Virus record (IMG/VR): IMGVR_UViG_2778261638_000005
Location: 6,684-70,683 of that record
Length of the DNA stretch: 64,000 bases
Strand: one strand, 5' to 3'
Source: a virus
Taxonomy: Duplodnaviria > Heunggongvirae > Uroviricota > Caudoviricetes
In this document: one piece after another, positions 1-64,000 of the stretch
Position numbering within the stretch: position 1 is the first letter of the stretch
How the letters are laid out: the number at the start of each line of letters is the position of its first letter
The notes under the pieces: model-generated
What the model saw: only the letters and a program-made list of their open reading frames with translations
Database searches by the model: none
Told to the model about the DNA's origin: nothing
Translations under genes and position numbers: made by a program

Positions 1-492
1 CTAATCCCGCTTCCTGCGCCGTCCTGAAATCAACACCCTGTGCTGTCAGCCGTTCAAACTCAGAAAAACCCTGTAGAGAAGTTACCGCCGCAGCACCTCC
101 GACCGGACCACCGAGCGTTGTACCGACAACAGCCTGCCCGCCCATATCGAACAACCCATAAAGAACCTGCCCGGCGGTTCCGGTTGTCGCGGCATCAGGC
201 GTCAGCCGCTTAACCTGCTGCTCTGCTAGTTTTCTCTGCTCAGCAATGTATGAAACTGAAGTGTCATTGAGCGAGGTGTTTTCGTTAACAAACTGAGCAA
301 TCGGGGATACGATTTTATCCATCCCTGCCCATAGCAACTGATCTGGCTTTGCCACCAGCCCGGAGTACAAACCAGACAATGCCGCTCCTACAGCGTTGTC
401 GAAAAAACCAACATCGCTGTTAAAGCCAGCTGGATTTGATGCTGCTTCGTCAAGCTGCTGATTCTGGTTTACTGGATTAAGGCCAAAGTAAC
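1..492 (-). CDS. phage virion protein, N-terminal part (gene runs off the window start)
   Basis: ATG at 492 on minus strand, open to position 1; absent from ORF track because there is no in-window stop; Gly/Ala-rich; immediately follows the 837-aa virion protein. Confidence 0.4.
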
Positions 493-3006
493 TCATTGCG
501 GAATATCTCCGGAGAATCTCTGACGCTTCTGTGTCAGATTAAGAACAACGGGAGAACCATCATCTTTCAGCAGATAACCAGTACCAAGTTTCACCAGGTA
601 CTGACTATCGCCGTAACTTTGCAAACCATACTGACCAGGCGGTGTTTTTATCCCGGTGCCGACAACTTGTTCATTCCAAGCCTGATTAACCTGCTTATCG
701 AATTGCTCTGCAGACATTCCCCACGGCAAAAGGACATTCCCCATTCCGTTATAGTCATGCACGCCACCTGTAGCTACGTTAACAGCCTGTTTCCAGATAT
801 CAGTGTCAATTTCGCCTGATATCACGCCTTTTTTCGCCATCACACCAGCGTAATAGTCCTTTGCGATCTCGTATGCCATTGATGCCCCCTGAGCATCACC
901 AGCAAATGCATCCTTCACCATGTCAGAAAACTCAAGGCGAAGATCAGCATCTTTAGGCATCGGAATACCTTTCGCATCATCAGTACCTTTACGAGCCGCC
1001 GCGCCAGCAAGAATTGTCTGCGCAGCGGTTTCAGGAGACACGGAAACATCCGGATTAAACCAGTTTGTTTCTGCCAAAATACCACCAGGCTTGTCCATCA
1101 GTATCCCGGCAACGGCAGCAGATGGAGCGTTGGCACTGATCTGCTGTAGTGCTGACATATACACCTGCCCACCACCAGTGCTCTGCCTGATGGTATCGAG
1201 ATATGCTGCCTGTTGGGAAACTGGAGCATCACGAAAGAAAACACCGATCTGATTGGCCTCGTCTTTGGAAAAGAACGTCAGTGGAGTGCCATATGACTTA
1301 GCAAGGTCACTGATCTGAGCGGCACGCAAGGCAACGCTCTGTCCAAAGTTATCCTTATTGCTCATGTCGATAGGCTTTGCCTGTCCGGAGGCAAGAGAGA
1401 ACTGCACAGGATCCGACTGCCGCTGCTTTATCACCTGATTTGCAGCCGAAACAACGTTGTCATAAAGAGCTGCGCGAGACGCATAACCCTCTCCTGTCTC
1501 ACCAGTATCCGGGCGTAATTGCTCAACATATGCGGTAATGCTGCTTGTCGGCATGTTGCGGAAAGAGCCTATATACTGTCCGGCGATCTGCGTATTTCTG
1601 AACTCGGTATATCGCAGGTTTCCTTCTCTGACGCCATAAGCTGCAATAAAATCATCCTCACCAGGTGGGTTAGGAAATTCAACGCCACGCATATACGCAG
1701 CCGTCGCATCGCGAACCTTGCTGTCAATTATCGTTTTATATTCAGCCTGCTGCTGCCGACGCAGTTGATCCGCCTGTCGCATAAAACTTGCCTGAGCCTC
1801 AGGAGATGCCGCATCGAATGCTGCATTACCGGTATAGCGTTTGGTGTTGGTTGGAATTGTTGATAAACCAAGTGCTGCACTGACACCAGCAGTTAACTGC
1901 TGATCACTGTATGGCTGGCTACCGTTCTCATGATGGATAATGGCTGCACAAAGCGCCTTCAGGGTATCAGGATTAGATGCATCGAGAGGATCATCAGCAG
2001 AAACGCCAAGTTGTTCGCACACTGCTTTGATATACGACATAGTATCATTTTTATCAGTAGGCGGTGCCCAGCGATTAATTATCTCGCTGACGGTATCAAT
2101 ACCCTGCCTCTGATACGACATCAGGTTTCGCCCTAATGCACGAATCCCGTGTTCAGGTGTTTCGAATTTAGCAAATCGACCATCATCACCGGTCTGGCCT
2201 ACCCACGGATTAGTTTTGCTGTATTCGAGATTTCCTGGGTTATTGTTGCGTATGCCACGGGCACGCTCGGAAGAGTCACTATCTGCTACAGCACGGCGAG
2301 CTCCAGCAGCAGTATCACTTAACTCGCCATTATTTTGGATGAATGCGGTCGCATTGTTTGCCGACCACTGGGACAATGCGGCATCAGCAACCTTCTCTTT
2401 AAACTCGATTTTCTTGGCCTGGATTTGCTCGTCGCTCCAGCCATGCGCAATGCCGTAATCCTCAATTTGCTGGAAAGTTTGCTTATTAGCCAATACATAT
2501 GCGGCATTGTCGCCATACAATGCTGCGGCATTTTTACCATTATTCAGCAGCGTCGCCTGAAACTGACCTTCTTCGTAGGCATTAATTTGCCCTATCTCGT
2601 GCCGCCCGGCCTGCGTAGTGAACTGAATGCGCTGCTGCTGCGCCTGCTGCATGAAAGCATTACGAGTCTGTTCATCCGGCAGCGACATAGCCAGTTGCTC
2701 GACCTGGGCATCAAACTGCTGCGTATACTCCTGACCTTTTCCAATAGCATTTTTCCCTTTCAGGTTAAGCAAACCTGTTTCAGGGTTATTCAGCAGATCG
2801 CTGCTTATCTGGCTTAAGCTAAGAGAAGCATCCTGAGCCATAGCAACATTCGCACGCTGTTTTGCCTGCGCAATAATACCTGCATATTGCTCTGCAACAT
2901 CGCCAAGTACATCACCGACATTTGGTGTCTGAAACGATGAGAATCCCTGCGTCGAAATCCCTCTGCTCTGAACCTGACGGCCCGATGTTGTTGGTACAAC
3001 TGGCAT
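493..3006 (-). CDS. large internal virion / ejection-type protein with possible muralytic motif
   Basis: 837 aa, Gln/Ala-rich; central NNNPGNLEY...GIRALG motif; distal position in a podovirus-like structural module. Confidence 0.45.
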   Translation of the reverse strand: MPVVPTTSGRQVQSRGISTQGFSSFQTPNVGDVLGDVAEQYAGIIAQAKQRANVAMAQDASLSLSQISSDLLNNPETGLLNLKGKNAIGKGQEYTQQFDAQVEQLAMSLPDEQTRNAFMQQAQQQRIQFTTQAGRHEIGQINAYEEGQFQATLLNNGKNAAALYGDNAAYVLANKQTFQQIEDYGIAHGWSDEQIQAKKIEFKEKVADAALSQWSANNATAFIQNNGELSDTAAGARRAVADSDSSERARGIRNNNPGNLEYSKTNPWVGQTGDDGRFAKFETPEHGIRALGRNLMSYQRQGIDTVSEIINRWAPPTDKNDTMSYIKAVCEQLGVSADDPLDASNPDTLKALCAAIIHHENGSQPYSDQQLTAGVSAALGLSTIPTNTKRYTGNAAFDAASPEAQASFMRQADQLRRQQQAEYKTIIDSKVRDATAAYMRGVEFPNPPGEDDFIAAYGVREGNLRYTEFRNTQIAGQYIGSFRNMPTSSITAYVEQLRPDTGETGEGYASRAALYDNVVSAANQVIKQRQSDPVQFSLASGQAKPIDMSNKDNFGQSVALRAAQISDLAKSYGTPLTFFSKDEANQIGVFFRDAPVSQQAAYLDTIRQSTGGGQVYMSALQQISANAPSAAVAGILMDKPGGILAETNWFNPDVSVSPETAAQTILAGAAARKGTDDAKGIPMPKDADLRLEFSDMVKDAFAGDAQGASMAYEIAKDYYAGVMAKKGVISGEIDTDIWKQAVNVATGGVHDYNGMGNVLLPWGMSAEQFDKQVNQAWNEQVVGTGIKTPPGQYGLQSYGDSQYLVKLGTGYLLKDDGSPVVLNLTQKRQRFSGDIPQ

Positions 3007-3018
3007 CTTATTATCCCC

Positions 3019-3558
3019 TTATCGACCGGTTGGAGTGCCAACAGCAGCAGAAATCGGCGCAGCCTTCTGAGAGAATGGGCTCCACGTTCCTCCGCCCATC
3101 TGGTATGCACCGTATGCTTTTAGTGGTGCCGTTAACAAAGTGCTGGTCATCGATGATTTAGCAGCCGACTGAGCAGCAGCCCCCTGTGCCTGAGCATTCA
3201 TTCCCTGAACCTGATACCCATATGCCTCACGCTGAGCATTATTCACTGTCGTTAACGCATCAAGAGTGCCGAACTGAGCATTATCCGCAAAAACGTCAAG
3301 AGCTGTTCCGCTACTTAATTCCGCACCGGTAGCCCCCATAGTGGCCGCCGCAGTGCCTGAGCGTTGACGCATTTCACGACGACGCTGATCCGCTTCAATA
3401 TTCCCACGATTGATTGAATCCTGTGCCTGAGCTTCAGCAATTTCAGTATTCCGATCAGCTATGGCTGACTGGTATTTTGCCTGCTTGCTCTGGCTGTACA
3501 TTGACGCGGCTGTGGATGCCACTGTGACGGCAACCAAAGCGATGGCTGGGTTACACAT
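3019..3558 (-). CDS. putative internal virion protein
   Basis: 179 aa, N-terminal hydrophobic segment then Ala/Gln-rich region; structural-module position. Confidence 0.35.
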   Translation of the reverse strand: MCNPAIALVAVTVASTAASMYSQSKQAKYQSAIADRNTEIAEAQAQDSINRGNIEADQRRREMRQRSGTAAATMGATGAELSSGTALDVFADNAQFGTLDALTTVNNAQREAYGYQVQGMNAQAQGAAAQSAAKSSMTSTLLTAPLKAYGAYQMGGGTWSPFSQKAAPISAAVGTPTGR

Positions 3559-4022
3559 TATTTTCTCTCCATGTGAAATCTGTGGAAATTAAGACCAAGA
3601 GCACCATAAGGCGCGGCTTCTTCAAGCCTGAATCCAAGCCAGTGCAGCCATGCTTTGGCAACATGGTTTCGCTCGTCGACGTAGTTTTCCAGGCGCGGAT
3701 AAACTGCCAGCATCTGCTGCAATACAGGGCGGCAGTGGCGAAGAAATGTCTTCTGATATTTTTCAATACGGCTGGTTCCGACCAGCCAGGGCGTACCATT
3801 GCCACCAATCATTGACGCCGGAGATACACCAAACATGGTTACCAGTTCTCCGTTTGCAAATCCTGACCAGGCCATGGTCGCAGTGCGCAGACCAACACGC
3901 AGCGCATCTTCGGTAGTCATCAGCGATACAGCATACAGTTCGTCAATATCAGCCTGACGAACATCCGGCAAAATCATCTGAAGATGCTCTTCGGTTGCGG
4001 GAATAATTTGAACATCGATCAT
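3558..4022 (-). CDS. hypothetical protein, structural module
   Basis: 154 aa ORF, translationally coupled to neighbours. Confidence 0.35.
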   Translation of the reverse strand: MIDVQIIPATEEHLQMILPDVRQADIDELYAVSLMTTEDALRVGLRTATMAWSGFANGELVTMFGVSPASMIGGNGTPWLVGTSRIEKYQKTFLRHCRPVLQQMLAVYPRLENYVDERNHVAKAWLHWLGFRLEEAAPYGALGLNFHRFHMERK

Positions 4023-6493
4023 CAGAATCCCCCAACAGTAAGGCGAGGAATAACGGCAAGAACAGACAGCGGCAACGGATCAAGCTGACGGATTTTTACA
4101 CGTCCGTTTTTGCCCCAGTTACTGTCCAGTTTCACTTCTACTTTTCCGGTAGCGTCATCAACAGGATCATCGTAGAACTCGAATTCACGCTGTGGATATT
4201 CGTACCATTTACCGCCGGGAGTAGTCGCCCAGATGCCGCGACTGGCATTCACAACCAGAGTAACGGACGGGATCACCTGTTTTTTGTCCAGCAGCGTTTC
4301 CTGTCCGTTAATGTTGATATCCAGTGTTTCGAATTCAGCAGTTATTGGCAGGCCGATGTGCACTACAGCCCCTGGTGATTCAAGCGTGACGGCACCTCCG
4401 GAAACTACTTTCTGTGGTTCCACGTTCGCATCAGAGAGGATGTTTACGGTCTGACCTTCAAGATGAGACAAGCCGCCAAATGCCCGGCGCGCCATCTGCC
4501 AGTTCGTGGTGGCCACATTCCTGAGGGATGGCGGGACGTTCCTGTTAGCACGAACCACTACAGCGGTGTTGCTGGTTACAGAAATAATGTCGCAACGTAA
4601 TTCTTTTGACACTTCATCGCCAGTATCAGGATCAGTTCCGGTATAAGGGAACTGTAGTTGCGCACCGACATCACTACTGGTGAAGTACGCACCACCAGAA
4701 ATACTGATTGTATATTCCGCGCGGTAATCCCATTCGCCAGAACCACCAGTGATGGTCATCGTTCTGTCAGACGTATTTCTTCCATCATAGCTAAGGCCAG
4801 AATCAACAAAGAAAGCATCTTCATCGCTGGTAAATAAACGGCTGGACAGCCGCTCGATGTATCTCACTGTTTGCCCGTTAACGGTTCGGTTAACGACGAA
4901 ATACACCGCATCTTCATTGCCTTCGCTGATACTGCATGTGCTTTCATATTTTCCGGTACTGGATTGTGGTGCCCATGCAAAAACCTGCTGATCACGCAAA
5001 TAGGTCATCACCAGTAATTTACCGTCATCACGAATGCAGAAGGCGCTGGAGTAAGGGACAATAGAGAAGCACCAGTCAACAATGCTGTGCTTCTGAAAAA
5101 GATGATTGGCAAGGATGGTCAGGTCGTTCCCCTGATAGCCGTCAACATCGAATGAGTAGGCCAAATCACGGACAACACTGCCTTTCTCCTGGACGAACAG
5201 AGCAATATTCGCCACGGCAATTGGTGGGACATTGCTCGAGCCATTTGATCCCTGAGAGCTGAATGCAAATGATGATGGGGTTAACACTTTGTTCTGGTCG
5301 CCGGTGATGACGTACTCACCTCCGGAAGTCAGTGCCACCAGCGAACCGACATCAATCAGGTGGCGGATCTCATTAACCTGACGCCCGGCATAGGTGTAGA
5401 TAATTCTGTCGTCATCCTGCGTAGGATTGCTTTTGCCAAAATCCTTATAATCCCCGGTACGGCTGGCCCAGATAGTCTGAGGGAACGCAGTCGATGCGGC
5501 GAAGTAAAGACGTTGTTGATAATAAACAACAGTGCCAGGATAACCATTAACACTGTTCCAGGTATATTTAGCCCATTTATAGCTGGCATTATCCTCGCCA
5601 ACTACCTGCGAAGGGATATAGGAAATCACCTCGGCAGTTGCAGTAGTTCCATTTGCAGCAGTGATACGGGCAATGCCAAAACCACTGTGCAGATATTCCC
5701 ACTCAATGCCAGTATCATCATCACCGGATCCGCCCCAGCCATCCCATGATGTGCCTTCTGTATGCGAAGGGCGCAAAGTACCTGTTTTGCCTGCTGTAAC
5801 GGCGCGATAGTAGTTACTGTCTGCACGGCGAATATCGCCAATCGACGTACTCTTACTGGTTTCCCATACCGGCACTGAATCCACTGCAGGCTGTTCCAGA
5901 TAGAACAATTTTCCTACCTGCTCCGCGCCAAAAATAGAGGCGCTTGCCGTTAACGTAATTGTCCCGGTGCTGGCGCTGGCATAAACCGTCACTGACTCGT
6001 CAATATTGATATCTTCAAATGGCCCGTTCTTCGTTACCACATCAACCAGTTGCCAGTTGTCATGAGCATATCGGCGCAACTCTTTCGGCGGGTATGCCGG
6101 GTGAACCAGCGTAAGCACGTCGGCGCTTTGCGTGAATTTAATTCGGAACAGATCGGCTTCAGTATATGGCGTGGCAATTTCATAAATAACATTGCTGCTG
6201 TTCAGCACCAACGCACCATCTTTGATAACGCGCATGTACTGGTGTCCGAACTCCAGAGCATAGGTCTGAACCGTCGAGAACTGGAACGGGATCAGGCGGC
6301 ATTTCCGATTTGGGTATTTGGCGGCACCGACAAAACGCGTACCAGGTCGATTCTCAACGCCGCCATACTGCCGCACGATAAAGTTATCGCACTTGCGCAA
6401 TGCCACCTGGTACTTCGCCATGTCAATACGCCCGTACAACGACGGTCCAATCTCACCACCGGCAAAGCTGGGCTGGATCCAACTGATAGCCAT
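4022..6493 (-). CDS. tail tubular protein B-like (nozzle) protein
   Basis: 823 aa, directly after a tail tubular A-like gene; size and order as in T7-like gp11-gp12. Confidence 0.45.
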   Translation of the reverse strand: MAISWIQPSFAGGEIGPSLYGRIDMAKYQVALRKCDNFIVRQYGGVENRPGTRFVGAAKYPNRKCRLIPFQFSTVQTYALEFGHQYMRVIKDGALVLNSSNVIYEIATPYTEADLFRIKFTQSADVLTLVHPAYPPKELRRYAHDNWQLVDVVTKNGPFEDINIDESVTVYASASTGTITLTASASIFGAEQVGKLFYLEQPAVDSVPVWETSKSTSIGDIRRADSNYYRAVTAGKTGTLRPSHTEGTSWDGWGGSGDDDTGIEWEYLHSGFGIARITAANGTTATAEVISYIPSQVVGEDNASYKWAKYTWNSVNGYPGTVVYYQQRLYFAASTAFPQTIWASRTGDYKDFGKSNPTQDDDRIIYTYAGRQVNEIRHLIDVGSLVALTSGGEYVITGDQNKVLTPSSFAFSSQGSNGSSNVPPIAVANIALFVQEKGSVVRDLAYSFDVDGYQGNDLTILANHLFQKHSIVDWCFSIVPYSSAFCIRDDGKLLVMTYLRDQQVFAWAPQSSTGKYESTCSISEGNEDAVYFVVNRTVNGQTVRYIERLSSRLFTSDEDAFFVDSGLSYDGRNTSDRTMTITGGSGEWDYRAEYTISISGGAYFTSSDVGAQLQFPYTGTDPDTGDEVSKELRCDIISVTSNTAVVVRANRNVPPSLRNVATTNWQMARRAFGGLSHLEGQTVNILSDANVEPQKVVSGGAVTLESPGAVVHIGLPITAEFETLDININGQETLLDKKQVIPSVTLVVNASRGIWATTPGGKWYEYPQREFEFYDDPVDDATGKVEVKLDSNWGKNGRVKIRQLDPLPLSVLAVIPRLTVGGF

Positions 6494-7098
6494 CAGGACA
6501 ACCTCGCAATGGTAAACTCATCAACCGGTGGCTGTGGTTCCTGTGATTCATTCTGGCTATGCGAGCCAGCACTAAGAATCACGCGATTGTACATATTGAG
6601 GGCAAACGTACCGAGGTCTGCATTCCCAGTCAGCGCCATGTTAATAGCTGCCGCAAGACGCCAGGCCAACGCCTCCATAAAAATGGCATCAAACATGTTC
6701 ACATCTGTAACGCGAGAGACATACTTGAGCCATGCCTGAGGCTGGTCTGTGTAGATCAACTTTCCTGTTCCGTTGGTGTCTGCACCAACTTCGTACTGAA
6801 CGCGCATTGCTGCTGTTGGATTGCGTACACCAGGAAGCATAATTTCAGTAATGCGCAGACAATCGGACGGGTACTGATACGCATATTCCCAGTCAGGCGG
6901 TGGATTGCTCGTATCTGCAAGCGACACGCGTTTGGTAGCAAAGTTCCAGTCAAAATCAGAAAGCACAGCATCACGGCAGGCCTCAAAGTGCAGCGAACAT
7001 TCCCCCGCTTCCTTGCTGGCTTCCGTCAGGCTGTTAATGCTGCGGCTATTGCCAATATTGGACAGCGCACGATTGCAGATCTCTACTACAGAGGCCAT
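6493..7098 (-). CDS. tail tubular protein A-like (adaptor) protein
   Basis: 201 aa; N-terminal LSNIG...SL pattern recalls T7 gp11; follows the capsid genes. Confidence 0.4.
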   Translation of the reverse strand: MASVVEICNRALSNIGNSRSINSLTEASKEAGECSLHFEACRDAVLSDFDWNFATKRVSLADTSNPPPDWEYAYQYPSDCLRITEIMLPGVRNPTAAMRVQYEVGADTNGTGKLIYTDQPQAWLKYVSRVTDVNMFDAIFMEALAWRLAAAINMALTGNADLGTFALNMYNRVILSAGSHSQNESQEPQPPVDEFTIARLS

Positions 7099-7427
7099 TA
7101 CTCACCCCCATTGCCGTACAGGGTTTCAGCCGCTGATTTTTCTACATCCCCGGAAACAGGAGCGATCGCCATATCAGTGATCTGCAGATCGGCGCTGCGA
7201 TTAACACCATCGTCAGTTTCTCTGGCAGACAGGCCTCGAATAACAGCCTTTGCAGTTATCATCACTTCTGTTCCGACGCCCTGAGGTTGCGCCTTCAGCT
7301 TATTCAATGTGTCGTTATTAAGAGTGATGCACAGCCCCCACGGGTATTCATCGCGAGTTCTGGTTTCTCCGCTCTCATCCTGGTAGCTGTCAGTGCCGGT
7401 TTTGAGGTTTACGAGTTCCATATACAC
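7098..7427 (-). CDS. hypothetical protein
   Basis: 109 aa ORF in structural module. Confidence 0.35.
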   Translation of the reverse strand: MYMELVNLKTGTDSYQDESGETRTRDEYPWGLCITLNNDTLNKLKAQPQGVGTEVMITAKAVIRGLSARETDDGVNRSADLQITDMAIAPVSGDVEKSAAETLYGNGGE

Positions 7428-7436
7428 TCCTGCAAT

Positions 7437-7455
7437 AAAGGGGCCGAAGCCCCTT
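7437..7455 (-). terminator. candidate stem-loop terminator after capsid-proximal genes
   Basis: GGGGC-N4-GCCCC hairpin followed by TTTATT on the minus strand, intergenic between two minus-strand genes. Confidence 0.3.
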
Positions 7456-7471
7456 ATCTGATTCGCGAGGC

Positions 7472-7816
7472 TTACACGCCCAGTTCTTTACGCTTATCTG
7501 CGATCTTCTCGCGGAGCGTTTCGGCTTTGGCGTTATGGTGTGGCTTCTCGTTAAAGAGCAATTCGTACTCTTCACGGAGCTTATCCAGTTCACCATCATC
7601 TGACACATCGTTGATGATTTTGGTGCTGGTTGCTGCCATAGACACCTTTCCTGCTACCTTTGCTTTTGCCTGTCTGGCTGCATCGTTAACAGGTTCCAGT
7701 GCGCTACCAGGCTCACCTTCGTATTCGATTTCTGCCCCCTCCGGCCACAGTGTGTTATGGATATGAGAGAGGCGCAGAACGCGGTATCTTGGTTTCTCAC
7801 CTGACATCGATATCAC
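7472..7816 (-). CDS. hypothetical protein
   Basis: 114 aa ORF, charged C-terminus. Confidence 0.35.
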   Translation of the reverse strand: MISMSGEKPRYRVLRLSHIHNTLWPEGAEIEYEGEPGSALEPVNDAARQAKAKVAGKVSMAATSTKIINDVSDDGELDKLREEYELLFNEKPHHNAKAETLREKIADKRKELGV

Positions 7817-7817
7817 C

Positions 7818-8255
7818 TTAACCAGTTACTTTTGAGCGGATCGGATACGGCGTATTGGCATCAACATCAAGACTGATACCAGCAGTGAATTCGCCAGCCG
7901 TTAGTGGGCCAGTTGCGACGGAGTAGTTAACACGCAGATATCGCTTAACACCGGCAGGCACCTTTGCAGAAACAATTCGTTTACCTGCTGTCAGGGCGGT
8001 CTTTGCCAGTGCGCCACTATCATAAATAGTGGTCCATGAGCTGTTATTCTCACTCGTCTGCAACTGGATGTTTACAGTTGCATCACCGCTTGCCGCGGCG
8101 GCTGTGTTAACCAGCGCCCAAAACTCAAGCGGGTAACCCACGCCGATATCACGATGTTTTCCGTCAATTGGACCGAGATCGATTACGTCAGTAGAAGCCG
8201 CGGTATTCGTAACCGCCTGAGCTTCGGAGAACATCAACAGTTTGTCGGTGATCAT
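7818..8255 (-). CDS. putative head decoration / accessory capsid protein
   Basis: 145 aa, Thr/Ala/Ser-rich beta-type composition, immediately downstream of major capsid gene. Confidence 0.3.
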   Translation of the reverse strand: MITDKLLMFSEAQAVTNTAASTDVIDLGPIDGKHRDIGVGYPLEFWALVNTAAAASGDATVNIQLQTSENNSSWTTIYDSGALAKTALTAGKRIVSAKVPAGVKRYLRVNYSVATGPLTAGEFTAGISLDVDANTPYPIRSKVTG

Positions 8256-8306
8256 CTTCTTTCTCCATTAGTGGGTCTGTTACGACCCACAGGTTAATAA
8301 CAGGCG

Positions 8307-9299
8307 TTACACCACGCGGGCTTCTGTTTCCAGAAGCGCATCAGTTTCACGGATTGGTACACCACGGAATGAAGTCCACCACTCGCCTTCTGTCTCTTTT
8401 ACGCTGATCGCCAGAGATGTTTTCTCCAGAGATTGCAGATCAAGAGCCTGGCCTACAGTGCGGTTCATGTAGAACACTGGGCGCCCCATGCCACGGTTTG
8501 GAATGCGATGCAGTGCTTTAACCATCAACTTCGCAATATTTGCGGCAGAGGAAGGTTCTGAAAGATTGCTGACATCGATGTTTGCAATGCGAACGACATA
8601 ACGCCAGTCACGCAGAGCAAGTCCGTTATCCCATTTGTAATGGGTACGGTAGCCTTCGTACTTGCCGCCATTAGCATCTTCCAGTGTCACTTGGCCTTTA
8701 TCTTCCATCTGAATGCCAGCCTTCTGCCCTTTCGGGAAGATGCCATGCACGGTGTTTTCGCCCCACACCACTAACCAGATTGAGGTGTTATCTGTACCCG
8801 TGCCACCAGCATCAATGATGTTCTGAGCATTACCCGCAGACAGGCTGGAATAGCGGGAGGACAGTCCCATAAACTGCTGAGGGTTAACGCTGGAATCACC
8901 ATAAAACAGCGTCTGCGCCATCTGCTGATTCATCGCTTCAATAAATGCTCGGTCTTCAGACAGGCGGAATTCGGCGGTATTGCCGTTCAGATCAGCCAGT
9001 GACTTATCGACCTCAGCATAGGTTTCCAGCATGCCAACGGAATCGGTGACCTGCACTGTGGTTGATTTGCTTGGCTGTACGCCATAGTTCAGCAAACGCC
9101 AGGTAGCTGAAGGTAAACCAGAACGAATGGTGGTTCGGTGTCCGGTAGGAAGGTTCCCTTCGACAAAAGGCATATCCTGAAGGATCGGGTTAGTTTGACC
9201 GAGAAGCTCGATAATCTTATCGACTTTCCCGTTTGGATCGACGCGCTTACCCCAGTCAGCCAGCGTTAGCGCAGTTAAGCCTTTAACAGCCATTGTCAT
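8307..9299 (-). CDS. major capsid protein
   Basis: 330 aa ORF between scaffold and tail genes; typical size and position. Confidence 0.65.
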   Translation of the reverse strand: MTMAVKGLTALTLADWGKRVDPNGKVDKIIELLGQTNPILQDMPFVEGNLPTGHRTTIRSGLPSATWRLLNYGVQPSKSTTVQVTDSVGMLETYAEVDKSLADLNGNTAEFRLSEDRAFIEAMNQQMAQTLFYGDSSVNPQQFMGLSSRYSSLSAGNAQNIIDAGGTGTDNTSIWLVVWGENTVHGIFPKGQKAGIQMEDKGQVTLEDANGGKYEGYRTHYKWDNGLALRDWRYVVRIANIDVSNLSEPSSAANIAKLMVKALHRIPNRGMGRPVFYMNRTVGQALDLQSLEKTSLAISVKETEGEWWTSFRGVPIRETDALLETEARVV

Positions 9300-9307
9300 T
9301 TCCTCTC

Positions 9308-10009
9308 TTATTTGCCATAGAGCACTTCGGCCGCACTACGCTGGCCTTCATTACCACCGGTGACCATGCCATCTTCAGACATCGCCTTTCCGATTTTCAC
9401 GAACGTTTTGACCAGATCAGGGTGATTACCCAGCCCGGTGGCGTTCAGATACTCTTTGAGTTCAGGTGTCCCGAACTGGTCAAGCGCACGCTGTGCGGCG
9501 CTAAGGTTAGAAATCAACTTGTCGCCACCGATTTCTTTGTCAGCTTTTACATCCGCAGCCCACTGCTCGGTTGTTTTCTGCCAGGCTTCTGCCTGGCGCT
9601 GCTGAACACCTGCCAGAATCTTCGGATAAGCATCAACCAGCTTTTGCGCTTGCTCGTTGGTCAGGTTAAGTTCTCGCGCCACCGGCTCGAATTCCTTCAA
9701 CGCTTCTGTATCCAGCTCTACGCCTTCGGCAGCCTGAAACTCGTACTTCTCAGGCGCACCCTCCGGTTTATCGCCGTCCTTTTTTTCACCCTGCTTATCG
9801 CTTTCAGGCTTTTTGTCATCAGCAGGTTTATCGCCATCAGCAACAGGTTGTGTCTTATCACCTTCCTGTTGTGATGGATCACCAACTGGAGCAGGGTTAT
9901 CACCTGCAGGCGCTGACGGTTCTGACGCAGCCGGAGCTGCTCCACCATCGACTGGTTGCTCATTGCAAAGACGGCGATACAGCAAACGCTCAAATAAATT
10001 CATGATCAC
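9308..10009 (-). CDS. scaffolding protein
   Basis: 233 aa, highly acidic low-complexity N-terminal half (D/E/K/P-rich), between portal and capsid. Confidence 0.55.
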   Translation of the reverse strand: MIMNLFERLLYRRLCNEQPVDGGAAPAASEPSAPAGDNPAPVGDPSQQEGDKTQPVADGDKPADDKKPESDKQGEKKDGDKPEGAPEKYEFQAAEGVELDTEALKEFEPVARELNLTNEQAQKLVDAYPKILAGVQQRQAEAWQKTTEQWAADVKADKEIGGDKLISNLSAAQRALDQFGTPELKEYLNATGLGNHPDLVKTFVKIGKAMSEDGMVTGGNEGQRSAAEVLYGK

Positions 10010-10302
10010 TCCTGTTCACTGGCCTCTTTGGCCATCTTCAAATACTGTTCAGGGCAATGCGCCATAACGCGCTGAAACAGTTCCAGCGCCAGATTGCGTT
10101 GCCCCTCATTAAATGCCATTGCCATAGCGTCCATCGGTGAGATAGCGGAAAACACACGGCCTTTCTCCAGCACCGACCAGACAACGCGACGCCCCTGTTC
10201 ACTGCTCATGACAAAGCGAATGTCATCAATTTCACGCTGCGCCATGTCACGTTGCTTACGGGCGTTTTCTTCTTTCAGTTGATCGTCTTCGTAATCTGTC
10301 AT
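10006..10302 (-). CDS. hypothetical head-module protein
   Basis: 98 aa ORF overlapping portal stop and scaffold start. Confidence 0.4.
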   Translation of the reverse strand: MTDYEDDQLKEENARKQRDMAQREIDDIRFVMSSEQGRRVVWSVLEKGRVFSAISPMDAMAMAFNEGQRNLALELFQRVMAHCPEQYLKMAKEASEQE

Positions 10303-11978
10303 TGTGATTGCCCACCCTGACCACTAACTGCATTCGCCATAGCTGACAAAACACTCGGATCCGAAGTTTTAGCTTCGCTTAGCGTCTTGGCACCCTGTGC
10401 CGCCGCCATCCCCATCGCCATCATTTGTTGCTGCTGTTGTTGCTGTGCCCGTTGCTGGCGAGTCTGCTCAACCTGTTCCTGCGGAACAATGACGGTTGGA
10501 GACACTCCGGACATATCAGCGAATGCATCGATCGCCTGATCAACGTTGAGTTTGTCGAGAGCTTCTGGTTTCGCTTGCGCAAGTTGACCAATGAAGTTGA
10601 CCGTAGACGCCAGACTGGACAGGCCGATAGACTTCTGCGCCTGAGCCATGACGGAAATGTATTCGACCTTCAGGGGCATACCTTCCATCGCGTCAGGCGG
10701 TGGCGGCAGCATTTTTTTACGCACCATCATCGAGAAAGCGCGGTCAATGAGAGGATTAAGACATTCGTCGTTCAGACGCTCCAGAACCGGCCCCAACATC
10801 AGAAGTTTTTCTTCTTTCATTTCGATCACCGCTTCAACAGGCATCGAGCGGGTATTGATGTTCTGCAACATCATGAACAGATCGACAAAGTAGGCGCTGT
10901 TAATGATTTGGCGAGTGTCCTGAATGTCTGCTACCAGATCTGCTGTACTGGGGTTAACCAGATAAGCAGGCCTGAAACCATCCTGACCAGTAATCTGATC
11001 GATATACGTGATGTCGCCAGGAAGAAGGGAGGCGCGCTGATTCTTGAGGGAAGTCGGAGCAACCATCGGCGGATTGGTGGCTTTATCAATCAACTGCGAC
11101 TTGCGCTTCTGGAGAAGCTGCAATGCCTTAACAGGTCCAAGCGCCAGCATACCCGGGCATGATGATCCATAAACATCTTCGCCGTTAACTTCCCAGCGCG
11201 GAGCCATAATTGGAAACTCATCGAATCCGGACTCACGCAACAACTTGTCGTTATCGCCACCAACCTCGTAATAAACCGATTTGAATGGCTTGTTCTTGCT
11301 ATCCAGCTTCGATGTATCGCGGTCAATGTTCGGGTAAACCGAATGCATCACTTCAATCCACTTCTCGTAGGTGCCGCTTTCCCACATGCTTTTTACGGAT
11401 TCGCTGACGTTATTTAGCCCGAACTCCTGAACAAGCTGACGAACAGTCATAGAGAACTTGCGAAAACAGGTGTCCACACTGCCACGAGGTGAGTTAGCCA
11501 GGTAGTAACTGCCTATCGGGAATGGCATTGTGCGAATGATGTCCTCGTCATCCTCCAGCACTGCCATTGCACCAGTGCTGTATGTGCCGAGGCTTCCGTA
11601 TAACTGCGGCAGAGACTGATAGAGATTCGACTTATTGAACATATCGTTCATGCGGTTCTGCACCGCCTCAAGCCACAACTTAACAGGGCCATAATCCATC
11701 ATTTCAGGATCTGGCGTAGCCAGGCGAAACCACGGACGCGCGGGGCTTGTGATGCCTGACATCATGCCGCTGGCGAGAGTGCGCGCCGCCATAGTCCCGG
11801 TCGAATCAATAATGCGTGTATTGCGTCGATCGTTACGGTTGACCTCAGAAGTCAGAAAGCGGGAACCACGCGGGTTGATGTAATCACTCAACTCGCGCCA
11901 GTGCGGCTCGAACGACTGACGCTCGCTTTCAAGTTGTGCGAACTGTTTGTTCAATCGCTCTTTAGTTGTTTCCGCCAT
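10299..11978 (-). CDS. portal (head-to-tail connector) protein, podovirus/T7-like
   Basis: 559 aa; Gln/Ala/Met-rich C-terminal tail (QQRAQQQQQQQMMAMGMAAAQG...) like the T7 gp8 C-terminus as recalled; sits between terminase and scaffold. Confidence 0.8.
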   Translation of the reverse strand: MAETTKERLNKQFAQLESERQSFEPHWRELSDYINPRGSRFLTSEVNRNDRRNTRIIDSTGTMAARTLASGMMSGITSPARPWFRLATPDPEMMDYGPVKLWLEAVQNRMNDMFNKSNLYQSLPQLYGSLGTYSTGAMAVLEDDEDIIRTMPFPIGSYYLANSPRGSVDTCFRKFSMTVRQLVQEFGLNNVSESVKSMWESGTYEKWIEVMHSVYPNIDRDTSKLDSKNKPFKSVYYEVGGDNDKLLRESGFDEFPIMAPRWEVNGEDVYGSSCPGMLALGPVKALQLLQKRKSQLIDKATNPPMVAPTSLKNQRASLLPGDITYIDQITGQDGFRPAYLVNPSTADLVADIQDTRQIINSAYFVDLFMMLQNINTRSMPVEAVIEMKEEKLLMLGPVLERLNDECLNPLIDRAFSMMVRKKMLPPPPDAMEGMPLKVEYISVMAQAQKSIGLSSLASTVNFIGQLAQAKPEALDKLNVDQAIDAFADMSGVSPTVIVPQEQVEQTRQQRAQQQQQQQMMAMGMAAAQGAKTLSEAKTSDPSVLSAMANAVSGQGGQSQ

Positions 11979-11992
11979 TTCAATGACTCCGG

Positions 11993-12199
11993 TTACTGAC
12001 CAAGTAGCGTTTTACCGCTGGTATTAGCGGTTGATGTGTCGCCCTGAGAACCGGTAAGCAGCGTAGAACTACGACCAGCAGCAGCGCGACGGCGACGAGT
12101 TTCTTCGTCGCGGGCATCAACAACGGCGGCATCCTGCTCCTGTGGTGCTGCCTGAACTTCTGGTGTTGCAGGCACTGATGGTGAGCTACCCATGCACAT
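11993..12199 (-). CDS. small Ser/Thr/Ala-rich protein (putative)
   Basis: 68 aa ORF with GGAG RBS 8 nt upstream, just upstream of portal. Confidence 0.25.
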   Translation of the reverse strand: MCMGSSPSVPATPEVQAAPQEQDAAVVDARDEETRRRRAAAGRSSTLLTGSQGDTSTANTSGKTLLGQ

Positions 12200-12626
12200 A
12201 TCAATGACTCCGTACGCAATTAAATTATTACCAATTTAACCACATATGATTTATTTATCGTAGTCGGTTGACATTTAACGCACGAATTATTACCTTTCAG
12301 GTAACCAAAAAGTTCATTCCGGTTACTAACCTGACTGGCTTGTCGTTAAATTGAACAGGTGGAGTGAGCTTTTATTTTGAGCAGTACGGCGTATGGCACA
12401 TGCGCCGATAGCGGCCTGGATACGTTTAAGGGGCACCCTCCCTTGCTCGGGCAAACGAACCAGGTAGCCGGAATGTGCAAGTCGAGCGGTTTTATTCCGC
12501 GCACGGGGATTCACCATCCCGGCGATTCGGTGTGACGCCTCGGAAGAGACGAGGGTACAACGATGAGAGCATTTATGGAGCCGCGACAAAGTGTGGTGCC
12601 TTAACAGGCTAAGTGCTCTCAGCGTT

Positions 12627-12703
12627 GTGGCATTAGCTCAGTCGGACAGAGCAACCGCCTTCTAAGCGGTTGGTCGCAGGTTCGAATCCTGCATGCCACG
12701 CCA
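12627..12703 (+). tRNA. tRNA-Arg (anticodon TCT)
   Basis: Cloverleaf read from sequence: acceptor GTGGCAT/ATGCCAC, D-arm GCTC-AGTCGGACA-GAGC, anticodon stem ACCGC/GCGGT with loop CTTCTAA, T-arm GCAGG-TTCGAAT-CCTGC, discriminator G, CCA. Confidence 0.85.
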
Positions 12704-12864
12704 GAATCACGCCTAAGGACCGTGATGCCAGAAGTTCCAGTGCTTGGCGGTGATGGTTTCCCTTGAAGGACTATCACCGCACTTTTTACAGCAGGACGCC
12801 ATTGCGATGACTTCATGCTGTAAACCCGTACAGCCACGGAAGGAAGAACTCATTGCTTCCAGTT

Positions 12865-12889
12865 CGCCCGGTTCGCCGGGCATTTTTTT
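12865..12889 (+). terminator. rho-independent terminator-like hairpin
   Basis: GCCCGG-ttcg-CCGGGC stem followed by ATTTTTTT, downstream of the tRNA. Confidence 0.5.
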
Positions 12890-12900
12890 AAGGTGAGATT

Positions 12901-13257
12901 ATGAACGACCAGCAAATCGAAAAAGAAATCGTTGAGAAAGGCAAAACGGCACCGCGAGTTACGCCTCAATATATCGAAAGCATCATTCTTGAAGAGCATT
13001 TCTTTACTGCTTATGACGGCATTCGTGCCGCCAATATGGGCGTTGGCGATTCATGGACAGCGCATAACTCTACAGACCTCCTGACTTTCTGCGTACTGGT
13101 GCTGAAGAATGGCTTCACCGTCACCGGAGAGAGTGCCTGTGCAAGCCAGGAAAACTTTGATGCAGAAATTGGTCGGAAGATTGCCCGGCAGAATGCTGTA
13201 AACAAAATCTGGATGCTCGAAGGTTACTTGCTGAAGCAGAAGCTAAGCGAGCAATAA
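12901..13257 (+). CDS. hypothetical protein (opposite-strand moron-like gene)
   Basis: 118 aa ORF with AAGGTGAG RBS; only plus-strand gene in an otherwise minus-strand morphogenesis block. Confidence 0.5.
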   Translation: MNDQQIEKEIVEKGKTAPRVTPQYIESIILEEHFFTAYDGIRAANMGVGDSWTAHNSTDLLTFCVLVLKNGFTVTGESACASQENFDAEIGRKIARQNAVNKIWMLEGYLLKQKLSEQ

Positions 13258-13347
13258 CACCGTGACATGTCACAAACAGCCAGCCGATGAGCTGGCTTTG
13301 TTTTATCCTCACCAGAGGATATCAGCAGCATTATCCCCTCCAACGGA

Positions 13348-14823
13348 TTAAGCATAGGGATCGTAATCTGTGATGGCCTTGCCTTGCTGGTTCTGCTGCC
13401 CGGGAATTCGCAGACGCTTCGACACAGGGAACGCAAACGTCAGCAGTAGCGCATCGCCTTTACCCGGCGAACGCCCAAGCCGCTCCTTGATATCTTCCTT
13501 CGGTTCGATAACGATTTTACCGTCCACTCGAACTTTGTACTCAGCCGCCGACAGGTCGTCCGCTGTTTCCTGGTCATCAAGCATGCCACCCAGCCTCAGC
13601 CATGTCTTGCATGAGTTGAACATCTCCCCACGCTTGTTGAGCATCTGCGGGTCAGTAGACGCGCCACCGAACGGAACAAGTTGCCATGTACGACCCCAGC
13701 CGTCACCGATTGACTTCAGACCAGTTCCGTAACCGAAGTCGATGAACACTGCGTCAGCCTGGTACTGGTCTTCAAAGTCAGCGATACGCTTCGCCATAAT
13801 CAGATCGTCAGTGGTCTTGTTGCCAGTCCACAGCACCTTACTGTGCAGCCCCTGCCGCAGGTATATCACAGCGTCATCAACGCCGGAGTATGCCGGGTCA
13901 ACGCCGATTATCACCGGAGCATGTGCAACCTGCGCAGCGGTTACCACCCGTTTCATTGCCTCGTCAGTAAGGCCAGTAGGGATAAACTGCAATTCAGATG
14001 CATCCGGGAATATGCCGCGCACACGGATTTTAACGAAGTCGCTGTCTTCCCCGTAGTCATCAACCCATTTCTGCAACTGCTGTTTGTTAGTGCCTTCCAC
14101 CGTCCGGCTGTCAATCTGCGCACACTTCCAGCGGTGTTTGTACTTGCGGAAACATTCACGGAAACGCCCGGTGTTACGCGTCGGGTTTCCGAACGCCACC
14201 CAGATAATCTCAGTGTCTTCGTCCGTTAGCGCACCCTCGGCAACTTCCCACACCAGATCCGCAATGTTCGACGCTTCATCGAATACCACGATGATGCGTT
14301 TGCGCTCGTTGTGTAGTCCGGCGAATGCCTCAGTGTTGTGCTCAGACCAGGGGATTGCGTCAGCTCGCCACCGCTTGTCGTGCCCAGGGTCATTGCTGTA
14401 CATCGCGGTAGCGGTACAGGTAAACCAGTCTTTCGTGATAGCAAGGTTCGACCACTTGATAATTTCCGGCCAAGTCTTCGTTCGTAGCTGGTTGTCGGTG
14501 TTGGCGGTCACCACGACCTTACAATCCTCGCAAGTGGACATGCCCCAGTTGATCAGCATTGAGATGAATGCGGATTTACCAATACCGTGACCCGAAGCAC
14601 GTGCCAGCATAAGCGGCTGATAGCGCGTCTCTGGATTCTGCAGGTGATCACGTATCTCTCGGAACGCATCAGCCTGCCACTGACGTGGACCGGTGGCATG
14701 TGCTAATTCAGTCCCCTCTTCCCCCCACGGGAACGCATAGAGGGCATAGCCAAGCGGATCGTGAGTGAACCCTGCAATATCCTCGATCAACTGCTCTTCA
14801 GGAGATAACGCTGTATCTGTCAC
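13348..14823 (-). CDS. terminase large subunit
   Basis: 491 aa; Walker A-like SGHGIGKS and Walker B-like IIVVFDEAS; nuclease-type C-terminal half. Confidence 0.85.
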   Translation of the reverse strand: MTDTALSPEEQLIEDIAGFTHDPLGYALYAFPWGEEGTELAHATGPRQWQADAFREIRDHLQNPETRYQPLMLARASGHGIGKSAFISMLINWGMSTCEDCKVVVTANTDNQLRTKTWPEIIKWSNLAITKDWFTCTATAMYSNDPGHDKRWRADAIPWSEHNTEAFAGLHNERKRIIVVFDEASNIADLVWEVAEGALTDEDTEIIWVAFGNPTRNTGRFRECFRKYKHRWKCAQIDSRTVEGTNKQQLQKWVDDYGEDSDFVKIRVRGIFPDASELQFIPTGLTDEAMKRVVTAAQVAHAPVIIGVDPAYSGVDDAVIYLRQGLHSKVLWTGNKTTDDLIMAKRIADFEDQYQADAVFIDFGYGTGLKSIGDGWGRTWQLVPFGGASTDPQMLNKRGEMFNSCKTWLRLGGMLDDQETADDLSAAEYKVRVDGKIVIEPKEDIKERLGRSPGKGDALLLTFAFPVSKRLRIPGQQNQQGKAITDYDPYA

Positions 14824-15494
14824 TGATTACCATCCTGACGTTCTTTGAGTCGCTTCCTGGCTGCTGCTATGCGATCAGCAATTGTCACATTCACATTAAC
14901 ATCCAGACGTTCTTTGAACGCGTTGACATCAACATGCTTACCAATCAGCTCAAGGTTCTTCACCTTGTCAGGCCATTTAATTTTTTTGAGGATTGTCTCT
15001 ATCGAATCCTCGTTCATGTTCATGATGGTCGATGACAGATCAAAGCCACTAAGCGTAGTGCGCCAAATTTTCGGCCACTCACGGATTGGTTTAAGGCTCC
15101 CATCGTCGTTGAGGATGTCGATCACGTCCATCTGGTCGATCTCCACCAGGCGCATGAGAACGTAATCAGCACTGACGCGCATTCGTTTGTTGCGCTCCTC
15201 CATCAACTCGGCAATCCGTTTTTGAATGCGTTCATCGCGCATCATGACACTGGCTTTAACTGCCGCTGTATTTGGGGAGAATCCTGCGTTAATCGCTGCC
15301 TGAGTCTGGTTTTCAGGCGTTTTGATGTATGACTGGCAATAAGCCTCCTGCATTGCTGTTAGTGGCTTAAATTGCGTTGATTTGCGTTTATAGGTTTTAG
15401 GTTCAGCAGGCATCATAACCACCGTGGTAATAGTTACCGTTGTGGTAATAGTATCATGCAAAATAAAGCCGCCATAGTTGGCGGCAGTATTCAA
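14820..15494 (-). CDS. terminase small subunit
   Basis: TPENQTQAAINAGFS HTH motif typical of terminase small subunits; probable true start at MMPAEP (15416); coupled to large subunit. Confidence 0.7.
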   Translation of the reverse strand: MNTAANYGGFILHDTITTTVTITTVVMMPAEPKTYKRKSTQFKPLTAMQEAYCQSYIKTPENQTQAAINAGFSPNTAAVKASVMMRDERIQKRIAELMEERNKRMRVSADYVLMRLVEIDQMDVIDILNDDGSLKPIREWPKIWRTTLSGFDLSSTIMNMNEDSIETILKKIKWPDKVKNLELIGKHVDVNAFKERLDVNVNVTIADRIAAARKRLKERQDGNQ

Positions 15495-15534
15495 AACCCA
15501 TCAAATTCATCATGCATAATCTACTCGTGACATG

Positions 15535-15873
15535 TCACACTATTAATTTCGTTTCATGCCAGCCTTTAGTCACCCAGCATTGCGAGTCACCATTACACGG
15601 GCATGAATTAACTGGAACTCTCTCGCCGCACTTACCGCAACGTTTTCTGCTGATCGATTTTATACGCCCGCGCACGCGTGCATCATCCTGGCGGATCAGT
15701 AACGCTATATACTCACCAAATTCGTAAGGCGCACGCCCGGGGCGACGCGTGGCACAGTTACGCTCCAGCATTTCAATTTCCTGAGCATCAAGCACAATTT
15801 CCAGCTTACGCACACCAGATGCAGCTTGTCTGGCTCTCTGAGCGGCTTTGCGCTCTGCTGATGATTTAGCCAT
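15535..15873 (-). CDS. hypothetical protein, Cys-rich C-terminus
   Basis: 112 aa, CGKCG...CPC motif. Confidence 0.4.
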   Translation of the reverse strand: MAKSSAERKAAQRARQAASGVRKLEIVLDAQEIEMLERNCATRRPGRAPYEFGEYIALLIRQDDARVRGRIKSISRKRCGKCGERVPVNSCPCNGDSQCWVTKGWHETKLIV

Positions 15874-16288
15874 TCTGATTTTCCTGCATCATGAGAAATA
15901 CAATCATGGCGGCGCGGAGTGGGTTGTTGTCTATGGTAATAAATTCACAAAATCTATCCGCCTCCCACCAATATTCATTCTTCATTCCAGGATTATTTCT
16001 TTCGTATGCACATATGCTGATCTGATGTTTTGCGATTACAGGCCATGAGGCGCTCGGATCATTGCAGTAGTCAGGTAAAGGGTTTAATGGCTCAAAAGTT
16101 GTATCAGCATTTCCGTAATACCATTTGTTGGTGTTATTCCCTGATGTTTCCGGTTTACATGCCCAAAGGCCTTTAAAAATTATGTCTCCTACCATTCTGT
16201 TAATTTCAAAATCACTTAACTGTGAATAGTCCATTACTTCACCTCCTGCGGCGGTTCTGGTAGCGGCATCCAATTGATTACATCGCAT
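15866..16288 (-). CDS. hypothetical prophage protein
   Basis: 140 aa ORF, probable start at internal MDYSQL. Confidence 0.4.
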   Translation of the reverse strand: MRCNQLDAATRTAAGGEVMDYSQLSDFEINRMVGDIIFKGLWACKPETSGNNTNKWYYGNADTTFEPLNPLPDYCNDPSASWPVIAKHQISICAYERNNPGMKNEYWWEADRFCEFITIDNNPLRAAMIVFLMMQENQNG

Positions 16289-16617
16289 TCAGGGATGCTG
16301 ATATCATCACCAAGCCACCCTTGACCTTCAGACCAGCATTGCACGTAATACCCGTATTCTGTGTTCACTACGCACCACTGCGCGTCGTCCGGCATTTGCT
16401 CACTACAGCTTATCCAATCATCCGGAGTTACCGGAGAGTTGCCCGATAGCTGGTTCAACTTGTAAGTTTGGCTTACAGGTTCTGCTTCCAGCGATGCCAG
16501 TGCAATTCGTGCCAGCTCTTCCGCTTCTTCTGCTGGCAGTACAACGTTGCTACCAGGTCCGTATGTTTCGCGCCACTGCTTGATTGTCAGCAGTCGCTCT
16601 TTGGTTATAGTGGTCAT
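16234..16617 (-). CDS. DUF551-like prophage protein
   Basis: 127 aa, acidic Trp/Cys-containing C-terminal half typical of DUF551 proteins in enterobacterial prophages. Confidence 0.45.
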   Translation of the reverse strand: MTTITKERLLTIKQWRETYGPGSNVVLPAEEAEELARIALASLEAEPVSQTYKLNQLSGNSPVTPDDWISCSEQMPDDAQWCVVNTEYGYYVQCWSEGQGWLGDDISIPECDVINWMPLPEPPQEVK

Positions 16618-16874
16618 TTGTTAATCCTCAAAACTTTATGCCCGGGCGCAAAAGCACGCGTTTTGTCTTTGCTTATTCGCCAGCCATCCTTGCGCGCCTC
16701 TTTTGCACAGCCAGCCCATGACGTACCTATATACTCACCGAAGTCTGGCGACTTATATTTGCCATCTGTACATTGGAGGCAATCACAATAGAGATGCATG
16801 GTGTAACTTGCAGCGATAGCCATATCACTCTCCTTTAGTGCGCAAGTGGTTTTTCCAGCGGTTTTGCGCCGCAC
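16614..16874 (-). CDS. hypothetical protein
   Basis: 86 aa ORF, Cys-rich. Confidence 0.3.
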   Translation of the reverse strand: MRRKTAGKTTCALKESDMAIAASYTMHLYCDCLQCTDGKYKSPDFGEYIGTSWAGCAKEARKDGWRISKDKTRAFAPGHKVLRINK

Positions 16875-17182
16875 TGGGCTTTTTGCAACAGCTGTGACCC
16901 ATCACCCCGCAACACCCCGTCAACCTCACTCGTCTGTTACTAATCCTCAACCATCGCCAGACCCCAACACCGTTTCTGCTAGCTAACAGAATTTTTGCCT
17001 TACGGTTTTTCATCGTTTTGTTCTCCTGCGTTTCCTTGCTGCTCGTTTCGCCGCTGCAACGCCTGTACGGCGTTTCGGTGCCGGAATGATGCTGTCAGCC
17101 ATCAGGACATACGGCTTTGCAATTAGCGCAGAAGCCCAAAAACGAGTCGGGTACGGTAACAAGCCGATACATGCCACACGCA

Positions 17183-17854
17183 TTACTCACCTCCTTTGAT
17201 GCGAATGCCTGCGGCGCGTGGCACATTAACTTCCACGATGCGCACTGTTGGTTTGTACATCTCAATCGCTGTCAGCCAGTCAGCTCCTGTCATGCGCTTT
17301 TCCGCATCGCCATTAGTCCACTGAACCGGTACACCAATAGCCTTCATCGCAATTTCTATTTCCCCGGCAATGGCGCTTTTCCCGCAACCAGTAAAACCAG
17401 ATACAACGACAAGAACTTCGCCTTTGGCTGGTTTTATTTCCCGAGCTTCCAGTTCTGCTATGCGCTTACTTCCATCCGCGATTACTCCCTCGTAATACTC
17501 ACGCTGCTCGTTGAGTTTTGATTTTGCTTCCTCAAGCTCAACACGCAGTTCCCTTACCGTTAGCGCAATTTCCTCGTTCTCCTGGTCACGGCTTTTGATG
17601 TATTGCTGGTTTCTTTCCCGTTCATCCAGCAGCGCCTGCACTACTTCAGGGTTGAAATCTGCGATATAACGAGCGTTGTTCTCTGCGTTTTTCTGCCCAT
17701 CAAAGCCGGGCCATTTGATAACGTCTTCACATCGTTTATCACCAGGTGTATGCACCGCATATGTACCAGTACCAGACGAAATAAATGCGACCCATTCACC
17801 CTGTGTTGCCAGTTGCGCCGCTTCACGCAGTGCCTGATAGTCAATCTTGCTCAC
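17183..17854 (-). CDS. Ead/Ea22-like protein
   Basis: 223 aa; N-terminal MSKIDYQALREAAQLATQGEW and central coiled coil typical of the Ea22-like family. Confidence 0.5.
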   Translation of the reverse strand: MSKIDYQALREAAQLATQGEWVAFISSGTGTYAVHTPGDKRCEDVIKWPGFDGQKNAENNARYIADFNPEVVQALLDERERNQQYIKSRDQENEEIALTVRELRVELEEAKSKLNEQREYYEGVIADGSKRIAELEAREIKPAKGEVLVVVSGFTGCGKSAIAGEIEIAMKAIGVPVQWTNGDAEKRMTGADWLTAIEMYKPTVRIVEVNVPRAAGIRIKGGE

Positions 17855-18471
17855 TGGTTGCCTCCTTTGCGAAGCTGGGCGGCGATATCTTCGAGAACGC
17901 CATCAGAGAATGAACGGTCAAAATCGCCTTCCGGCGCATTAGCCATAAACTCAGTAGAGGTAAGAATCATCCGGGCAATATCAGCGGCGTTCTTCGCAGT
18001 ATCATCAATAAAACCAGCTTCCCAGGCAGCCAGCATTCTGTTCGCCACAAAGTAAGCGCCCTCCTTGCGTGCTTCAGTCTTCACTTCAGCCAAGAAAGCG
18101 TCGGTGGCTGGGGTTTTTATTTCGTTAAGTGCATCACTGAATCCACCTCTCTCCATACCTAGCTCTGCTTCGTAATCGGCATCGAATGCAGCGTCTTTGC
18201 AGAACTTCTTCAGCTTTGCATTCTCCGCTGCCAGCGCCGAAAACTTCTCGTGTGCCAACTTAACAGCTGCATCAGCCTGCTTAATTGACTCAATCGCTCT
18301 CTGGTGGTCTTCGGCCAGCGCATTAGCACGCACCAGTTGCACTTCCAATTGCGTTGCCAAATTGCTGATCAGCTTTGCCACACTACGCATATCAACGGCC
18401 CCACATTCTGCTTTCAGTTCCGAAGCCATCTCATGCCCGGCGGAAACTAACCCTTTGATATTACTTTCCAT
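17851..18471 (-). CDS. hypothetical protein
   Basis: 206 aa helical protein, overlaps neighbour by 4 nt. Confidence 0.4.
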   Translation of the reverse strand: MESNIKGLVSAGHEMASELKAECGAVDMRSVAKLISNLATQLEVQLVRANALAEDHQRAIESIKQADAAVKLAHEKFSALAAENAKLKKFCKDAAFDADYEAELGMERGGFSDALNEIKTPATDAFLAEVKTEARKEGAYFVANRMLAAWEAGFIDDTAKNAADIARMILTSTEFMANAPEGDFDRSFSDGVLEDIAAQLRKGGNQ

Positions 18472-18532
18472 CTTTACCCTCGCTTATCCACATAACTTAT
18501 TGATTACATTGATAACTAAAAAGATCGTCGAT

Positions 18533-18877
18533 TCAGAACTCTTCGATATTCCAGCCGCCACCTGCTTTCTTTGGCTTAACCGTTACCCCGATGATTCGGA
18601 ACGGATACTGATCTGCGGCGACTTTGGTTTTCACCCTGGCGTCGTCGGTCCAGAAACCTTTCACTTCATGCAGTTCCATCTCACCAGTGGCGAGCATCAC
18701 AGCGAAATCTGGCGTATAGAACGTGTTGTCAGCCAGCCGCAGCTTGATACCCTCGAACCGATACCAGGCGATTTCCCCTGCACGTTTACGCTGCTCAAGG
18801 TGCTGGCAATACGCAGATTCTGTTTTGTTCATCTGGCCTGTTTTGAGTCGACCAAGAGCCTGTATCTGCTTTCTCAT
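18533..18877 (-). CDS. putative PD-(D/E)XK-type nuclease family protein
   Basis: 114 aa; TPDF...GEMELHEVKG resembles a PD..ExK motif; first gene downstream of P in the resident phage. Confidence 0.4.
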   Translation of the reverse strand: MRKQIQALGRLKTGQMNKTESAYCQHLEQRKRAGEIAWYRFEGIKLRLADNTFYTPDFAVMLATGEMELHEVKGFWTDDARVKTKVAADQYPFRIIGVTVKPKKAGGGWNIEEF

Positions 18878-18880
18878 GAT

Positions 18881-18957
18881 TTACCCCTGAGGTAATTAAA
18901 AACCACATAAGACACGAAATCAATAGATTTTAGAATATTTCATTACCCAGAAGGTAA
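18881..18957. promoter_or_regulatory. two TTACC-N5-GGTAA palindromic operator-like sites
   Basis: Perfect copies at 18881-18895 and 18943-18957, same motif as at 58187-58201 and 58899-58913 in the immunity region. Confidence 0.45.
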
Positions 18958-18994
18958 TTATTGAGGCGTAAAAAAATGCGCTATCGCGCTGGTA

Positions 18995-19091
18995 TTACTT
19001 GATAAATCCTGCCGCCTTTCCCCGCCTGTATTCCTCCATCAGCCACTGCGCCGGTGTTATTCCCCCCAGGGTGGCGGCGTTAGGCATGCAC
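18995..19091 (-). pseudogene. displaced 3' end of replication gene P (separated from its 5' part by the Mu-like insertion)
   Basis: Joining host sequence at 56001-56004 to 19091 downwards with one GCAC copy gives an in-frame continuation of P for about 30 codons ending at TAA 18995-18997. Confidence 0.35.
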
Positions 19092-19100
19092 TAAAGCGCG

Positions 19101-19175
19101 CAAAATCATTTGATACCGTTTTGAATTTTTTTTGATACCACCCAAAACGGCACAACGAAAAATTATTTGATACTA
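19101..19175. repeat. right-end transposase-binding repeats (three TTTGATAC cores, attR-like)
   Basis: Cores at 19109-19116, 19131-19138, 19166-19173; 22-bp spacing of the first two as for Mu R1-R2. Confidence 0.6.
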
Positions 19176-19910
19176 ATCGGGAGTGCTTTTAGGGTATGGC
19201 TGAACCCTGAATAGCTTAGTATTTAGCCGCTTCCTTGCTCGCTTGTTCAGGAACCTGATGTAGCGATACTGATTAAATTTGTGCACCACGGCACGCTCTT
19301 TATTAGCCCGTAAATACACGCCTCGTTGTCCACCGCGCTTAATTGCGTTCATCGTTATCTCGTGATACCACTCACCATCCAGCTCGTAGAACGTGCTTTC
19401 ATGGCTGCCAATAAAATCAAAATTCGACGCCTGATACACAACGCCTGCGCGTCCGCAGCGTTCGTCAGCAAAGGACTGAACCCACTCCACTGACGGATAC
19501 AGTAATCTGATAACTTTCAGCGCGTAGCTGATGGCCCGTGATTCAGAGTTGCGGGGCATGTCGTCGTGTAGCCACATGCGATTCAACTCCATATAGCCCC
19601 GGTTATCCGTTTCAAGCACGACACGACGACCTGAGTTGGGGTTAAGGGCATATCCCCACTGGAGAACGCCAACCAGATCGCGTCCGCTGAATACTCCCAG
19701 GTGGAGGTAAGAGTTATTCACAAAACGGCGGGAATAGTGCTTTGTCTGAATAATTGTGCGGGCCAGCCAGCAGGATATGGTTTCAACGCGCAGCTCCTTT
19801 GAACCATAGCCAACAATCTGGCCTTCATACTCAATAACGCACGGTTTCGTCAGAATGCGTGATTTTTTCTCTTTTCCCACAATGTTTCTCCGTGGGATGC
19901 TCGCAGGCAT
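19173..19910 (-). CDS. mom: Mom DNA-modification protein
   Basis: Last gene before the right end, overlapping com as in Mu; start codon uncertain (ATG at 19910 or GTG near 19880). Confidence 0.7.
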
Positions 19911-20019
19911 TCAGCATTATGATGTGACGTTTGCAACGCGGACACCTGATTTCAATGTGATCAAAGGAATCCGCCTTAAATAACAGTTTGTTGCAGTTTT
20001 TACAGCGAATTGATTTCAT
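19831..20019 (-). CDS. com: Com zinc-finger translational activator of mom
   Basis: 62 aa with Cys at 6, 9, 26 and 29; directly upstream of and overlapping mom. Confidence 0.8.
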
Positions 20020-20130
20020 CTCACCTCCTTTGCATCAATTCGCCACTATCTTAAAAAACATCATGGGTTGAGTGTGGTTATTGGGGCATAATCGATCTGT
20101 ATTACCGATCGATTTAATTGATTCGATCGT
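20020..20130 (-). promoter_or_regulatory. mom operon regulatory region with three clustered GATC sites
   Basis: GATC at 20094-20097, 20107-20110, 20125-20128 within about 35 bp between gin and com, as in the Dam/OxyR-controlled Mu Pmom region. Confidence 0.55.
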
Positions 20131-20695
20131 CGTTTTCTATATGCGCTCGTTTCGCGGGGTGTTTTTTATACAGAGTTGACAGGGCCACATCGTAGATCAA
20201 TGCAACCTGCTTGCGGGGGATTCCTTGTGCTAATAAACGCCCGGCCTGCTCCCATTCCGCTTTGGTTAGTTTAGGTGGTCGCCCACCAATACGGCCTTTA
20301 TTTCTGGCGGCAGCAAGTCCAGCCATCGTTCGCTCGATGATTAGTTCTCGTTCCATTTCAGCCAGGGCACCCATAACGTGGAAGAAAAAACGCCCCATTG
20401 GAGAAGATGTGTCTATGCTGTCGGTCAGACTGCGAAAATTAATCCCTCGCTCCCGTAGTTCCCCGACGAGAGAAATCAGATGTTTCATGCTTCGCCCGAG
20501 GCGATCCAGTTTCCAGACAACCAGCGTGTCACCTTTTTGAAGGCGCTTTAAAGCGCGTTTTAATCCCGGTCGGTCTGTCTTTGTCCCGCTTAATTTATCT
20601 TCAAATATTTGTTCACATCCTGCACAAACAAGAGCGTTTCGTTGCAGGTCTGTATTCTGGTCATTTGTTGATACCCTTACATAGCCAATCAGCAC
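20114..20695 (-). CDS. gin: Gin-type serine DNA invertase
   Basis: 193 aa; N-terminal YVRVSTNDQ catalytic serine motif of resolvase/invertase family; C-terminal HTH; adjacent to invertible segment. Confidence 0.9.
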   Translation of the reverse strand: MLIGYVRVSTNDQNTDLQRNALVCAGCEQIFEDKLSGTKTDRPGLKRALKRLQKGDTLVVWKLDRLGRSMKHLISLVGELRERGINFRSLTDSIDTSSPMGRFFFHVMGALAEMERELIIERTMAGLAAARNKGRIGGRPPKLTKAEWEQAGRLLAQGIPRKQVALIYDVALSTLYKKHPAKRAHIENDDRIN

Positions 20696-20749
20696 TCTGG
20701 ATCTCCCGTTTAAAAGCGCAAATCATGCCATGCAGGCCGGAAACAACCA

Positions 20750-20777
20750 TTATCTAAAACCTCGGTTTACAGGAAAC
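20750..20777. repeat. gix recombination site (gin-proximal copy)
   Basis: TTATCTAAAACCTCGGTTTACAGGAAAC; inverted copy at 23813-23840 with 2 mismatches; matches the Mu gix sequence as recalled. Confidence 0.8.
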
Positions 20778-20931
20778 GGTAAACAGGGCTGGTAACGCCG
20801 TTCAAAAGACAGGCGATACCTTATCCGGTGGGCTTACTTTTGAAAACGACTCAATCCTTGCCTGGATTCGAAATACTGACTGGGCAAAGATTGGATTTAA
20901 AAATGATGCCGACAGCGACACAGATTCATAC

Positions 20932-21780
20932 ATGTGGTTTGAAACAGGCGACAACGGCAATGAATATTTCAAATGGAGAAGCAAACAAAGCACCACAACA
21001 AAAGACCTGATGAATCTTAAATGGGATGCTTTGTCTGTTCTTGTTAAAGCCCTTTTCAGCAGTGAAGTAAAAATATCGACAGTCAATGCACTGAGGATAT
21101 TTAATTCATCTTTTGGTGCCATTTTTCGCCGTTCTGAAGAATGCCTGCATATCATCCCTACACGAGAGAATGAGGGGGAAAATGGTGATATAGGGCCACT
21201 ACGTCCCTTTACGCTTAATCTCAGAACTGGCCGCATAACTATGGGGCATGGTCTGGATGTTACAGGAGATATAACAACTAACGCCTGGGTGTATGCAAAC
21301 AGGTTTGCTATTAATAGTGGCTCAACCTCATGGATTGATATGCGAAACCAGAATGTCATTTTTGGTAGAAACGCAGTATCAACAAGTTCTGCGCAGGCTT
21401 TGTTAAGACAAGACCATGCAGAACGCAAATTTTTTGTCGGTGGACTTGGTAACTACCAGTTTGGTTTTTACATGATTAATAACTCAAGGACAGCCAATGG
21501 CACCGATGGTCAGGCGTACATGGATAATAACGGTAACTGGCTTTGTGGCTCGCAAGTTATTCCTGGCAACTATGGCAATTTTGATTCCAGATATGTGAGA
21601 GATGTTCGCCTGGGTACGCGAGTTGTTCAATTGATGGCGCGTGGTGGTCGTTATGAAAAAGCCGGACACGCAATTACCGGATTAAGAATCATTGGTGAAG
21701 TAGATGGCGATGATGAAGCCATCTTCAGGCCAATACAAAAATACATCAATGGCACATGGTATAACGTCGCACAGGTGTAA
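20932..21780 (+). CDS. alternative tail-fibre variable domain Sv' (silent orientation)
   Basis: Open frame continues upstream to the gix site at about 20779; C-terminus INGTWYNVAQV parallels the S C-terminus INGTWYNAGSI; would fuse to the constant S part after inversion. Confidence 0.7.
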   Translation: MWFETGDNGNEYFKWRSKQSTTTKDLMNLKWDALSVLVKALFSSEVKISTVNALRIFNSSFGAIFRRSEECLHIIPTRENEGENGDIGPLRPFTLNLRTGRITMGHGLDVTGDITTNAWVYANRFAINSGSTSWIDMRNQNVIFGRNAVSTSSAQALLRQDHAERKFFVGGLGNYQFGFYMINNSRTANGTDGQAYMDNNGNWLCGSQVIPGNYGNFDSRYVRDVRLGTRVVQLMARGGRYEKAGHAITGLRIIGEVDGDDEAIFRPIQKYINGTWYNVAQV

Positions 21781-22311
21781 ATGATGCAGCATTTAAAAAA
21801 TATTAAGTCTGGAAATCCTAAAACGAAAGAACAATATCAGCTAACAAAGAATTTTGATGTTATCTGGTTATGGTCCGAAGACGATAAAAACTGGTATGAG
21901 GAAGTGAAAAACTTTCAGCCAGACACAATAAAGATTGTTTACGATGCAAATAATATTATTGTCGCCATCACTAAAGATGCCTCCACGCTTAACCCTGAAG
22001 GTTTTAGCGTCGTTGAGGTTCCTGATATTACAGCCAACCGCCGCGCTGATGATTCAGGAAAGTGGATGTTTAAGGATGGAGCTGTAGTTAAACGGATTTA
22101 TACGGCAGACGAACAGCAACAACAGGCCGAATCACAAAAGGCCGCATTGCTTTCCGAAGCTGAATCAGTCATCCAGCCGCTGGAACGCGCTGTCAGGCTG
22201 AATATGGCAACAGACGAGGAACGCACACGACTGGAAGCATGGGAACGCTACAGTGTTCTGGTCAGCCGTGTGGATACGGCAAATCCTGAATGGCCACAAA
22301 AGCCTGAATAA
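21781..22311 (+). CDS. alternative tail-fibre assembly protein U'
   Basis: 176 aa; N-terminus near-identical in pattern to U ([18 protein letters not shown]); convergent with U. Confidence 0.75.
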
Positions 22312-22316
22312 AAATT

Positions 22317-22338
22317 AAGGCCCGCTATCGGGCCTTGT
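22317..22338. terminator. bidirectional stem-loop between convergent U and U'
   Basis: GGCCCG-ctat-CGGGCC hairpin between the two stop codons at 22309-22311 and 22340-22342. Confidence 0.5.
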
Positions 22339-22339
22339 C

Positions 22340-22873
22340 TCATTCAGGTTGTTCGGGAAATGTTACTGGCAGGCTGGAGGTGTCTGTAGATTCGACTTTC
22401 TGCGCATAGAGCATCCACTCAGTTAATTTTTGTTTATTCTCGTCGGAAATGATGCCCAGCCGTAGCTGTGAGTCCCATAGCTGGGTTTTATCCCTGACAA
22501 GTTGCAACAGGCTTTGTTTTTCATTCTCTGCCTGCTGCCTTTGTTCCTCCTCGGTATAAGTTCGCTTTATCACTACGCCATCTTTGAACATCCATTTACC
22601 CGAAATATCAGCCCGGCGATTTGCTGTAATATCAGGAACCTCAACGACGCTTGCGCCTTCTGGATTAATTGCTGAAACATCCTTTTCAATACAAATAATA
22701 ACGTCGTTGTGGTCATAGACCATTTTCAACGTATCAGGCTGAAAGTTCTTTTGTTCCTCATACCAGTTTTTCCCATCCTCTGTATAAAGCCATTTGATGT
22801 TAAATTGTTTCGTTAGCTGGTATTGCTCTTTTGTTTTAGGGTTGCCAGCAGTAATGTTTTTTAAGTGCATCAT
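22340..22873 (-). CDS. tail-fibre assembly protein U
   Basis: 177 aa, paralogue of U', immediately after S. Confidence 0.8.
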   Translation of the reverse strand: MMHLKNITAGNPKTKEQYQLTKQFNIKWLYTEDGKNWYEEQKNFQPDTLKMVYDHNDVIICIEKDVSAINPEGASVVEVPDITANRRADISGKWMFKDGVVIKRTYTEEEQRQQAENEKQSLLQLVRDKTQLWDSQLRLGIISDENKQKLTEWMLYAQKVESTDTSSLPVTFPEQPE

Positions 22874-22875
22874 CG

Positions 22876-24336
22876 TTAAATACTCCCCGCGTTATACCAC
22901 GTCCCATTAATGCAATACTGAATTGGCCTTGCCTGAGTTGTATCAATTAATTCATCACGGTTTCCGTTAACTGAACCTGTAACGACATAACCTGACCTGT
23001 CAGACCAGCCGGGACCATTCCATGTCTGAACAGATGACAGACCGCCCAGGCGAATACCTGTAATAAACCTTGAGTTACATTCTGCCTGCGTATATGCACC
23101 AACATCCCCCGCAGAGGGTTTGCGGGTTGTGGTGTAAAACTCTGACCAGTTAGCTTCAAAGCCATAACCATCACGCGCTGAACGATAAAAGATACCGCCG
23201 TTCTTATAATTCACGCGGAACTGTACAGCAGGGCAACTCCCCGCATTCATATTGAAGTGGAGGATTAATGTCGATGCGCCACTGATATCTGCATCATAAA
23301 CGCCGCTATTCCAGTTCCAGCCAACAGCTTTATCATTTGCAACCCTGCTTCCTGTTTGCCCTAAAGCAAATGCAGGCTGCTGGTTTTTCGTGTTGTAGTC
23401 TCTTCGCCAGCCAGGAGCATAAGCATCACCATGATTAATATAAGTGAATTGAGCGTTAGTAATTCCGCCACCGCTGGACGTGCTCGGGGTGGTTACACGG
23501 ATGGTCATGGCTCCTTTATTACCCATAACCTCAATAACGCAACCTGCAAGATGAATAGTTCCACAGCCAGTATCGGTAATAATTTTATTATTGCCGTATG
23601 ACCATGAACATTTGCACATCCAGTATGGGTGATTGAATGCCCCTTGAGAATCCAGCCATTCAATCAATTGTGCCGTCGTCCAGTTTCCTGCACCTGTGCT
23701 AATAGCACTGTGAAAAGCGCGACATGCACCAATATTTTTTGTGAAAGTATCTTTTCCTGGAATATCTGCGCCGTTCTGGTTTTTCTGTAATGCGCCAGAA
23801 GCCTGATTTACCGTTTCCTGTAAACCGACGTTTTGGATAAACAGCGGCTTATTGGGAATATCTGCTCCGTTCCGGTCTTTTGCCAGACGGGCATTGGCAT
23901 TATCCATCGCAATTTTCACCGCTTTTGCGGTGGCTGCCAGCGTTTCACTGGGGCTGTCAGTGGCACTGGTTAGCTGAACGAGTCCTTTTTTGTTCAGGCT
24001 GGCATCATAGATATCCAGATTTTCACGTGCTGTACGCTGTGCTGATGCCCCGGCAGTTTTAATTTCACTGAGGTTATTTTTTATCAGCAGCGCGTTATTG
24101 CTCATAATGGCTTTAATGGACAGTGCAAGCTGGTTTAATTTTGTTTTATCCGGTTGAATACCGGCTTCTTCCAGCGTGTTTAATAACTCCGCCTGCACAA
24201 TATTAAACCAGTCCATGCCGGGCCATGTGATAACATTATTCCCGTCACCTTCTGAAAACCAGCGAACGATAGCACTACGCTGGGCGGATACGGGCGGCAT
24301 GACGGTTACGCCGCTGTCGTTATCAATATAAAACAT
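22876..24336 (-). CDS. tail-fibre protein S (constant N-terminal part plus variable Sv part inside the invertible segment)
   Basis: 486 aa; gix site lies inside the gene at 23813-23840; internal NGADIP repeat. Confidence 0.8.
   Translation of the reverse strand: MFYIDNDSGVTVMPPVSAQRSAIVRWFSEGDGNNVITWPGMDWFNIVQAELLNTLEEAGIQPDKTKLNQLALSIKAIMSNNALLIKNNLSEIKTAGASAQRTARENLDIYDASLNKKGLVQLTSATDSPSETLAATAKAVKIAMDNANARLAKDRNGADIPNKPLFIQNVGLQETVNQASGALQKNQNGADIPGKDTFTKNIGACRAFHSAISTGAGNWTTAQLIEWLDSQGAFNHPYWMCKCSWSYGNNKIITDTGCGTIHLAGCVIEVMGNKGAMTIRVTTPSTSSGGGITNAQFTYINHGDAYAPGWRRDYNTKNQQPAFALGQTGSRVANDKAVGWNWNSGVYDADISGASTLILHFNMNAGSCPAVQFRVNYKNGGIFYRSARDGYGFEANWSEFYTTTRKPSAGDVGAYTQAECNSRFITGIRLGGLSSVQTWNGPGWSDRSGYVVTGSVNGNRDELIDTTQARPIQYCINGTWYNAGSI
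23813..23840. repeat. gix recombination site (copy inside S gene)
   Basis: GTTTCCTGTAAACCGACGTTTTGGATAA, reverse complement of the 20750-20777 site with 2 mismatches. Confidence 0.8.
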
Positions 24337-24878
24337 TAGTTATCTCCGTCATGGTAAACAAATTTATAAATCTGATGTGCGGGTTTATATTTCTCCAGTA
24401 AACATTCCAGCGCACCCGATTCATAAACACGTAACGGCGTCAGAACATTATCCAGCACCGTTGCGTTGCGATAATTTTTAATACCGTAAATATTGACCTG
24501 CGTAACCCACTGGCCTTCTGTGGAATCCGTCAGCCTGACGGTAAAACCGTACTGTGCAGCCAGCCATTCATAAAAGCGCCGACTCAGATTGCCGGTCATA
24601 CGCATTTTATTCGCGGCAGCCCGCTGGCGTTCGGACAAGGTGCCGTTTTCGCTGGTACAGTCCGGCAACCCCAGAAATGATTCCCACTCCCCCAGATACC
24701 AGCGGGATGTGGACGGGAAACGCTCCCGCAGCATTTGCCGCGCATCATCCGCCGCAGTGGCAATCACGTCGCTGATGGCCTGCGCCAGCGCAGATAATTT
24801 GCTGTCGGGGCTTTTATTCCAGGCAAGCCCTGACGGCAGTAATTGCAGAAAGGCCGTCTGATAGGGTGTTACAGCCAT
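24336..24878 (-). CDS. baseplate/tail protein (Mu gp48 position)
   Basis: 180 aa; position and size in conserved Mu tail order. Confidence 0.6.
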   Translation of the reverse strand: MAVTPYQTAFLQLLPSGLAWNKSPDSKLSALAQAISDVIATAADDARQMLRERFPSTSRWYLGEWESFLGLPDCTSENGTLSERQRAAANKMRMTGNLSRRFYEWLAAQYGFTVRLTDSTEGQWVTQVNIYGIKNYRNATVLDNVLTPLRVYESGALECLLEKYKPAHQIYKFVYHDGDN

Positions 24879-25951
24879 TCAATTGTCCCCGGTGTTAACA
24901 GTTCCGTATTCTCCGAACGCTGGATCTCTGTCGGGAAACGCACTTCAAAATCATCCAGACCGGTAACACCTGCCACCGCACGGATAATACGGGAGGGGGC
25001 AAGTGCGCCGCCCGGCGTCACCTCATTAAAAAACATGGTATTAATGGCGTGGGTAATAGCCTGTTTCAGTTCGGCTGTCTTCGGTGATATATAAATCCGT
25101 GGATTTACCGGCTTTGCCTTTGGCGCAAATACAGTGACATTTACACCGTCAGGCTGTCCGACAATCAGACCGGTGATCGGGTCAGTATGACCGGCGATAT
25201 AATCTGCCACGCGTTCCACGTCTGCCGGTTGTGGAAAAATATTGCTCCGGTTATCCATAACAAACGTCACCCCGACTGTGCCACCGCCTTTCCATGTCGG
25301 AAAACACCAGGCACGGGTAACGCCGCTGACTTCACGTGCCCAGCGGACGTAATCAAACTGATTACCGCCGAACGGAGGATACTGGACACGATATTCCAGC
25401 CGTGACAGCAGCTCCGCTGCACTCTCAATATCAGCCCCACCGGAAAACCCTTTTACAGTGATGGCATCGGAAACAACACAGGCAACCGGGGTGATCAACG
25501 TTAAAAGGGTATTCTCACCGGTATTTCCTGCTTCACCGGCAGCCAGTGCGGTAACGGTAATTTCCGTCGTTCCTGCACGGTCAATCACAATGGCATCAGC
25601 CAGGCTGTAAACCACACCATCAGCACGCTGCCAGCGTGTACCGGCAGGAATGGTGGTCGCTGCCGATGTGGTGACAGTCAGCGGGCCGCTGGCGGCTGTC
25701 GCCTGTTTGCGGCGCACGCCCCAGAACCGGCAGTGCTCCAGCAACTCATCTTCATCTGCTGTCGACGGGATAATCTGCCGTCCAACCCATGAAATATGCT
25801 CGTGACAACCGGCAGCAAGGCCCGCCTGAGCATAAGCAATGGCACTCAGCGTTTTTTCACGGGCCTGAGGCCAGCTACCCGGCAGGCGCTGTTCAATATT
25901 CTGTTCTGTACGGGCAATCAGCGATGATAATGTCGGTGGTGAATAAGCCAT
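24869..25951 (-). CDS. baseplate J-like protein (Mu gp47 position)
   Basis: 360 aa; baseplate wedge position. Confidence 0.65.
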   Translation of the reverse strand: MAYSPPTLSSLIARTEQNIEQRLPGSWPQAREKTLSAIAYAQAGLAAGCHEHISWVGRQIIPSTADEDELLEHCRFWGVRRKQATAASGPLTVTTSAATTIPAGTRWQRADGVVYSLADAIVIDRAGTTEITVTALAAGEAGNTGENTLLTLITPVACVVSDAITVKGFSGGADIESAAELLSRLEYRVQYPPFGGNQFDYVRWAREVSGVTRAWCFPTWKGGGTVGVTFVMDNRSNIFPQPADVERVADYIAGHTDPITGLIVGQPDGVNVTVFAPKAKPVNPRIYISPKTAELKQAITHAINTMFFNEVTPGGALAPSRIIRAVAGVTGLDDFEVRFPTEIQRSENTELLTPGTIEWL

Positions 25952-26389
25952 TTAAACCCCGTTAAATGCTGCTTTAAACTCATAAGGAATAACGGAACCA
26001 TCCGGTAATGTCAGTGCAATGTAGAGGTATAACCAGCCCTGATGTAACTGTTCCGCTCTGATGTTAATCGCACTTACCCGGCCCGCTGTTTTCAGCCATT
26101 CCAGCGCCTCTTCGGCATACCCTCTGGCGCGTTCCAGCGTATCCGGTGTGGCTTTTTCACGTGATAACAGCCATAACCGCGAACCGATGGGGCGGTCGCG
26201 GTAACTGTCACCCCACCATCCACGGCGATCATCTGAACCATCCGGCAGCGTGTCAGAATCCAGCGCGCGCCGGTCTGTAAACAGGGAGATTGTCACATCG
26301 GTTGTCAGGCTGTCGTCGGTCAGCATATCAATGCCATCCTGTGCAATATCGCCGCGTCCGTTCGTCCAGATAATGGCTAAATCGGTCAT
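25952..26389 (-). CDS. baseplate wedge protein, GPW/gp25-like (Mu gp46 position)
   Basis: 145 aa, conserved order. Confidence 0.6.
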   Translation of the reverse strand: MTDLAIIWTNGRGDIAQDGIDMLTDDSLTTDVTISLFTDRRALDSDTLPDGSDDRRGWWGDSYRDRPIGSRLWLLSREKATPDTLERARGYAEEALEWLKTAGRVSAINIRAEQLHQGWLYLYIALTLPDGSVIPYEFKAAFNGV

Positions 26390-26979
26390 TGCATTGGCCC
26401 CGTGGTTCCGCCGCTGTCGCCACGGTGGATATGCTTATCCGTCGATTTGCCATTGATGATGGCATCCGGGGCAGTAATATTGCTGTCGAACTGGCTTTTA
26501 CCTTTAACGCCCAGACCTTTCTGGATCTCAACGTCGCCGGTAAACGTGGTTCTGGGTGTGTCAACGGTCATACTTTCATCAGCGTAAACCTCAACCGTTT
26601 TACAGGTAATGATGCAGCGTCCGTCCTTTGTCAGCCTGATACGATGCCCCTCGTGGTGGTAAATGCCTGCATCACCCGGTTCAAGATTTGTCGGGCGGTA
26701 GCGGCGGTCTTCCACCACAACGGCAATCCCCTGATCACGTTGTGCGCCTACACAGGCAATCAGCGCCTCTGCGCCCGGCAGGGGAACGCTGAAATGCCCG
26801 TAATTTTGCAGGCGCTCCACTTCATCAGATTCCTCATCATCCAGCAGGCCGACCTGCAGGTTCTGAACCTTTCGCCCGTCGTTAATCACGTTAACAACAG
26901 CGCGCGCAAGCATCAGGCGCACACGACGCATCAGCGGCGTCAGCAGGCGGTTCAGGGCGGAATCATTTACTCTTTCCAC
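26386..26979 (-). CDS. baseplate spike/assembly protein V-like (Mu gp45 position)
   Basis: 197 aa, conserved order. Confidence 0.6.
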   Translation of the reverse strand: MERVNDSALNRLLTPLMRRVRLMLARAVVNVINDGRKVQNLQVGLLDDEESDEVERLQNYGHFSVPLPGAEALIACVGAQRDQGIAVVVEDRRYRPTNLEPGDAGIYHHEGHRIRLTKDGRCIITCKTVEVYADESMTVDTPRTTFTGDVEIQKGLGVKGKSQFDSNITAPDAIINGKSTDKHIHRGDSGGTTGPMQ

Positions 26980-28106
26980 GGCGGCGTTTTCTCCGGGTGT
27001 CTGCGATAATAATCTTCAACCAGCGCATCAATACCGCCGTTACTGTCGCCGCCTTTCCTGTTTTTACGGTCGCTTTCAACCGGCACCAGAAAGCCTTCGC
27101 GTGGTGCAAGGCTGACGCGGGTTTTCAGCCCGTCCTGGTCATTCAGTATCAGGGTGACTTTGCTGACCAGTAATTCCGTGGTTTTGATGGCATATTTCGA
27201 GGCATCAATAGTGACCAGCAGGTTCGGCATCCAGAGTTGCCCGTCCTTGCGAGTCCATCCGTCAATTTCAGCCTCAAAGGTGATGGATTTTGCCAGTCTG
27301 CGGCGTTGCTCACGCAGGGCGCGGGCCTGTGCATCCTTCGCCGTAATTTTGCTGTCAGCAATGATGATCATCGGTCTGTAACGGGTTACATCACTGTCAG
27401 TGGCGGTCCCTTTCCGGGAGACGATACTTTTCGCATCAATATCATCACCCTCAGCACCGTTTGCGCGGGCATACCCCTTGACGGTGTATTCGCTGAACCG
27501 GTCGCGGAAGTCTTCCTCAAAATCCAGTGTCAGCAGATTTTCTCCGAGAACCAGCTCATCAGTGGCTGTGCTGGCAGCCCGGCTGAATACCAGCTCTCCT
27601 GCGGCATTGCTGGTCATCAGTACACCGCGTGCGCGGGAGGCACGCACCAGCGCCTCATAAACGGTTTCTGAATGGTCCAGCGTGAAGCCGGGAAAAGCTG
27701 CCGAACTTTCCTTATCGGAAAGCTCCCAGCGAACGGTAACGCCATAAGGAGCGCACAGGTCACGCGCAATCTGCTCCAGTGTGCGGTTTTTCCACTGTCC
27801 GCCACTGTAAACGGCAGCACAGTCAATCAGGTCAGCCGTTTTGTCACGTCCGGCGATAGTGATTTTCATGCTGTCAGCGGTCATCTGGCGTCGCCGCGAA
27901 TCGATATAACCGGTGCAGACAATCTGCCCGTCGATTTCCAGCGTGAACGCCTTCCCCGGTGCCAGCCCGGATAAATCTGTACCCGGTGGCACATTCACCC
28001 CCAGCTCAAAATATCCGGCTACGGATTCAATGGAGCGGGTGACAGAGACTGACGTCCAGCCGGTAAAAAGCCTGCCATCCGTTCGCAGCGTGACGGTATT
28101 ACTCAT
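26967..28106 (-). CDS. baseplate hub protein (Mu P position)
   Basis: 379 aa, matches Mu P size and order. Confidence 0.65.
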
Positions 28107-29586
28107 TAATCACCTCAATACTGACACCACCGGGAACAAACAACGGGTTGCTGATACCGTTCCTGCGGGCCAGCCGTTGCCAGTTCCGGCTGTTTCCTGT
28201 GTAACGGTACAGAGCCACCATTGCAGGCATCGTCTCCGGCAGGCGGTGCGTTTCACTGCCCGCCAGTTGCAGCCCGCGTTTTTCCAGGTCGGCAACAACC
28301 AGCAGACGCAGTTGCGTAAGCTGAACGCTGTCTGTCGAAAAGCCCTGCTCAGATGCCGTCAGAATGACGGTATCCAGCGCTGCCCCCAGCATGGTGGCTG
28401 TTTTTCCGATATCGGACACACTTTCAAATACCGGGGGCGTGGCTGTACCACTGTCTGAAAAGGATACCTGTGAAAAGCCGCCGTCCGGGGTTATGGCAGT
28501 TAACTGTAACTGTCCCTGTGTGACGGTAGCAGATGTGCTGCTGGCCCCGCTGGCTGTGCCGGTTGTGGTGGACGGAGCATCCAGTACAGGTGCACGGGCG
28601 GCATTATCCATCCGGCGACTGAAATCCAGTGCCGCAGTCAGTGCCTGGCTTGCTGCCTCCGCCCGGTATGTCTGCGCCGCTGCCAGCATGACGTAGTTCA
28701 GTGTGGCAATATTTTTTTCTGCAACCGGACTGTTGTACGAGGTTGTGATTGTCCCCTGTCTGCCTGTGGTGGCGGCATGGCGACGTTCGAATCGCTGCGC
28801 CAGACGGTTCCAGGTGGAAAATGCTGTCCGGGTATCGCATAACGATGAAACGCCGGACAGCGCCCCCATCAGCGAGGAGGCCAGCATGGCAGGCTGGTTA
28901 ATCAGGCTGGTCACAGAGCCTTTCATCGCAGAAAGCGATCCCATCAGACCGCTGACAGTCTGCGTAACCCCCAGATTGTCCACCGCATCACTGATATCAT
29001 CGATGACACCGGTTACAGCTTCCATCACGGCGGTTGCCGCCGCAGTGCCATCTTTTACGGTCTGCCAGACAGAGGACAGCGTATCTCCCAGAGAACCGGT
29101 TACAGCAACGGCCTGTGCCGGTACGGCTGCACTGGTGTCTGTCTCTGAGTCCGGGGCAGTATCCTGCAACGACGGATAAACGGTAACGGTGAACGCGTAA
29201 TAATTCAGTTCATCCGCTTTAGTGCGGCATTCCCATGAATCCACCATGACGTCCACAGTGCCGAAATCAGGATGTACCAGCTCACCGCTACCCGGAGCAT
29301 CAAGAGCATCCATCAGCGCACCCGCTTCATCTCTGGCTGTTTCTGCGTTGCTGTTCAGAATGCAGGCGCTGAATGTACGGGAGCGAAGCTTTTTCCCCAG
29401 GTCATTGACGCCGCCGGTATCACGTAACGGGTACTCGCGTTTAACCAGGCGACGTCCGCCAGCCTGTTTTTGCTCCTCGATGACGAGAAACGGCACGTTA
29501 CGAAACGTGCCTTTGCCGGTTGTTTTCTTACCACCGCTGATTTTATCCCGGACAGCATTAACGGCATTTAAAGCATCTTCAAACAT
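28099..29586 (-). CDS. DNA circularisation protein N-like
   Basis: 495 aa directly after tape measure, as Mu N. Confidence 0.65.
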
Positions 29587-29590
29587 GGTT

Positions 29591-31663
29591 TTACCAGCCT
29601 GTAATGTAGTTATCGCCCGCGTAAATATTCAGCCCCATACCGTCCTCGGTGACGCGGGAACTGGTCAGACGTAACCCCTCGCCAAGTTCGACGCGCAGCG
29701 AGGCTTCCGCATTCACTTTTTGTTCCTGCGGTTCCTTATCCGGGGCCGTCCATTTCTGATACAGGTCGGTTACAAAACCGCCCAGATACTCCCCGGCGAC
29801 ACTGCCCAGCGTGGCACCGGCAACCGTACCCAGCGGTCCGGCAAGGCTGCCAACGGCACCGCCGAGCCATGCACCGGCTGTACTGCCAATTGCGCCTGCT
29901 TTTTCATGGGTTGACGCCTGCTCATCCATCAGGACGGGGGCAAGCTGGAGTGCCCCCATTACCGGGCCACCCAGACGTGACAACGCACGACCGGCACCTT
30001 TCCCCATCCAGCCCAGCGCCCCGGCACCTTTTGTCACAACCCGACCGATCGCACTGCCTGCAAGTTTGTTTCCGATACCGGAAAACCACCCGCCAACAGC
30101 ACGCCCGGCATCAGCCAGCTTTCCGACCGTTCCCGTAACCAGTTGCCCGGCAGCACTGCCTGCAAGCCTGCTCAGAAGACCGGATTTACCGGGTAAAGGT
30201 AATGGTGCAGGCCGTGCTGTTACCGGTACGCCGGGTGGGGGTAATGCCAGTACAGGGCGTGGTGCAGGTAATGCCAGCGGCTGTGGCCCGGACAGCAATA
30301 ACGGCTGGCGGGGTAACAGCGGGGCCATTCTTCCGCCGCTCCGTCCGCGACGACCGCCGCCACTCCCGTAGCCACCAAATCCACGGGGCCAGTTGATGAC
30401 AAACACACGCTGAATGCCAATACCCTGCAACAGCGTCTCAGACGTCATGGCATCCGGGACCGGCAGACCTGCCTGCCCACGTTTGCGGTTTCGCATCCAG
30501 CGCCACATACGACGCCCGGTTTTAAACGGATAACTGGCAACCTGCCATGAGGGTTTTGCCACGGCCCAGCCTGCTCTCAGGGCTTTATTGGCAAGCCAGA
30601 CAGACACCAGAACAGCAGCCAGTTTTTTCAGGCTGACAATATTCTGGTCAACCCATGCCAGCGCATCTTTACCCGGTTTCAGCCAGCGCCATAATTCCTG
30701 CGCCGCGATTTTTACCGTTCTGAACGTGGTCAGAAATTTCTGACCAATGTTTTCTGCCAGTGCATCAAGTTCCCCGGATTTATCCGCCATGTCGTGCCAG
30801 TTAAGCACCCGGCGCATCTCGTTCTTGATTTCTTCAAAGGGGCCGCTGTTTGCCACCTTTATGCGAAATTCAAGCAGGTTGGCTTCCATCTGGGCGAACA
30901 TCCCGTCCCAGGAGTTCATCGCACTGGCCTGTGCACCTTTTGACTGTTCTGACAGCGTACTGAATACCGTCAGAATGGATTTCATGCCCAGCTTGCCCTT
31001 TGTACCCAGATCACGGATTTTTTTAACGTCCGTTCCCGTTGCATCCGCCAGCGCCTGATAAACGTTGATACCGTAACCGGTCAGCAGGTTGGCATCCGCC
31101 GCTGTGATTTGCTGGCGGGCAAACATCTGTTTCAGTTGCAGTGAGGCACCCTGTGCAGTGGGTAAATCCCAGCCGTGCATGGCCCCCTGATCCTGCAACA
31201 TGGTGATGAACTGTTTCGTCTGTTCATCCGTCATGCCGAAGCCTTTCGACGAACGGATCTCATCAAGAACACCACTCAGCCCCCACGTGGTGTCCTTCGC
31301 GTTCTGCTTCGCCCAGGCCATCATGGCCTGCGCTCTGACCTTATCGCCGTGATACAGCGAGTTCATGGCGATGATCTGCTGCTCACGCTGGGCGGCTGCA
31401 CCAATAAACAGTTTATTGGCGGTGTAACCCACGCCAGCGATACCCAGCGCCCCGGCTGACAGCATTCGGAATGTACGGGTTGACAGTGAACCCATTCTGT
31501 CAATGGCACCAGAAACGCGCACAACCTCCATACGCAGGGCACGAAGGGAACTTTGCCCGCTACGGGACAGGGCGTTTATCTGGTTCGAATACTGGCGGGA
31601 ACGCCGGGAAAGATTGCCATTAAGATCAATAATGACAGACGCCTTTAAGCGTTTCCCGGTCAT
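29591..31663 (-). CDS. tail tape measure protein
   Basis: 690 aa, long helical N-terminal part, Pro/Gly-rich repetitive C-terminal part. Confidence 0.8.
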
Positions 31664-31807
31664 AGAGATTTCCTGATTTAACGGTGATATTGAGAGAGGG
31701 TTTTAGCCTGCTGGCAGTGCCGGAAAAAGCGGGACAGCGGGAGAGACAAGGCCCATTCCGGGCCACTTTTCAGAATAACGCCAATCGCTGTCGCCGCTTT
31801 CTCAATA

Positions 31808-32242
31808 TCATTCCGGCACCGCAGCCACTCGCCCCCGTTCTTGTGTCAGCGATGCTGCCACAGCCATGTCGTACATTTCTGTAGCCAGCGACAGACGCTG
31901 GAAGTCATCAACAGACAGCTTGCGCATCAGCGCCAGCGATAACGGGCCTTTGATGCAACCCACGCTGGCAATCTGTCGGCGCAGCATTTCCAGTCCCATC
32001 CGGGACGGGGAACTGACCAGCACCGGGCCTTCCTTGCTCATTACCAGCTTTTCAGCAGCCGCCTGGGCATCAATCAGATCGCCTGCGGTCAGTTCACGCA
32101 GCGTCACGTCATACTGCATTTCAGTCTCGTCACCGGTGCCGAACGGCAGGCCGTCTTTCAGTTTCAGCACGCCGGACTGAATTTCTGCCACAATGCTGTC
32201 ATGCAGTTCCTGTGCTTCAGGACCTAAATTCATTTCGTCCAT
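31808..32242 (-). CDS. tail assembly chaperone (Mu gp41 position)
   Basis: 144 aa between tube and tape measure. Confidence 0.55.
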   Translation of the reverse strand: MDEMNLGPEAQELHDSIVAEIQSGVLKLKDGLPFGTGDETEMQYDVTLRELTAGDLIDAQAAAEKLVMSKEGPVLVSSPSRMGLEMLRRQIASVGCIKGPLSLALMRKLSVDDFQRLSLATEMYDMAVAASLTQERGRVAAVPE

Positions 32243-32251
32243 TGTTTCCCC

Positions 32252-32608
32252 TTATGCAATGCGTTTGCTTTGTTTTGCCATCAGTACCAGCGAAATTTCG
32301 CCGCCGTCGTTTTTCGGTTCATCTGCCTGCCAGGCATTCGCCATCATCCAGGTTTCACCGGTGTCTGCCTGAAACTCTGCCGTGATGTTTTCCCAGCCGA
32401 TGATTTCATCCAGACCGATATCACCACCGCCCGGAATTTTGCATTCCAGCTTTGCGGCACGTGGTTTACCTTTCCAGCCATAAACCCGCGAGCCGGTCAC
32501 TTCTTCACGGGTGATACCGGAAGGCGTGAAGGAGGCACCTTCCATCGTTTCAAGCTCCATGCCATTGACACGGATGAACGCCACCCCCTGACGCTGATTT
32601 CCAGCCAT
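32252..32608 (-). CDS. tail tube protein (Mu M position)
   Basis: 118 aa directly after sheath. Confidence 0.7.
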   Translation of the reverse strand: MAGNQRQGVAFIRVNGMELETMEGASFTPSGITREEVTGSRVYGWKGKPRAAKLECKIPGGGDIGLDEIIGWENITAEFQADTGETWMMANAWQADEPKNDGGEISLVLMAKQSKRIA

Positions 32609-32617
32609 AAATGCTCC

Positions 32618-34105
32618 TTACAGAATGAACTGAACTTGTGCCGCGAAAATGCGGAACTGGTTAATCAGATTCGGGCCGCACAGCACATCAAGACGGTCTT
32701 TGTCGTCCTTGTTACGTGCCACATACAGCTCCTCTTTGAACGTGTCGAAATCCTCGACCAGTCCGGCGTTTTCCCATTCTTCAAACAGTGCCAGCAGCTC
32801 CGTTTTGATCACGGATGGCGTCACCACGGCCTGACCGGTGGCAAAGCGGGTGCCATCACTTGCCAGCTTGTAGTTCGGGAATTTCTGCGTGATGCGGGTT
32901 CGCAGTGAATAACGCAGATAACTCAGCGTGGCGATGGTATTCACGTTCAGATAAGACGGATCACTGTCACCGTACTTGTTTGTGCGGTACATCGTGATCA
33001 TGCGTTCAATCTGCATTTCACCACCATCATTCACGTTAAACGTGGAGATGCCGTCAAACAGCAGCGCATTACGTTCTGACCAGGTGAAACGATCCCCCAC
33101 CGCAGGCGGCATTCTTCCGGGCAACGTCAGCGTCTGGAGAGGACGCGCCGGGTCGATGGAAAGCGCCTGGCTGGCAACGGCACACAGTGTGGCGGCGTAC
33201 AGATATGACGGTTCCGGTGCACCGGCAATCCCCATACAGGAGATCAGATGATCATTACGACTGACACCAAACGTGGAAATATCCCCATACGTGCCGGACA
33301 GCACTGTCACGGCAAAGCCATCAGCCTGATTGACCGGTCCCCAGCGTTCCTGCAATTCAGTGCGTAACAGATTCAGGTTCGGTTCATCGGTATAGGGCAT
33401 CACAATATATTTGTATTGCAGATCGCCCATTCCCGCGATACTTGCGCTGATATCCGGGTTGCCATTTTTCCCGGAGGCGGCTTTGAATGCCGTGATAATC
33501 CCGTAAGGGGTGGTTTCACCCGCGTAATAGTTCCAGCGCACATCCACGGCAGATAATGCACCCGTAAATTTTGCACTCAGAACCACATCTGCATGGGTGT
33601 CATCATCCCCGCTGTCTGCGCGAACTTCTGCCGTCACCGGTAAATCCGGCTGGCCTTTGATTCGGGCAACCAGCAGGTCAGCCAGCGCCGCTCCCGTTGC
33701 ACCTGCTGCGACAGATACCGCCAGTCGCTGACCGGCAATGTAAGTCACAAGCGAGCCGTTTTCGCCTGCCGTTCCTGACAGTGAAATTTCACCGACAGCA
33801 GCATTACCGGTGCCGTTCCCCTGCGGAATACACCACAGCTCCGCCACGCGGTTAGCGTTCAGGAATGCATCTGCCATCAGTGCCAGCATGGAACCCTGAC
33901 CAAACGCCGCACTGGCCTGTGAGCCGGAACGGATACGGACAGGCACGTCTGGTGCCGCACTGGCTTTACTTCCGCTTTGCCCGAACATCAGCACGCGCTG
34001 ACGGGGTGCCGGTGTTCCGCTGACGGCATTACTGTTATCAAATTCGATATACGTCAGAGGAACGCGAACATCTGACGGGATCGCGTTAAATGAAATATCG
34101 CTCAT
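32618..34105 (-). CDS. contractile tail sheath protein (Mu L position)
   Basis: 495 aa, size and order. Confidence 0.8.
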
Positions 34106-34308
34106 TTCGATTTACTCCGTTTTTTCGGCGCAGCGTCGGTATCATCCGCCGTGTTTTCGGTGCTCCCGACTTCAACCACATCACCGGCTGCAAGGCGACG
34201 TATCCAGAAACTGTTACGGGGCTTTTCTTCTCCCTCCGGAGCCAGTAATTTCATCGTGAGCGGGTCACGGATGGCTTTTCCCGCTGCGGGTTTAATTTTC
34301 AGCATCAT
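34102..34308 (-). CDS. small Mu-type tail/head completion protein (gp38 position)
   Basis: 68 aa coupled ORF. Confidence 0.5.
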
Positions 34309-34840
34309 GATCCTTTTCCTGATTCACATTGATATGTGCGGCAAATTCCGGGGTTTCGTCCGGGAATTTCCAGGTCTGCCAGTGACGCTCGTAATCATCC
34401 AGCGAATCCATGTCCACCACGGACGGCAGCGGGGTAGTGCCACTGAACAGAACGCCGTAAAGCACCACACCGGCATTGATACGGTTGTCGTCACAAAGAT
34501 TTCTGACCTGCGTCAGGCTCATCCCGGTGGTCGGGCCAAACGTCTGACCGTTAACGCCGGCAATCAGTCGCTCCACAATCTGATAAATACCGGGCCGGTT
34601 TACCGGTTCCCCGTTCAGCAACTCCGCCACGACAAAAAATGCCCAGCGACTTTCAACTTCCCGACGCGTACGCCCCTCACCACAGCCCATCCATGCCAGA
34701 AATACCGATGGCGGGGCCAGAAAGAGACGGTGCACATCCTCGTTAGTCCATGTGCCGGTAAGGGGTTCCACCTGCCGCAGGGTTGCCCCAAACGACTCAC
34801 GAACGCGCGCCAGCAGTGCGGCTTCGGTTTCTTCCAGCAT
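34292..34840 (-). CDS. Mu gp37-like virion protein
   Basis: 182 aa, conserved order. Confidence 0.55.
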   Translation of the reverse strand: MLEETEAALLARVRESFGATLRQVEPLTGTWTNEDVHRLFLAPPSVFLAWMGCGEGRTRREVESRWAFFVVAELLNGEPVNRPGIYQIVERLIAGVNGQTFGPTTGMSLTQVRNLCDDNRINAGVVLYGVLFSGTTPLPSVVDMDSLDDYERHWQTWKFPDETPEFAAHINVNQEKDHDAEN

Positions 34841-35265
34841 CAGATAAACCCCTTCTGTTTTCGTGAAAAAACAGGCGGATCAGACTGAACCTGCACAAGA
34901 TCCTCTCCCTCCGGCGACGCTGCCGTTCTGCTTTCCACGCCGGGATCTGTTTTGCCATCGCGCACCTGTTCCAGCCAGCGCACCGTGTCCCTGTAAGTTG
35001 CGGTGATCTGCTCGGTGGGTTGTGATTCATTCAGATAAAACCAGGCCACCACGCAACACTGCCGTTTCAGCAGTGAGGGGACGACGGTAAGCGGCAGAAC
35101 AAAGCGCGCGGCGAGATAGCCATCAATAAAAGCCGAAGCATCTGCCAGTGCCTGTTCTGCCACGGCATCATCCGGCTGCCCGTCCGCTGTTTTAGGGCGG
35201 GTGAGAATATCCAGCCGCGTACGTGTATAGCGGGCGCACAGGTCATTTACCGTCGCGTAATTCAT
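34840..35265 (-). CDS. Mu gp36-like head-tail joining protein
   Basis: 141 aa, conserved order. Confidence 0.55.
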   Translation of the reverse strand: MNYATVNDLCARYTRTRLDILTRPKTADGQPDDAVAEQALADASAFIDGYLAARFVLPLTVVPSLLKRQCCVVAWFYLNESQPTEQITATYRDTVRWLEQVRDGKTDPGVESRTAASPEGEDLVQVQSDPPVFSRKQKGFI

Positions 35266-35672
35266 GCATCCGCCTCAGCCAGCGCCGCTTTGATTTGCGC
35301 ACTGCTCACCGGTTCCCCCAGCGCCGCACTGACGGCTTTCACTTTGGGTTCTCCCCCTGCGGTAAAGTGCTCCGGGTTTGCCTTATCCAGACCGGCAACG
35401 GTCGCACGGATACGGGTATTCAGATCGCCCACACCCAGAACGTCCAGCCCCCCAGCCTCAGCGAGCGTTTCTGCTGACGATGCAGATACCACAGACAGCA
35501 CGCTGTCGGCACGAATGATCGCCAGTTGTTCTTCGGTGACTTCCACGGTGTTTTCGCCACGCGTAAAGGCGATTCCGGCGCGGCGGTAGACCGGACGAAG
35601 GCATTTAATAATCGCCGTGCAAGTGATGCGAGAAGTGTCCAGCCGTTGTGAATTAAGCGAAGTGCCTGACAT
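35262..35672 (-). CDS. Mu gp35-like protein
   Basis: 136 aa, downstream of major head gene. Confidence 0.5.
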   Translation of the reverse strand: MSGTSLNSQRLDTSRITCTAIIKCLRPVYRRAGIAFTRGENTVEVTEEQLAIIRADSVLSVVSASSAETLAEAGGLDVLGVGDLNTRIRATVAGLDKANPEHFTAGGEPKVKAVSAALGEPVSSAQIKAALAEADA

Positions 35673-35738
35673 AACACATGCTCCTCCTTTTCCTTTAAAT
35701 CAGGTTAAAAGGCGGTCTGAACCGCCTTTTAATGACGG

Positions 35739-36656
35739 TTACAGGTAGTCAGCGACAACCAGTTGCAGCTTGCCCTTCATCTCGTTGGAGACGGTGGTAT
35801 TGCCATCCGCGAACAGTTCACGGTTAAGCAGTTGCTCTGCGGCTTTTTCCAGCCCGACCGGTACAACGATATGCGTCGGCTTCAGGCCCAGCTTCTTACC
35901 GCCATCACCTTCAAAAGATCGCATCAGTTGCCAGCCCTTCCAGAGGTTATCCAGCGTCAGATCGCCTTTTACCGCGACAGCCATCTGCCAGAAGCCGTAA
36001 CCGGCAGCACGGCGGGCGCTGGCACCAAACAGGAACTCGTTATCCATAAAAACGTGGTCGTCATCGATACGGGTACGTGCGACCAGCTCCGGTTTGCGGC
36101 GCTCCTGGAAAATCAGCGGTTTGACTGCGCGGGAGCAGTCCAGCAGATAGAACGGCAGACCGCTGAAGCTGTCCTGCTCAACGATGTTGGAGGTATTAAC
36201 CGCGCTGCCCGTGCCGTCCACATTCGGATATACCGGATGCTCCTTGTCGAAGAAGTTCTGACCGTCATAGCACGGCTGGGTAAAGCCATCTTTCAGAAGT
36301 TTAAAAATCAGCTCATCCGGCTGAACTGCCGCAGAACGGCCCATCTCCTGAAAAATCGGCGCATAAATACCCAAATTGTCATCGTCAAAGTCATCGCGGG
36401 AAATACCCACGGTGCCTTCAAACGTTTTATTGGCGATGGAGTAGCCATGCGCTTCCATTTGCTGAATGGTTCGCTTACCCACCCATTCTTTCAGGGTCGG
36501 GAATTTACCCAGCCAGCCATAGGTATTACTGCGGGTGGAAGAGTTCACCACCATTGCAATTTTGCTGTACTGCGACGGGGCGTCTTCAAGACCGCCCTGA
36601 AAATCCTTACGCCAGGAGGTCATCAGGGCTTTAATGGATGCCGGGGTGACAATCAT
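35739..36656 (-). CDS. Mu-type major head subunit (T)
   Basis: 305 aa after protease/scaffold gene; matches Mu T size. Confidence 0.8.
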   Translation of the reverse strand: MIVTPASIKALMTSWRKDFQGGLEDAPSQYSKIAMVVNSSTRSNTYGWLGKFPTLKEWVGKRTIQQMEAHGYSIANKTFEGTVGISRDDFDDDNLGIYAPIFQEMGRSAAVQPDELIFKLLKDGFTQPCYDGQNFFDKEHPVYPNVDGTGSAVNTSNIVEQDSFSGLPFYLLDCSRAVKPLIFQERRKPELVARTRIDDDHVFMDNEFLFGASARRAAGYGFWQMAVAVKGDLTLDNLWKGWQLMRSFEGDGGKKLGLKPTHIVVPVGLEKAAEQLLNRELFADGNTTVSNEMKGKLQLVVADYL

Positions 36657-37738
36657 TTTTCTTGTTCCTGTTTCATTTTCAGATACTCAGCCTCAGTAAT
36701 GCCGAGCGCCTTCACTGCTGCCTGTTCATCAGCAGACAGCACCGCCACCGCCGGTTTTTCCTGCGACGGGATTTTCGCTGTGGTGGTCTGCATGGCAGAT
36801 AACGCAGCGATGGGCTGTTTTTTCTCAAGCTGTGCCGACAGTGCCGCCACGCCAATCTGACCGCCAAGCTGTTCCAGATAGGTACGTTCGCTTTTGAAAA
36901 TGCGGCCTTCCTGTTCCGCCTTGTCCAGAACGGCGCTCAGGCTGGCTGTGGCGCTTTGTGCAGTCGCCTGTGCCAGTTCATCACGCAGGGCGTTGTAGCT
37001 TTCCACAGGGACGTATTTCGTCAGGTCAACGGCGGCTTTCTGTGCCTTTTCCAGTTCGGCGGATAACGACGCCACTTTTCCGGCATCTGTTTCGAGCGCA
37101 TCAAGCGCACTCAGGGCCGCGCTGGCCTGTTCATCGGTGATGTCTGCATTTTCGGGGACAGTCACCCCAAGACGCGCAAGCAGCTTGCGCAGCGTTTCAT
37201 TCATGGGTTTGTTCTCCTGTTGAAGGATGTCGGGAAGGTCTGCCGCCAGTGCGGTCAGCTTTTTCATGCCGGTGGCACCGGGGTCATTGGTCAGCGCAGC
37301 AAGGCGGATTTGCAGCACCGCACCGGAGGCGGTGTCATACGGAAAAACAGCAGAGAGATAACCAAATTCGCCGTCATCGATGCGCTGCTGGGCCGCCGCC
37401 GTCCAGCGTGGGTGGATAAATAACCCTTCACCTTCACGCCACTGCATTTCATCGGCGTTAAACCAGCCAGCCGCGACGAGTTGTTCCGGGGGTAATCCTT
37501 TGTCCTTACGTAGCTGGTTATGCTCGTAATCAATCAGCACGTCCTGGTTGAGCGCGCGAACGCCTTCAACCAGACGCCCGGCAATCTCACCGTCGATGAA
37601 CCACCCCTGACCACCTGTCACATCAAACGGGCGACCATCACGGGCACTGAAATGACCGGCAGGCAATAGCTGGCACCAGCCGTCATCGTCAATGGACAGC
37701 GCATTCAGTGCGGCAATGCCAATCGCGTGTTTTTTCAT
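36653..37738 (-). CDS. Mu I-like head protease/scaffold
   Basis: 361 aa; N-terminal protease-like domain and Ala-rich coiled-coil C-terminal scaffold domain. Confidence 0.75.
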   Translation of the reverse strand: MKKHAIGIAALNALSIDDDGWCQLLPAGHFSARDGRPFDVTGGQGWFIDGEIAGRLVEGVRALNQDVLIDYEHNQLRKDKGLPPEQLVAAGWFNADEMQWREGEGLFIHPRWTAAAQQRIDDGEFGYLSAVFPYDTASGAVLQIRLAALTNDPGATGMKKLTALAADLPDILQQENKPMNETLRKLLARLGVTVPENADITDEQASAALSALDALETDAGKVASLSAELEKAQKAAVDLTKYVPVESYNALRDELAQATAQSATASLSAVLDKAEQEGRIFKSERTYLEQLGGQIGVAALSAQLEKKQPIAALSAMQTTTAKIPSQEKPAVAVLSADEQAAVKALGITEAEYLKMKQEQEK

Positions 37739-37934
37739 GTCCTGCTGCTCATCATGGTTTGTGAGCAGTCAGTTTGCGGGAGGTGCGGGAAAATCTGGGG
37801 TTATGCTATTTGAGTACTGGAGAAAGAAAGTGGAAGGAAGATAAAACGGGATTCATACACCGTTAAATACCGGTTTAAAAATCCCGTGGCGCGTTTTAAA
37901 AAATCTGTGCGGCTGATTTCATGTCTGATTCCGT
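37739..37934 (-). promoter_or_regulatory. central intergenic region between G and I: candidate strong gyrase site and/or C-dependent late promoter
   Basis: 196-bp non-coding gap about 18.1 kb from the left end, the position where Mu carries its SGS. Confidence 0.4.
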
Positions 37935-38405
37935 TTATTGCCTCAGAGCGGCGCTGACGCGTTTTCTGATGGCATCAAAAATTTCCTGTTCCCCGGTCTT
38001 ATCCAGCCCCATATAAGGACGCGCAGGAACGCCTGCCGGGCGGGGTGCCATATCGGGTGTACCGCCCCACTGATGAATGGCAGCATAAATTTTTGGCGAA
38101 CCAATCAGGGCATAATCCTGTCCATAATCGGTGGTAATGCTGCGCGCCAGATCGCCATGCAGGGTAAGAATACTGCCCGGAACAAATCCATGATCCTGAC
38201 GCCATGCCTGCCACGAATCGCTCCATGCTTCCCAGCCTTTCCCTGTATCCGGGTCTGCCTGCCGTTCAAATGCCTGTTCCGTGGATGACAGCAGCGCCGC
38301 AGCCATCACACGGGGAATGGCGCGGTCACGTGTAACGGTTCCCAGTTCATCCAGTGCAAGCTGAATACGTCGCACATCCACGGCAACGTTCATATCAAGA
38401 CTCAC
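37935..38405 (-). CDS. Mu G-like virion morphogenesis protein
   Basis: 156 aa, between F and I. Confidence 0.7.
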   Translation of the reverse strand: MSLDMNVAVDVRRIQLALDELGTVTRDRAIPRVMAAALLSSTEQAFERQADPDTGKGWEAWSDSWQAWRQDHGFVPGSILTLHGDLARSITTDYGQDYALIGSPKIYAAIHQWGGTPDMAPRPAGVPARPYMGLDKTGEQEIFDAIRKRVSAALRQ

Positions 38406-39757
38406 TTATTCACCTCCACATGCCCCTCCAGTACGTCAATCATCCCGTCAGCAATCGCGGCTTCAAGCGACTGTGCAGATACGCGGCTGATACTGACCAG
38501 CACATCCGCACGGTCATTCTGCCTGCCGACTGTCTGTGATGTTCTGACCACAATCCGGGCCATGCCGTCACGGGTTGCCACAACATACAGCAACTGGTGG
38601 TTCTCCCTGTCCCACAATACCGCCTGTGGTTTTGCCATCAACGACGGCAGACGCTGTAAATCCTCCGGTTTCAGGGCGGCATCAGCAGTGGTCGCCAGAC
38701 TTTTTCCATTCATTACAAGCAGACGGGCGGGCATATTCCCGGTGCGCTGATATACGGCCTTCGCCACGGATCCCGTCATAAACCCCAGCGCCCGGATTTC
38801 ATGTCCGGCCCGGCGTGATTTCGCCAGACGTTTAAGCCAGAGGGAAAAAGCAAGCTGACGCTCCCGGCTGTTATTCAGTGTCTGCACAACCTGCTCACGC
38901 AGCTGCGCGTCGTGAATTTCCACCAGTTTTCGAATCAGTGCCTGATCCGTACCAAACGCCGCCGAACCCGGGTTATATGACCAGCCCACATCCGGCGTCA
39001 TTTTTACCCGACCGTTGTCAAACGTGGTTGACGATGTGCGGAAAATCTCTCCGGTGCTTTCATCCGTACCGGCATCCACTTCGCGGGTATTCATGAATGA
39101 TGCACCATAACTGACCTGTAGCCCTGGTTCTTTCATGCGGGCCGCAGACAGCGCCCGGACGCGACAGCGGCAGTTCCAGCCATTGGGCGGGTAATGCGTC
39201 TGCCAGAAAATGTCGTCATACCGGAAAACCATATTGTGCAGCCGCGCATGTTCCGGGCGTGTTCTGCCATCCATAACGGCAACGTACTGCCAGTACGGAT
39301 ACAAATCTGCGGTATTCATCATCTGTGCATAACGTCCCGCCCCGTACGCTGTACGGGTATTGACGTTATAAATGGTTGCCAGACGACGCGGACTGCCCAG
39401 TTCGATTTCCTTCGCGTTTCCCTCTGCATCCACGATGATTTGTTTTCCCCACCATCCGAGTTTTTGCAGCCGGGGGGCCAGTGTGCGGGTAAATTCCTCA
39501 CGGGTGATGCCTTCACTGACAGCCCGCTCCACTTCCTCACGGATTGTGGTCAGGACATCCATCCGGGTGGCTTTGGCAACGGTAAAGGCGCGGGCGTGCG
39601 CGTCTGCCAGTTGTTCGTACCAGTTCCAGGTGATGTTGTAGCCTTTGGCGCGGAAATACGCGACAGCCTCCTTTGGCGGGAGGCGTGCGGCATACGCCAG
39701 ATCAATGGTCTGCTGCGGCATCCAGACGCCCCCATATATCGGCAACAAAAATGGCAC
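38402..39757 (-). CDS. Mu F-like head morphogenesis protein
   Basis: 451 aa, follows portal. Confidence 0.75.
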   Translation of the reverse strand: MPFLLPIYGGVWMPQQTIDLAYAARLPPKEAVAYFRAKGYNITWNWYEQLADAHARAFTVAKATRMDVLTTIREEVERAVSEGITREEFTRTLAPRLQKLGWWGKQIIVDAEGNAKEIELGSPRRLATIYNVNTRTAYGAGRYAQMMNTADLYPYWQYVAVMDGRTRPEHARLHNMVFRYDDIFWQTHYPPNGWNCRCRVRALSAARMKEPGLQVSYGASFMNTREVDAGTDESTGEIFRTSSTTFDNGRVKMTPDVGWSYNPGSAAFGTDQALIRKLVEIHDAQLREQVVQTLNNSRERQLAFSLWLKRLAKSRRAGHEIRALGFMTGSVAKAVYQRTGNMPARLLVMNGKSLATTADAALKPEDLQRLPSLMAKPQAVLWDRENHQLLYVVATRDGMARIVVRTSQTVGRQNDRADVLVSISRVSAQSLEAAIADGMIDVLEGHVEVNK

Positions 39758-41240
39758 GGGTCAGCATGTCGATAAGTTCTGCATCATCCATCTGCGGATA
39801 TAATGAAGCGGCTTTGTTCATGGCGGCTTCCGGGCCATCTTTCAGCACAGAAAAAATGACGGGTTTCAGCAGGGGATCAACCGAACGCTGCCAGTCTTCC
39901 GGTGAGACGCCCATCCGGTCGATATCATCCTCCTGCGGGATATCTTCAGCGGATAATGCGGCCTCTTTCTGCGGACCGTTATCCATGACGACCGGTTGAG
40001 CAGTAAACACGGCTTCATCACCGACCGGTTGTGGAATATGGAGTTTTTCCTGTATCCAGGAGACCGGAATACGCATTCCCGCCGCCAGTTTCGGAATGGC
40101 GTCAGACAGTGCCGTAATATCACCCGCTTCACTGGTATCAAATACAATGCCCGGCAGGCGGTTAATATCAATGGTGCTGTCACTGTTCAGTGCCAGCAGG
40201 GGATAAATCAGGTCACGGTTAATACTGCGGGCAAGCTGGCCCACATCCGCATTACGGATTTCCCGGCGAACCTCATCATGCACTTCACCCAGCGACCGCG
40301 CACCTTTATCGCCAGCCTCTGTGGTCAGGGTGCCGCCCAGAATGGCTTTTGAAATCGCTTTTTCTGCCCAGCCAATCATCGCCATAAAAGGGTCTGACTG
40401 ACCATCTGCGGCGCTCTGAAAATCCAGCGTCATCCCCATCGGAATAATGCCACCGGCACGTCGCCCGATATCCATCACGGCCTGCATCAGCGTGGCTTTC
40501 TCGCGGTTCGTTGAGCCGGTCGGATATTTACCGACGCGCATGGGGAGTCCGTAAATTTCCAGAAACTCTGCAAAATCACGCACGGAATAGTTTTTAAAAA
40601 TAAAAGGCCAGATAAGCGTGCGCACAAGGCCATTGGTGCCGACATACCCGGTGCGGGATTTGGCCCGGTGCATAAACCAGCCGAACGGTTGCAGCTCCAG
40701 CCCGTGATAAGACGCATCACGCAGGCGTAATTCGTTCAGATTGTCGGGGTTCGCGCAGAACAGCGCCGGATCGCGATGATGCAGCGCCACCGGCACGCGC
40801 ATTTTCCCCAGCCAGCCCCATTCAATCTCCTGCATGGAATAGCCCTTGAGAATGGCATCACCGGCATCAAACAGGGCATCTTCAAACCACGCCGCATCAT
40901 GCAGATATTCATTCAGCATGTCGGCGTCTTTTTTCTCCTGTGCGCTGGCATCACGTGCCGGAGCGATGCGCCATTCCAGCGCCTGAATGGCAAGGCGGCG
41001 TTTGCTCAGTTCGGAAAAAAGGTGGGTGTCCTTTTCTTCCATATCAAAGGCCAGGTCAGCCTGTGCTGTCAGATCACCGCGTTCGGCATCACGCAGCATC
41101 TGCGCGGCCCGGTTCGGCGTCACACCACTGGAAGGATGCTCCTGCGTACGCTTCATGACCATTGCCAGCTCATCGCTGCGGGTCTGCATTTCATCGTCAA
41201 AATCAAACGGCTGCCCGGAAATATCCAGAATACGGCCCAT
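39702..41240 (-). CDS. Mu-type portal protein (gp29-like)
   Basis: 512 aa immediately after terminase large subunit. Confidence 0.8.
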   Translation of the reverse strand: MGRILDISGQPFDFDDEMQTRSDELAMVMKRTQEHPSSGVTPNRAAQMLRDAERGDLTAQADLAFDMEEKDTHLFSELSKRRLAIQALEWRIAPARDASAQEKKDADMLNEYLHDAAWFEDALFDAGDAILKGYSMQEIEWGWLGKMRVPVALHHRDPALFCANPDNLNELRLRDASYHGLELQPFGWFMHRAKSRTGYVGTNGLVRTLIWPFIFKNYSVRDFAEFLEIYGLPMRVGKYPTGSTNREKATLMQAVMDIGRRAGGIIPMGMTLDFQSAADGQSDPFMAMIGWAEKAISKAILGGTLTTEAGDKGARSLGEVHDEVRREIRNADVGQLARSINRDLIYPLLALNSDSTIDINRLPGIVFDTSEAGDITALSDAIPKLAAGMRIPVSWIQEKLHIPQPVGDEAVFTAQPVVMDNGPQKEAALSAEDIPQEDDIDRMGVSPEDWQRSVDPLLKPVIFSVLKDGPEAAMNKAASLYPQMDDAELIDMLTRAIFVADIWGRLDAAADH

Positions 41241-42895
41241 TACCAGCCCCCTCGTTCAAACTGGTGATAATCATCAAAATCATCGTTATCAACATCATCA
41301 CCACGGTGGCGTGGTGGCAGCGCCTGTATGCTGTCCTCGTCGATAACAAAACCATTCATATAAGACGCTCTGACAGCCATACAGAGCGCCACGGCAAAGT
41401 CGCCATGTCGTCGGCCTTTACCGCCTTCATCTTTTGTGCGCCCCTTATCAATCTGCGGAATACCTTTGTCCACCTTGATATGAAGCAGGTCATCAAGTGT
41501 GGTCTGGTGCCGGGCAATCGTGATGTTCTGCGCTTCAAACTCGCCTTTCAGTTTTGGCATCCACTCCTGATACCAGGATGCGGTCAGATTCACACAGTCG
41601 ATCATCTCCGGGCCATAAATCAGACGGGCGGCTTCTGCCAGATAACCGCCGTTACCGGTGGCATCAAATGCAGCGCCGGTAAAACGGGGCAAACGGGACA
41701 GAATGAATAAAAGGATTTGTCGCTGCTGGTCATAGGTCACATTACGCAGCTCCACGCGGAAACATTCGCGTTTGCGTAAGTCAGGCGTGATGGCAAGTGG
41801 CACAAACACCGTCAGGTCGCCACGGCGTGCAAAGTCTTCGCCCAGTACGTGTTTATTGAGCGGCGACAGCGCATCGAGCAACGGGAGCAGCTCCTGTTCA
41901 CACCAGTCCTGAACGATGCCGTGGCGCATTTGTGGTGTCAGCGATTCAAAATCGTCCGGTGCTTCAAAACGCAGAATCGGGATATCCCGCGCTGGCGTCA
42001 TGGCGGCTTCAATCAGCACGCGTGACAGATAAGCGCCCCCGGATTTTTTAGGAATGCAGCCGTATTCCTCGTCGGCACTCTCTTTATTCGGCGCATTCCG
42101 GTACAGGCCATCACGCCAGGCTTTTTCCGCTTCCGGCGACCACGGCTGATTCGTGACGTAACAGATACGTCGGTACAACCCGTCAGCGATGGCATCATCC
42201 AGCGTGATGCGGTGAACGCTGTAATCCTTGCGCCCCTCGCGCGCATCCTGAATGTACTGATTAAACAGATTATCGACGCCGTTATGTGTCGATATGATCC
42301 GCACGCGGGCACCCCACATGGTGAGAGCAAAAGCCGCTTTCAGGAGTTCGTCCAGGGCTTCATGAAATGCCGCCTCATCAATCACCACGTCCCCCTGCAA
42401 ACCACGCAGGTTAGACGGACGGCTTGACAGCGCCTGCACCTTAAATCCGCTGTTAGGGAAACGGATCATATAAGTGAGGATTTCTTCTTTTTTGTCGCTG
42501 TCCCAGAAGGTCTGCTCCCATACGTCAGCCTTTGCCAGTTGGTTAAAGGCGCGGGCAAACAGGGCACAGGCGGCAATGTATTCCAGCGCCATTTCCTGAC
42601 GGGACCCCACATAAAAGACGTTGCGACCACCGCGACGCCTCGGCTTTGCGGCCGTCATGACATTGCGGCCCGCTTCGGCCCATGTCAGACCGGTACGACG
42701 GGATTTTTCAGCAATACAAATCTGGCTTTCATCCTCAAACCAGCGGCGCTGATAACCCAGAAAAACCGGTTCATTGCGAGGCTGTGCTTCCCCGATATCG
42801 GTAACGATATTCACGCCCAGCAGTTCGGCTTCCTCACGCAGGTCGATTTTTCGGGGGGCATGAAGGGCTTTAAGATTGTTTTCTCTGGTGTTCAT
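41240..42895 (-). CDS. Mu-type terminase large subunit (gp28-like)
   Basis: Track ORF extends to 43087 but probable start is MNTREN at 42895; about 551 aa. Confidence 0.8.
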   Translation of the reverse strand: MNTRENNLKALHAPRKIDLREEAELLGVNIVTDIGEAQPRNEPVFLGYQRRWFEDESQICIAEKSRRTGLTWAEAGRNVMTAAKPRRRGGRNVFYVGSRQEMALEYIAACALFARAFNQLAKADVWEQTFWDSDKKEEILTYMIRFPNSGFKVQALSSRPSNLRGLQGDVVIDEAAFHEALDELLKAAFALTMWGARVRIISTHNGVDNLFNQYIQDAREGRKDYSVHRITLDDAIADGLYRRICYVTNQPWSPEAEKAWRDGLYRNAPNKESADEEYGCIPKKSGGAYLSRVLIEAAMTPARDIPILRFEAPDDFESLTPQMRHGIVQDWCEQELLPLLDALSPLNKHVLGEDFARRGDLTVFVPLAITPDLRKRECFRVELRNVTYDQQRQILLFILSRLPRFTGAAFDATGNGGYLAEAARLIYGPEMIDCVNLTASWYQEWMPKLKGEFEAQNITIARHQTTLDDLLHIKVDKGIPQIDKGRTKDEGGKGRRHGDFAVALCMAVRASYMNGFVIDEDSIQALPPRHRGDDVDNDDFDDYHQFERGGW

Positions 42896-42902
42896 AACCC
42901 TC

Positions 42903-43493
42903 TCATGCCTTACCCAGCAGCACATCACGGATACGCTGCTCCAGCTCTTCGCTGATGCCATCCTGCCCGCGCAGTTCTTCACTGACGGCGTTTGCCGCTT
43001 CTTCTGCGAATGCCTGGCGGATTTCTTTCTCGCGCCGGTGGCTGGACATTGCCGTGGATTCCAGACGCTGTGCCGCCAGCATGGCATTTTTCAGCAGGTC
43101 AATATCCACGTCAGATTCCGGGTTTTCGATTTGCCGCATCATGGCCTTAAAAAGCTGGCTGCGGGCCATTTCCAGAATCAGCTTTGTGGTTTCTCCCATT
43201 GGCTTGTCACCAAGTTCTGCGGTCAGTGCTGACGTCATTTCACGCATCTGTCGCAGGTTATGGCCTACCTGCTCGACGTTCGTCGCGTAACGGTTCAGAC
43301 CGGAACGGGAGAGTTTCATCTCATCCGGCAGGCCAGCGTCTTCAATCAGTACGTTAATTTCTTCCAGAATGCGGGCCTGTGGGATCGCTTTATCACGCAG
43401 CATTTCATGCAGCGTTTTACGTACGTTTTCCGGCAGTAAATCCACTTTTGAAGCCCGGCCCCGTGTTTTCCTGTCCATCACGCCTCCTGTCAT
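42903..43493 (-). CDS. Mu gp27-like protein (putative terminase small subunit)
   Basis: 196 aa directly upstream of the large terminase. Confidence 0.6.
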   Translation of the reverse strand: MTGGVMDRKTRGRASKVDLLPENVRKTLHEMLRDKAIPQARILEEINVLIEDAGLPDEMKLSRSGLNRYATNVEQVGHNLRQMREMTSALTAELGDKPMGETTKLILEMARSQLFKAMMRQIENPESDVDIDLLKNAMLAAQRLESTAMSSHRREKEIRQAFAEEAANAVSEELRGQDGISEELEQRIRDVLLGKA

Positions 43494-43780
43494 GCACGGG
43501 GACGAGGACGCTTGACACCGGCAACGCGGGCACGACCTTCCGCCACATCCTGACCTCGGGAGGTCAGCGTTACGACATAAAAGCCGCGCAGGTTTTCCAC
43601 GGTGACCAGTTGCTGCTCTGCCAGCCAGTCAATCTGGCCGCGAACCACATCGCGGGAAACGTTGTGTCCGTATGCATCCAGACAGTCCTGAAGGATGGAT
43701 TCGTTTGCTTCGTTATTGCAGTCCATCAGGGAACGCAGGATGACCAGACGACGGTCTTCGGTCAGAATATCGTTAATCAT
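43490..43780 (-). CDS. Mu gp26-like protein
   Basis: 96 aa, conserved position. Confidence 0.45.
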   Translation of the reverse strand: MINDILTEDRRLVILRSLMDCNNEANESILQDCLDAYGHNVSRDVVRGQIDWLAEQQLVTVENLRGFYVVTLTSRGQDVAEGRARVAGVKRPRPRA

Positions 43781-44094
43781 GAATTACTCCGGTTTACTGC
43801 GTTTTCAAGCAGCAGCTCCAGTTGATGGGAAAATGACTGCACCCGCTGGGACAGCACCCGGATATCGCCGGACAGCTCTGCAATTCGCAGGCGCATTTCG
43901 TGTACATCTTCTGTGCCAGGGATGCTGGCGTAGCGGGTTTCCATTTCGGTCATCCGGTTTTCAAGACGCTCCACACGCTCAGTGCTGGCAAAACTACGAC
44001 GCATTGCCCAGACGGCCCCACCGGCCACAACAGGCAACAGGTAAGGCCATAACGCTAAAACTGAAATCAAATCCATTATTCTGCTCCACGGCAC
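43777..44094 (-). CDS. membrane/coiled-coil protein (lysis-region)
   Basis: 105 aa with N-terminal hydrophobic helix then coiled coil. Confidence 0.4.
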   Translation of the reverse strand: MPWSRIMDLISVLALWPYLLPVVAGGAVWAMRRSFASTERVERLENRMTEMETRYASIPGTEDVHEMRLRIAELSGDIRVLSQRVQSFSHQLELLLENAVNRSNS

Positions 44095-44270
44095 CAGTGG
44101 CAGTAGTTCGCCATCGGCTGCTGTCTCAGCACATCAGGCCGCAGCTCACGACCGCAACCGGCACACAATACAGGCGGGTCATACGCCGCCGGGCGGGGAA
44201 TATCACGGGTATCCCCCTGCCAGAGTTCAGCGAGCAGCAGCGCCACCGCCCGGTTCTGGTCTTCGTTCAT
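44076..44270 (-). CDS. small Cys-pair protein (lysis-region)
   Basis: 64 aa with CAGCG...CHWC. Confidence 0.4.
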   Translation of the reverse strand: MNEDQNRAVALLLAELWQGDTRDIPRPAAYDPPVLCAGCGRELRPDVLRQQPMANYCHWCRGAE

Positions 44271-44568
44271 AAATTTCTTTCCTTCGGGTCTCCTGTTCCC
44301 GGACTGATGCCTTGTCGCGGTTGCACTGCCCGAGCGCCATCAACAGGTCAGCATTCCAGAGAAGGGATGCTCCCCACGTCAGGGGCTGTGGCATGGGCGG
44401 AACGGGCGTTGCTTCCGTCAGTTCTGCATCAGTTTCGGGCAGGATCACCACCGATGGCACGGGTGCGTTTTTCGAGTTCCCGCAACCTGTCAGCAGCAAC
44501 GGCAGGCACAGGACGAGTGCTGCAATTGTCACCGGTAATGGCGGTTGTAATTTTTTGTTTTGCATCAT
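44227..44568 (-). CDS. o-spanin (outer-membrane lipoprotein)
   Basis: Probable start MMQNKK at 44568; signal peptide with lipobox LLLTGC; partly embedded in the i-spanin gene in another frame. Confidence 0.6.
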   Translation of the reverse strand: MMQNKKLQPPLPVTIAALVLCLPLLLTGCGNSKNAPVPSVVILPETDAELTEATPVPPMPQPLTWGASLLWNADLLMALGQCNRDKASVREQETRRKEIYERRPEPGGGAAAR

Positions 44569-44815
44569 GATGTTCTGTCTCGTCTGCCAGCCGCGCGGCA
44601 CGATTTGCGGCACGGATAGCGGAAAATACCTGCATCGTCTGTTCCTGACCGTGTAACAACCATTCAGCCGTGTTGCGGGCCTGTTGCTCCGTCTGTAATT
44701 CACGGCGCAGCGTCTGGTTATCGTGGCGGGTGCTGTCCAGCCTGTGCCACAACACCCCGGACAGAACGGCGGCAAACACGGCTGCCAGCAGTAAACTTTT
44801 ACTGGCGAAGGTCAT
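44429..44815 (-). CDS. i-spanin (inner-membrane spanin subunit)
   Basis: 128 aa, N-terminal transmembrane helix and coiled-coil periplasmic domain; overlaps o-spanin and endolysin. Confidence 0.6.
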   Translation of the reverse strand: MTFASKSLLLAAVFAAVLSGVLWHRLDSTRHDNQTLRRELQTEQQARNTAEWLLHGQEQTMQVFSAIRAANRAARLADETEHHDAKQKITTAITGDNCSTRPVPAVAADRLRELEKRTRAIGGDPARN

Positions 44816-45317
44816 CCGCCCCCCTGATATTCCAGATAGCCATTTCCACTTCGCGACGGTTCATCAGTCCTTTCCATTTATGGCCTGCGGCAAACACCCA
44901 GCGGGCCATCTGGTCACGCGCTCCGGCGTAATCACCGGCATTGAGTTTTTTCAGCAGCGTTGATTTACTGAATGCGGTAACACCGGTGTTGAAAATAAAC
45001 GTTGCCAGCGCCGTTTTCTGATATGGCGTCAGCGGCACCCTGACAAGACGATCGATTGCCGCATAAACCGGTTTTAAATCACTGTCGAGAAGAGCCATAC
45101 ACTCCGCATGGCTGTAACGGCGCATTTCGATATCCGGCCCGGTATGTCCCACACAGACCGTAAGCACACCGGCAATATCGCGGTAAGGCATATAAGCGAT
45201 ATTTTCCAGATGGATCAGAGACTGACGGGTCATTTCCTGATAACCACCCACACCGCCACCGGCAATCGTTGCCGCCAGCAGTGCGGCTTTCAGTTTTTTT
45301 GGTATCCCCGCCATCAT
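44799..45317 (-). CDS. SAR endolysin, T4-lysozyme-like (Mu lys position)
   Basis: 172 aa; N-terminal signal-anchor-release type hydrophobic segment (LKAALLAATIAGGGVGG) followed by lysozyme-like domain; downstream of C. Confidence 0.75.
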   Translation of the reverse strand: MMAGIPKKLKAALLAATIAGGGVGGYQEMTRQSLIHLENIAYMPYRDIAGVLTVCVGHTGPDIEMRRYSHAECMALLDSDLKPVYAAIDRLVRVPLTPYQKTALATFIFNTGVTAFSKSTLLKKLNAGDYAGARDQMARWVFAAGHKWKGLMNRREVEMAIWNIRGADDLRQ

Positions 45318-45408
45318 GCTTCCCTGAAAAAATGCGCTGATGGCAGTCTAAAAAATCAGATGGCAGGTGCGGGATTATGGTGACAGGAAATAACCGGCAG
45401 GATGCCGG

Positions 45409-45831
45409 TTATTTTGGGCTTTCAGGTGAGAACAGATCAGGCTGATGACGTCGTGTATGCAGCTTTCTCTGGCGGGCAATAATCTGGTAGATCTGCGGCT
45501 GGGACAGGCGGTACTGGCGACGCAGTTCTTCCATGTTACGACCATTAAACTGGCAGTAAAGCAAATCGTCACGTAACGCGGTCAGGATCGTATCGCCGCA
45601 GGGGATGTAAAACTGCCGTCCGCCCAGAAAACAGGACAGGGCAACGGCCTGTTTACGGGCAAGCTCACGGGGATTGCTGACGTTCTGGCGTTTCAGTTCG
45701 TTTTCCAGAACATCAATCAGATCAACCACCGAACGGGGCCAGCGTGATTCCAGTTCCGGGGCCGGGATGTTATCAATATGTCCGATTAACTGGCGAATTG
45801 CCGGATCGTGTTCAAATAAATCATGCTGCAT
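45409..45831 (-). CDS. late transcription activator C (Mor/C family)
   Basis: 140 aa; paralogue of mor product at 46810-47199 with shared C-terminal HTH pattern (FNGRN...ELRRQY). Confidence 0.8.
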   Translation of the reverse strand: MQHDLFEHDPAIRQLIGHIDNIPAPELESRWPRSVVDLIDVLENELKRQNVSNPRELARKQAVALSCFLGGRQFYIPCGDTILTALRDDLLYCQFNGRNMEELRRQYRLSQPQIYQIIARQRKLHTRRHQPDLFSPESPK

Positions 45832-45843
45832 ATTTTCCCCCGG

Positions 45844-45963
45844 TTAACAGACAGAAAGATACACCACGGCACTGATGGTTATCAGAACCACAAGGGCAAT
45901 CACTTTTATCGCACTCATCAGCGTGGACGGCCCGAAACATTCATCACTGAATTTTCTGTACAT
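45844..45963 (-). CDS. small single-pass membrane peptide (not in ORF track)
   Basis: 39 aa MYRKFSDECFGPSTLMSAIKVIALVVLITISAVVYLSVC; sits between 76-aa gene and C. Confidence 0.35.
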   Translation of the reverse strand: MYRKFSDECFGPSTLMSAIKVIALVVLITISAVVYLSVC

Positions 45964-46174
45964 GGTATTTTTCTCTGTAGCGCCGGCAATGGTGGATAAT
46001 TTCTGGCATATCAACGGACTGCCAGCCTTTCATGTAATAGCTCCCGTGGGTGCCATCGTGCCCTGTGTAATCCATTGGCTTTGGTGGCGGGCCTCCGGCC
46101 TCCCGATGTAATACCTCCTGTTGTAAACGTTCGCGCCTGCCGAACTGAAAGGACGCATCCCACCCTTTACCCAT
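45944..46174 (-). CDS. hypothetical small protein
   Basis: Probable start MGKGWD at 46174, ATG overlapping upstream stop (ATGGGTAA). Confidence 0.4.
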   Translation of the reverse strand: MGKGWDASFQFGRRERLQQEVLHREAGGPPPKPMDYTGHDGTHGSYYMKGWQSVDMPEIIHHCRRYREKYHVQKIQ

Positions 46175-46727
46175 GCAGAACCTCCCGACAGGCGCTGGCG
46201 AGCAGATCCAGACGGTTAAACCAGCCATTCAGATATTTCCCCTGCGAGGCACTGGATTTGATAATCCCTGCGTAATAGCGGGAACGACGCAGGAAGCACT
46301 GCAACAGCAGCCAGTCAGTATCGGCACGCAGAACGGCTGCGCGTGTGTTTTTACCGACGATGCCATCATCATCAACACCTGCTGCCGCCTGGAGGATCTG
46401 AATCGCGCGTTTAACACCGAGCTGAACGGCAGCATCAAAAACGAATAAGGAAACGCCATCAGGCCATTCGTTACACTTTGCCGCCAGCCAGTAATCACGC
46501 CAGTAGATCTGCGCCGCCTGCTCGCGGGTTAAATCCTTAATGCGGGTATCAGGTTTTCCGTCACCGTTAACATCGGTTTTGCCATCAATAACGCCGTCGC
46601 GACGGTCAGAGATACCGTATTTCGTTTCGCCGCCACGGTCAGTGGGATCATCAACATATCCACCTTCAACATCAGGTCGTATAACGAAATTCAGCGAATG
46701 AAGGAATGCAGGGGAAAACTCAGGCAT
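46167..46727 (-). CDS. GH108-type muramidase with peptidoglycan-binding domain
   Basis: 186 aa; GYVDDPTDRGGETKYGIS motif characteristic of glycoside hydrolase family 108; C-terminal PG-binding-like region. Confidence 0.65.
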   Translation of the reverse strand: MPEFSPAFLHSLNFVIRPDVEGGYVDDPTDRGGETKYGISDRRDGVIDGKTDVNGDGKPDTRIKDLTREQAAQIYWRDYWLAAKCNEWPDGVSLFVFDAAVQLGVKRAIQILQAAAGVDDDGIVGKNTRAAVLRADTDWLLLQCFLRRSRYYAGIIKSSASQGKYLNGWFNRLDLLASACREVLHG

Positions 46728-46809
46728 GTTGCCCTCCAGTCATGAACGTTTTGTCGTCACAACAGAATATTGAGGGCGTAAAAAAAGCCGGATTAACCGG
46801 CTTTACTGT

Positions 46810-47199
46810 TTACAGAAGTGAAGGCTGGTACTGGCGGTATTTCAGCCGTCGCATCCGGCGAATGGCCTTGTAAACCGTATTGAAAGTGACACCATAACGG
46901 GTGGTCAGTTCGCTGACGTTGCGACCGTTAAAATCATTCCAGATACGCAAATCCCGAATCAGCGAGTCCAGAACCTGACCGCGCGGAATGTAGACCTGAC
47001 CGCCCCCCAGATGCTTACAGATAGCCACAACAATCTCCAGTGAATGAGCAGGATCAACACCCAGCCGGGACAATTCCCCGCGCAGTAAATCGTTCAGCTC
47101 CGCCAGCAGTGCCGGAAAGCGTGACGTATCCTCTGCGGGATTGTCAAGATGTGCCAGGATGGTGTCATCCTGCAAATCACCAAATAAATCTTCCGTCAT
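46810..47199 (-). CDS. mor: middle operon regulator Mor
   Basis: 129 aa Mor/C family; upstream of C and lysis genes. Confidence 0.8.
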   Translation of the reverse strand: MTEDLFGDLQDDTILAHLDNPAEDTSRFPALLAELNDLLRGELSRLGVDPAHSLEIVVAICKHLGGGQVYIPRGQVLDSLIRDLRIWNDFNGRNVSELTTRYGVTFNTVYKAIRRMRRLKYRQYQPSLL

Positions 47200-47747
47200 T
47201 GTGCCATCCTCCGCGTCTTTCTGGCATGGGCATAAGCCGCCGTCATGGCATCATAGCCGCGCAGTTCACGACCGGACGGACTGACCGGCAATGGAAGCCC
47301 GTGACGGGAAAAGGCTTCACGAATACAGCGGATGTGCCACTGCTTGAGTGTTTCGAGGACTGTCAGCAGCGTGTCGCCATGACACCACGCCAGTGTGGAA
47401 ACGCCCTGTCCGCCGTTGCGTTTCGCGGTCAGGCGTTGAACATATCTGTCCAGCGCCACATCACCGCCATCGGTAATAAAACCGTCTTCTGCCATCTGCT
47501 GCCAGATTTTATACACCTTCTCGCGGGGTGTGACATGCCCCTTAAACCGACGGCGTGGGTGTTTATTCTGCTTCTTAAAGCCGCGTTCTTTCATGGCATC
47601 GAGCACCTGTTTCAGTTGCGTAACCGTAAGCTCGCGGCAACTGATTTTGCCCGTTTTCTGCATCAGAAAAGCGCGGTAAGTGTCGTCGTCGAGTTGTAGA
47701 TCACGACGGGCGACATGAATTAATTTAATCAGGGATGTGCGACTCAT
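47196..47747 (-). CDS. Mu gp16-like protein (DUF1018-type)
   Basis: Probable start MSRTSLIKLIHVARRDL at 47747 with GGAGG RBS; track ORF extends further upstream. Confidence 0.65.
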   Translation of the reverse strand: MSRTSLIKLIHVARRDLQLDDDTYRAFLMQKTGKISCRELTVTQLKQVLDAMKERGFKKQNKHPRRRFKGHVTPREKVYKIWQQMAEDGFITDGGDVALDRYVQRLTAKRNGGQGVSTLAWCHGDTLLTVLETLKQWHIRCIREAFSRHGLPLPVSPSGRELRGYDAMTAAYAHARKTRRMAQ

Positions 47748-47820
47748 GATCGTACCTCCGGAAAGGGGGCGGTGCTGCAACACCGCCTGTACTATTGATA
47801 ACACTGAAAATGGAGACAAC

Positions 47821-48060
47821 ATGTCTGTAGAAAACAATGCGTCAATCACTTTTAACCTGGTTTCAGGTCTGATGGTGAAACTTGTTCGTAACAAGATTCT
47901 GACAAAGTGGGAAGCTCAATCCATACTGGCCTCTGCAATTCTTGAAAACGTTCAGAACCAGGAGGGGGTTACTGATTCGGATCTTGATGCACTTCGTCTG
48001 AAACTTGCTATGTCGGATTTCAGCGTTGAAAAAGAGCCTCCACAAGACGATCAGGCGTAA
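47821..48060 (+). CDS. hypothetical protein, opposite-strand gene inside Mu early region
   Basis: 79 aa from ATG 47821 with GGAG RBS 5 nt upstream; fills the only gap in the minus-strand early gene array. Confidence 0.4.
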   Translation: MSVENNASITFNLVSGLMVKLVRNKILTKWEAQSILASAILENVQNQEGVTDSDLDALRLKLAMSDFSVEKEPPQDDQA

Positions 48061-48316
48061 TCACGTCTGATGGTTTAAGTCCCAGCCTGCGGCGAATAAA
48101 TGCGTCGCGGGCTTTTTTGTTATCCAGTGAAACTTCATCTGCAATAATATTAATTTCATGCTGGATAATATTCACAGTAACACGAGCAGAAAGCCCTTCA
48201 CGGATAGCAATATCAATAATATCGCGCATACGCTCAAGCATTTTAGCTTTCACCAGTTCTTCATCCAGGTCTTTAGGCGTAAATTTAGTTTCATTATTCA
48301 TATTATTCACCTTCAC
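48020..48316 (-). CDS. hypothetical early protein
   Basis: 98 aa ORF. Confidence 0.45.
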   Translation of the reverse strand: MKVNNMNNETKFTPKDLDEELVKAKMLERMRDIIDIAIREGLSARVTVNIIQHEINIIADEVSLDNKKARDAFIRRRLGLKPSDVITPDRLVEALFQR

Positions 48317-48485
48317 AATTCATGCACGCCGTGTCATCGCCCATATCGCAGTGGTTGCATTTCAGCCCGCCACAATGAGGGCACTCTTTCAGATATTCAG
48401 GGGCTTCATTACCGCAGGTCGGACATGCCTGTTTCACCGTGGTAAATTTCCCCAGCCACGAATACGATGTTTCATTGTTTTCCAT
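48303..48485 (-). CDS. small zinc-ribbon protein
   Basis: 60 aa with CPTCG...CPHCG...CNHC...CMNC. Confidence 0.45.
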   Translation of the reverse strand: MENNETSYSWLGKFTTVKQACPTCGNEAPEYLKECPHCGGLKCNHCDMGDDTACMNCEGE

Positions 48486-49023
48486 TGTTTACCCCCGCCT
48501 GTTCCAGTGCCATAACTGGTGCGTCAGAACAGTCAAGAATGAGATAGCGCAGTACATGGTCGGTGATATTCCATGCGTTTGAGCTGCAAATAAAACGCCC
48601 TGGCCGGATATCAATATAAGCCATCACAAAACGGGGCATTCCCTGTTCGCACATCCTGTTATCCACTTCTGCAACGATGTGAACGGATTCACAGGTCAGC
48701 ACGCCCGTTGCAAACTCTTTTGCCAGCGCGGGGATGGTATTACCTTCCACCCAGGGTAATGAGCGACGCCAGTTGCACCACACCGCATCATCAACAGCAG
48801 GCTGCTCAGTTGCGTTTCGTCTTACAGGCGGCGTCGGACGTGGGCGCGGAACGTCATAAAATCCGTTGCATTCGGTGAGAACACCGGCATCAACCGCATC
48901 ACGCAGGAAATACACCATTGACGAGGGCAGCATATTCATTTTTTCAGCCAGAACCCCGCAGGTCAGACGCCCGTAAGCCCGTAATAATGTGCTGACACCA
49001 TTCAGAACTTTTGCATCAATCAC
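48472..49023 (-). CDS. hypothetical early protein
   Basis: 183 aa ORF. Confidence 0.45.
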   Translation of the reverse strand: MIDAKVLNGVSTLLRAYGRLTCGVLAEKMNMLPSSMVYFLRDAVDAGVLTECNGFYDVPRPRPTPPVRRNATEQPAVDDAVWCNWRRSLPWVEGNTIPALAKEFATGVLTCESVHIVAEVDNRMCEQGMPRFVMAYIDIRPGRFICSSNAWNITDHVLRYLILDCSDAPVMALEQAGVNNGKQ

Positions 49024-49026
49024 CGG

Positions 49027-49581
49027 TTATTCCTCCGTCAGCGCCACAAATTCAGAATGTTTAATGCGCTGGCATTCGGCGGGAACCGGTCCCTTCACTT
49101 CGCCAGCCAGAAGGTACACCGCAAACAAAATGCTGAATCCGTCACGGCTGTGGTGCATTTTCCACACGGACCTGATGTCAAACAGGTCAACGTCGGTAGC
49201 CACGTTAAGTTCATTGCACAGCCAGCGCGGAAAATCCGGGTTTTTTTCGAGCTGATTTTCACAGTCCCGGATGAGCTTCCCGTACTCACGGCCTGCCGGT
49301 ATTGTCATATCCGGCATTGCGCCCCATAACTGAATATCACCAATGAAAAGTGTCCTTGATTTAATCTCCCATCCTTCCGGTGGTAAGTAGCTAAACCAGA
49401 CATGCGTAACCCTCTCAGGCCCTTTGTCACCAGACAAAGACACACCGATTGCTTTCACTGATTGCTGTAATGACTCAATAATCTCACCACGCTTAACAGA
49501 AACCTCTTTCAGCCAGCGAATCGTATAACCGTTAGCGGCTGTGTCACTCAGTTTAAAATAAGCACATGCTTTCATTTTCAT
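49027..49581 (-). CDS. hypothetical early protein
   Basis: 184 aa ORF. Confidence 0.45.
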   Translation of the reverse strand: MKMKACAYFKLSDTAANGYTIRWLKEVSVKRGEIIESLQQSVKAIGVSLSGDKGPERVTHVWFSYLPPEGWEIKSRTLFIGDIQLWGAMPDMTIPAGREYGKLIRDCENQLEKNPDFPRWLCNELNVATDVDLFDIRSVWKMHHSRDGFSILFAVYLLAGEVKGPVPAECQRIKHSEFVALTEE

Positions 49582-49672
49582 TCTCTCCGGTTCTGATTAA
49601 GGCGCGAGTAGTCCTCTGACGCATCGCGCCATAATTAAACGAATGTGAATTAATTAAATATTAATGGTGGTA

Positions 49673-50197
49673 TTAAATACCGGCTTCCTGTTCAAACGGA
49701 ATAATGGAAAAATCTTCAATTCCCGATTTAACCGTAATTCCGGCAACACCTGCGACGGCTTTTGGTTCCAGTAAAATCGCCTCCTTGTTGATTTCCTGCT
49801 TCGTGCGAATAAAGCGTTGCAGGCCAAGACGCTCCAGCGTTTCCATCACTGCATCCATACCACGAATACTTACTGATGGTGGACGGACCCGCCACGATAC
49901 ATCACCGGTGACAAGATTCGCCGTCTTCACTTTGCCGCCGTTCGTCAGTTCGTCGCGGTTCGCTTCACACCATCCCTGAACGCCTTTTGAAAGGGTTTCA
50001 ATATCGGTTTTAATCGGTGCAATTCGGGCCGCAAATTTCTCCGTAATTTCCGCGATGGCATCATTCATTTCCGTTTCCAGACGTGATGCTTCGCGCTGTA
50101 AATCCCCGATGCGTTTAATATCGGTAATCACCGCATCGCGGTTTTGTGGCACATAAGCCGCTGCGGCACTCTTGATACGTTTTGCTGGTTTAGCCAT
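49673..50197 (-). CDS. gam: Gam, Ku-like DNA-end-binding host-nuclease inhibitor
   Basis: 174 aa; N-terminus MAKPAKRIKSAAAAYVPQNRDAV matches Mu Gam as recalled. Confidence 0.8.
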   Translation of the reverse strand: MAKPAKRIKSAAAAYVPQNRDAVITDIKRIGDLQREASRLETEMNDAIAEITEKFAARIAPIKTDIETLSKGVQGWCEANRDELTNGGKVKTANLVTGDVSWRVRPPSVSIRGMDAVMETLERLGLQRFIRTKQEINKEAILLEPKAVAGVAGITVKSGIEDFSIIPFEQEAGI

Positions 50198-50216
50198 AAA
50201 TTAAAGCTCCTGTTAA

Positions 50217-50516
50217 TTAATATCCGCTGTATACAATGCTGGATACAGCTCGATTGCTTAATTCCATCTTTCGGGCAATGACATGAATATCCAGTCCTTC
50301 TTTATAAAGTTCACGACATAAATATTTGTCGTGTTCACTGATTCGGTATACACACAATGATATTCCGTGCCTTCTGGCATGTGCCCGGAGGGCGGTTGTG
50401 GCGACTTTCAGTTTTTCCGCCATTTCTTCAACGGTCATTTTCCCGACGTTGGCTTCGATAAATTCCCGGTCTTCGCGTGACCAGCGCTTACGATTATACT
50501 TCATGTCAGCCACCAT
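50217..50516 (-). CDS. putative DNA-binding early protein
   Basis: 99 aa, HTH-like MTVEEMAEKLKVATTALRAHARRHG. Confidence 0.4.
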   Translation of the reverse strand: MVADMKYNRKRWSREDREFIEANVGKMTVEEMAEKLKVATTALRAHARRHGISLCVYRISEHDKYLCRELYKEGLDIHVIARKMELSNRAVSSIVYSGY

Positions 50517-50936
50517 TCAGTACAGCAGAGGCTCGCGCAGTGATGCCGGAATATGCCGCAGCGATAACTGAACCGCTTTCAGGGCAAGCGAGGAATAACA
50601 GCAGCGCGCCCAGCCTTTTGCCATTAACCGGTAATCGCGCCAGATACGCTGCCACATTTCACGGGCTTCAGGGTCTGATGCGCAGATGTATTCCCGGTCC
50701 ATGACGTACTCCCATAAATCCACGTTGAACGCACCGCCAAATGCAATGGCGCGGGATATGCTTTCGCCGCAATAACGCGCACAGATGCTGTAATGGTCGA
50801 AAGCAATCAGGTAAGTCTTTTCACCACAATCATCAACTTTTCGGGCGCAAATAAACTCGCGTAATTCACCACCGTTGTTATTGCGTTCCTGAATTCGGAT
50901 TAATGCCTGAATTTCATTTCGGATTTTGACGTTCAT
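50517..50936 (-). CDS. hypothetical early protein
   Basis: 139 aa, Cys-containing. Confidence 0.4.
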   Translation of the reverse strand: MNVKIRNEIQALIRIQERNNNGGELREFICARKVDDCGEKTYLIAFDHYSICARYCGESISRAIAFGGAFNVDLWEYVMDREYICASDPEAREMWQRIWRDYRLMAKGWARCCYSSLALKAVQLSLRHIPASLREPLLY

Positions 50937-50956
50937 TGTCAGCGTTCCTTTGCGAA

Positions 50957-51226
50957 TTAATGTTTAACCACATTCACCGGACGTGGTACTAAATCACATT
51001 CAGCTTCCATACCCACTTTCTTCATAGTGGTCAGCATCTCATCTTTGGCCTTTTTAATAATTTCAGGAGCCATAGTCAGGACTATATTTGCCAGTAAATC
51101 ATGAGGCCCGGTATTTTCCGTTGGCGAGATATCTGCAAGACATGCTTTTGCATCCAGAACTTCTCTGCGCCCATTGCAACTGTCACTACTTTCCAGCCAT
51201 GTAAACTCAAAGATAACCTTTGCCAT
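50957..51226 (-). CDS. hypothetical early protein
   Basis: 89 aa ORF. Confidence 0.4.
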   Translation of the reverse strand: MAKVIFEFTWLESSDSCNGRREVLDAKACLADISPTENTGPHDLLANIVLTMAPEIIKKAKDEMLTTMKKVGMEAECDLVPRPVNVVKH

Positions 51227-51246
51227 TTTTCTTCTCCTTATTGATT

Positions 51247-51492
51247 CTAAATAACTGCGCTGGCTTTTACCTTCGCGCCTTTTACCTGCTTAAAGAAAAC
51301 TGCGCTGCACCACGGACAACATGTCAGGGAATCCCGAATTTCCTTTTCGGGTGAGCATTGCGTCATAATCTGTTCACCGCATCCTGGGCATTTATATGTC
51401 GTCAGCGGCACCCCGTGGCACTGACAGTGTTTAACCCATTCAATATATTTTTCAGCTTTAATACACATCGTTATCTCCAGATAATCTGGCAA
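51247..51492 (-). CDS. small zinc-ribbon protein
   Basis: 81 aa, CQCH...CPGCG...CCPWC. Confidence 0.4.
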
Positions 51493-51698
51493 CCATTAAG
51501 ACGGGCCGTCCATACAGAACGGGCCACCCCGGACTTATGCTCCATAATTCTGACCGCGTTTTTTACCAGTTCCACCGGTGGGTAAGTGATTTCAAGAATC
51601 GGACGCGCCACGCCGAGATATGATTCATTTACATGACTCCCGCGCGCCTGTAACCAGTTCTGCGCATCCGTTGCCATTTTTATATTTCGTGACATCAT
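51471..51698 (-). CDS. small early protein at the Mu kil position
   Basis: 75 aa, first gene downstream of B. Confidence 0.4.
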
Positions 51699-51709
51699 TA
51701 TTTATCCCC

Positions 51710-52642
51710 TTACCACCAGTTCAGTAATTTCGGGTTGCTGTAAACCTCTTTAAAAGCTGCTTTAATGTAGCCTTTGGATAGAGGAACGCCTTTCCCGCTG
51801 GCAGCCAGCCACGCCTGATTCAGCGTATGAGTTAATACACGTAATGCACCTGGTTTTTCCGCGATGCTCTGCATGAGTGATAATTCATCTTCGCCCTCAA
51901 TGCCCCAGGCTTTCGCAATTGCCACCACGTCAGCCTTTTTGGCTTTACGTAGTTGCTTTGTTCTGGCGAAACGACTGAACAAACGTGCAAGGTCATCTGT
52001 TCCCCGGTGTGTGGCTTTGGCTAACTGGTGTGGGTTGCCAATCAATACCATCCCGACGCCGGTTGCATCCTGAATGGCGCGTAACTGCTCCAGCCCGTCC
52101 ATGCTCAGGTGGTCAGCTTCATCCACAATAACCAGACCGCGTGTGCCATTCAGTTTTTTGCGAATGGCGCGGGTCAATGCGCCTTTATTCCTTTGCGGAT
52201 TATCAATTCCCAGCGCGTCTGCCAGCTCCAGCAGACACTCAGTCACTGTTGAGTGTGCAGGGGAAAGGGTCACCATCCAGGTATTAGATACACGGTTACT
52301 GTATTCACGGGCCGCAACGGTTTTACCAACACCCGGCACACCAACCAGAACGCTGATACAGCCCATAACACGCACGGTCTGAAACAGCTCGCGCAAATCA
52401 CGGAGGGTTTGTGTTTCCACAAGTTGTGGTGCGCCAGGTAACTCCAGACTTTTTTGCCAGCTCTGATGCCACATCAGTAATTTGTCATGCATCCCTTCGG
52501 TATCACCTTTGTAACGGCCTTTGCGAAGTTCAGAAAGAGTGGCCTCCGACACCCCCGCTTCTTTAGCAATAGCGCTTTGTGTTTTTACGCCGTCAGTAAT
52601 AAGTGTGTTAATCGTGTTGAAAACATCATTAATATCGGTCAT
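51710..52642 (-). CDS. B: transposition ATPase B (target DNA activator)
   Basis: 310 aa; Walker A GVPGVGKT, Walker B LVIVDEADHL; N-terminal HTH; downstream of transposase. Confidence 0.9.
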   Translation of the reverse strand: MTDINDVFNTINTLITDGVKTQSAIAKEAGVSEATLSELRKGRYKGDTEGMHDKLLMWHQSWQKSLELPGAPQLVETQTLRDLRELFQTVRVMGCISVLVGVPGVGKTVAAREYSNRVSNTWMVTLSPAHSTVTECLLELADALGIDNPQRNKGALTRAIRKKLNGTRGLVIVDEADHLSMDGLEQLRAIQDATGVGMVLIGNPHQLAKATHRGTDDLARLFSRFARTKQLRKAKKADVVAIAKAWGIEGEDELSLMQSIAEKPGALRVLTHTLNQAWLAASGKGVPLSKGYIKAAFKEVYSNPKLLNWW

Positions 52643-52715
52643 ATTATTCTCCGTTTATTCAAATCAGCTTTGTTTCCTTCGTTTAACAGTCCGTTCCCGC
52701 GGACTGTTTTTTTAT

Positions 52716-54803
52716 TCAGGCCAGCGGATCATCCTGTTCCTGTATGGCTACAAGCTTCTGCAAACCCAGCCTGAAATCGCGTTCATAATCTTCGTCGTAA
52801 TCCTCCTCATAATCCTGTTGCTGGATGGTTACCGTATTGCCAACCGGGCGATAAACATTATCCAGCCAGGGTTCAGCCTGTTTGTGCTCCAGTATCTGAA
52901 TGCCTTCATCCTCAGCATCACGAATTTTTTCCTCAGCACGTTTGCGCATTCCTTTAATACGCTGCTGTTGTTTGTGATATTCAGCACTGACAGCAAAGGC
53001 TGCGCGTTTATTGCCGTTCCATATCGCCTCACAGATAAAGCTGCCGTCCTTGCGACGTACCGTAATTCGCTCGGCGTCATGAATGTCATAACTGATAAGT
53101 ACTTTGCGACCGTGTTCGTCACGCAACTCCGGCGCGTAGTAAATATTGTTCAGCCACTGAATTTCGCACCGTCTTACCGGGCGTTCCACCATCGGGCGGA
53201 ACATGTCGCGCAGCTCAAGATCACTCAGCCACTCAATTTCGGTGCCTTCTTCTGCCAGGCGTTTTTTTCTGAACTCTGCCGGGCTGTAATGCCGCCCGTT
53301 CGGTTTCATTGGCAGCTCAGAATGCGGGCGGTTGTTGTACCATTCCACGCCTTCACGAATAGCCTCAATAAGCTCCGCCCACGATGGTAGCTCGCGCATT
53401 GCAGCTTTCTGGCGGTCGTTCAGAGGCTTGTCCTGTTGCATGGCGTTAAACGCTGAACGCAGATCACGGTTAAGTACACGCAACGATTCCCGGTCAGCAC
53501 CCTTGCCAAAATAGGTGCGATACCTCCTGGCTATACGCATCGGCAGTGTCCGGTTCAGGCGTTCAATAATGCCGCGCCCCTGTGGATTACCGGCAATACC
53601 GGTAGGGTGTTTAATCCCCAGGCGGGGCAGAATACCCACGATCTCTTTGTCCAGTATGTCAGCCGTTTCACCAGAACCATTATCCGAGTAATACAGAAAC
53701 GGTTTTCCGTGGTTGCGAATGCCGTGCTGTATCGCACCGGCAACGGCGAACACGTTCTCGGCAAGGTCAAGACTCCAGCCAACAACAAACCGGGTTCCAC
53801 CGTCGATCACAAATGTAACTTCCGGTGAGAATGGACGCCCGTGGATCGGATGTGCACATTTCAGCTTCATACCGTGACCGTCACCAATCCAGACATAATT
53901 CACCGGCATAGCTGTCCAGTCGCGGCGGGTGAATCCTTCAAGCTGACGGTATTCACTGCCGGTAACGCGCCCTTTTTGTTTCACCACTTCCGGCAGTTTT
54001 TTCATGGCATACCGGACAACATCATAGGAAGGCATCACCTCCAGCATGTATGGTTCGTCCGCATGGCGACGCTGCCAATCAGCGACAAAATCCTCATAGG
54101 CTTCAGACATAGGCCTGCCGTTAGCCTGACGATACTGCGCCAGAAATTCAGGCAGCCAGCTAATTTCTTCCGGTTTTATTTCGTCGCGCTTTCCTGGTGC
54201 CAGTAACAGCAGTCGTTCTGCGGCATTCTGTGCTTTGTTAAACGCAGCTATCCAACGTTTGAGCGTAATTGCGCTCAGAGTTCGCTCTTTTCCTTTACGG
54301 GCATTAGCAGTAATGACCAAAGATTCCAGGCGTTCTTCCAGGTTACCCTGCGCTAACCGCGACACAATAAAACGTATAGCGCTGGCACAACTGAATCCCG
54401 GCTCCTGGCTAATTCGTAGAACTTCACAGACAAGAGCAATGCGCGCTTCTGCAACTTTACGTTGATTTTCCGTAAGCGCATTCAGACGCTCTTCTACCAA
54501 TTGTGGCGAACCGCGATATGCCTCAACAGGCTGTACAACATTTTGTTTGCGTTCACGCTTTACAGGAGGCTGGGTAGTTATCTCCCGCGGGGCGCTTGCC
54601 ATCAGTTGAGCTACATGTCGCTCACGTAACGCCCGTTGTGTAACCGGAGGGAGGCAGTCGATGCTGTATTCAATGGTTTTTGAACCCGCACGTTTGCGCC
54701 TGAAATGCTCAGATGAGGCCAGTTTCCTTATGGAATACCGCACCCCTTGCGCAGTTCCCGGCATACCTGGTAACCCTACAAGCTCATTAACTGATACAAA
54801 CAT
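52716..54803 (-). CDS. A: DDE transposase A
   Basis: 695 aa; Mu-A-like catalytic core; N-terminal end-binding domain diverged from Mu A as recalled. Confidence 0.9.
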   Translation of the reverse strand: MFVSVNELVGLPGMPGTAQGVRYSIRKLASSEHFRRKRAGSKTIEYSIDCLPPVTQRALRERHVAQLMASAPREITTQPPVKRERKQNVVQPVEAYRGSPQLVEERLNALTENQRKVAEARIALVCEVLRISQEPGFSCASAIRFIVSRLAQGNLEERLESLVITANARKGKERTLSAITLKRWIAAFNKAQNAAERLLLLAPGKRDEIKPEEISWLPEFLAQYRQANGRPMSEAYEDFVADWQRRHADEPYMLEVMPSYDVVRYAMKKLPEVVKQKGRVTGSEYRQLEGFTRRDWTAMPVNYVWIGDGHGMKLKCAHPIHGRPFSPEVTFVIDGGTRFVVGWSLDLAENVFAVAGAIQHGIRNHGKPFLYYSDNGSGETADILDKEIVGILPRLGIKHPTGIAGNPQGRGIIERLNRTLPMRIARRYRTYFGKGADRESLRVLNRDLRSAFNAMQQDKPLNDRQKAAMRELPSWAELIEAIREGVEWYNNRPHSELPMKPNGRHYSPAEFRKKRLAEEGTEIEWLSDLELRDMFRPMVERPVRRCEIQWLNNIYYAPELRDEHGRKVLISYDIHDAERITVRRKDGSFICEAIWNGNKRAAFAVSAEYHKQQQRIKGMRKRAEEKIRDAEDEGIQILEHKQAEPWLDNVYRPVGNTVTIQQQDYEEDYDEDYERDFRLGLQKLVAIQEQDDPLA

Positions 54804-54805
54804 TT

Positions 54806-55042
54806 TTATGCCACCTTACGAGCGTAACGGCTGGGCCAGATCTCCTCCGGCGCAACACCAATAGCATCAGCAATAATGCGCTCATATTTTGGGCATTTGC
54901 GGTACAGGGCATTCTTTAAAGAATCCTGGTTTAAACCGGCTTCAATGGACAGAGAGCGTAAAGTAAAACCTTTTACATGCACCGCCGCGACAACATGCGC
55001 GGGGTGCCAGTCCTGTTTAACAACTTCATTTATAGACATCAT
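54806..55042 (-). CDS. ner: Ner-like DNA-binding regulator
   Basis: Probable start MMSINEV at 55042 with AAGGA RBS; C-terminal EEIWPSRY matches Ner family. Confidence 0.8.
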   Translation of the reverse strand: MMSINEVVKQDWHPAHVVAAVHVKGFTLRSLSIEAGLNQDSLKNALYRKCPKYERIIADAIGVAPEEIWPSRYARKVA

Positions 55043-55182
55043 TCGTTTATCCTTAAAAGTTATCTGCGCGGATAACACCGCCGGATAATCTCTACAGATA
55101 AATATTTGATCACTACAAAAGAAAAGTAAAGGTGTTTTATCTCTTTCTTTGGTTGTTTTTATCTACAAAAGGATATTTCTTT
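55043..55182. promoter_or_regulatory. divergent early promoter/operator region between ner and c
   Basis: 140-bp AT-rich intergenic region between divergent repressor and ner genes. Confidence 0.5.
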
Positions 55183-55767
55183 ATGAATCATATGGTTAAC
55201 AGAAAAGAAAGAAGCACTGAAAAAGAAAGTGATTTTTCTTTTCCTGTGTTTCAAAAAGAAAGCATTAAAGAGCGCCTAGCCATGCTAATGCGCGGGCGCT
55301 CCAAGACTGCCGTGGCGAAGGCGTGGGGGCTACCGTTCTCAACACTTAACAACTACTTTGAGAAAGATGCGACACCATCTCTACAAGTAGCTAGTCAGAT
55401 TGCTTTTGCAGAAGGGGTGAGCATTGATTGGCTTGTTTTTGGCAAGGAGGATATAGAACCAATATCACCTAAAATAGATGAAAACGTCCAATTGCCCCTA
55501 GATATAACGCTACAGCGCCTTCTTGCTATACTAAGTGCTTTAGAAGCATCAGAGGCAGAGCGATTATCAAAAATCCTCGCGCTAAATGGAGCTAAGTACT
55601 TGTCACGGTTACTTGAACCAGAGAATCAAGAACTAATCCAACTTGAAGGACGAAAACGTGCAGCAGCTCTACTTTTAGATCATTTATCGGATGAAAGAGT
55701 TAGAGAGATTTTGGCAGAAATTGAAAGCGATAAACTCTCAAGTAGTTTAGAATCGAAGGCGGGCTAA
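55183..55767 (+). CDS. Mu-type c repressor
   Basis: 194 aa from ATG 55183 (AAGGA RBS); divergent from ner, reads toward left end. Confidence 0.7.
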   Translation: MNHMVNRKERSTEKESDFSFPVFQKESIKERLAMLMRGRSKTAVAKAWGLPFSTLNNYFEKDATPSLQVASQIAFAEGVSIDWLVFGKEDIEPISPKIDENVQLPLDITLQRLLAILSALEASEAERLSKILALNGAKYLSRLLEPENQELIQLEGRKRAAALLLDHLSDERVREILAEIESDKLSSSLESKAG

Positions 55768-55794
55768 TTCCAATAGCCCGCGGCTGGTTTTTTA
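55760..55794 (+). terminator. terminator-like hairpin after repressor gene
   Basis: GCGGGCTA-N7-TAGCCCGC stem followed a few nt later by TTTTTT. Confidence 0.35.
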
Positions 55795-55829
55795 ACCTGT
55801 TTAAAACGTTAAAATCGCAGAAATCAGTA

Positions 55830-56000
55830 GTATCAAATATTTTTTCGTTTTTAGCTTTCTTTGCGACAGTAGTATCAAATCACATGTTGTGCGCATAACA
55901 CTGTTTTACGTCATAACTGTTTGTTTTATCCCATCAAATCCCGTTTGATCCACTTTCCTCCCGGATTTTTCAGCAGTATCAAATGATTTACCTCTCTATA
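55830..56000. repeat. left-end transposase-binding repeats (three GTATCAAA cores, attL-like)
   Basis: Cores at 55830-55837, 55872-55879, 55976-55983; spacing 42 and 104 bp mirrors Mu L3-L2-L1; adjacent sequence GAAAAATCCGGGAGG...GATGGGAT resembles the Mu left end. Confidence 0.6.
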
Positions 56001-56639
56001 GCACCCGAAACTTCGCCCTGGTGGATGGTAAACGTCTCTCCCTGTTTCCGGAGGCGTACTCATGGGTTCTGGCTTTGCCTGTATGCTGATCACCGGATCG
56101 GGTATCTGCTGTCCGGAAGCCACCTTTTTCGCCCAATCATCGAGCAGCCTGCGCGCGTGTTTCTCAACCTCAATCTCGCTAAGCTGGCGCTGATACATTG
56201 CACGGCGGGTATCACATACGACCCAGTACATAACCGGATGCCGCCACGGGAATCTTTCGGGACCACCAGGATATAAACTTTTTTCCTTGCTGTACCGGTG
56301 AAACTCCGTCATCACATCGTCAATGGTGACGCCAAGAACCATCTTGCTGTCTTTGCACCACTTGATGAATTGCCCTGGCGACGGCCAGAACGGAGAATCA
56401 CTGGCGCGGGCGTGGCGCATACCAGCAGAAACCTGTTCACGGGTTCGGATCCCCCCTTCAGCAAACGCAGCAATCCACTGCTGTTTTGCAGCAACTTCCT
56501 GCTCTGGCGTCTTCAGGTTGGTTACCACTGCCGCCGGAAACAGTTGTTTCAACTGTTTGAAAAGGGCATCAACAAGCCTCTCTGCTGACATGTTCACTAC
56601 GTTGTCATTGTTGGTGTACTGATGCTCATAACCTGACAT
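55926..56639 (-). CDS. lambda P-like replication protein, 3' end interrupted by Mu-like insertion
   Basis: FAEGGIRTREQVSAGMRHARASDSPFWPSPGQFIKWCKD matches lambda P core; the last 24 codons are encoded by the Mu-like left end. Confidence 0.75.
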   Translation of the reverse strand: MSGYEHQYTNNDNVVNMSAERLVDALFKQLKQLFPAAVVTNLKTPEQEVAAKQQWIAAFAEGGIRTREQVSAGMRHARASDSPFWPSPGQFIKWCKDSKMVLGVTIDDVMTEFHRYSKEKSLYPGGPERFPWRHPVMYWVVCDTRRAMYQRQLSEIEVEKHARRLLDDWAKKVASGQQIPDPVISIQAKPEPMSTPPETGRDVYHPPGRSFGCYREVNHLILLKNPGGKWIKRDLMG

Positions 56640-56689
56640 GCGAGAAAGGGCCTCTCCGTCACGGTTTTGTATTGCGGTAAAAACGTTGT

Positions 56690-57505
56690 TCACAAGAAAT
56701 CCTCCCATGCTTCAGGGCTGTTCCAGTGCGGAACGTTGTTATCAGGTAATGTTGATTGCTTCTGTCTGCTAATCTGCAGCCGCCTTGCCAGCTTCTGCTC
56801 CCACTGTGCCTGATGGTATGCCTTACCCTCAGCCATCCAGTAAATTCTGAACTCTGCAAGTTCCTGTGCCGTTGGCAGACTGTCCAGGTAGATCCCCTGC
56901 AATGAGCTTTTCCGAAGAAAGTCATCTGATGGCTGCCATTGTTCATGCATGACAAATTTGCCTAATTGCCCTGGCCCACCAGGAGGAACAAAGTTATTCA
57001 TCACGGCGTTGTTTGCGCCGGGGTCATGAGGCACAGAATTCCCGTTTTTTGTCCTGCTCTCCCTCTCTTGGTTAAATGACTGGTTATATGACTGGTTCTG
57101 GATCCCGTTTTTGGGATCATTCAACATCCCGTTTTTGGGATCATTCAACATCCCGTTTTTGGTTATATTACCGTTTTCGGGAACATTACCGTTTTCGGGT
57201 TCATTCCCCCCTTCCCGGTTGCCTTTAATGTTCCCGTTTTTGGTTATATTAAGAGAGAAAACCCGCACTCTTTTCGTCGCTCCCTTTCTCTCTTCGGTAT
57301 CTGAAATAAGCCCCATTTTCATGAGCGATATAAGCCCGGCCTGCACGGTTTTTTTATTCAGGCAAGTGTCTTTAACGAGGCGTTCTATGCTGGGGTAGCA
57401 GAGGTTATATTCATCGGCTCTGTCAGCCATCGAGAGCAGTATGAGCTTTAATGATGAGCTACCTGGATCTGTCTCCCAGGCCCAATCTGTTGCATGTCTG
57501 CTCAT
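56690..57505 (-). CDS. lambda O-like replication initiator
   Basis: 271 aa; repetitive Asn/Gly-rich central region encoded by DNA iterons; precedes P. Confidence 0.75.
   Translation of the reverse strand: MSRHATDWAWETDPGSSSLKLILLSMADRADEYNLCYPSIERLVKDTCLNKKTVQAGLISLMKMGLISDTEERKGATKRVRVFSLNITKNGNIKGNREGGNEPENGNVPENGNITKNGMLNDPKNGMLNDPKNGIQNQSYNQSFNQERESRTKNGNSVPHDPGANNAVMNNFVPPGGPGQLGKFVMHEQWQPSDDFLRKSSLQGIYLDSLPTAQELAEFRIYWMAEGKAYHQAQWEQKLARRLQISRQKQSTLPDNNVPHWNSPEAWEDFL
57120..57270. repeat. replication origin iterons inside the O-like gene
   Basis: Tandem repeats such as ATCCCGTTTTTGGGATCATTCAAC (x2), CCCGTTTTTGGTTATATT, ACCGTTTTCGGG (x2). Confidence 0.7.
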
Positions 57506-57520
57506 GATTAATCTCCGCTA

Positions 57521-57784
57521 TCAGCTTGAATGTTGTGGGGAGGAATTAATCATGATCTGCTTAATTTCTGCCCTGATGCGACGGTTTGATTCCATGGTGC
57601 ACTCAACACAGTGTCCGTTGTAAACCCAGCGTTCACTGTCATGTCCGTGCTTACATGGTTTTCCGGTGTAGTAGCGTTTAAGTCCGCGCTTTGCGGCATC
57701 AATACGTGTAATGATTTCCATGGTAAGCCCTGTTATTAGTATTGGGATTACGGTTATTTTGTGCTGACACAAAAAAAAGATCAA
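57521..57784 (-). CDS. small Cys/His-containing regulator (cII-position gene)
   Basis: Probable start MEIITRIDAAKRG; CKHGH...GHCVEC. Confidence 0.35.
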   Translation of the reverse strand: MIFFLCQHKITVIPILITGLTMEIITRIDAAKRGLKRYYTGKPCKHGHDSERWVYNGHCVECTMESNRRIRAEIKQIMINSSPQHSS

Positions 57785-57871
57785 CCAGATTTGGTTTTTT
57801 ATTACCTTTAAGGTGCGAATAGATATGAAAAGACCGCCGGATGGCGGTCTACAGAGGTTTGTGGCTGGATA

Positions 57872-58102
57872 TCATGAGTAGAAGAAGTATGCCAGTTCTG
57901 CTTTTGAGCGCAGCCATTGTCTTGTTTTACAGGCTTTAAAAAGCCCATTCATCAATACTTTACCTGGCATTTTGCGCTTACCTGTTAAGTGAGTCTGGAT
58001 ATAGTGACTCGTCGTTCCGGCTTCCTGTGCGAAGGCTTCACGCTCATCCGGAGTAAGTGCAAGCCAGTGCTTTTTGAAATCGAAATGTCCGTTATCGCTC
58101 AT
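57872..58102 (-). CDS. Cro/YdaS-like HTH regulator
   Basis: 76 aa, divergent from repressor gene, HTH-like TPDEREAFAQEAGTTSHYIQ. Confidence 0.5.
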   Translation of the reverse strand: MSDNGHFDFKKHWLALTPDEREAFAQEAGTTSHYIQTHLTGKRKMPGKVLMNGLFKACKTRQWLRSKAELAYFFYS

Positions 58103-58256
58103 AGCTATTGCCTGATATTTATTTCAGATAATAAATATTCACCCATAAGGTAACAAAAATCAAGGATAGTTACCTATGGGGTGCATTTACCTGTTGGGTA
58201 ATATTGCTTTAAATTGAATCATCTACTGATTCATATATGAGGCGATTTTCCAGAAA
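58103..58256. promoter_or_regulatory. immunity-region divergent promoter/operator
   Basis: Between divergent repressor and cro-like genes; TTACC-tgttg-GGTAA at 58187-58201 and GGTAAC...GTTACC inverted repeat at 58149-58174. Confidence 0.55.
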
Positions 58257-58841
58257 ATGAAAAATATCCAGGACGTCCGCAGGCAAAATCTCAACGACTT
58301 GATCGACCGTGAATTCAATGGTGTTCAGACGCGGATGGCAGAAAAACTTGGAACTCAGGCAAATCTGGTAAACCGCTGGGCTCTTGGCAAGAAGGTTATC
58401 GGCGACCAGGTTGCGCGAAAAATTGAAGCTGCCGCCAATAAACCACGTAACTGGCTTGATATCGATCGCTCGCTTTCTCAGGAGGGTTTTCAGCCTGTTG
58501 GACCAAGCGACATTGGTCAGCTGGCGGCTCACAACCTGGAACGCTGGATGAGTGAAAGCCGCGACCTTTCAACTCAGGGAAAACTTCACCGCGCATCCGG
58601 CGTCGCCCAGGTGACAATCAGCCGCCTGTTAAACAATGAGGTCAGCGTTTCCATTTCCACTCTGGAGAATGTTGCATCTGCATTCGGGCGTCACGGATAT
58701 GAACTACTGATTCACCCGCACGACCCTGCAACTATCAACTATGACCGCTCGCGCTACGCATTGTTACCTGAAACCGAGAAAGCAAAGATCGAAAGTTACA
58801 TTGAATTTGTCATCAACCAGAACGAAAAAAACAAACAATAA
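58257..58841 (+). CDS. putative prophage repressor (two HTH-like segments, no peptidase domain)
   Basis: 194 aa; position and orientation of cI relative to cro-like and O/P. Confidence 0.5.
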   Translation: MKNIQDVRRQNLNDLIDREFNGVQTRMAEKLGTQANLVNRWALGKKVIGDQVARKIEAAANKPRNWLDIDRSLSQEGFQPVGPSDIGQLAAHNLERWMSESRDLSTQGKLHRASGVAQVTISRLLNNEVSVSISTLENVASAFGRHGYELLIHPHDPATINYDRSRYALLPETEKAKIESYIEFVINQNEKNKQ

Positions 58842-58863
58842 AATCATATTTTTCAGTAAGTAA

Positions 58864-58886
58864 GCCGCCATTTGGCGGCTTTTTTA
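58864..58886 (+). terminator. rho-independent terminator after repressor gene
   Basis: GCCGCC-attt-GGCGGC followed by TTTTTTT. Confidence 0.6.
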
Positions 58887-58896
58887 TTGTCTATCT

Positions 58897-58915
58897 AATT
58901 ACCTTGCAGGTAATT
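58897..58915. promoter_or_regulatory. operator palindrome AATTACC-N5-GGTAATT at leftward-type promoter
   Basis: Perfect palindrome with core 58899-58913, followed by TTGACA at 58934. Confidence 0.5.
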
Positions 58916-58994
58916 TTTTTAACTCATATCTATTGACATCAAACCAAATACGCATAATTATTACCTCAACGGTAACAAGCCGAGGTGACAAGTT

Positions 58995-59147
58995 ATGCAG
59001 TGGAAAATTATCAACGGTTGGTACTGTGTTACTGCATGCGGATTCATGAGCTGGAAGTTCCGCACCTTACAGGAAGGCATTAAGTGGGCTTTCGTCAGCA
59101 AAGAAGCTCGCGATGTGGCCAACGATAACGAGATATGGGAGGGCTGA
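58995..59147 (+). CDS. small protein, first gene of the early-left-type operon (not in ORF track)
   Basis: 50 aa from ATG 58995 with GAGG RBS; stop 2 nt before next gene start. Confidence 0.3.
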   Translation: MQWKIINGWYCVTACGFMSWKFRTLQEGIKWAFVSKEARDVANDNEIWEG

Positions 59148-59149
59148 TA

Positions 59150-59449
59150 ATGAACGTTAATCAGCAGAAAAATCTTCAAAAAATCATGCTGGCGTTCGAC
59201 AAGGACTACCGCCTGTCAGAACAGCTATATGACCGACAAGTTGAACTGATTGAGAGCATCCGACTTCATCAACTGGCCTCAACTTTCGACGTTGTAACAG
59301 GCAAAGGCGTTCGCCAGGAAGTACTGGAGGCCGCTAAAGACAGCCCTGAGTTCGAAGAACTAATGGATGCCTACCGGCGAGAGGCAATGGCAATTATCGC
59401 CAGCTGGGATCTGGCAGATCAGCTTGATGGGCAGAGGGACGCGGCATGA
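59150..59449 (+). CDS. hypothetical early protein
   Basis: Probable start MNVNQQKN at 59150; overlaps exonuclease start. Confidence 0.45.
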   Translation: MNVNQQKNLQKIMLAFDKDYRLSEQLYDRQVELIESIRLHQLASTFDVVTGKGVRQEVLEAAKDSPEFEELMDAYRREAMAIIASWDLADQLDGQRDAA

Positions 59450-60267
59450 AACCGGGAATTTATTTCGACATCAGCAACGAAGACTACCACGCCGGTGACG
59501 GCGTGAGTAAGTCGCAACTGGACATGGTTGCCAAGAATCCGGCGCTTCTTAAATGGGTTCAGGCAGCACCAGAAGACGAAGAGAAAAAGTCTGCACTGGA
59601 TATGGGAACCGCATTGCACTGCCTGCTTCTGGAACCTGGAGAATTCGACAAACGCTTCATCGTTTCACCGAAATTCGATCGTCGGACAAAACAAGGTAAA
59701 GCTGACGAAGAAGCATTTCTTCGTGATGTGACGGATATGGGTATTGCGGTACTTGATGTCGAGCAGTGGCGAAAACTGGAGCTGATGCGTGATAGCGCAA
59801 TGGCTCATCCGGCGGCACGCTGGATGTTGGAAGCACCTGGTTACTGCGAAGCATCAATGTACTGGAACGATGAAGAAACGGGTGAGTTGTGCCGAATTCG
59901 TCCAGACAAATGGCTGAACGAGCACAACGTGATCGTCGACGTGAAAAAGGTTGCGGATATGGACCGTTTTGCACGCCACATCGAGGAATTCCGCTACCAC
60001 GTGCAGGACGCAATGTACCGCGAAGGCGCAATGAGGGTTACTGGTCAGCCGCATGGTTTTTTCTTTCTTGCCGTGAGCGAAAGCATTGATTGTGGTCGGT
60101 ATCCGGTACGCGTGTTCGAGCTGGATGCGCAGGATGTCGATGCCGGGCACACTCTGTTCCGCCGGGATCTGAATACCTATCACGAATGCCGCATCAATGA
60201 TGAATGGGGCGGTGTGGAAATCATTAAACGCCCTGAGTGGGCACGCAAACAGGATATGTACATATGA
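59446..60267 (+). CDS. PD-(D/E)XK recombination exonuclease (YqaJ/RecE-type)
   Basis: 273 aa, upstream partner of the annealase; acidic/Lys motif IVDVKK. Confidence 0.6.
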   Translation: MKPGIYFDISNEDYHAGDGVSKSQLDMVAKNPALLKWVQAAPEDEEKKSALDMGTALHCLLLEPGEFDKRFIVSPKFDRRTKQGKADEEAFLRDVTDMGIAVLDVEQWRKLELMRDSAMAHPAARWMLEAPGYCEASMYWNDEETGELCRIRPDKWLNEHNVIVDVKKVADMDRFARHIEEFRYHVQDAMYREGAMRVTGQPHGFFFLAVSESIDCGRYPVRVFELDAQDVDAGHTLFRRDLNTYHECRINDEWGGVEIIKRPEWARKQDMYI

Positions 60268-61205
60268 GCAACGACATCGCAAACATCAACGCACCAGTAG
60301 ACACAGCAATCGCTGGAACTGCTGCAACTATTTTCAGCCCAGACGGCTTGAACCAACTGATGAAATTCGCCGAGGTAATGGCGCAAAGCCGCGTAACGGT
60401 ACCGGCGCACCTCGCCGGGAAACCAGCTGATTGCATGGCCGTGGCAATGCAGGCTGCGCAGTGGGGAATGAACCCGTTTGCCGTGGCTCAGAAAACCCAT
60501 GTTGTGAACGGCACGCTAGGTTATGAAGCCCAATTAGTAAACGCAGTTATCTCAACAATGTCGCCAACAAAAGATCGCATCAACTACGAGTGGTTCGGGC
60601 CGTGGGAACGCGTGATCGGTAAGTTTGTTGAGAAAACATCCAAAAACGGCAATCCGTATATCGCACCAGGCTGGACTCTAAAAGACGAAGAAGGTTGCGG
60701 TGTTCGCGTATGGGCAACCATGAAGGGCGAGGATCAACCTCGAGTGCTTGAGTTAATGCTGTCTCAAGCACAGGTAAGAAACTCCACACTTTGGGCCAGT
60801 GATCCGAAACAACAACTCGCATACCTTGCGACAAAACGCTGGTCTCGCTTGCACTGTCCTGACGTAATCATGGGCGTCTACACACCAGACGAATTACAGG
60901 AAACGGCACCGCGCGTTGAGCGAGACATTACTCCGCAAACGATCACTGCTGCGGGAATGAACAGTCTGATCAACGCTAAACAAGTGAAAAAGCCTGATGA
61001 GCAAACGCGTAAAGCGGATAGCCGTGCTCCAGAAGAAATGCTAATGGCCTTTACCAGCGCAGCGATGAATTACAGCACTGTCTCCGAACTGGATAAGGCT
61101 TACAAATACATTGCACAAAAACTTTCAGATGATGACGAACTGCTGGCAAAAGCCACCGACGTTTACAGCGTTCGTCGGGAAGAATTAAACGAAACATCTA
61201 TGTAA
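60264..61205 (+). CDS. RecT/Red-beta family single-strand annealing protein
   Basis: Start ATG overlaps exonuclease stop (ATGA); ERDITPQTI resembles lambda Bet ERDITPVND. Confidence 0.6.
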   Translation: MSNDIANINAPVDTAIAGTAATIFSPDGLNQLMKFAEVMAQSRVTVPAHLAGKPADCMAVAMQAAQWGMNPFAVAQKTHVVNGTLGYEAQLVNAVISTMSPTKDRINYEWFGPWERVIGKFVEKTSKNGNPYIAPGWTLKDEEGCGVRVWATMKGEDQPRVLELMLSQAQVRNSTLWASDPKQQLAYLATKRWSRLHCPDVIMGVYTPDELQETAPRVERDITPQTITAAGMNSLINAKQVKKPDEQTRKADSRAPEEMLMAFTSAAMNYSTVSELDKAYKYIAQKLSDDDELLAKATDVYSVRREELNETSM

Positions 61206-61254
61206 CCACCACCGCGGCGCCATACGCGCCGCACTGCAACCAAGAGAGGTATTT

Positions 61255-61503
61255 ATGAAAGGTGCATTAGGTAAGAAGGAACTCCTGGCGGTGGTGCCAC
61301 TGTCATGGAGCACTATCGACCGTATGGAGCGCGCAGGGGAATTTCCTAAACGCTGGTATATCACCGATAAACGCTGCGCCTGGAACCGTGATGAAGTTGA
61401 GCGTTGGCTTGATGAACGTCAGGCAGCAAGCCCGGCAGAGTTCCAGGGTAAAAAACCTCCTGTTCAGCAACGTGTATATCGTCCCGTGAGCAACGCGGCA
61501 TGA
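61255..61503 (+). CDS. AlpA/excisionase-like DNA-binding protein
   Basis: 82 aa, winged-helix type motif LSWSTIDRMERAGEFPKRW. Confidence 0.5.
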   Translation: MKGALGKKELLAVVPLSWSTIDRMERAGEFPKRWYITDKRCAWNRDEVERWLDERQAASPAEFQGKKPPVQQRVYRPVSNAA

Positions 61504-61612
61504 GTGCGCTGCTAAGGCACTGGAGCAAATGGTCAGGATGGTACTTATTCCTGGCTTCTGTTTCAGCATGGCTTTATCTGCTGGCATTAATTTTCAGAGA
61601 GGGTTGGATTAA

Positions 61613-61912
61613 GTGAGAAAGTTAAGCCGACTTGAAAAATATCACATGAACAAGGTTTCAATGCGCAGTCCGTCAAAGATTGTCGCAGTTACTCCTGCGG
61701 CGATAGAGTTCGAAAAACGCGCAATTGAAAGAGAGAAAAAAGGACAGTTCCGCATTGCCGCTCACCTTTGGCTTCAGTGTATGGATGTTGCTTCTGGTGA
61801 TGTTGAGCGTGCAAGGATCGCGGTTCGCAGGGACCAATGTATCACAAAAGGTAACGGCCTTCGCCGTGGCGACTATAGCGGCATAGGATGTTGTGGGGTG
61901 GTTTATGACTAA
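61613..61912 (+). CDS. small regulator, possibly ANR-like
   Basis: Probable start MNKVS; FRIAAHLWLQCMDVASGDVERARIAVRRDQC pattern. Confidence 0.3.
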   Translation: MRKLSRLEKYHMNKVSMRSPSKIVAVTPAAIEFEKRAIEREKKGQFRIAAHLWLQCMDVASGDVERARIAVRRDQCITKGNGLRRGDYSGIGCCGVVYD

Positions 61913-62555
61913 GAAATACACACTAATCTATGCAGATCCACCCTGGGTATACCGGGACAAAGCCGCAGATGGTAATCGCGGTGCCGGTTTTAAATATCCG
62001 GTTATGAGTGTGCTGGATATCTGCCGCCTTCCTGTGTGGGATTTGGCCGATGAAAACTGTCTGTTGGCCATGTGGTGGGTGCCAACACAACCACTCGAAG
62101 CACTAAAAGTTGTTGAAGCCTGGGGATTCCGTCTGATGACCATGAAGGGATTCACGTGGATAAAATGTGGTAGTCGACAACCAGATAAACTGGTTATGGG
62201 TATGGGTCACATGACTCGCGCCAATAGTGAAGATTGCCTGTTTGCAGTAAAGGGAAAACTACCTCCGCGCATTAATGCAGGGATCGTTCAGTCATTTACC
62301 GCACCGCGGCTTGAGCATTCAAGAAAACCAGATGTCGTTCGTGAAAAACTTGTGCAATTGTTAGGCGATGTTTCTCGCATTGAACTGTTCGCCCGCCAGT
62401 CGTCTCATGGCTTCGATGTTTGGGGTAATCAGTGCGAAGACCCGGCAGTGCAACTACACCCTGGATACGCGTTGGATATTGCCAGATTAACAAATGCATT
62501 CAGCAATGCTCCGCTGTCACCAACAGACAACCAGGGGCGGGAGCGTGCAGCATGA
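61893..62555 (+). CDS. MT-A70 family N6-adenine DNA methyltransferase (orphan)
   Basis: LIYADPPW catalytic motif near N-terminus; no adjacent restriction gene. Confidence 0.8.
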   Translation: MGWFMTKKYTLIYADPPWVYRDKAADGNRGAGFKYPVMSVLDICRLPVWDLADENCLLAMWWVPTQPLEALKVVEAWGFRLMTMKGFTWIKCGSRQPDKLVMGMGHMTRANSEDCLFAVKGKLPPRINAGIVQSFTAPRLEHSRKPDVVREKLVQLLGDVSRIELFARQSSHGFDVWGNQCEDPAVQLHPGYALDIARLTNAFSNAPLSPTDNQGRERAA

Positions 62556-62746
62556 ACCGGGCATCACCAGCAGATTTAAGGAAATGCCTTGAAACTGCAA
62601 ACATGCTTGCACACAGCGGGATCAGGTTTGTTCCAATTCCCGCTGTCACTGATGCTGAATTTGCAACACTGTCAGCAATATTCGCAGATAAAATTGAATC
62701 ACTGGCAGCAGAAGCCGAGATGGAAGAAAATCAGCAGAATAATTAA
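62552..62746 (+). CDS. small hypothetical protein
   Basis: 64 aa, ATG overlapping methyltransferase stop (ATGA). Confidence 0.4.
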   Translation: MNRASPADLRKCLETANMLAHSGIRFVPIPAVTDAEFATLSAIFADKIESLAAEAEMEENQQNN

Positions 62747-62749
62747 ACG

Positions 62750-64000
62750 TTATTCCCCCGCCATCCACTTCTCAAACTTCGACGGGGAGAACGGAATCAG
62801 ATCCGTATGCTCCCCGTTAATCCAGGAATCAATCATATCGGCCCACTGCTGCAACATGTAGGCGCGCTGTCTGGCATATTCCGCTTTGTTATATACGGCG
62901 CGCACACCTTTCTGCTCATGTGCCAGAGCCTTTTCAATCCAGTCTGAAGGATAACCAGCCTCATGCAACAACGTACTGGCTGTACGGCGCATATCATGTA
63001 CAGTGAAGTCCTGAATATGCTCACCATCTTCATTTATTATTTTCACCGTTCTGTCGATCAGAGAGTTCAGCGCGGCATTAGATAATGGCTTCCGGAAGTT
63101 GTAACGACCAGGAACCAGATATTCACTTCCACCAGCGCACATCTGCAACCCTACCAATATATCCTGTGCCTGTTTAGGCAGGTAAATAACGTGCGCCCGG
63201 CTTCCCTTCATGCGGTCTGAAGGAATTGTCCATGTCCATTTTTTAAAATCTATTTCATCCCACGTTGCATTGGTGAACTCGCCTTTACGAACCATAGTGA
63301 TAAGCACCAGCTTTAAAGCCATTTTCATAGTGCCCATAGCACCAATGGCATCCAGCGTACGGAAGAACAGGCCAATTTCTTCTGGTGTCAGTGTTCGCTC
63401 TCGTGGTTTAAATATGGCGATAGACGAAGGTTTAATGTCAGCCGCAGGATTAAACAAACCATGACCACGGTCATTGGCGTGACGGTATACGCTGCTGATG
63501 ATCTCCCTGGCCTGTACTGCTGTTGCCCGGCCACCGCGTTCGACAATCCGGTCACACAAATCACGAACCATCGATGTGGTAATTTCAGCCATCATTTTGT
63601 TGCCAAGAACCGGAAGTATGTCACGGTCTATCACTGCCTGCTTCATTGCGCGGGTACTTTCAGCCAGGATGACGTGTTTCATATAACTGTCGGTATGTAC
63701 CGAAAACGTCTCGGCACCACGAATCTTTTTGATACCGTCACGTTTAGCCGTAGCCGGTGACTGGCCTGCTTTAAGCAGCTTCTTTGCAGCAATCAGTTCT
63801 TCTCGAGCTTCTGCCAGGCTGATACCGTCACGCCCATACTGCCCGATTACCAGTGTTTCGCGGCGACCGTTGATACGGTAGTCATAGCGAAACGAGACCG
63901 TACCTGACGTAAGTACAGCTACATACAGCCCGTCACGATCGGAGACTTTGTATAGTTTGTCCTGCGGCTTGAGGTTTTTTAATTTTGTATCGGTAAGCAC
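62750..64000 (-). CDS. tyrosine integrase (P4-type family), start at or just beyond window end
   Basis: 416 aa; N-terminal LTDTKLKNLKP; C-terminal catalytic region with R...HDMRRT...Y motif pattern. Confidence 0.85.
   Translation of the reverse strand: MLTDTKLKNLKPQDKLYKVSDRDGLYVAVLTSGTVSFRYDYRINGRRETLVIGQYGRDGISLAEAREELIAAKKLLKAGQSPATAKRDGIKKIRGAETFSVHTDSYMKHVILAESTRAMKQAVIDRDILPVLGNKMMAEITTSMVRDLCDRIVERGGRATAVQAREIISSVYRHANDRGHGLFNPAADIKPSSIAIFKPRERTLTPEEIGLFFRTLDAIGAMGTMKMALKLVLITMVRKGEFTNATWDEIDFKKWTWTIPSDRMKGSRAHVIYLPKQAQDILVGLQMCAGGSEYLVPGRYNFRKPLSNAALNSLIDRTVKIINEDGEHIQDFTVHDMRRTASTLLHEAGYPSDWIEKALAHEQKGVRAVYNKAEYARQRAYMLQQWADMIDSWINGEHTDLIPFSPSKFEKWMAGE

Follow-up and report, generated by a model that had tools for sequence, protein, structure and literature searches.

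The accessory region of phage Mu that lies between B and gemA/mor (genes 5–16; AF083977/NC_000929) is referred to as the semi-essential early (SE or SEE) region. It comprises 14 ORFs of largely unknown function, is located on the early transcript and is lethal to the host; when it is deleted, infected hosts are viable again (PMC3325207, PMC3820752, PMC4553209). Dispensability for plaque formation and toxicity to the host upon expression are known for the SE region of Mu only (PMC3325207). Cells become spherical when Mu kil is expressed (PMC3961180). The Mu record describes Gam as shielding DNA ends against digestion by host exonucleases, which amounts to a counter-defence activity. A literature search found no functional study of Mu gp6–gp9 or gp11–gp15.

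Identity and gene content of the block

The block considered here is situated in a window of 64,000 nt from an IMG/VR virus record (IMGVR_UViG_2778261638_000005), to which all coordinates refer (Table 1). Gene identity, synteny, purifying selection and mosaic structure were all observed, and the block is very probably the SE operon of a complete Mu-family prophage. The limits of that prophage were placed by comparison with an empty site; a search with presumed Mu end sequences gave no match. The prophage is inserted within the replication gene (P) of an E. coli lambdoid prophage.

It is apparent that the order B, ten SE genes, GemA and Mor, all on one strand, is that of Mu and of related loci in NCBI and ENA assemblies. 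Co-oriented small genes thus fill the interval between B and gemA/mor of a Mu-type transposable phage, and both kil and gam are among them. The early accessory region of a Mu-like phage that the first-pass annotation had recognized, with Gam correctly identified, corresponds to the SE/SEE region of the literature. The ten minus-strand ORFs between B and GemA are separated by gaps of 2, 20, 20, 12, 19, 91, 3, –14 and 1 nt, so that 95% of positions 48020–51698 is coding, in agreement with the ten tightly coupled small genes of that annotation. An eleventh gene was missed. GemA begins at the ATG at 47747, and not at the TTG at 47894 from which the region had been said to start; the result is a gap of 272 nt, within which a gene lies on the plus strand. 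No Rfam match was obtained within the region.

Several of the ORFs are very short (60–93 aa) and were without a Pfam match in the copy scanned, as might be expected if some were not genes but reading frames left open by chance in a compact region. This is extremely improbable, since all ten match a PHROG family at E values below 1e-33 (range 1e-33 to 1e-103), intact homologues exist at 33–90% identity, and the same ORFs were called by gene callers in independent assemblies. In addition, Ka/Ks against diverged homologues is below 1 in all eight measurable genes (0.06–0.81); values are 0.06–0.25 across kil, gam, gp8, gp9 and the flanking gemA; for the gp7-position cassette, o3, the sequences compared were too close to be informative.

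With the ten ORFs taken as genes, the proteins map one-to-one onto Mu gp5–gp14. Seven are 93–100% identical to Mu Kil, gp6, gp8, gp9, Gam, gp11 and gp13; another two represent divergent gp7 and gp14 alleles, and the remaining one is an extra cassette. Mu gp12 is absent. Gam had been described as the only recognizable product, which is incorrect because Kil is recognizable as well, as are the others just named. Nothing was seen that is at odds with the SE-region identification, and the functional side is thin, with 8 of the 10 products lacking an established function.

Table 1. Features of the SE block and its surroundings, in window coordinates
Feature	Position	Strand	Size	Evidence or remark
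Mu-family prophage, complete	19092–56000		36.9 kb	Ends from empty-site comparison
B (transposition ATPase), opens block	51710–52642	–		PF09077 Phage-MuB_C and AAA_22; 44% identity to Mu B
kil (Mu gp5 type), host-killing	51471–51698	–	75 aa	98.6% identical to Mu Kil; phrog_2743, E 5e-43
gp6 (old name E5), candidate Cys4 zinc-ribbon protein	51247–51468	–	73 aa	100% identical to Mu gp6; phrog_3786, E 1e-40
o3, gp7-position cassette, divergent allele replacing Mu gp7	50957–51226	–	89 aa	phrog_2230, E 6e-35
gp8 (old name E7)	50517–50936	–	139 aa	95.7% identical to Mu gp8; phrog_3690, E 4e-97
gp9 (old name E8)	50217–50504	–	95 aa (99 aa if start 50516)	99% identical to Mu gp9
gam (gp10), Ku-like DNA-end-binding host-nuclease inhibitor	49673–50197	–	174 aa	PF07352, E 4e-42; 100% identical to Mu Gam
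o7, extra cassette, putative remote DUF5420 relative	49027–49581	–	184 aa	Absent from Mu
gp11	48472–49023	–	183 aa	GTG start; 93% identical to Mu gp11; PF25754 Gp11_C, E 3e-39
gp13 (old name E14)	48303–48485	–	60 aa	Four CxxC pairs; 95% identical to Mu gp13; phrog_5584, E 2e-42
gp14-type allele	48020–48301	–	93 aa	44% identical to Mu gp14; phrog_6075, E 4e-36
gp15-type gene	47821–48060	+	79 aa	Acidic (pI 4.4); opposite strand to block; 41-nt overlap with end of gp14-type gene
Intrinsic terminator for gp15-type gene	48084–48123	+		Inside gp14-type coding sequence
gemA (gp16), closes block	47196–47747	–	183 aa	97% identical to Mu GemA over 183 aa; PF06252, E 1e-31

Conserved genes and their proposed roles

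[quoted passage not shown] As B is only 44% identical to that of Mu, regulation upstream could differ. The ‘semi-early’ promoter that precedes gemA in Mu falls partly inside a replaced cassette. The Mu literature suggests that Kil would kill the host and round its cells, and that Gam would act as a Ku-like dimer capping linear DNA ends, thereby blocking RecBCD and other exonucleases. The remaining SE products would be small accessory proteins.

Strong purifying selection is seen in a conserved core consisting of kil, gp8, gp9, gam and gp11. For kil, Ka/Ks is 0.06–0.11, and the family Kil_protein (PF26843) was found on the 75-aa product at the kil position in related loci. Gam (Ka/Ks 0.06–0.16) scores 144 bits against PF07352, for which the cut-off is 28.3, and covers profile positions 2–148 of 149; it belongs to that family. 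In the case of gp8 (Ka/Ks 0.12–0.21), no domain was recognizable, an AlphaFold model built with 13 sequences was unreliable (pLDDT 46.7), and those homologue clusters that bear names are all from Enterobacterales. The gp11 protein (Ka/Ks 0.08–0.31), which carries the Gp11_C domain, has a C-terminal tail derived from Mu gp12. The gp12 gene itself has been deleted, and a 22-bp junction at 48504–48525 stands in place of the 531 bp that it occupies in Mu.

A helix–turn–helix (HTH) had been noted earlier in gp9. Its sequence suggests that gp9 is probably a tandem-HTH protein, which would bind DNA via its two HTH units. It matches phrog_323 (‘transcriptional regulator’) with an E value of 2e-28; 10 Pfam and 4 NCBIfam matches, mostly to HTH-type families, all fell under the curated cut-offs. 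These sub-threshold HTH matches cover two places, residues ~9–50 and ~64–95, and a PDB search gave a weak hit to 2lvs, a tandem-HTH protein. The C-terminal segment CRELYKEGLxIxxIAxKMELS is invariant among homologues down to 46% identity, and Ka/Ks is 0.13–0.25.

Two products, gp6 and gp13, are putative zinc-knuckle proteins, metal binding being suggested by their cysteines. For the first of these, the most likely start is the ATG at 51468, and not the TTG at 51492 used by the first-pass annotation. The Cys4 zinc ribbon proposed there for gp6 is supported at the level of sequence: the CPGC...CPWC of gp6 is retained as CPAC...CPFC in a homologue of 33% identity, i.e. the pattern CPxC-x20-CPxC is kept whereas the other cysteines vary. 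Pfam and NCBIfam zinc-ribbon matches to gp6 were all under cut-off; Phage_Mu_gp6 (PF26833) was found on the equivalent product of two related loci, and Ka/Ks is 0.13–0.44. A single Cys4 site had been proposed for gp13 too. Its cysteines, however, number eight, all invariant and arranged in four CxxC pairs, which makes two metal sites more likely. Models of the double zinc ribbon and of DnaJ CxxCxGxG gave weak matches to gp13. The gp13 module forms the C-terminus of a protein of ~230 aa in two related loci, and Ka/Ks is 0.22–0.40.

Variable cassettes and the question of counter-defence

A second set of genes turns over rapidly; it consists of the DUF5420-like gene (o7), the gp7, gp14 and gp15 alleles, and gp12, which is variably present or absent. 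The o3 product gave no BLASTP match to Mu gp7, and no DNA match to Mu was found in window positions 50952–51206; Mu gp7 touches phrog_2230 at an E value of 0.009, and the two proteins share the start MAKVI. The gp14-type allele (Ka/Ks 0.39–0.54) is 59% identical to the D108-type allele present in two related loci.

The o7 product had no direct match to DUF5420 (PF17457) at E values up to 0.1. A profile built from it reaches two proteins, P0042 and P0052, at E values of 3e-9 and 6e-4, and these score 48 and 67 bits against the DUF5420 cut-off of 26, so that the link of o7 to the family is transitive. DUF5420 is a family of no known function that occurs in SfMu and other Mu-type prophages; o7 resembles it in length (~180–190 aa) and in phage context. 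No mention of DUF5420 was found in the literature searched. The predicted fold of o7 is confident, and a fold search with the model returned no neighbour in the PDB. That o7 might be a diverged gp12 was considered and rejected, as hhalign gave the pair a probability of 0.6% and both genes occur together in some loci. A hairpin between gam and o7 lacks a T-run, and its stability only marginally exceeds that of shuffled sequence (z –2.2).

The gp15-type gene is the positional counterpart of Mup15 (NC_000929). It has a GGAG 5 nt upstream of its ATG, and the identical 79-aa protein has been called across many public assemblies. The protein and its Mu and D108 versions are collinear, with 26% identity, and each of them touches phrog_32893. 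Its terminator consists of an 11-bp stem with 8 G–C pairs, followed by TTTTTTGTTAT; the hairpin also appears in the minimum free energy fold of 48055–48130 (76 nt, –24.3 kcal/mol, z –2.4), and in Mu a hairpin and T-run occur at an equal distance past the gp15 stop. An orientation antiparallel to the early operon, with its own Shine–Dalgarno sequence and a strong terminator, and the retention of this arrangement in Mu and D108 despite 26% protein identity, would suit a moron that the resting prophage expresses, with a role in lysogenic conversion or superinfection exclusion rather than in lytic takeover of the host. Expression in lysogens has been reported for the neighbouring gem operon, according to work cited in PMC3820752. 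This explanation is nevertheless rather improbable: a consensus scan upstream of the gene found no promoter, the curated Mu record AF083977 has, in place of this ORF, one on the opposite strand, and no homologue of known function was found for the protein.

Mom, the anti-restriction function of Mu, is encoded at the opposite end of its genome. The first-pass annotation had regarded the early block as the most likely site of novel anti-defence activities in the window. Pfam, PHROGs, NCBIfam, PADLOC, ten PDB sequence searches and two fold searches revealed no function for the uncharacterized genes, and no link to defence or anti-defence. The PDB sequence searches (eight single proteins and two profiles) returned nothing below an E value of 0.04, PADLOC gave no meaningful match (two marginal ones, for gp9 only, at ~0.009), and none of the ten products belongs to a defence or anti-restriction family known to Pfam or NCBIfam. 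The expectation is thus unsupported.

It could still be argued that at least one uncharacterized gene specifies a novel inhibitor of some bacterial defence system, produced early so that the host would be disarmed ahead of replication. The best candidates for such an inhibitor would be the variable cassettes, i.e. the DUF5420-like gene and the gp7, gp14 and gp15 alleles. These loci turn over among otherwise near-identical phages, and they form part of an early operon adjoining Gam; no small gene is conserved outside phages whose Gam is at least ~73% identical. Moreover, Ka/Ks is raised in the gp14 allele (see above) and in o7, for which a value of 0.45 was obtained in locus L050, where gam and gp11, equally diverged at synonymous sites (Ks ~0.58), gave 0.09 and 0.20. 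In another locus, L038, Ks is 0.13 for o7 and 0.57–0.68 for its neighbours, which points to recent horizontal exchange of the cassette. Relaxed constraint, however, would explain the raised Ka/Ks just as well; no similarity to a known defence or anti-defence protein appeared in the sequence and fold searches, and the established anti-restriction function of Mu, Mom, maps elsewhere. A new inhibitor is for these reasons unlikely. Somewhat less likely again is the proposal that the hypervariable cassettes are arms-race genes, one or more of which may provide a new counter-defence function or an exclusion function encoded by the prophage; the candidates would be the DUF5420-like gene, the gp7-position allele and the convergent, overlapping gp14/gp15 pair (47821–48301). 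The variable loci are, all the same, the only reasonable places in which to seek arms-race functions, and are a sensible first target when Mu-type phages are screened for host-interaction or counter-defence genes.

Comparison with Mu and related prophages

The block is ordinary, in that roles are known for two of its products only (Kil and Gam) and the analysis revealed no new anti-defence activity. All ten products are early proteins of the Mu family, and the two just named are the only ones with established functions. The first-pass observation was thus partly confirmed and its interpretation partly supported. As it stands, the result is a rediscovery of the classical Mu accessory region and of little significance; its residual value is as a pointer to the fact that most SE genes are still without a function forty years after their discovery.

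Neither the block nor the prophage is new. The block is the classical Mu accessory region, carried by a prophage that is already in public databases. An IMG/VR contig, UViG_2563366982_000009, shows 100% protein identity in every gene tested, with no difference found at the protein level, and the gene arrangement of the NCBI assembly GCA_013057845.1 equals that of the block. Mu-type prophages with this type of block were observed in E. coli and Salmonella assemblies.

The block shares position and orientation with the SE region of Mu, and its DNA is 97% identical to that of Mu over 48276–48503, 48526–49038, 49592–50951 and 51207–51703. It differs from Mu in that the gp7 and gp14/gp15 alleles have been replaced, gp12 has been deleted and a 553-bp DUF5420-like cassette has been added between gam and gp11, while the adjoining B is the divergent version noted above. 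Yersinia phage vB_YpM_Tongde (MT591577) is collinear with the block, with 98% DNA identity over 48276–50951, and it too carries the DUF5420-like cassette and has lost gp12; unlike this prophage, it has Mu's own gp14/gp15 and lacks the o3 cassette. The block is thus a mosaic, in which cassettes have been exchanged at short junctions that resemble ribosome-binding sites.

Gene content and identity with the semi-essential early region of Mu

Ten consecutive minus-strand ORFs were listed between the gene for a MuB-type ATPase and the GemA gene, with starts chosen to match homologues (see table). From kil to the gp14-type allele, the intergenic gaps are 2, 20, 20, 12, 19, 91, 3, -14 and 1 nt, so that 95% of 48020-51698 is coding, and each of the ten ORFs matches a PHROG family (E values between 1e-33 and 1e-103). 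On both counts the tight block of small genes described in the first-pass annotation is correct. An Rfam scan of the block region found no RNA family; the sole Rfam match in the whole window is a tRNA gene outside the Mu-type prophage.

Features of the block and its surroundings, with protein identity to the Mu counterpart and range of Ka/Ks
Feature	Position	Strand	Identity to Mu	Ka/Ks
MuB-type ATPase gene (B)	51710-52642		44%	
kil	51471-51698	-	98.6%	0.06-0.11
gp6	51247-51468	-	100%	0.13-0.44
gp7-position cassette	50957-51226	-		
gp8	50517-50936	-	95.7%	0.12-0.21
gp9	50217-50504	-	99%	0.13-0.25
gam	49673-50197	-	100%	0.06-0.16
DUF5420-like gene	49027-49581	-		0.45-0.81
gp11	48472-49023	-	93%	0.08-0.31
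gp13	48303-48485	-	95%	0.22-0.40
gp14-type allele	48020-48301	-	44%	0.39-0.54
gp15-type gene	47821-48060	+		
Glyco_hydro_108 + PG_binding_3 gene	46167-46727	-		
Lysozyme gene	44799-45317			
tRNA gene	12627-12700	+		

A megablast search of phage records gave matches at 88-98% identity to Mu, D108 and SfMu, as well as to several Mu-type phages of Yersinia, and the annotated Mu record was used as the reference for a one-to-one protein comparison. Eight of the ten products match Mu proteins in this comparison (see table), and the proposed accessory early region of a Mu-like phage is confirmed; Kil is recognisable in addition to Gam, which had been considered the only identifiable product. Downstream, GemA and Mor are 97% and 99% identical to those of Mu, in contrast to B. 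The block is the region named semi-essential early (SE or SEE) in the Mu literature. In Mu, this region comprises 14 orfs with functions 'largely unknown' (PMC3820752); host killing after infection is due to it, and its deletion brings viability back to 100% (PMC3325207), while expression of kil results in spherical cells (PMC3961180). The sequence of the block is already known: an identical block is public, IMG/VR locus L017 being 100% identical in every gene, and NCBI assemblies contain the same gene series.

The limits of the prophage, 19092-56000 (36.9 kb), were set by comparison with E. coli WP3-S18-ESBL-09, a genome without the element; the insertion lies in the gene for replication protein P of a lambdoid prophage. 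The junctions are 19091/19092 and 56000/56001, with GCAC at both, and the inverted repeat AAATCATTTGATAC is found at the prophage ends; the Mu end sequences used as queries were not found. Between mor and the gp18-type gene lies a Glyco_hydro_108 gene, a second muramidase beside the lysozyme, which Mu lacks; among the comparison loci it is present in L007, L008, L010 and L012 and absent from L009 and L011.

The gp15-type gene and the start of gemA

The start of gp16 (gemA) had been placed at TTG 47894, but by homology to Mu GemA the gene starts at ATG 47747. The 272-nt space upstream of the corrected start contains a plus-strand ORF of 79 aa (pI 4.4), missed in the first-pass annotation. We take this gp15-type gene to be real. 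Its ATG is preceded at 5 nt by GGAG (Shine-Dalgarno), and 24 nt past its stop are an 11-bp G+C-rich hairpin and a T-run, a predicted intrinsic terminator (element to 48123) that falls within the gp14-type coding sequence of the other strand. Many assemblies call an identical protein. No promoter was found upstream.

Public Mu records disagree at this position. The RefSeq record NC_000929 has a plus-strand counterpart, Mup15, whereas the GenBank record AF083977 has Mu_54, an unrelated ORF on the early strand. An open plus-strand frame is kept in Mu, D108 and the window, and the encoded proteins align collinearly at 26% identity, each of the three touching phrog_32893; in Mu, moreover, the stop is followed at equal distance by a hairpin and T-run. 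Conservation across the three favours Mup15. Between the oppositely directed starts of gemA and the gp15-type gene is a perfect 7-bp-stem hairpin (GGCGGTG-CTGCAA-CACCGCC, 47768-47787). Mu and D108 have the identical hairpin, although the sequence just past it differs in all three.

Sequence motifs and the search for function

The gp6 product contains CPGC and CPWC 20 residues apart. A homologue at just 33% identity keeps both CxxC knuckles, while five other cysteines vary, and the Cys4 zinc ribbon predicted for this gene (at 51247-51492) is well supported by sequence. For gp13, the Cys4 assignment does not hold, since eight cysteines are invariant (Cys8); their arrangement in four CxxC pairs points to two sites. 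In L020 and L053, this module forms the C-terminus of a ~230-aa protein (phrog_6418) without a Pfam match, a fusion which suggests that gp13 normally acts in concert with the upstream gene product. The gp9 product likely contains the HTH ascribed to it: it matches phrog_323 (transcriptional regulator; E 2e-28), has sub-threshold HTH matches at two places and weakly matches the tandem-HTH protein 2lvs, and its second motif does not vary even in homologues as distant as 46% identity, although no curated threshold was passed.

Scans of the uncharacterised products against Pfam, NCBIfam and PADLOC gave only Gp11_C for gp11, weak zinc-ribbon and HTH matches, and two marginal PADLOC matches for gp9. 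Newer precomputed Pfam families assigned to these proteins take their names from Mu (Kil_protein, Phage_Mu_gp6 and Phage_Mu_Gp12), and ten PDB sequence searches gave no match below E 0.04. The proposal of novel anti-defence genes in the block received no positive support beyond Gam from family scans and PDB searches. The variable cassettes are the only lead from the block worth keeping.

Conserved core and variable cassettes

Eighty IMG/VR loci were collected around Gam. Among phages with a Gam identity of 90% or more, almost every locus has kil, gp8, gp9, gam, gp11 and gemA, whereas gp6 occurs in about half of the loci, gp12 in ~14, gp13 in ~20 and the DUF5420-like gene in 9. Kil and a few others persist just to ~73% Gam identity, and none of the small genes was found in loci with Gam below 70%. 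In L050, where Ks is ~0.58 for all three genes, Ka/Ks is 0.45 for the DUF5420-like gene, compared with 0.09 (gam) and 0.20 (gp11). Gene presence and the spread of Ka/Ks values (see table) indicate a conserved core with a few fast-turnover loci.

Blastn comparison shows a mosaic relative to Mu, in which 47001-47789, 48276-48503, 48526-49038, 49592-50951 and 51207-51703 match Mu at 94-97%. The non-matching segment 50952-51206 corresponds to the gp7-position cassette, whose product belongs to phrog_2230, a family weakly matched by Mu gp7 (E 0.009); both proteins start with MAKVI. Another, 47790-48275, spans the alleles of gp14 and gp15 type. Since B is 44% identical to Mu B and the DNA from kil onward ~97%, a recombination joint is placed in the region of the 11-nt B-kil spacer. 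The same SE genes occur with at least three B types across related loci.

The 184-aa DUF5420-like gene is carried on a 553-bp insertion relative to Mu (49039-49591), flanked on both sides by an imperfectly repeated junction similar to a ribosome-binding site; the cassette ends fall on such junctions. The last 16 residues of its product (ECQRIKHSEFVALTEE, 49027-49074) are near-invariant in 12 of 12 homologues, the sole differences being one F/I and one terminal E/D, while identity otherwise drops to 50%; just the final 12 nt of this stretch are common to Mu. A 22-bp junction (48504-48525) replaces the 531-bp Mu gp12 gene, so that gp11 ends in the gp12 tail VNNGKQ. Among related loci, the insertion and gp12 occur in all possible combinations, so they are independent cassettes. 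Yersinia phage vB_YpM_Tongde has the same 553-bp insertion and the same gp12 loss as the block.

What the first reader, a model, noticed from the sequence alone, without database searches (positions are those of the whole stretch)
55926..56708. Mu-like transposable phage inserted into the replication gene P of another prophage
The lambda P-like ORF (core motif FAEGGIRTREQVSAGMRHARASDSPFWPSPGQF) runs without a stop across the Mu-like left end, so its last 24 codons (YREVNHLILLKNPGGKWIKRDLMG) are phage-end sequence. On the far side of the Mu-like element, the sequence from 19091 down to 18995 continues the same frame for about 30 more codons if one GCAC copy is removed. Genes of one resident phage flank both junctions. 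This is a prophage-in-prophage arrangement that likely cripples or alters replication of the resident phage.
Basis: partly seen in the sequence, partly recalled or inferred. Interest (0 to 1): 0.8.

Follow-up and report, generated by a model that had tools for sequence, protein, structure and literature searches.

The report
Mu-like prophage splitting a resident prophage's P gene
A 36.9-kb Mu-like transposable phage has jumped into the helicase-loader gene (P) of a phiV10-like prophage in an E. coli genome, cutting off the conserved end of P and almost certainly grounding the resident phage; the call is correct, but this kind of event is already documented.

Summary
Window 19092-56000 (36,909 bp) is an apparently intact Mu-like prophage flanked by a 4-bp target duplication, GCAC. 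It sits inside the lambda-P-family gene of a phiV10/epsilon15-like prophage that occupies both flanks of the window.

Deleting the element plus one GCAC in silico gives a junction 99.8% identical, with no gap, to an uninterrupted "replication protein P | DUF1064" locus. That locus is present in 513 of 5,426 complete E. coli genomes.

The broken gene encodes 231 native residues plus 24 accidental residues read from the Mu left end. The lost 30 residues are the most conserved part of the C-terminal region. [quoted passage not shown]

The resident is therefore very likely replication-defective. Its early-right operon is also split by 37 kb, and its length is roughly doubled (about 39 to about 76 kb), beyond what its capsid can hold.

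The source is E. coli GCA_002542025.1. No complete RefSeq E. coli genome has this junction.

Mu-like phages inside other prophages have already been reported in STEC (PMC10132054; LC727895), so this is a new instance of a known kind. Interest is low to moderate.

The parts
55926..56693 (-). P' fusion ORF of 255 aa: 231 native residues of the resident phage's lambda-P-family helicase loader, then 24 residues read from the Mu-like left end, then a stop.
   Evidence: PF06992, E = 1.7e-56 on the restored protein; lambda P in PDB, E = 6.8e-32; exact product is WP_342030123.1.
18995..19087 (-). Orphaned 3' end of P: 30 codons (MPNAATLGGITPAQWLMEEYRRGKAAGFIK) plus the stop. This is the conserved C-terminal module with the predicted terminal helix.
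19088..19091 (.). Target-site duplication, copy 1 (GCAC).
56001..56004 (.). Target-site duplication, copy 2 (GCAC).
19092..56000 (-). Mu-like transposable prophage, 36,909 bp, with gene order c-ner-A-B ... late genes ... G segment-gin-com-mom read on the minus strand. The late region is about 98% identical to Mu/D108. The early and transposition module is of the vB_YpM_5 / Sp18 type.
55830..56000 (-). Left end of the Mu-like element. The terminus is TATAGAGAGGTAAATCATTTGATAC, and there are three ATTTGATAC repeats (presumed transposase sites) at 55976-84, 55872-80 and 55830-38.
19092..19173 (+). Right end of the Mu-like element. The terminus is TAAAGCGCGCAAAATCATTTGATAC, and there are three (A/T)TTTGATAC repeats at 19108-16, 19130-38 and 19165-73.
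55183..55767 (+). Repressor of the Mu-like phage (194 aa, CI-type HTH), followed by a terminator-like hairpin at 55759-55786.
54806..55042 (-). Ner-like early regulator (78 aa, HTH_35).
52716..54803 (-). Transposase A (695 aa; Mu-transpos_C and Mu N-terminal DNA-binding domain). It is 97% identical to vB_YpM_5 over residues 1-660 and 77.6% to the Mu-like phage inserted in Stx phages.
51710..52642 (-). MuB-like AAA+ target-capture ATPase (310 aa).
20114..20695 (-). Gin-type serine invertase (193 aa).
20750..23840 (.). Invertible G-like tail-fibre segment bounded by 58-nt inverted repeats.
19173..19910 (-). mom (DNA modification), the last gene before the right end. com lies just upstream, at about 19834-20019.
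56690..57505 (-). Resident phage O-like initiator (HTH_36 + DnaT domain). It contains the ori iterons (A/T)TCCCGTTTT(T/C)GG at 57039-57254 and is intact.
58128..58156 (-). pR-like promoter of the resident early-right operon (TTGTTA-17-TATTAT). A tR1-like hairpin lies at 57850-57831.
   Evidence: consensus match only.
58257..58841 (+). Resident phage repressor-like protein (194 aa, HTH_3, no S24 peptidase domain).
18533..18877 (-). Resident DUF1064 gene, normally directly downstream of P and now 37 kb away from it.
1..18994 (-). Remainder of the resident phiV10-like prophage on this side: nin-like region, terminase, portal, capsid and internal virion proteins, plus tRNA-Arg at 12627-12703 (+).
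62750..64000 (-). Resident phage tyrosine integrase. In related genomes it lies next to guaA.

Best explanation
**What happened.** A Mu-like transposable phage inserted by DDE transposition into the chromosome of an E. coli strain that was already lysogenic for a phiV10/epsilon15-like phage. It landed at codon 231/232 of the resident's 261-codon helicase-loader gene P and duplicated 4 bp (GCAC).

**Effect on the resident.** The resident's P now ends in 24 meaningless residues. It lacks its conserved C-terminal 30 residues, which by analogy with lambda P form the terminal helix that binds the DnaB DH-LH element and opens the helicase ring. Three consequences follow for the resident:
- It should be unable to load DnaB at its own, still intact, iteron origin.
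- Its early-right operon is cut off from DUF1064, the nin-like genes and everything downstream by 37 kb of foreign DNA.
- It is now about 76 kb long, against about 39 kb for free phages of this type, which is too much for its capsid.

The resident is therefore grounded, while the Mu-like phage looks fully functional.

**Shown:** the insertion, its exact boundaries, the target duplication, the mobility of the element, the homology of P, and the conservation of the lost tail.

**Inferred:** loss of P function, polarity on downstream genes, failure to package, and the order of events. The insertion must have occurred in situ after lysogeny, because the composite could not have been packaged.
For: **Excision test.** The in-silico excised junction is 99.8% identical over 100%, in one ungapped piece, to intact 'replication protein P | DUF1064' loci, which occur in 513 of 5,426 complete E. 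coli genomes.

**Flanks.** Both flanks are collinear with one prophage at 99.7-99.9% and overlap by exactly 4 bp.

**Mobility.** The same element, or one with the same ends, sits at five other sites with clean 4-bp duplications. GenBank LC727895 independently annotates a 4-bp duplication for a related inserted Mu-like phage.

**The element looks intact.** All but three small non-essential early-region proteins of the plaque-forming phage vB_YpM_5 align to the element, nearly all full length at 93-100% identity. Transposase, B, Ner, repressor, Gin, Com and Mom are all recognisable.

**P homology.** PF06992 covers residues 40-200, and lambda P aligns to residues 1-204.

**The lost tail matters.** The tail MPNAAxLGxxTPAQWLxxEYxRxKxxG is invariant or nearly so across homologues down to 51% identity, while the preceding linker is variable. 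AlphaFold2 predicts a disordered linker at 211-230 and a helix at 243-257. In lambda P, the C-terminal lasso helix 211-227 binds the DnaB DH-LH element and is probably the first contact made (PMC12661323).

**Size.** Free phiV10-type genomes are 39-44 kb.

**The junction is real.** It is present in the NCBI assembly GCA_002542025.1 and in an independent Logan assembly of SRR3988035, both 100% identical to the window.
Against: - Loss of function of P' is not demonstrated. The Pfam domain and all the sequence alignable to lambda P (residues 1-204) are retained, and the C-terminal tails of this protein and lambda P align poorly. The lasso analogy therefore rests on position, conservation and a helix predicted at moderate confidence (pLDDT about 72).
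- The window does not show the whole resident prophage, so it may have been defective before the insertion.
- The two assemblies carrying the junction may derive from the same isolate.
- The packaging limit and the polarity effect rest on general phage biology and were not tested here.
Confidence: 0.85

Rival explanations
1. Assembly artefact: the draft contig wrongly joins a Mu-like prophage to a phiV10-like prophage, and P is intact in the real genome.
For: The source is a draft assembly (NMKE01000004.1). No complete RefSeq E. coli genome has the junction, and neither does any GTDB species representative.
Against: Both junctions fall exactly at the element's termini, as defined by five other insertions. 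Both carry the 4-bp direct duplication typical of this family, which a mis-join would not create. A second, independent read assembly (Logan SRR3988035) spans the left junction at 100% identity. The two resident halves are exactly contiguous once the element is removed.
Confidence: 0.03
2. The insertion is real, but P' remains functional. The C-terminal 30 residues would then be dispensable or replaceable, so replication of the resident is only mildly altered and the main damage is operon disruption and excess size.
For: The Pfam P domain (residues 40-200) and all the sequence alignable to lambda P are retained. The tail follows a disordered, variable linker.
Against: The tail is the best-conserved segment of the C-terminal third across genera: P233, G239, T242, P243, W246, L247, E250, K255 and G258 are invariant in 49 sequences. 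That conservation argues for an essential role. In lambda P the equivalent terminal helix is a principal DnaB contact.
Confidence: 0.1
3. The resident phage was already a defective remnant, so the Mu-like insertion changed nothing of consequence. It would simply be a neutral landing in dead DNA.
For: In the site-specific prophage-in-prophage cases, all host prophages were defective (PMC8112680). Many E. coli P genes are truncated or fused in other ways. The window does not include the whole resident.
Against: The 27 kb of resident DNA in the window is 99.7-99.9% identical to a full-looking prophage. That prophage and its relatives have intact integrase, repressor, O, terminase, portal and capsid genes, and the region is 98% identical to plaque-forming phages such as phiV10 and vB_EcoP_ZX5. 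No other broken gene was seen.
Confidence: 0.1

Closest known systems
Mu-like (Sp18-type) phages inserted into Stx and other prophages of STEC clonal complex 119 (PMC10132054; GenBank LC727895, LC727881)
   Same: A transposable Mu-like phage sits inside another prophage, bounded by a 4-bp duplication. The transposases are related (77.6% aa identity) and share the same TTTGATAC end motif. That paper reports 6 of 10 Mu-like phages inside mobile elements.
   Different: - The host prophage differs: a phiV10-like podovirus rather than a lambdoid Stx phage.
- The target gene differs: here it is the helicase loader P.
- The element here carries Mu/D108-type late genes (98%) rather than Sp18-type ones.
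- DNA identity to the LC727895 element is low: 2.4 kb at 80%.
Yersinia phage vB_YpM_5 / vB_YpM_6 (MT374853/4; PMC10434027)
   Same: This is the closest characterised free phage, with about 97% DNA identity over 33.7 of 36.9 kb. The repressor, Ner and transposase (97% over residues 1-660) are the same, and the late genes are Mu-type.
   Different: The B protein is only 44% identical and the last 35 or so residues of A differ. The tail-fibre and G-segment content also differs. vB_YpM_5 was isolated as a free phage on Y. pestis, not found as a nested prophage.
Bacteriophage Mu / D108
   Same: The genome organisation is the same, the late region is about 98% identical, and the Gin/G segment, Com/Mom, Mor/C and an A+B transposition system are all present.
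   Different: - The early region and ends are not Mu's. Mu does not appear among the listed tblastn hits to the transposase.
- The termini are TA...TA with ATTTGATAC repeats.
- The target duplication is 4 bp rather than Mu's 5 bp (Mu's 5 bp is from established knowledge).
- The repressor has a CI-type HTH.
Prophage-in-prophage by site-specific integration (Nakamura et al. 2021, PMC8112680)
   Same: One prophage is nested in another in E. coli, and the host prophage is non-functional.
   Different: The mechanism differs. There, integrase-mediated recombination occurs at attB copies carried by the host prophage, at fixed sites. Here, near-random DDE transposition leaves a target duplication and disrupts a gene.
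Lambda P helicase loader (PDB 6BBM, 8V9T; PMC12661323)
   Same: The interrupted gene is a P-family member (E = 6.8e-32 to lambda P). Its architecture is the same: folded domains, a flexible linker, then a short C-terminal helix.
   Different: It is 261 aa against 233 aa and only 29% identical overall. The C-terminal tails are not confidently alignable. It is paired with a DnaT-domain O-like initiator rather than lambda O.

Membership tests
Lambda P replication protein family (PF06992) | Significant match to the P profile and to lambda P itself | tested here: met
   PF06992 E = 1.7e-56 over residues 40-200. Lambda P PDB chains E = 6.8e-32 over residues 1-204. RefSeq annotates the intact orthologue as replication protein P.
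Lambda P replication protein family (PF06992) | Located directly downstream of an initiator gene that contains the iteron origin | tested here: met
   The O-like gene at 56690-57505 overlaps the P start and contains 6-7 iterons at 57039-57254.
Lambda P replication protein family (PF06992) | C-terminal helix that binds DnaB (the lasso) | tested here: inconclusive
   The tail is conserved and a helix is predicted at 243-257, in the equivalent position to lambda P 211-227. The sequence alignment to the lambda tail is weak, and DnaB binding cannot be tested with these tools.
Mu-like transposable phages | MuA-type DDE transposase plus MuB-type AAA+ ATPase next to a repressor/Ner switch at one end | tested here: met
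   Mu-transpos_C, HTH_Tnp_Mu_1, Phage-MuB_C, HTH_35 (Ner-type) and a CI-type repressor were all found.
Mu-like transposable phages | Found at different, unrelated chromosomal sites in different genomes, each with a short target duplication | tested here: met
   There are six insertion sites, each with an exact 4-bp duplication: GCAC, TTAA, GTGA, AGCC, GATA and AACA.
Mu-like transposable phages | Multiple transposase-binding repeats in inverted orientation at both ends | tested here: met
   Three (A/T)TTTGATAC repeats lie at each end. The window holds 12 matches in all against 3.55 expected, and no shuffle in 100 reached 12. Binding itself was not tested.
Bacteriophage Mu in the strict sense (Mu, D108) | 5-bp target duplication, TG...CA termini and a MuA/Mu c early region | tested here: not met
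   The duplication is 4 bp and the termini are TA...TA. The early region has no megablast match to Mu or D108, whose matches stop at query position 20604, which is window 51703. The late region does match at 98%.
phiV10 / epsilon15-like podoviruses (resident prophage) | Nucleotide-level identity to phiV10-type structural and packaging genes, with the integrase next to guaA | tested here: met
   Identity is 97.9% over 89% of window 1-16400 to phiV10, and 93% coverage to vB_EcoP_ZX5. The near-identical prophage in NZ_AP022036 abuts guaA. guaA itself lies outside the window.
Prophage-in-prophage in the sense of Nakamura 2021 | Integrase-mediated insertion at an attB sequence carried by the host prophage | tested here: not met
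   The inserted element has no integrase. It uses a DDE transposase, leaves a 4-bp duplication and inserts at varied sites.

The most novel reading that the evidence does not exclude
The orientation of the insertion could couple the two phages. The Mu-like early operon (ner-A-B) points the same way as the resident's pR-O-P operon, and no terminator-like site was found on that strand between the P' stop and ner/A. Derepression of the resident could then send transcripts through the Mu left end, antisense to the Mu repressor gene and sense to the transposase genes. The Mu-like phage would be induced whenever the crippled resident tries to wake, which would make it a parasite of the resident's induction signal.

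A second possibility is that P', which keeps its N-terminal domains but lacks the DnaB-binding tail, acts as a dominant-negative that blocks replication of superinfecting phiV10-like phages.
Probability: 0.07. Interest if true: 0.6.

Novelty: new member of a known kind. Interest (0 to 1): 0.27.

Why it matters
This is a clean, base-pair-resolved example of one temperate phage inactivating another by transposition.

- It shows how a resident prophage can be grounded in a single step.
- It dates the event to after lysogeny in this lineage.
- It provides a natural truncation of a P-family helicase loader at the linker/terminal-helix boundary, which could be used to test whether the C-terminal module is the DnaB anchor outside lambda.

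It does not change current understanding. Mu-like phages insert almost anywhere, and nesting inside prophages has already been reported.

Tried and rejected
- **Source genome by junction scan.** An exact 37-nt pattern against GTDB species representatives found nothing, and no complete RefSeq E. coli genome has the junction. The source was found instead by exact look-up of the fusion protein. The 260-aa version starting at the ATG is not on record, which supports the GTG start.\n- **5-bp target duplication, as in Mu.** I tested this by shifting the assumed element ends by one base either way. Only two of six insertions could be read as 5 bp, and only by chance identity with the element's terminal base. 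All six fit 4 bp, and a GenBank annotation agrees.\n- **TG...CA ends hidden in the flank (TGCAC / TGC).** This was rejected because it would require a deletion of target bases rather than a duplication.\n- **SOS coupling via a LexA-like resident repressor.** The resident repressor-like protein has HTH domains only and no S24 peptidase, so the simple version of that idea is weakened.\n- **Direct alignment of the lost tail to the lambda P lasso.** MAFFT aligned it poorly, so I rely on conservation, position and predicted structure instead.\n- **Fold search.** I did not run a fold search of the model, because sequence homology to lambda P was already decisive.
Full report

The ORF at 55926-56708 on the minus strand exists and contains the quoted motif. 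Reading the minus strand across 56004 to 55926 gives ...GGG TGC | TAT AGA GAG GTA AAT... The Cys codon (56003-56001) is the last native codon. It is followed by 24 codons (YREVNHLILLKNPGGKWIKRDLMG) and a stop, all of which lie in the terminal 75 bases of a Mu-like element.

On the far side, 19087-18998 encodes 30 more residues (MPNAATLGGITPAQWLMEEYRRGKAAGFIK), with a stop at 18997-18995. The frame is restored only when one of the two GCAC copies (19088-19091 and 56001-56004) is removed.

The likelier start of the gene is GTG at 56693, for three reasons. It has a GGAGGA Shine-Dalgarno sequence and overlaps the upstream stop. It matches the RefSeq annotation of the intact orthologue. The 255-aa product from that start is on record, while the 260-aa version from the ATG is not. 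The native protein is therefore 261 aa, and the fusion has 231 native plus 24 foreign residues. A 24-codon run-on before a stop is what chance gives, so the tail has no significance of its own.

**2. The excision test.**

The 1,200-bp junction made by deleting 19092-56004 in silico was searched against 5,426 complete E. coli genomes. 516 records in 513 genomes hold it over at least 80% of its length. The best are 99.8% identical over 100% in one ungapped piece, annotated 'replication protein P | DUF1064 domain-containing protein'.

The real junction (55400-56600) is found in none of them. Each genome matches either the Mu half or the P half, and the break falls at window 56000/56001.

A local BLAST against the best uninterrupted prophage (NZ_AP022036, locus L002) gave three collinear matches:
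- Window 1-16482 matches L002 1032-17513 at 99.95%.
- Window 18082-19091 matches L002 19591-20600.
- Window 56001-64000 matches L002 20597-28596 at 99.93%.

The two junction matches overlap by exactly 4 bp of target.

**3. What the inserted element is.**

Window 19092-56000 (36,909 bp) has the gene order of Mu on the minus strand:
- Repressor at 55183-55767 (on the plus strand, so divergent).
- Ner-like gene at 54806-55042.
- Transposase A at 52716-54803 (695 aa; Mu-transpos_C plus the Mu N-terminal DNA-binding domain).
- MuB-like ATPase at 51710-52642.
- Gam and Mor/C-type activators, lysis genes, terminase, portal, protease, major head protein, sheath, tube, tape measure, baseplate and tail fibre.
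- A 3.0-kb invertible segment bounded by 58-nt inverted repeats (20750-20807 and 23783-23840).
- Gin at 20114-20695, then com and mom at 19173-19910.

The element is a mosaic. From the right-hand part up to window 51703 it is about 98% identical to Mu and D108. The last 4.3 kb (B, A, ner, repressor and the left end) has no megablast match in Mu or D108 and instead matches Yersinia phages vB_YpM_5 and vB_YpM_6 at about 97%. Its transposase is 77.6% identical to that of the 'inserted Bacteriophage Mu-like phage' annotated inside two Stx-converting phages, and about 43% identical to the Haemophilus SuMu transposase.

Compared with the plaque-forming vB_YpM_5, nearly all proteins align full length at 93-100% identity. 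The exceptions are three small early-region proteins with no match, several tail-fibre and small early proteins that are more diverged or only partly aligned, B (44% identical), and the last 35 or so residues of A, which differ together with B. Nothing looks broken, so the Mu-like prophage is probably functional.

**4. Ends, mobility and target duplication.**

Each end carries three (A/T)TTTGATAC repeats in inverted orientation. These six make up half of the 12 matches in the whole window, against 3.55 expected, and no shuffle in 100 reached 12.

Only 12 of 5,426 complete genomes carry this left end. I fetched five of them. The insertions lie between ydcV and patD, in ydcO, in glpT, in rlmB and next to sslE. 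In every case the element starts TAAAGCGCGC... and ends ...CCTCT(A/T)TA or a close variant, and it is flanked by an exact 4-bp direct repeat: TTAA, GTGA, AGCC, GATA and AACA, with GCAC here. Shifting the assumed ends by one base does not yield a consistent 5-bp duplication.

The GenBank record LC727895 independently annotates 4-bp 'duplication due to insertion of Mu' for the related element, whose ends carry the same TTTGATAC motif. This lineage therefore differs from Mu proper, which makes 5-bp duplications and has TG...CA termini (established knowledge). The point has already been recorded by others, at least in the annotation.

**5. What the resident is.**

The flanks belong to a phiV10/epsilon15-like podovirus. 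Window 1-16400 is 97.9% identical over 89% to phiV10 and covers 93% of the query against vB_EcoP_ZX5. Free genomes of this type are 39-44 kb. The near-identical uninterrupted prophage in NZ_AP022036 sits next to guaA.

Its early-right operon runs on the minus strand, in this order:
- A pR-like promoter at 58156-58128.
- A cro-like ORF.
- A tR1-like hairpin at 57850-57831.
- A 66-aa ORF.
- An O-like initiator at 56690-57505 (HTH_36 plus DnaT domain), which holds 6-7 iterons at 57039-57254 and is therefore the presumed origin.
- P, DUF1064, nin-like genes, and then the packaging and structural genes.

The divergent 194-aa repressor-like protein has HTH domains but no S24 peptidase. In short, the resident is a phiV10-type phage with a lambda-type O/P replication module.

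**6. What the insertion does to P.**

The restored protein matches PF06992 over residues 40-200 (E = 1.7e-56) and lambda P over residues 1-204 (E = 6.8e-32). The insertion point, after residue 231, therefore lies beyond everything that aligns to lambda P. That alone might suggest a harmless truncation, but the family alignment says otherwise.

In 15 and then 49 homologues, reaching down to 51% identity (Klebsiella, Pantoea, Erwinia, Cronobacter and others), the linker at 205-230 is variable in sequence and length. The last 30 residues are strongly conserved (MPNAAxLGxxTPAQWLxxEYxRxKxxGxIx). P233, G239, T242, P243, W246, L247, E250, K255 and G258 are invariant.

An AlphaFold2 model of a homologue 86% identical to the restored P, with the same tail, shows a disordered stretch at 211-230 and a helix at 243-257 (pLDDT about 72).

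This is the architecture described for lambda P. [quoted passage not shown]

The Mu-like phage has cut the gene exactly between the linker and this module. I infer that P' cannot load DnaB. This is inference from conservation, position and analogy, not a demonstrated result.

**7. Other consequences (inferred).**

- The 37-kb insert separates O-P' from DUF1064 and all downstream genes of the same transcription direction.
- The composite is about 76 kb against a 39-kb genome, far beyond the few per cent of extra DNA that a tailed-phage capsid tolerates (general knowledge).
- Mu-type elements do not excise precisely at useful frequency, so the damage is effectively permanent.
- Because the composite could not have been packaged, the insertion must have occurred in this lineage after lysogenisation by the resident.

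**8. Source, and how widespread the arrangement is.**

The exact 255-aa fusion protein is WP_342030123.1 ('replication protein P [Escherichia coli]'). It is encoded on contig NMKE01000004.1 (140 kb) of GCA_002542025.1 and on a 1,967-bp contig of a Logan assembly of SRR3988035. Both are 100% identical to the window across the junction. This argues against a mis-assembly, although the two may come from one isolate. The arrangement looks confined to one strain or clone.

**9. Comparison with what is known.**

Nishida et al. (PMC10132054) report that, in 13 closed genomes of STEC clonal complex 119, 6 of 10 Mu-like phages were inserted into mobile genetic elements, and that several Stx phages carry Mu-like insertions. 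The deposited records mark the inserted region and its 4-bp duplications.

'Prophage-in-prophage' is also an established term for site-specific integration into attB copies carried by defective prophages (PMC8112680), which is a different mechanism.

The present case is a new instance in three respects: the host prophage type, the target gene and the mosaic of the element. It is not a new kind of arrangement.

**10. Rivals.**

- **Mis-assembly (about 3%).** This is contradicted by the family-typical duplication at both termini and by the second assembly.
- **P' still functional (about 10%).** This is possible because the alignable core is retained, but the conservation of the tail makes it unlikely.
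- **Resident already defective (about 10%).** This cannot be excluded because the window lacks part of the resident. However, the 27 kb that is visible is 99.7-99.9% identical to an intact-looking prophage and 98% identical to plaque-forming phages.

**11. The most novel reading not excluded.**

The Mu-like early operon points the same way as the resident's pR operon, and no terminator-like site was found on that strand between the P' stop and ner/A. Derepression of the resident might therefore read into the Mu-like element and induce it. Alternatively, P' might act as a dominant-negative against related superinfecting phages. Nothing here tests either idea, and I put their joint probability at about 7%.

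**12. Verdict.**

The mechanism is ordinary transposition with a well-defined, probably inactivating, hit on a helicase loader. Novelty: a new member of a known kind. Interest: low to moderate.

Noticed in passing
window 19088-19116 and 55976-56004; loci L001, L003-L006 (ends), L007 6089-6092 / 45430-45433: This Mu-like lineage makes 4-bp target duplications and ends in TA...TA. Mu itself makes 5-bp duplications and has TG...CA termini. The pattern was seen in six independent insertions and is annotated as 4 bp in LC727895. I did not find the target-duplication length discussed in the papers I read.
   Followed up: yes
window 51703-52830: There is a mosaic joint inside the transposition module. 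Relative to vB_YpM_5, the last 35 or so residues of transposase A and the whole B protein (44% identity) are exchanged together. This is consistent with co-variation of the A C-terminus with its B partner. The late region is about 98% Mu/D108, while the early region is not Mu-like at the DNA level.
   Followed up: partly
window 20114-23840: A Gin-type invertase lies next to a 3.0-kb invertible tail-fibre segment bounded by 58-nt inverted repeats (20750-20807 and 23783-23840). Part of the segment (21580-22466) is inverted relative to the copy in E. coli S6, which has no annotated invertase.
   Followed up: partly
window 57039-57254: Six to seven iterons, (A/T)TCCCGTTTT(T/C)GG, lie inside the resident's O-like initiator gene and encode an Asn/Gly/Pro-rich repeat in the protein. 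This is presumably the resident phage's origin, arranged as in lambda (ori inside O).
   Followed up: partly
proteins P0048-P0074 (other E. coli genomes): Many E. coli P proteins are 98% identical to this one over only about 62% of its length. They then continue into unrelated sequence (DUF551, PF12236 and others) or stop. P therefore seems to be broken or recombined in several other ways in other prophages.
   Followed up: no
window 16483-18081: This is the only stretch of the resident prophage in the window with no match to the otherwise 99.9% identical prophage of NZ_AP022036. It is a replaced block in the nin-like region between DUF1064 and the small terminase.
   Followed up: no
window 12627-12703: tRNA-Arg (anticodon TCT) is carried by the resident phiV10-like prophage, on the strand opposite to the surrounding genes. 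It is also annotated in related prophages and phages.
   Followed up: partly
window 58257-58841: The resident's repressor-like protein (194 aa) appears to have two HTH-type regions and no S24 self-cleavage domain. If the resident is induced at all, induction probably does not work by RecA-stimulated autocleavage.
   Followed up: partly

What the first reader, a model, noticed from the sequence alone, without database searches (positions are those of the whole stretch)
55830..56003. Left end of the Mu-like element: attL-type array with a diverged core
Three GTATCAAA cores are spaced like Mu L1, L2 and L3, and the inner sequence GAAAAATCCGGGAGG...GATGGGAT resembles the Mu left end as I recall it. 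The outermost about 25 bp do not match the Mu L1 sequence. The transposase N-terminal region, which binds the ends, is also diverged from Mu A as recalled, while Gam and Com look Mu-like. This suggests a mosaic relative with altered end specificity.
Basis: partly seen in the sequence, partly recalled or inferred. Interest (0 to 1): 0.6.

Follow-up and report, generated by a model that had tools for sequence, protein, structure and literature searches.

The report
Left end of a Mu/Sp18 hybrid prophage
This is the real left end of an active Mu-like prophage that keeps phage Mu's late genes but has taken its transposition genes and both end sequences from the Sp18 prophage family; it is a clear example of phage mosaicism, not a new kind of system.

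Summary
Three GTATCAAA cores lie at 55830, 55872 and 55976. Three more lie in mirror orientation at the other end, at 19109, 19131 and 19166. Their spacing is close to that of Mu L1-L2-L3 (104/42 bp against 105/40).

The element is 19092-56000 (36,909 bp), so the true left terminus is 56000, not 56003. It sits inside a lambdoid replication gene P and is flanked by a 4-bp duplication, GCAC.

From just after gene B to the end of mom the DNA is 97-98% identical to Mu. attL, c, ner, A, B and the last 97 bp (attR) are replaced. The transposase is 22-25% identical to MuA along its whole length, not only at the N-terminus, and 77% identical to the transposase of prophage Sp18 (E. coli O157 Sakai).

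Sp18-family ends share the invariant core TTTGATAC. They have no match to the MuA site consensus, start 5'-TA or 5'-TG, and gave 4-bp (not 5-bp) duplications in all 7 independent insertions checked.

The Mu-like inner stretch is a 43-bp island, 84% identical to Mu nt 25-67. It lies next to at least three unrelated L1 types but is missing from Sp18. I infer it is the Mu-type packaging (pac) site.

Near-identical phages are already published (Yersinia phages vB_YpM_5 and vB_YpM_6). Interest is moderate to low.

The parts
55970..56000 (-). Left terminus and site L1. The minus strand reads 5'-TATAGAGAGGTAAATCATTTGATACTGCTGA, with the core TTTGATAC at 55976-55983. The last element base is 56000.
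   Evidence: The junction was mapped against an uninterrupted P gene and against three other insertions of the same element whose flanks diverge exactly after ...CTCTATA. IMG/VR copies L060, L063 and L064 also diverge at this point.
55928..55970 (-). Mu-like island in the L1-L2 spacer, proposed as the pac site. Its 37-bp pattern CCGGGA-N6-T-N-GA-N5-CGG-N-A-N6-GGGAT occupies 55928-55964.
   Evidence: It is 84% identical to Mu nt 25-67 (alignment). The same pattern sits next to Mu-type, window-type and Tongde-type L1 (with possibly other types in L043, L044 and L059) in IMG/VR contigs and in Kp4866-3. It is absent from Sp18 and JNE122137.
55872..55879 (-). Core of site L2 (TTTGATAC), 104 bp inward of the L1 core.
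55830..55837 (-). Core of site L3 (TTTGATAC), 42 bp inward of the L2 core.
55759..55795 (+). Terminator-like hairpin with a T-run, directly after the repressor gene and between c and L3.
55183..55767 (+). Repressor c, of CI/HTH_3 type and not the Mu c type. The ORF could also start at GTG 55132.
   Evidence: Pfam PF07022 and PF01381. The start at 55183 follows RefSeq annotation of identical copies. It is 42% identical to Sp18 c and has no real match to Mu c.
55043..55182 (.). The c-ner intergenic region, the presumed operator and early-promoter region, with repeated CTTTTGTAG and TCTGTAG motifs.
   Evidence: its function is inferred from its position only.
54806..55042 (-). ner homologue.
   Evidence: Pfam PF13693 at 4e-25. 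It is 46% identical to Mu Ner and 56% to Sp18 Ner.
52716..54803 (-). Transposase A, 695 aa, of the Sp18 family. The DDE triad is D308, D374 and E414, read from alignment to MuA D269, D336 and E392.
   Evidence: hhalign finds it colinear with MuA over residues 1-697 against 1-662, probability 99.6%, 25% identity.
51710..52642 (-). Transposition ATPase B, 310 aa.
   Evidence: Pfam Phage-MuB_C and AAA_22. It is 44% identical to MuB and 70% to Sp18 B.
19189..51703 (-). Mu-derived body from kil to mom, 97-98% identical to Mu apart from a few small substitutions and the G segment.
19092..19188 (+). Right end (attR). It reads 5'-TAAAGCGCGCAAAATCATTTGATAC..., with cores at 19109-19116, 19131-19138 and 19166-19173. 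The spacing is 22 and 35 bp, and all three cores are in direct orientation.
19088..19091 (+). Target-site duplication copy 1 (GCAC).
56001..56004 (+). Target-site duplication copy 2 (GCAC). It is host DNA, part of the lambdoid gene P.

Best explanation
Window 55830-56000 is the functional left end (attL) of a 36.9-kb transposable prophage, 19092-56000, that reads on the minus strand.

The phage is a hybrid. Its body, from kil to mom, is phage Mu. Its immunity and transposition module (c, ner, A, B) and both ends belong to the family typified by prophage Sp18 of E. coli O157 Sakai.

The family's transposase is a distant homologue of MuA with the same domain order. It is inferred to bind three sites at each end whose conserved core is (A)TTTGATAC(Y), to pair the ends, and to join the 3'-terminal A of each end to target phosphates 4 bp apart. 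That would give the 4-bp duplication seen here; Mu gives 5 bp.

The stretch between L1 and L2 that resembles Mu is not a transposase site. It is most likely the pac site, from which the Mu-type terminase starts headful packaging. On that reading it has to stay Mu-like because the terminase genes here are Mu's.

Shown: the exact ends, the duplication, the site array, the mosaic boundaries and the mobility. Inferred: binding of A to the cores (about 0.85) and the pac role of the island (about 0.6).
For: Ends and duplication:
- An empty-site comparison gives element 19092-56000 with GCAC duplicated.
- Six further independent insertions also show 4-bp duplications, never 5-bp: ydcO TCAC, patD TTAA, glpT GGCT, E300082 TGCC, Sp18 TAAA and JNE122137 AGAG.
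- GenBank LC727895 itself annotates a 4-bp duplication.

Mobility:
- Copies 99-100% identical lie at different loci in different E. coli genomes.
- Isolated phages vB_YpM_5 and vB_YpM_6 are 99.5% identical across attL-c-ner (PMC10434027).
- The exact A protein occurs on hundreds of contigs, with source names from E. coli and Salmonella; 97%- and 94%-identical versions carry Shigella names.

Site array:
- There are 6 cores in mirror arrangement.
- The core is TTTGATAC in 18 of 21 sites (ATTGATAC or TTTGATAT in three Kp4866-3 sites) from four transposase lineages that are 56-78% identical to each other.
- The first core always starts at nt 18 from the end, and R1-R2 are always 22 bp apart.
- The same right-end architecture is found in other Enterobacterales.

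Mosaic structure:
- Identity to Mu is 97-98% from element nt 4298 to 36812 and absent elsewhere, apart from the island.
- A is 22-25% identical to MuA and 77% to Sp18 A. B is 44% identical to MuB and 70% to Sp18 B.
- The DDE residues align, and the domain order is colinear with MuA. The N-terminal domain matches MuA I-alpha, PDB 1tns.

pac inference:
- The island sits at the position where I recall the Mu pac site was mapped, about nt 32-54 (Groenen and van de Putte 1985; Harel et al. 1990; from memory). PMC2837660 confirms that packaging starts at attL.
- The island accompanies three unrelated L1 types (Mu, window, Tongde), with possibly further types in L043, L044 and L059. It is absent from Sp18 and JNE, whose transposase is the closest relative.
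- The small terminase subunit is 99.5% identical to Mu's here and 57% in Sp18.
- A putative recognition segment of that subunit reads KLSRSGLNRYA in Mu and the window and KLSRTGLNRYA in Kp4866-3, which has the island. In Sp18 it reads QLSPAAISREA.
Against: There is no binding or footprint data. The conserved core is only about 10 bp and no second half-site is visible, unlike the 22-bp bipartite MuA site.

The Mu pac coordinates rest on my memory, because no open paper giving them could be found. Which Mu protein reads pac is not established as far as I know.

Whole-protein identity of the small terminase subunit does not track the island. Kp4866-3 is 46% identical to Mu and has the island; Sp18 is 57% identical and lacks it. 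Only one short segment of the protein tracks it.

The island is 84% identical to Mu while its surroundings are unrelated, so a recombination patch cannot be fully excluded.

The 5'-TA termini contradict the reported conservation of 5'-TGT in Mu-like phages (PMC4378225). The junctions are consistent in every copy examined, however.
Confidence: 0.85

Rival explanations
1. The element is a Mu-lineage phage in which only the outermost left-end site and the end-binding N-terminal part of MuA have diverged, giving altered specificity by local drift.
For: The site spacing is nearly that of Mu. The island in the spacer is Mu-like. The late genes are Mu.
Against: All six sites lack the Mu consensus. 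A is 22-25% identical to MuA along its full length, and no region exceeds 37%. B, ner and c are also replaced. The module is 70-77% identical to Sp18's for A and B (42-56% for c and ner). The duplication is 4 bp.
Confidence: 0.03
2. The Mu-like island is conserved because it serves transposition, not packaging. It could, for example, be a docking or bending site for HU, IHF or an accessory protein in the L1-L2 loop.
For: In Mu the L1-L2 spacer is where HU bends the DNA in the transpososome (established knowledge, from memory). The island lies in the same spacer in every lineage examined.
Against: It is absent from Sp18 and JNE, which have the closest transposase and the same site array. HU has no sequence specificity. 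No IHF consensus is visible by eye. The L1-L2 distance varies from 70 to 106 bp in the family, while the island keeps its 37-bp register.
Confidence: 0.15
3. The island is a functionless relic: a short patch of Mu sequence left by an old recombination or gene conversion at the left end.
For: Phage mosaics often carry such patches. The element clearly recombined with Mu elsewhere.
Against: Its identity to Mu is 84%, against 97-98% for the recently shared parts. The same motif skeleton is kept in lineages whose intervening bases differ, namely Mu, D108, the window, Tongde, Kp4866-3, L043 and L044. That pattern indicates selection on CCGGGA, CGGGA and GGGAT.
Confidence: 0.1
4. The array belongs to a decayed, immobile prophage remnant, and the repeats are fossil sites.
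For: The prophage sits inside another prophage, which is a common graveyard for phage remnants.
Against: The c, ner, A and B reading frames are intact and both ends are complete. The duplication is perfect. Near-identical copies lie at other loci. Plaque-forming phages are 99.5% identical across attL-c-ner and 97% at the transposase (PMC10434027).
Confidence: 0.02

Closest known systems
Bacteriophage Mu and D108 attL/attR with MuA and MuB (Muvirus mu)
   Same: Each end carries three transposase sites. The spacing is nearly the same: L 104/42 against 105/40, and R1-R2 22 against 22. The L1-L2 spacer holds an island 84% identical to Mu nt 25-67. The transposase has the same domain order and DDE triad. 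There is a MuB-like AAA+ partner. Everything from kil to mom is 97-98% identical DNA.
   Different: The site sequence is TTTGATAC, not the Mu consensus ...RAARYRCGAAAR. The termini are 5'-TA, not 5'-TG. R3 is direct, not inverted. The duplication is 4 bp, not 5 bp. A is 22-25% identical to MuA and B 44% to MuB. The repressor is CI/HTH_3 type rather than a Mu c type related to MuA domain I-alpha.
Prophage Sp18 of E. coli O157:H7 Sakai and the CC119 Mu-like phages (e.g. Mu_JNE122137 in LC727895)
   Same: A is 77% identical and B 70%. TTTGATAC cores sit at 18, about 113-122 and about 164 from the left end, and at 18, 40 and 75 from the right end. The right end starts TA(A/T)AGCGCG. The duplication is 4 bp.
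   Different: Sp18's late genes are only about 69% identical to Mu in DNA, with the small terminase subunit at 57% and the large at 73%. Its L1-L2 spacer lacks the Mu-type island and carries an ATCACCTGT...ACAGGTGAT inverted repeat instead. Its left end starts 5'-TG. Domain I-alpha of A (48%) and the c repressor (42%) differ, which implies a different immunity.
Yersinia phages vB_YpM_5 and vB_YpM_6 (MT374853, MT374854; PMC10434027)
   Same: It is essentially the same phage. Identity is 99.5% over attL-c-ner, 97% for A and about 98% for the late region.
   Different: Those are virion isolates described for host range and temperature dependence. The paper does not analyse the ends, the transposase lineage or the duplication. 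The window copy is a prophage inside a lambdoid P gene.
Yersinia phage vB_YpM_Tongde (MT591577) and Klebsiella phage Kp4866-3 (OK490420)
   Same: Both have Sp18-family A, 56% identical to the window's (tblastn gave 57%). Both have TTTGATAC cores and the CCGGGA...GGGAT island just inside L1.
   Different: In Tongde the junction with Mu lies inside A, about 88 nt before its stop, so Tongde uses MuB. Kp4866-3 has a 70-bp L1-L2 distance and distant late genes.

Membership tests
Mu/D108-type att ends (MuA substrate) | MuA-binding consensus (YMyNwRAARYRCGAAAR core) at L1-L3 and R1-R3 | tested here: not met
   A scan with up to 3 mismatches recovers all six Mu sites. In the window's ends it finds none, apart from one spurious hit on the wrong strand.
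Mu/D108-type att ends (MuA substrate) | Termini 5'-TG...CA-3' | tested here: not met
   The left end reads 5'-TATAG and the right end 5'-TAAAG.
Mu/D108-type att ends (MuA substrate) | 5-bp target-site duplication | tested here: not met
   The duplication is 4 bp here and in 6 other insertions of the family.
Mu/D108-type att ends (MuA substrate) | Three sites per end, with L1 set apart from L2-L3 and R1-R2 adjacent | tested here: met
   The spacings are 104/42 and 22/35 bp, against Mu's 105/40 and 22. R3 is direct rather than inverted.
Mu/D108-type att ends (MuA substrate) | Cognate transposase is MuA (a close orthologue) | tested here: not met
   Identity to MuA is 22-25%. There is no sequence match in the end-binding region, aa 101-260.
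Sp18-family transposition module | A and B proteins closely related to Sp18 ECs_4945 and ECs_4946 | tested here: met
   A is 77% identical and B 70%. DNA identity in the A core is about 80% to about 240 E. coli genomes that carry Sp18-like phages.
Sp18-family transposition module | TTTGATAC cores at fixed positions at both ends (first core at nt 18; right end at 18, 40 and 75) | tested here: met
Sp18-family transposition module | 4-bp target duplication | tested here: met
   plus the GenBank annotation seen
Sp18-family transposition module | A protein physically binds the TTTGATAC sites | not testable with these tools
   This needs a footprint or EMSA.
Transposable (Mu-like) phages in general | DDE transposase with a Mu-type C-terminal domain, plus an AAA+ MuB-like target protein | tested here: met
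   Pfam PF09299, PF02316, rve and PF09077. D308, D374 and E414 align to the MuA triad.
Transposable (Mu-like) phages in general | Insertion at many unrelated sites | tested here: met
   Insertions are seen in gene P, ydcO, patD, glpT, a monooxygenase gene, sorM and an Stx phage.
Mu-type pac site | Located just inside L1 at the left end, with sequence like Mu nt about 31-67 | tested here: met
   Identity is 84% over 43 bp, and the 37-bp motif skeleton is kept.
Mu-type pac site | Required for, and sufficient to start, headful packaging by the Mu terminase | not testable with these tools
   Only comparative support is available.

The most novel reading that the evidence does not exclude
The Sp18-family enzymes are natural MuA homologues that differ from MuA in three ways. 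They read a short TTTGATAC core, they accept 3'-TA as well as 3'-CA termini, and they attack the target with a 4-bp rather than a 5-bp stagger. Separately, the 37-bp CCGGGA...CGGGA...GGGAT island is a portable Mu-type pac signal. It is independent of the transposase sites and has been retained or exchanged across at least four end types. If both hold, these natural hybrids show which cis elements at a Mu end belong to transposition and which to packaging.
Probability: 0.45. Interest if true: 0.5.

Novelty: new member of a known kind. Interest (0 to 1): 0.35.

Why it matters
Mu is the reference system for DDE transposition, and its ends carry several functions packed together: transposase sites, a bending region and pac. 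This hybrid and its relatives work as natural swap experiments.

The transposase sites, the terminal dinucleotide, the duplication length, the repressor and B all travel with A. The spacer island appears instead to track the packaging specificity. In Tongde, the C-terminal tail of A travels with MuB.

This gives concrete, testable assignments of cis elements to trans factors. It also provides a ready pair of related enzymes, with 5-bp and 4-bp stagger and CA or TA termini, for structure-function work.

For annotation, these prophages are common in E. coli and Salmonella. Their ends will be set wrongly if Mu rules (5'-TG, 5-bp repeat) are assumed. The Sakai Sp18 feature, for example, is offset at both ends by this analysis.

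Tried and rejected
- Aligning the terminal 240 bp to Mu and D108 gave only the island.
- Scanning for the Mu site consensus found nothing.
- I tested 5-bp and 6-bp duplications and ends shifted by one base. None fits any of the seven insertions.
- Literature searches for the Mu pac coordinates, and for a reported 4-bp duplication in Mu-like or Sp18 phages, found nothing usable. The guessed PMC id for the 'Transposable Phage Mu' review is not held.
- A first, over-specific right-end pattern found nothing in genome contigs. A looser three-core pattern found 17 loci.
- I expected whole-protein identity of the small terminase subunit to track the island. It does not, because Kp4866-3 has lower identity than Sp18 yet carries the island. 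Only one short segment of the protein tracks it.
- A sequence search against solved structures matched only domain I-alpha and the integrase-like core, so it gave no information on the end-binding domains.
- No structure prediction was run. The available homologues were 94% or more identical to the query, too shallow for a useful alignment.
- An IHF consensus in the island was looked for by eye and not seen.

Full report
**Observation**

The sequence at 55830-56003 contains GTATCAAA at 55830, 55872 and 55976. The window holds 8 copies against 2.0 expected, and none of 100 shuffles reached 8. Three of the remaining copies lie on the opposite strand at 19109, 19131 and 19166. A 26-nt inverted repeat links 19091-19116 with 55976-56001. 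The two clusters are therefore the two ends of one element that reads on the minus strand. Gene order agrees: c at 55183-55767 (+), ner at 54806-55042 (-), a 695-aa transposase at 52716-54803 (-) and a MuB-like ATPase at 51710-52642 (-).

**Exact ends**

DNA searches against complete E. coli genomes split both junction queries into an element part and a host part. The host part is the replication gene P of a lambdoid prophage. Alignment with an uninterrupted P gene shows ...CATGCAC|TAAAGCGCGC... on one side and ...CTCTCTATA|GCACCCGAA... on the other. The element is therefore 19092-56000, 36,909 bp, and GCAC is duplicated at 19088-19091 and 56001-56004.

Three other genomes carry the same element (99-100% identical) in ydcO, near patD and in glpT. 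Their flanks diverge at exactly the same bases, and their duplications are TCAC, TTAA and GGCT. Three more distant relatives also give 4 bp:
- E300082: TGCC.
- Sp18 of O157 Sakai: TAAA.
- Mu_JNE122137: AGAG, which the GenBank depositors themselves annotate as a 4-bp duplication.

No 5-bp reading fits any of the seven insertions. The left end begins 5'-TATAG and the right end 5'-TAAAG. Further copies in IMG/VR also diverge from their flanks immediately before TAT. One paper states that 5'-TGT is conserved at the ends of Mu-like phages and that 5'-TG matters for Mu transpososome assembly (PMC4378225). This family departs from that rule. Right ends start TA in the window, Sp18, JNE and Kp4866-3. 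Left ends start TG in Sp18, JNE and Kp4866-3 and TA in the window type and in Tongde.

**Comparison with Mu and D108 using real reference sequences**

The outer 30 bp do not align to Mu or D108. Window 55928-55970 aligns to Mu nt 25-67 at 84%. A scan with the consensus used in the D108 record recovers Mu L1 (11-27), L2 (116-132), L3 (156-172), R1 (11-27), R2 (33-49) and an inverted R3 (56-72). It finds nothing real in the window's ends. The window's cores start at 18, 122 and 164 from the left end and at 18, 40 and 75 from the right end, all in direct orientation. The spacing is therefore Mu-like (104/42 against 105/40, and 22 against 22), but the sequence and the orientation of R3 are not.

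**Mosaic structure**

A blastn of the whole element against Mu gives 97-98% identity from element nt 4298, just after B, to nt 36812, the end of mom. The exceptions are a few small substitutions and an inverted, 87%-identical G segment. There is no similarity in nt 1-4297 or in the last 97 bp, apart from the island and a 35-bp match inside B.

Protein identities:

| Protein | vs Mu | vs Sp18 |
|---|---|---|
| A | 22-24% by BLASTP | 77% |
| B | 44% | 70% |
| Ner | 46% | 56% |
| c (CI/HTH_3 type) | no real match | 42% |

A profile comparison shows A to be colinear with MuA over its whole length, probability 99.6% and 25% identity. D308, D374 and E414 align with MuA D269, D336 and E392. The first 60 residues match the MuA I-alpha structure 1tns. 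Against Sp18 A, the I-alpha-like part is the least conserved (48%). The presumed end-binding part, aa 101-260, is 76% identical to Sp18 and has no detectable match to MuA.

The change is a wholesale module replacement, not divergence of L1 and one protein domain.

**The site family**

Twenty-one sites were compared, from the window, Sp18, Tongde and Kp4866-3, whose transposases are 56-78% identical to the window's. Eighteen have the core TTTGATAC; three Kp4866-3 sites differ by one base (ATTGATAC or TTTGATAT). The core is preceded by an A and an A/T-rich stretch and followed by Y-R. No second conserved half-site is visible. The first core always starts at nt 18, and R1-R2 are always 22 bp apart. 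L1-L2 varies from 70 to 106 bp. The three-core right-end architecture also occurs in Pluralibacter, Leminorella, Sodalis, Klebsiella, Limnobaculum, Arsenophonus and Edwardsiella genomes.

**The Mu-like island**

The skeleton CCGGGA-N6-T-N-GA-N5-CGG-N-A-N6-GGGAT is shared by Mu, D108, the window, E300082, Tongde and Kp4866-3. A scan of viral contigs finds it just inside L1 next to three clearly distinct L1 types:
- the Mu type;
- the window type, in L060, L063 and L064;
- the Tongde type, in L047 and L055.

L043, L044 and L059 show it next to other upstream sequences that may be further L1 types, and a few GC-rich hits look like chance.

The island is absent from Sp18 and JNE, although their transposase is the window's closest relative. 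So the island does not follow the transposase.

From memory, the Mu pac site was mapped to about nt 32-54 of the left end (Groenen and van de Putte 1985, a reference confirmed to exist; Harel et al. 1990). An open paper confirms that packaging starts at attL (PMC2837660). The window's small terminase subunit is 99.5% identical to Mu's, and Sp18's is 57%. Whole-protein identity does not track the island, because Kp4866-3 is 46% identical and has it. One segment that looks like a recognition helix does track it:
- Mu and the window: KLSRSGLNRYA.
- Kp4866-3: KLSRTGLNRYA.
- Sp18: QLSPAAISREA.

I conclude, as an inference at about 0.6, that the island is the Mu-type pac site.

**How it most likely works**

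A binds the six TTTGATAC sites, pairs the ends, nicks at the terminal A and joins the ends to target DNA captured by B, 4 bp apart. The c repressor and Ner control the early promoter in the 140-bp c-ner region. After replication, the Mu-type terminase recognises the island just inside L1 and packages a headful rightwards.

Shown: the anatomy, the duplication, the mobility and the mosaic boundaries. Inferred: the binding, the chemistry and the pac role.

**What is known, and novelty**

Sp18 has been known as a Mu-like prophage since the Sakai genome was published. Sp18-like phages are reported as mobile in STEC (PMC10132054, PMC7430833). Phages 99.5% identical to this element across attL-c-ner are published as Mu-like Yersinia phages, without analysis of the ends or the transposase (PMC10434027). 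The 4-bp duplication is annotated in GenBank. The element is therefore a new member of a known kind. I could not find the following described in the searchable literature:
- the explicit anatomy of the ends;
- the TA termini;
- the 4-bp stagger as a family trait;
- the separation of the pac-like island from the transposase sites.

They are of moderate interest to specialists.

Noticed in passing
L014 4995-5082 (Yersinia phage Tongde, end of gene A): Tongde's A belongs to the Sp18 family (56% identical to the window's A). Its last ~29 residues (...DEYLNHSLDILEQNRRKK) and everything downstream, including MuB, are Mu at 97.6% DNA identity. The junction lies inside A, so the C-terminal tail of MuA stays with MuB.
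   Followed up: partly
L018 about 255-300 (D108, just downstream of mom): D108 carries a degenerate copy of the window-type R3 site (TATATGATACTAATC against TATTTGATACTAATC). It lies between mom and the D108-specific gene 56, far from D108's real Mu-type attR. This hints at past exchange with a TTTGATAC-type phage.
   Followed up: partly
window 18900-19091 and 56001-56708: The Mu-like prophage interrupts the replication gene P of a lambdoid prophage, so this is a prophage inside a prophage. No complete E. coli genome in the collection has this particular insertion.
   Followed up: partly
window 55043-55182: The c-ner intergenic region has repeated CTTTTGTAG and TCTGTAG motifs, which are candidate operators. 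The repressor is CI/HTH_3 type, so unlike in Mu it is not a paralogue of the transposase's I-alpha domain.
   Followed up: no
window 21391-23840: The invertible G segment is in the opposite orientation to the Mu reference and only 87% identical to it, so the tail-fibre variable parts differ from Mu's.
   Followed up: no
L016 271 and 39025 (Sp18 in Sakai NC_002695.2): By the 17-nt rule and the TAAA duplication, Sp18 runs from TGTAACC... to ...GCTATA. The annotated prophage feature starts 1 nt late and ends 5 nt late.
   Followed up: yes
L014 about 1648-1654 and L047: Tongde and IMG/VR contig L047 share 7 nt (CCCTGCT) immediately outside the inferred left end, although the flanks further out differ. 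L055 does not share them. This could be chance, a target preference or a slightly different true end.
   Followed up: no
L025-L041: The three-core right-end architecture (TTGATAC-15-TTGATAC-27/28-TTGATAC) occurs in Sodalis, Arsenophonus, Edwardsiella, Pluralibacter, Leminorella, Limnobaculum and a Klebsiella species, with several copies in some genomes.
   Followed up: no
window 46176-46761, 47790-48275 and 49039-49591: Short segments of the semi-essential early region have no Mu counterpart, so there are further small mosaic replacements within the otherwise Mu-like body.
   Followed up: no

Follow-up and report, generated by a model that had tools for sequence, protein, structure and literature searches.

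Direct repeats inside an HTH_36-family initiator gene as the probable vegetative origin of a phiV10/epsilon15-type prophage

The direct repeats that lie inside the replication initiator gene of this prophage raise the question of whether they are DNA sites of an origin of replication or have another role in the gene. For lambda, P22, and phage L, repeats of this in-gene kind have been accepted or proposed as the origin (PMC8022706). A first-pass annotation of the window (the whole 64,000-nucleotide stretch of tailed-phage DNA analyzed here, positions 6,684 to 70,683 of IMG/VR record IMGVR_UViG_2778261638_000005) had placed an iteron array at 57120-57270 inside an "O-like" gene and had taken it for the lambda-type arrangement, with ori inside O. 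We found that the repeats at 57102-57246 are most likely the initiator-binding iterons of the vegetative origin of a phiV10/epsilon15-type prophage, placed inside the initiator's own gene. This would be a known kind of feature in an uncharacterized initiator family that is different from that of lambda.

A repeat finder detected six in-register units at 57102-57246 on the + strand, starting at 57102, 57126, 57150, 57168, 57186, and 57231 and thus spaced by 24, 24, 18, 18, and 45 nt, and Tandem Repeats Finder described the stretch 57102-57162 as a perfect 24-nt repeat of 2.5 copies. Six + strand occurrences of the core CCGTTTTYGG fall at 57105-57243, with a single other match in the 64-kb window, compared with a mean of 0.50 and a maximum of 2 matches per 64-kb window in dinucleotide-preserving shuffles. 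As mid-gene direct repeats about two helical turns apart, the units span codons 87-135 of the 271-aa initiator gene, share one reading frame in all six copies, and encode the KNG/ENG-rich linker peptide NITKNGNIKGNREGGNEPENGNVPENGNITKNGMLNDPKNGMLNDPKNGIQ. The earlier claims that periodic repeats lie inside the O-like gene and encode an NG-rich protein segment were therefore borne out by the two repeat searches, the shuffle control, and the translation. The interval first given for the array does cover most of it, but the real start is at 57102, so the first unit had been cut, and its end overshoots the last unit by about 15 nt, with nothing repetitive at 57255-57270. Full ATCCC-N6-GGGAT dyads are found in R5 and R6 only (Table 1), and R1 to R4 have CC-N6-GG with partial arms; CCC-N6-GG with weakly symmetric flanks is the family consensus of the iteron units.

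Table 1. Features of the replication region and of the adjoining insertion, in window coordinates
Feature	Position	Strand	Remarks
MuB-like gene	51710-52642
MuA-like gene	52716-54803
Ner-like gene	54806-55078
CI-like gene	55132-55767
Lambda-P-like helicase loader	55926..56708	-	Pfam Phage_lambda_P 1.6e-56; 31% identity to lambda P, 3e-36
Replication initiator gene, 271 aa	56690..57505	-	HTH_36 N-domain, iteron-encoded linker, DnaT-like C-domain
Purine-rich run	57039..57069	-	Gene strand AAGAGAGGGAGAGCAGGACAAAAAACGGGAA; includes degenerate seventh copy 57039-57054
Second repeat element	57062..57098	-	Gene strand GAACCAGTCATAT / AACCAGTCATTT / AACCAAGAGAGG; directly after last iteron
Iteron R6	57102..57117	-	ATCCCAAAAACGGGAT; perfect dyad; closest unit to P gene
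Iteron R5	57126..57141	-	ATCCCAAAAACGGGAT; perfect 5+6+5 dyad
Iteron R4	57150..57165	-	Gene strand ATAACCAAAAACGGGAT
Iteron R3	57168..57183	-	Core CCGAAAACGG; 18 nt from R2
Iteron R2	57186..57201	-	Core CCGAAAACGG
Iteron R1	57231..57246	-	Gene strand ATAACCAAAAACGGGA; isolated, 45 nt upstream of R2
Winged-helix N-domain coding part, aa 1-85	57251..57505	-	From alignments; presumed iteron-binding domain
Terminator-like site	57850-57831		Consensus scan
Cro-like gene	57872-58102	-
Promoter-like site	58128..58156	-	Upstream of cro-like gene, between cro-like and repressor-like genes
Repressor-like gene	58257-58841	+	Divergent

Several other sequences in and around the array were considered. The degenerate seventh copy (CCGTTTTTTG) is probably not an iteron, since its codons vary freely among close relatives, in which this stretch is read as RTKNGN, RTKTGD, RTKSGD, RTKAGD, or RTKTRG. 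Two terminator-like calls of the consensus scan (57112-57131 and 57136-57155, + strand) are not terminators, because they consist of facing iteron arms (GGGAT...ATCCC) and the T-run of the next core and are antisense to the gene. No DnaA boxes were found near the array. Three GATC sites, made by the arms of R5 and R6, lie within 42 bp (57101, 57115, and 57139), compared with a window average of 2.9 per kb, so that binding at these units could be sensitive to Dam methylation or SeqA. A perfect 10-bp inverted repeat (AAGAGAGAAA / TTTCTCTCTT; 57251-57260 and 57285-57294), its arms 24 nt apart, precedes the array closely within the coding region when the gene is read in its own direction.

The protein encoded by this gene matches the Pfam winged helix HTH_36 (aa 18-67, 1.8e-10) and DnaT (aa 184-252, 1.1e-15), as well as PHROG 1032, "replication initiation protein" (1.8e-107). 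Its C-domain resembles E. coli DnaT residues 85-170 in solved structures (PDB 9zbt and 4ou6, 6e-21; E about 1e-20 with 4ou7 included), and a 40-sequence profile of the N-domain gave only non-significant matches to winged-helix regulators among solved structures (E > 0.1). Phage phiV10 (Uetakevirus) and related phages have a gene with 96-99% identity to this one, and of 5426 complete E. coli genomes, 424 carry a copy with 90% identity or more, which is annotated there as a "DnaT-like ssDNA-binding domain-containing protein" or "primosomal protein." The loader gene is directly downstream and overlaps the initiator stop codon, and upstream of the initiator are a small ORF, the cro-like gene, and the divergent repressor-like gene, which is the lambdoid early-right layout. 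The promoter-like site in front of the cro-like gene (9 of 12 consensus matches) is a candidate source of transcription through the origin, in a region where the consensus scan found such sites at no more than the chance number.

We found that the term "O-like" fits the gene in architecture and role and does not fit it in sequence. The initiator gave no significant BLASTP match to lambda O and no Pfam match to Phage_rep_O (PF04492), matching HTH_36 and DnaT only, whereas lambda O matches PF04492 at 5.7e-36. Membership in the lambda O family was rejected after BLASTP and two profile comparisons had given nothing significant; the hhalign comparison with lambda O is weak (E about 0.004, probability 7-9%), and it does align, in each protein, the helix and wing that immediately precede the portion encoded by the iterons. 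The proposed ori-within-O arrangement itself was supported by comparison, as the iterons lie between a winged-helix N-domain and a C-domain and a P-like loader gene comes next.

If the repeats are binding sites of the initiator, they would be expected to accompany its winged helix. A search of species-representative genomes with an N-domain profile yielded 80 loci from many genera; four of these, with ORFs that were too short, were left out, and the genes of phages GF-2, Her, PPompW, and AP22 and of the window were added, for a set of 80 genes. Acinetobacter contributes about half of these comparison loci, and the counts given below therefore overstate the number of independent events. (An alignment-based scan of viral contigs gave near-identical relatives again, and the diverse set is the one from the genome collection.) The N-domain (aa 1-85) has 36-86% identity to those of relatives that all have an array, and arrays of the form CCC-(A/T-rich 6)-GG are found at the same place in the GF-2, Her, PPompW, and AP22 phages. 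By tblastn, the initiator is modular: residues 1 to about 140, comprising the winged helix and the linker encoded by the repeats, are common to Edwardsiella, Vibrio, Acinetobacter, and other phages, and residues from about 160 to 271 to a different set. No array or motif was found in the initiators of SPN1S, Tyrion, and TL-2011b, which have the same DnaT-like C-domain and another N-domain. The array is thus present in N-domain relatives and absent from C-domain-only ones, and it therefore travels with the winged helix, as expected for binding sites.

The initiator of Edwardsiella phage GF-2 (L004 2501-4026) is a natural chimera in which an HTH_36 N-domain and a CCCAAAATTGGG array are joined to the C-terminal half of lambda O. 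Its N-domain is 49% identical to the window protein over residues 1-139 of the latter, and from residue 137 onward the GF-2 initiator matches lambda O residues 156-299 with 62% identity (E 2e-67); the gene that follows is 55% identical to lambda P. Judged by these alignments, the winged helix and array of GF-2 exactly replace the lambda O N-domain and ori-lambda in a lambda-type O-P module.

On the P side of the array we found a second repeat element (Table 1), in which Tandem Repeats Finder detected repeats of period 12 at 57069-57097. Most relatives, among L004, L005, and L097-L176, have about three such 12- to 13-nt repeats (RAAYCNNTCAWW) after the last iteron, often followed by an A-run. 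Chains of at least three RAAYC motifs at intervals of 11-14 nt were present within 60 nt after the array at 41 of 66 loci, compared with 1 of 1938 control windows from the same genes, and the spacings in these chains were 12 nt (52 cases) and 13 nt (39 cases). RAAYC chains in more than one reading frame numbered 44; GAAYCAGTCA, for example, is read as NQS and as EPV. Since the 12- to 13-nt repeats are read in different frames, they are evidently kept as DNA. The 60 nt after the array are also richer in A+T than the whole gene (61.7% versus 54.8% in 67 relatives; paired t = 9.5, p = 5e-14). In the window, the segment at 57064-57093 (GC 0.33) ranks second among the 30-mers of the gene in order of increasing stability, with a modest A+T content and no strong tract; the least stable 30-mer coincides with iteron R1 and so does not lie downstream of the array, and GC falls to a minimum of about 0.27-0.33. 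We propose 57062-57098 as the unwinding region. The triple 12- to 13-nt repeat is apparently undescribed in the literature searched, and RAAYCNNTCAWW may resemble the oriC 13-mers, short repeats of about 13 nt that serve as an unwinding element, in being a sequence-specific site for unwinding or for single-strand binding.

These data also bear on the alternative that the initiator binds the units for purposes of control (autoregulation, titration, handcuffing, or exclusion of related phages) and that the true origin is elsewhere in the prophage. There is precedent for such roles, as iterons have a part in the copy control of plasmids and related phages are inhibited by cloned ori-lambda (PMC3349717, PMC4488673), and the weakness of the A+T-rich tract in the window would fit as well. 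However, the second element and A+T-enriched tract after the array form an origin-like layout, the GF-2 module takes the exact place of ori-lambda, and the window has no other cluster of the motif, only one lone match at 60640. We consider it unlikely that the units serve control instead of initiation, and we continue to read them as the iterons of an origin.

A different objection is that the repeat is a feature of the protein, an Asn/Gly-rich linker, flexible and of low complexity, that was lengthened by in-frame duplications, in DNA without a function of its own. The window alone is compatible with this: its copies are in one frame at spacings that are multiples of 3, they encode KNG/ENG, and their number changes by in-frame units in close relatives. 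The frame argument therefore rests on the more distant relatives. In the 80 genes, the most repeated 12-mer (at most 2 mismatches) had a median of 5 copies, compared with a mean of 2.5 in codon-shuffled genes, and at least 4 copies were present in 72 of the 80; the first copy was at a median of nt 292, just past the part coding for the winged helix. The commonest spacings between copies were 17 nt (74 cases), 24 nt (61), and 22 nt (54), with 25 nt also common, and many are not multiples of 3. Copies were in more than one reading frame at 62 of 80 loci and in all three frames at 39, and 126 instances of a strict pattern were divided 90/26/10 among frames 0/1/2, so that CCCAAAAACGG is read as PKNG, (S/T)QKR, or (V/I)PKTE, depending on frame. 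This pattern of multiple frames holds in Enterobacteriaceae, Vibrio, Pseudoalteromonas, and Marinomonas.

Motifs 17, 22, or 25 nt apart that encode unrelated peptides in two or three frames are not what a peptide repeat would produce. Even within one frame, the residues vary (KNG, KIG, IYG, KFG, and ENG) while CCC-N6-GG is kept; across relatives of several genera, proline is invariably encoded by CCC while the residues after it shift among N, I, Y, and F. Some of these hosts use the CCC codon rarely. In addition, two of the window units are perfect 16-bp palindromes, for which a peptide repeat has no need. Multi-frame copies in relatives therefore indicate that selection keeps the DNA sequence and not the peptide, and a linker repeat without DNA function is very improbable; on this comparative evidence, the KNG/ENG peptide arises as a by-product of these sites. 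One consensus, RAAnAnnCCCAAAAACGGnA, is followed by the sites across a range that takes in Enterobacteriaceae, Vibrio, and Acinetobacter; the core variants are CCCAAAAACGG, CCAACAAYGG, CCCAAAAGTGG, and CCCCCGAAC. Variant arrays were also found in Desulfovibrionaceae, and the signal in Sphingomonadales is weak or partly at chance level.

The number of units is variable among close relatives. Counts in about 80 near-identical viral contigs (IMG/VR, within L008-L096) range from 1 to 6 for the 24-nt unit (MLNDPKNG) and from 1 to 4 for the 18-nt unit (N-V/I-T/P-ENG), the change being by whole units throughout. The 12-nt repeat has two or three copies, and protein lengths are 263-295 aa among these near-identical prophages. 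The Stx phages 933W and P27 are alike in that iteron number differs between close relatives (6 in Stx phages versus 4 in lambda; PMC7466680), and they differ in having true lambda O and lambda iterons. This instability, and the domain junction that lies just past the array, could suggest slippage- or recombination-prone sequence that marks the junction of N- and C-domain modules as a side effect of mosaic exchange, but such a scar would keep neither RAAnAnnCCCAAAAACGGnA across that range of bacteria, with related variants in Desulfovibrionaceae, nor a defined second element alongside, and we give this account hardly any credence.

With the origin reading thus preferred, the locus can be set beside systems that are already known. 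Lambda has four iterons and an A+T-rich tract in the middle of O, and Stx phages have six iterons (PMC7466680). As in ori-lambda, the window has direct repeats in the middle of the initiator gene with an internal dyad, here complete in two of the six units, and an A-rich center (lambda TCCCTCAAAACGAGGGA, here ATCCCAAAAACGGGAT), which follow the DNA-binding N-domain and encode a linker, with a less stable tract on the P side and a P-type loader gene next. Compared directly, the units and lambda's own iterons (ATCCCTCAAAACGAGGGAA and similar) have the layout of CCC, A-rich center, and GGG in common and are not alignable beyond it. The two systems differ in the N-domain (Phage_rep_O in lambda, HTH_36 here), in the C-domain (lambda O type versus DnaT-like), in the array (four iterons at about 20-24 bp versus six units at 18-24 bp), and in the adjacent tract, which is a clear 40-bp A+T-rich tract in lambda and consists here of 12-mer repeats with about 33-40% GC.

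Gene 18 of P22 has four repeats, and gene 18 of phage L has six 11-bp repeats that its authors regard as the likely origin (PMC8022706). These too are distant O-type initiators with in-gene repeats of their own, for which the origin was assigned from sequence, and the phage L unit TGTCCAACGGA resembles Acinetobacter-type units such as CAGTCCCAACAACGG; they differ in that the initiator is paired with a DnaB-type helicase (gp12) and not with a P-type loader. A further parallel is the DopC/DopE pair, chromosomal genes domesticated from a phage O-P pair, for which an HTH_36 N-domain and a DnaT C-terminal motif beside a P-like gene have been described (Brezellec et al. 2017, PMC5509034). The window pair has the same two-gene layout, with HTH_36 N-domain, DnaT C-domain, and adjacent P-like gene. 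In contrast to the phage version, which keeps the array, dopC was reported to have no iteron-like sequences and no origin (PMC5509034).

Parallels are also offered by iteron plasmids and by oriC, which have no sequence similarity to the array; the window also differs from them in having no DnaA box nearby. In the plasmids (RK2 TrfA, R6K pi, and pPS10 RepA), winged-helix initiators bind tandem iterons beside an unwinding element of repeats of about 13 nt, and the origin is usually outside the initiator gene. Searches for phiV10 together with iterons, and for the motif, found no papers on these iterons, and a search of the epsilon15 origin and primosomal literature gave nothing informative for this phage group; the array and second element of the HTH_36 initiator family thus appear to be undescribed in the literature searched.

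Initiation could proceed as follows. Transcription from an early promoter beside the repressor gene, whose activity is predicted from the gene anatomy described above, would traverse the cro-like gene and continue into those for the initiator and the P-like loader. By analogy with lambda, the winged helix (aa 1-85) would bind the 16-bp units, a dimer probably occupying each ATCCC-N6-GGGAT dyad, and the six sites, 18-24 bp apart, would assemble a complex like the lambda "O-some." Strain from this complex might then open the adjacent 12-mer repeats and the A+T-richer region at 57062-57098, and the DnaT-like C-domain would recruit the P-like loader with host DnaB, or hold the opened single strand, or both.

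We found the two-part layout, an array followed by the second element, in Enterobacteriaceae, Vibrio, Pseudoalteromonas, Marinomonas, and Acinetobacter. A more tentative generalization, which may be right and which we hold to be somewhat less probable than not, is that the large family of prophages with HTH_36 initiators has one conserved two-part in-gene origin made of CCCAAAAACGG-type iterons and the RAAYCNNTCAWW triple repeat. For the locus itself, our reading would place the likely origin of a common type of E. coli prophage, including phiV10 of E. coli O157:H7, and would extend lambda's origin-inside-initiator arrangement to the HTH_36 family, which has no detectable similarity to O. It would also supply the ancestral, iteron-bearing state for the domesticated DopC/DopE pair. 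For annotation, it would help where iteron arms are called terminators and where the protein is named "primosomal protein" or "DnaT-like" and not an origin-binding initiator, and it illustrates a simple sequence test, by which a repeat read in several frames is taken as a DNA signal and not a peptide repeat.

The prophage in the window has been interrupted by a second one. The segment at 19092-56000 (36.9 kb) is an insertion, as 18082-19091 and 56001-64000 are adjacent in the near-identical prophage at guaA of WP3-S18-ESBL-09. The flanks of the insertion overlap by 4 bp, GCAC, at the junctions 19091/19092 and 56000/56001, and its ends carry repeated ATTTGATAC motifs in inverted orientation. 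Its genes include those for MuA-, MuB-, Ner-, and CI-like proteins (Table 1), and a part of the segment shares 96% identity with Yersinia phage vB_YpM_5. This Mu-like prophage sits inside the P-like gene, in which the native portion is 56001-56708, or 236 codons; in place of the final 25 codons of the loader stand 24 foreign ones from the end of the Mu-like prophage, and the Pfam P domain (aa 45-205) is intact. The host prophage is therefore split in two and its loader altered, while the cis-acting origin sequence is intact; with this loss from the end of the loader, the trans function of the module may be gone. Elsewhere in the host prophage, the nin-like region at 16482-18082 differs from its counterpart in WP3-S18-ESBL-09 (L001 8228-10306), the two prophages being otherwise 99.9% identical, and this difference looks like a mosaic replacement.
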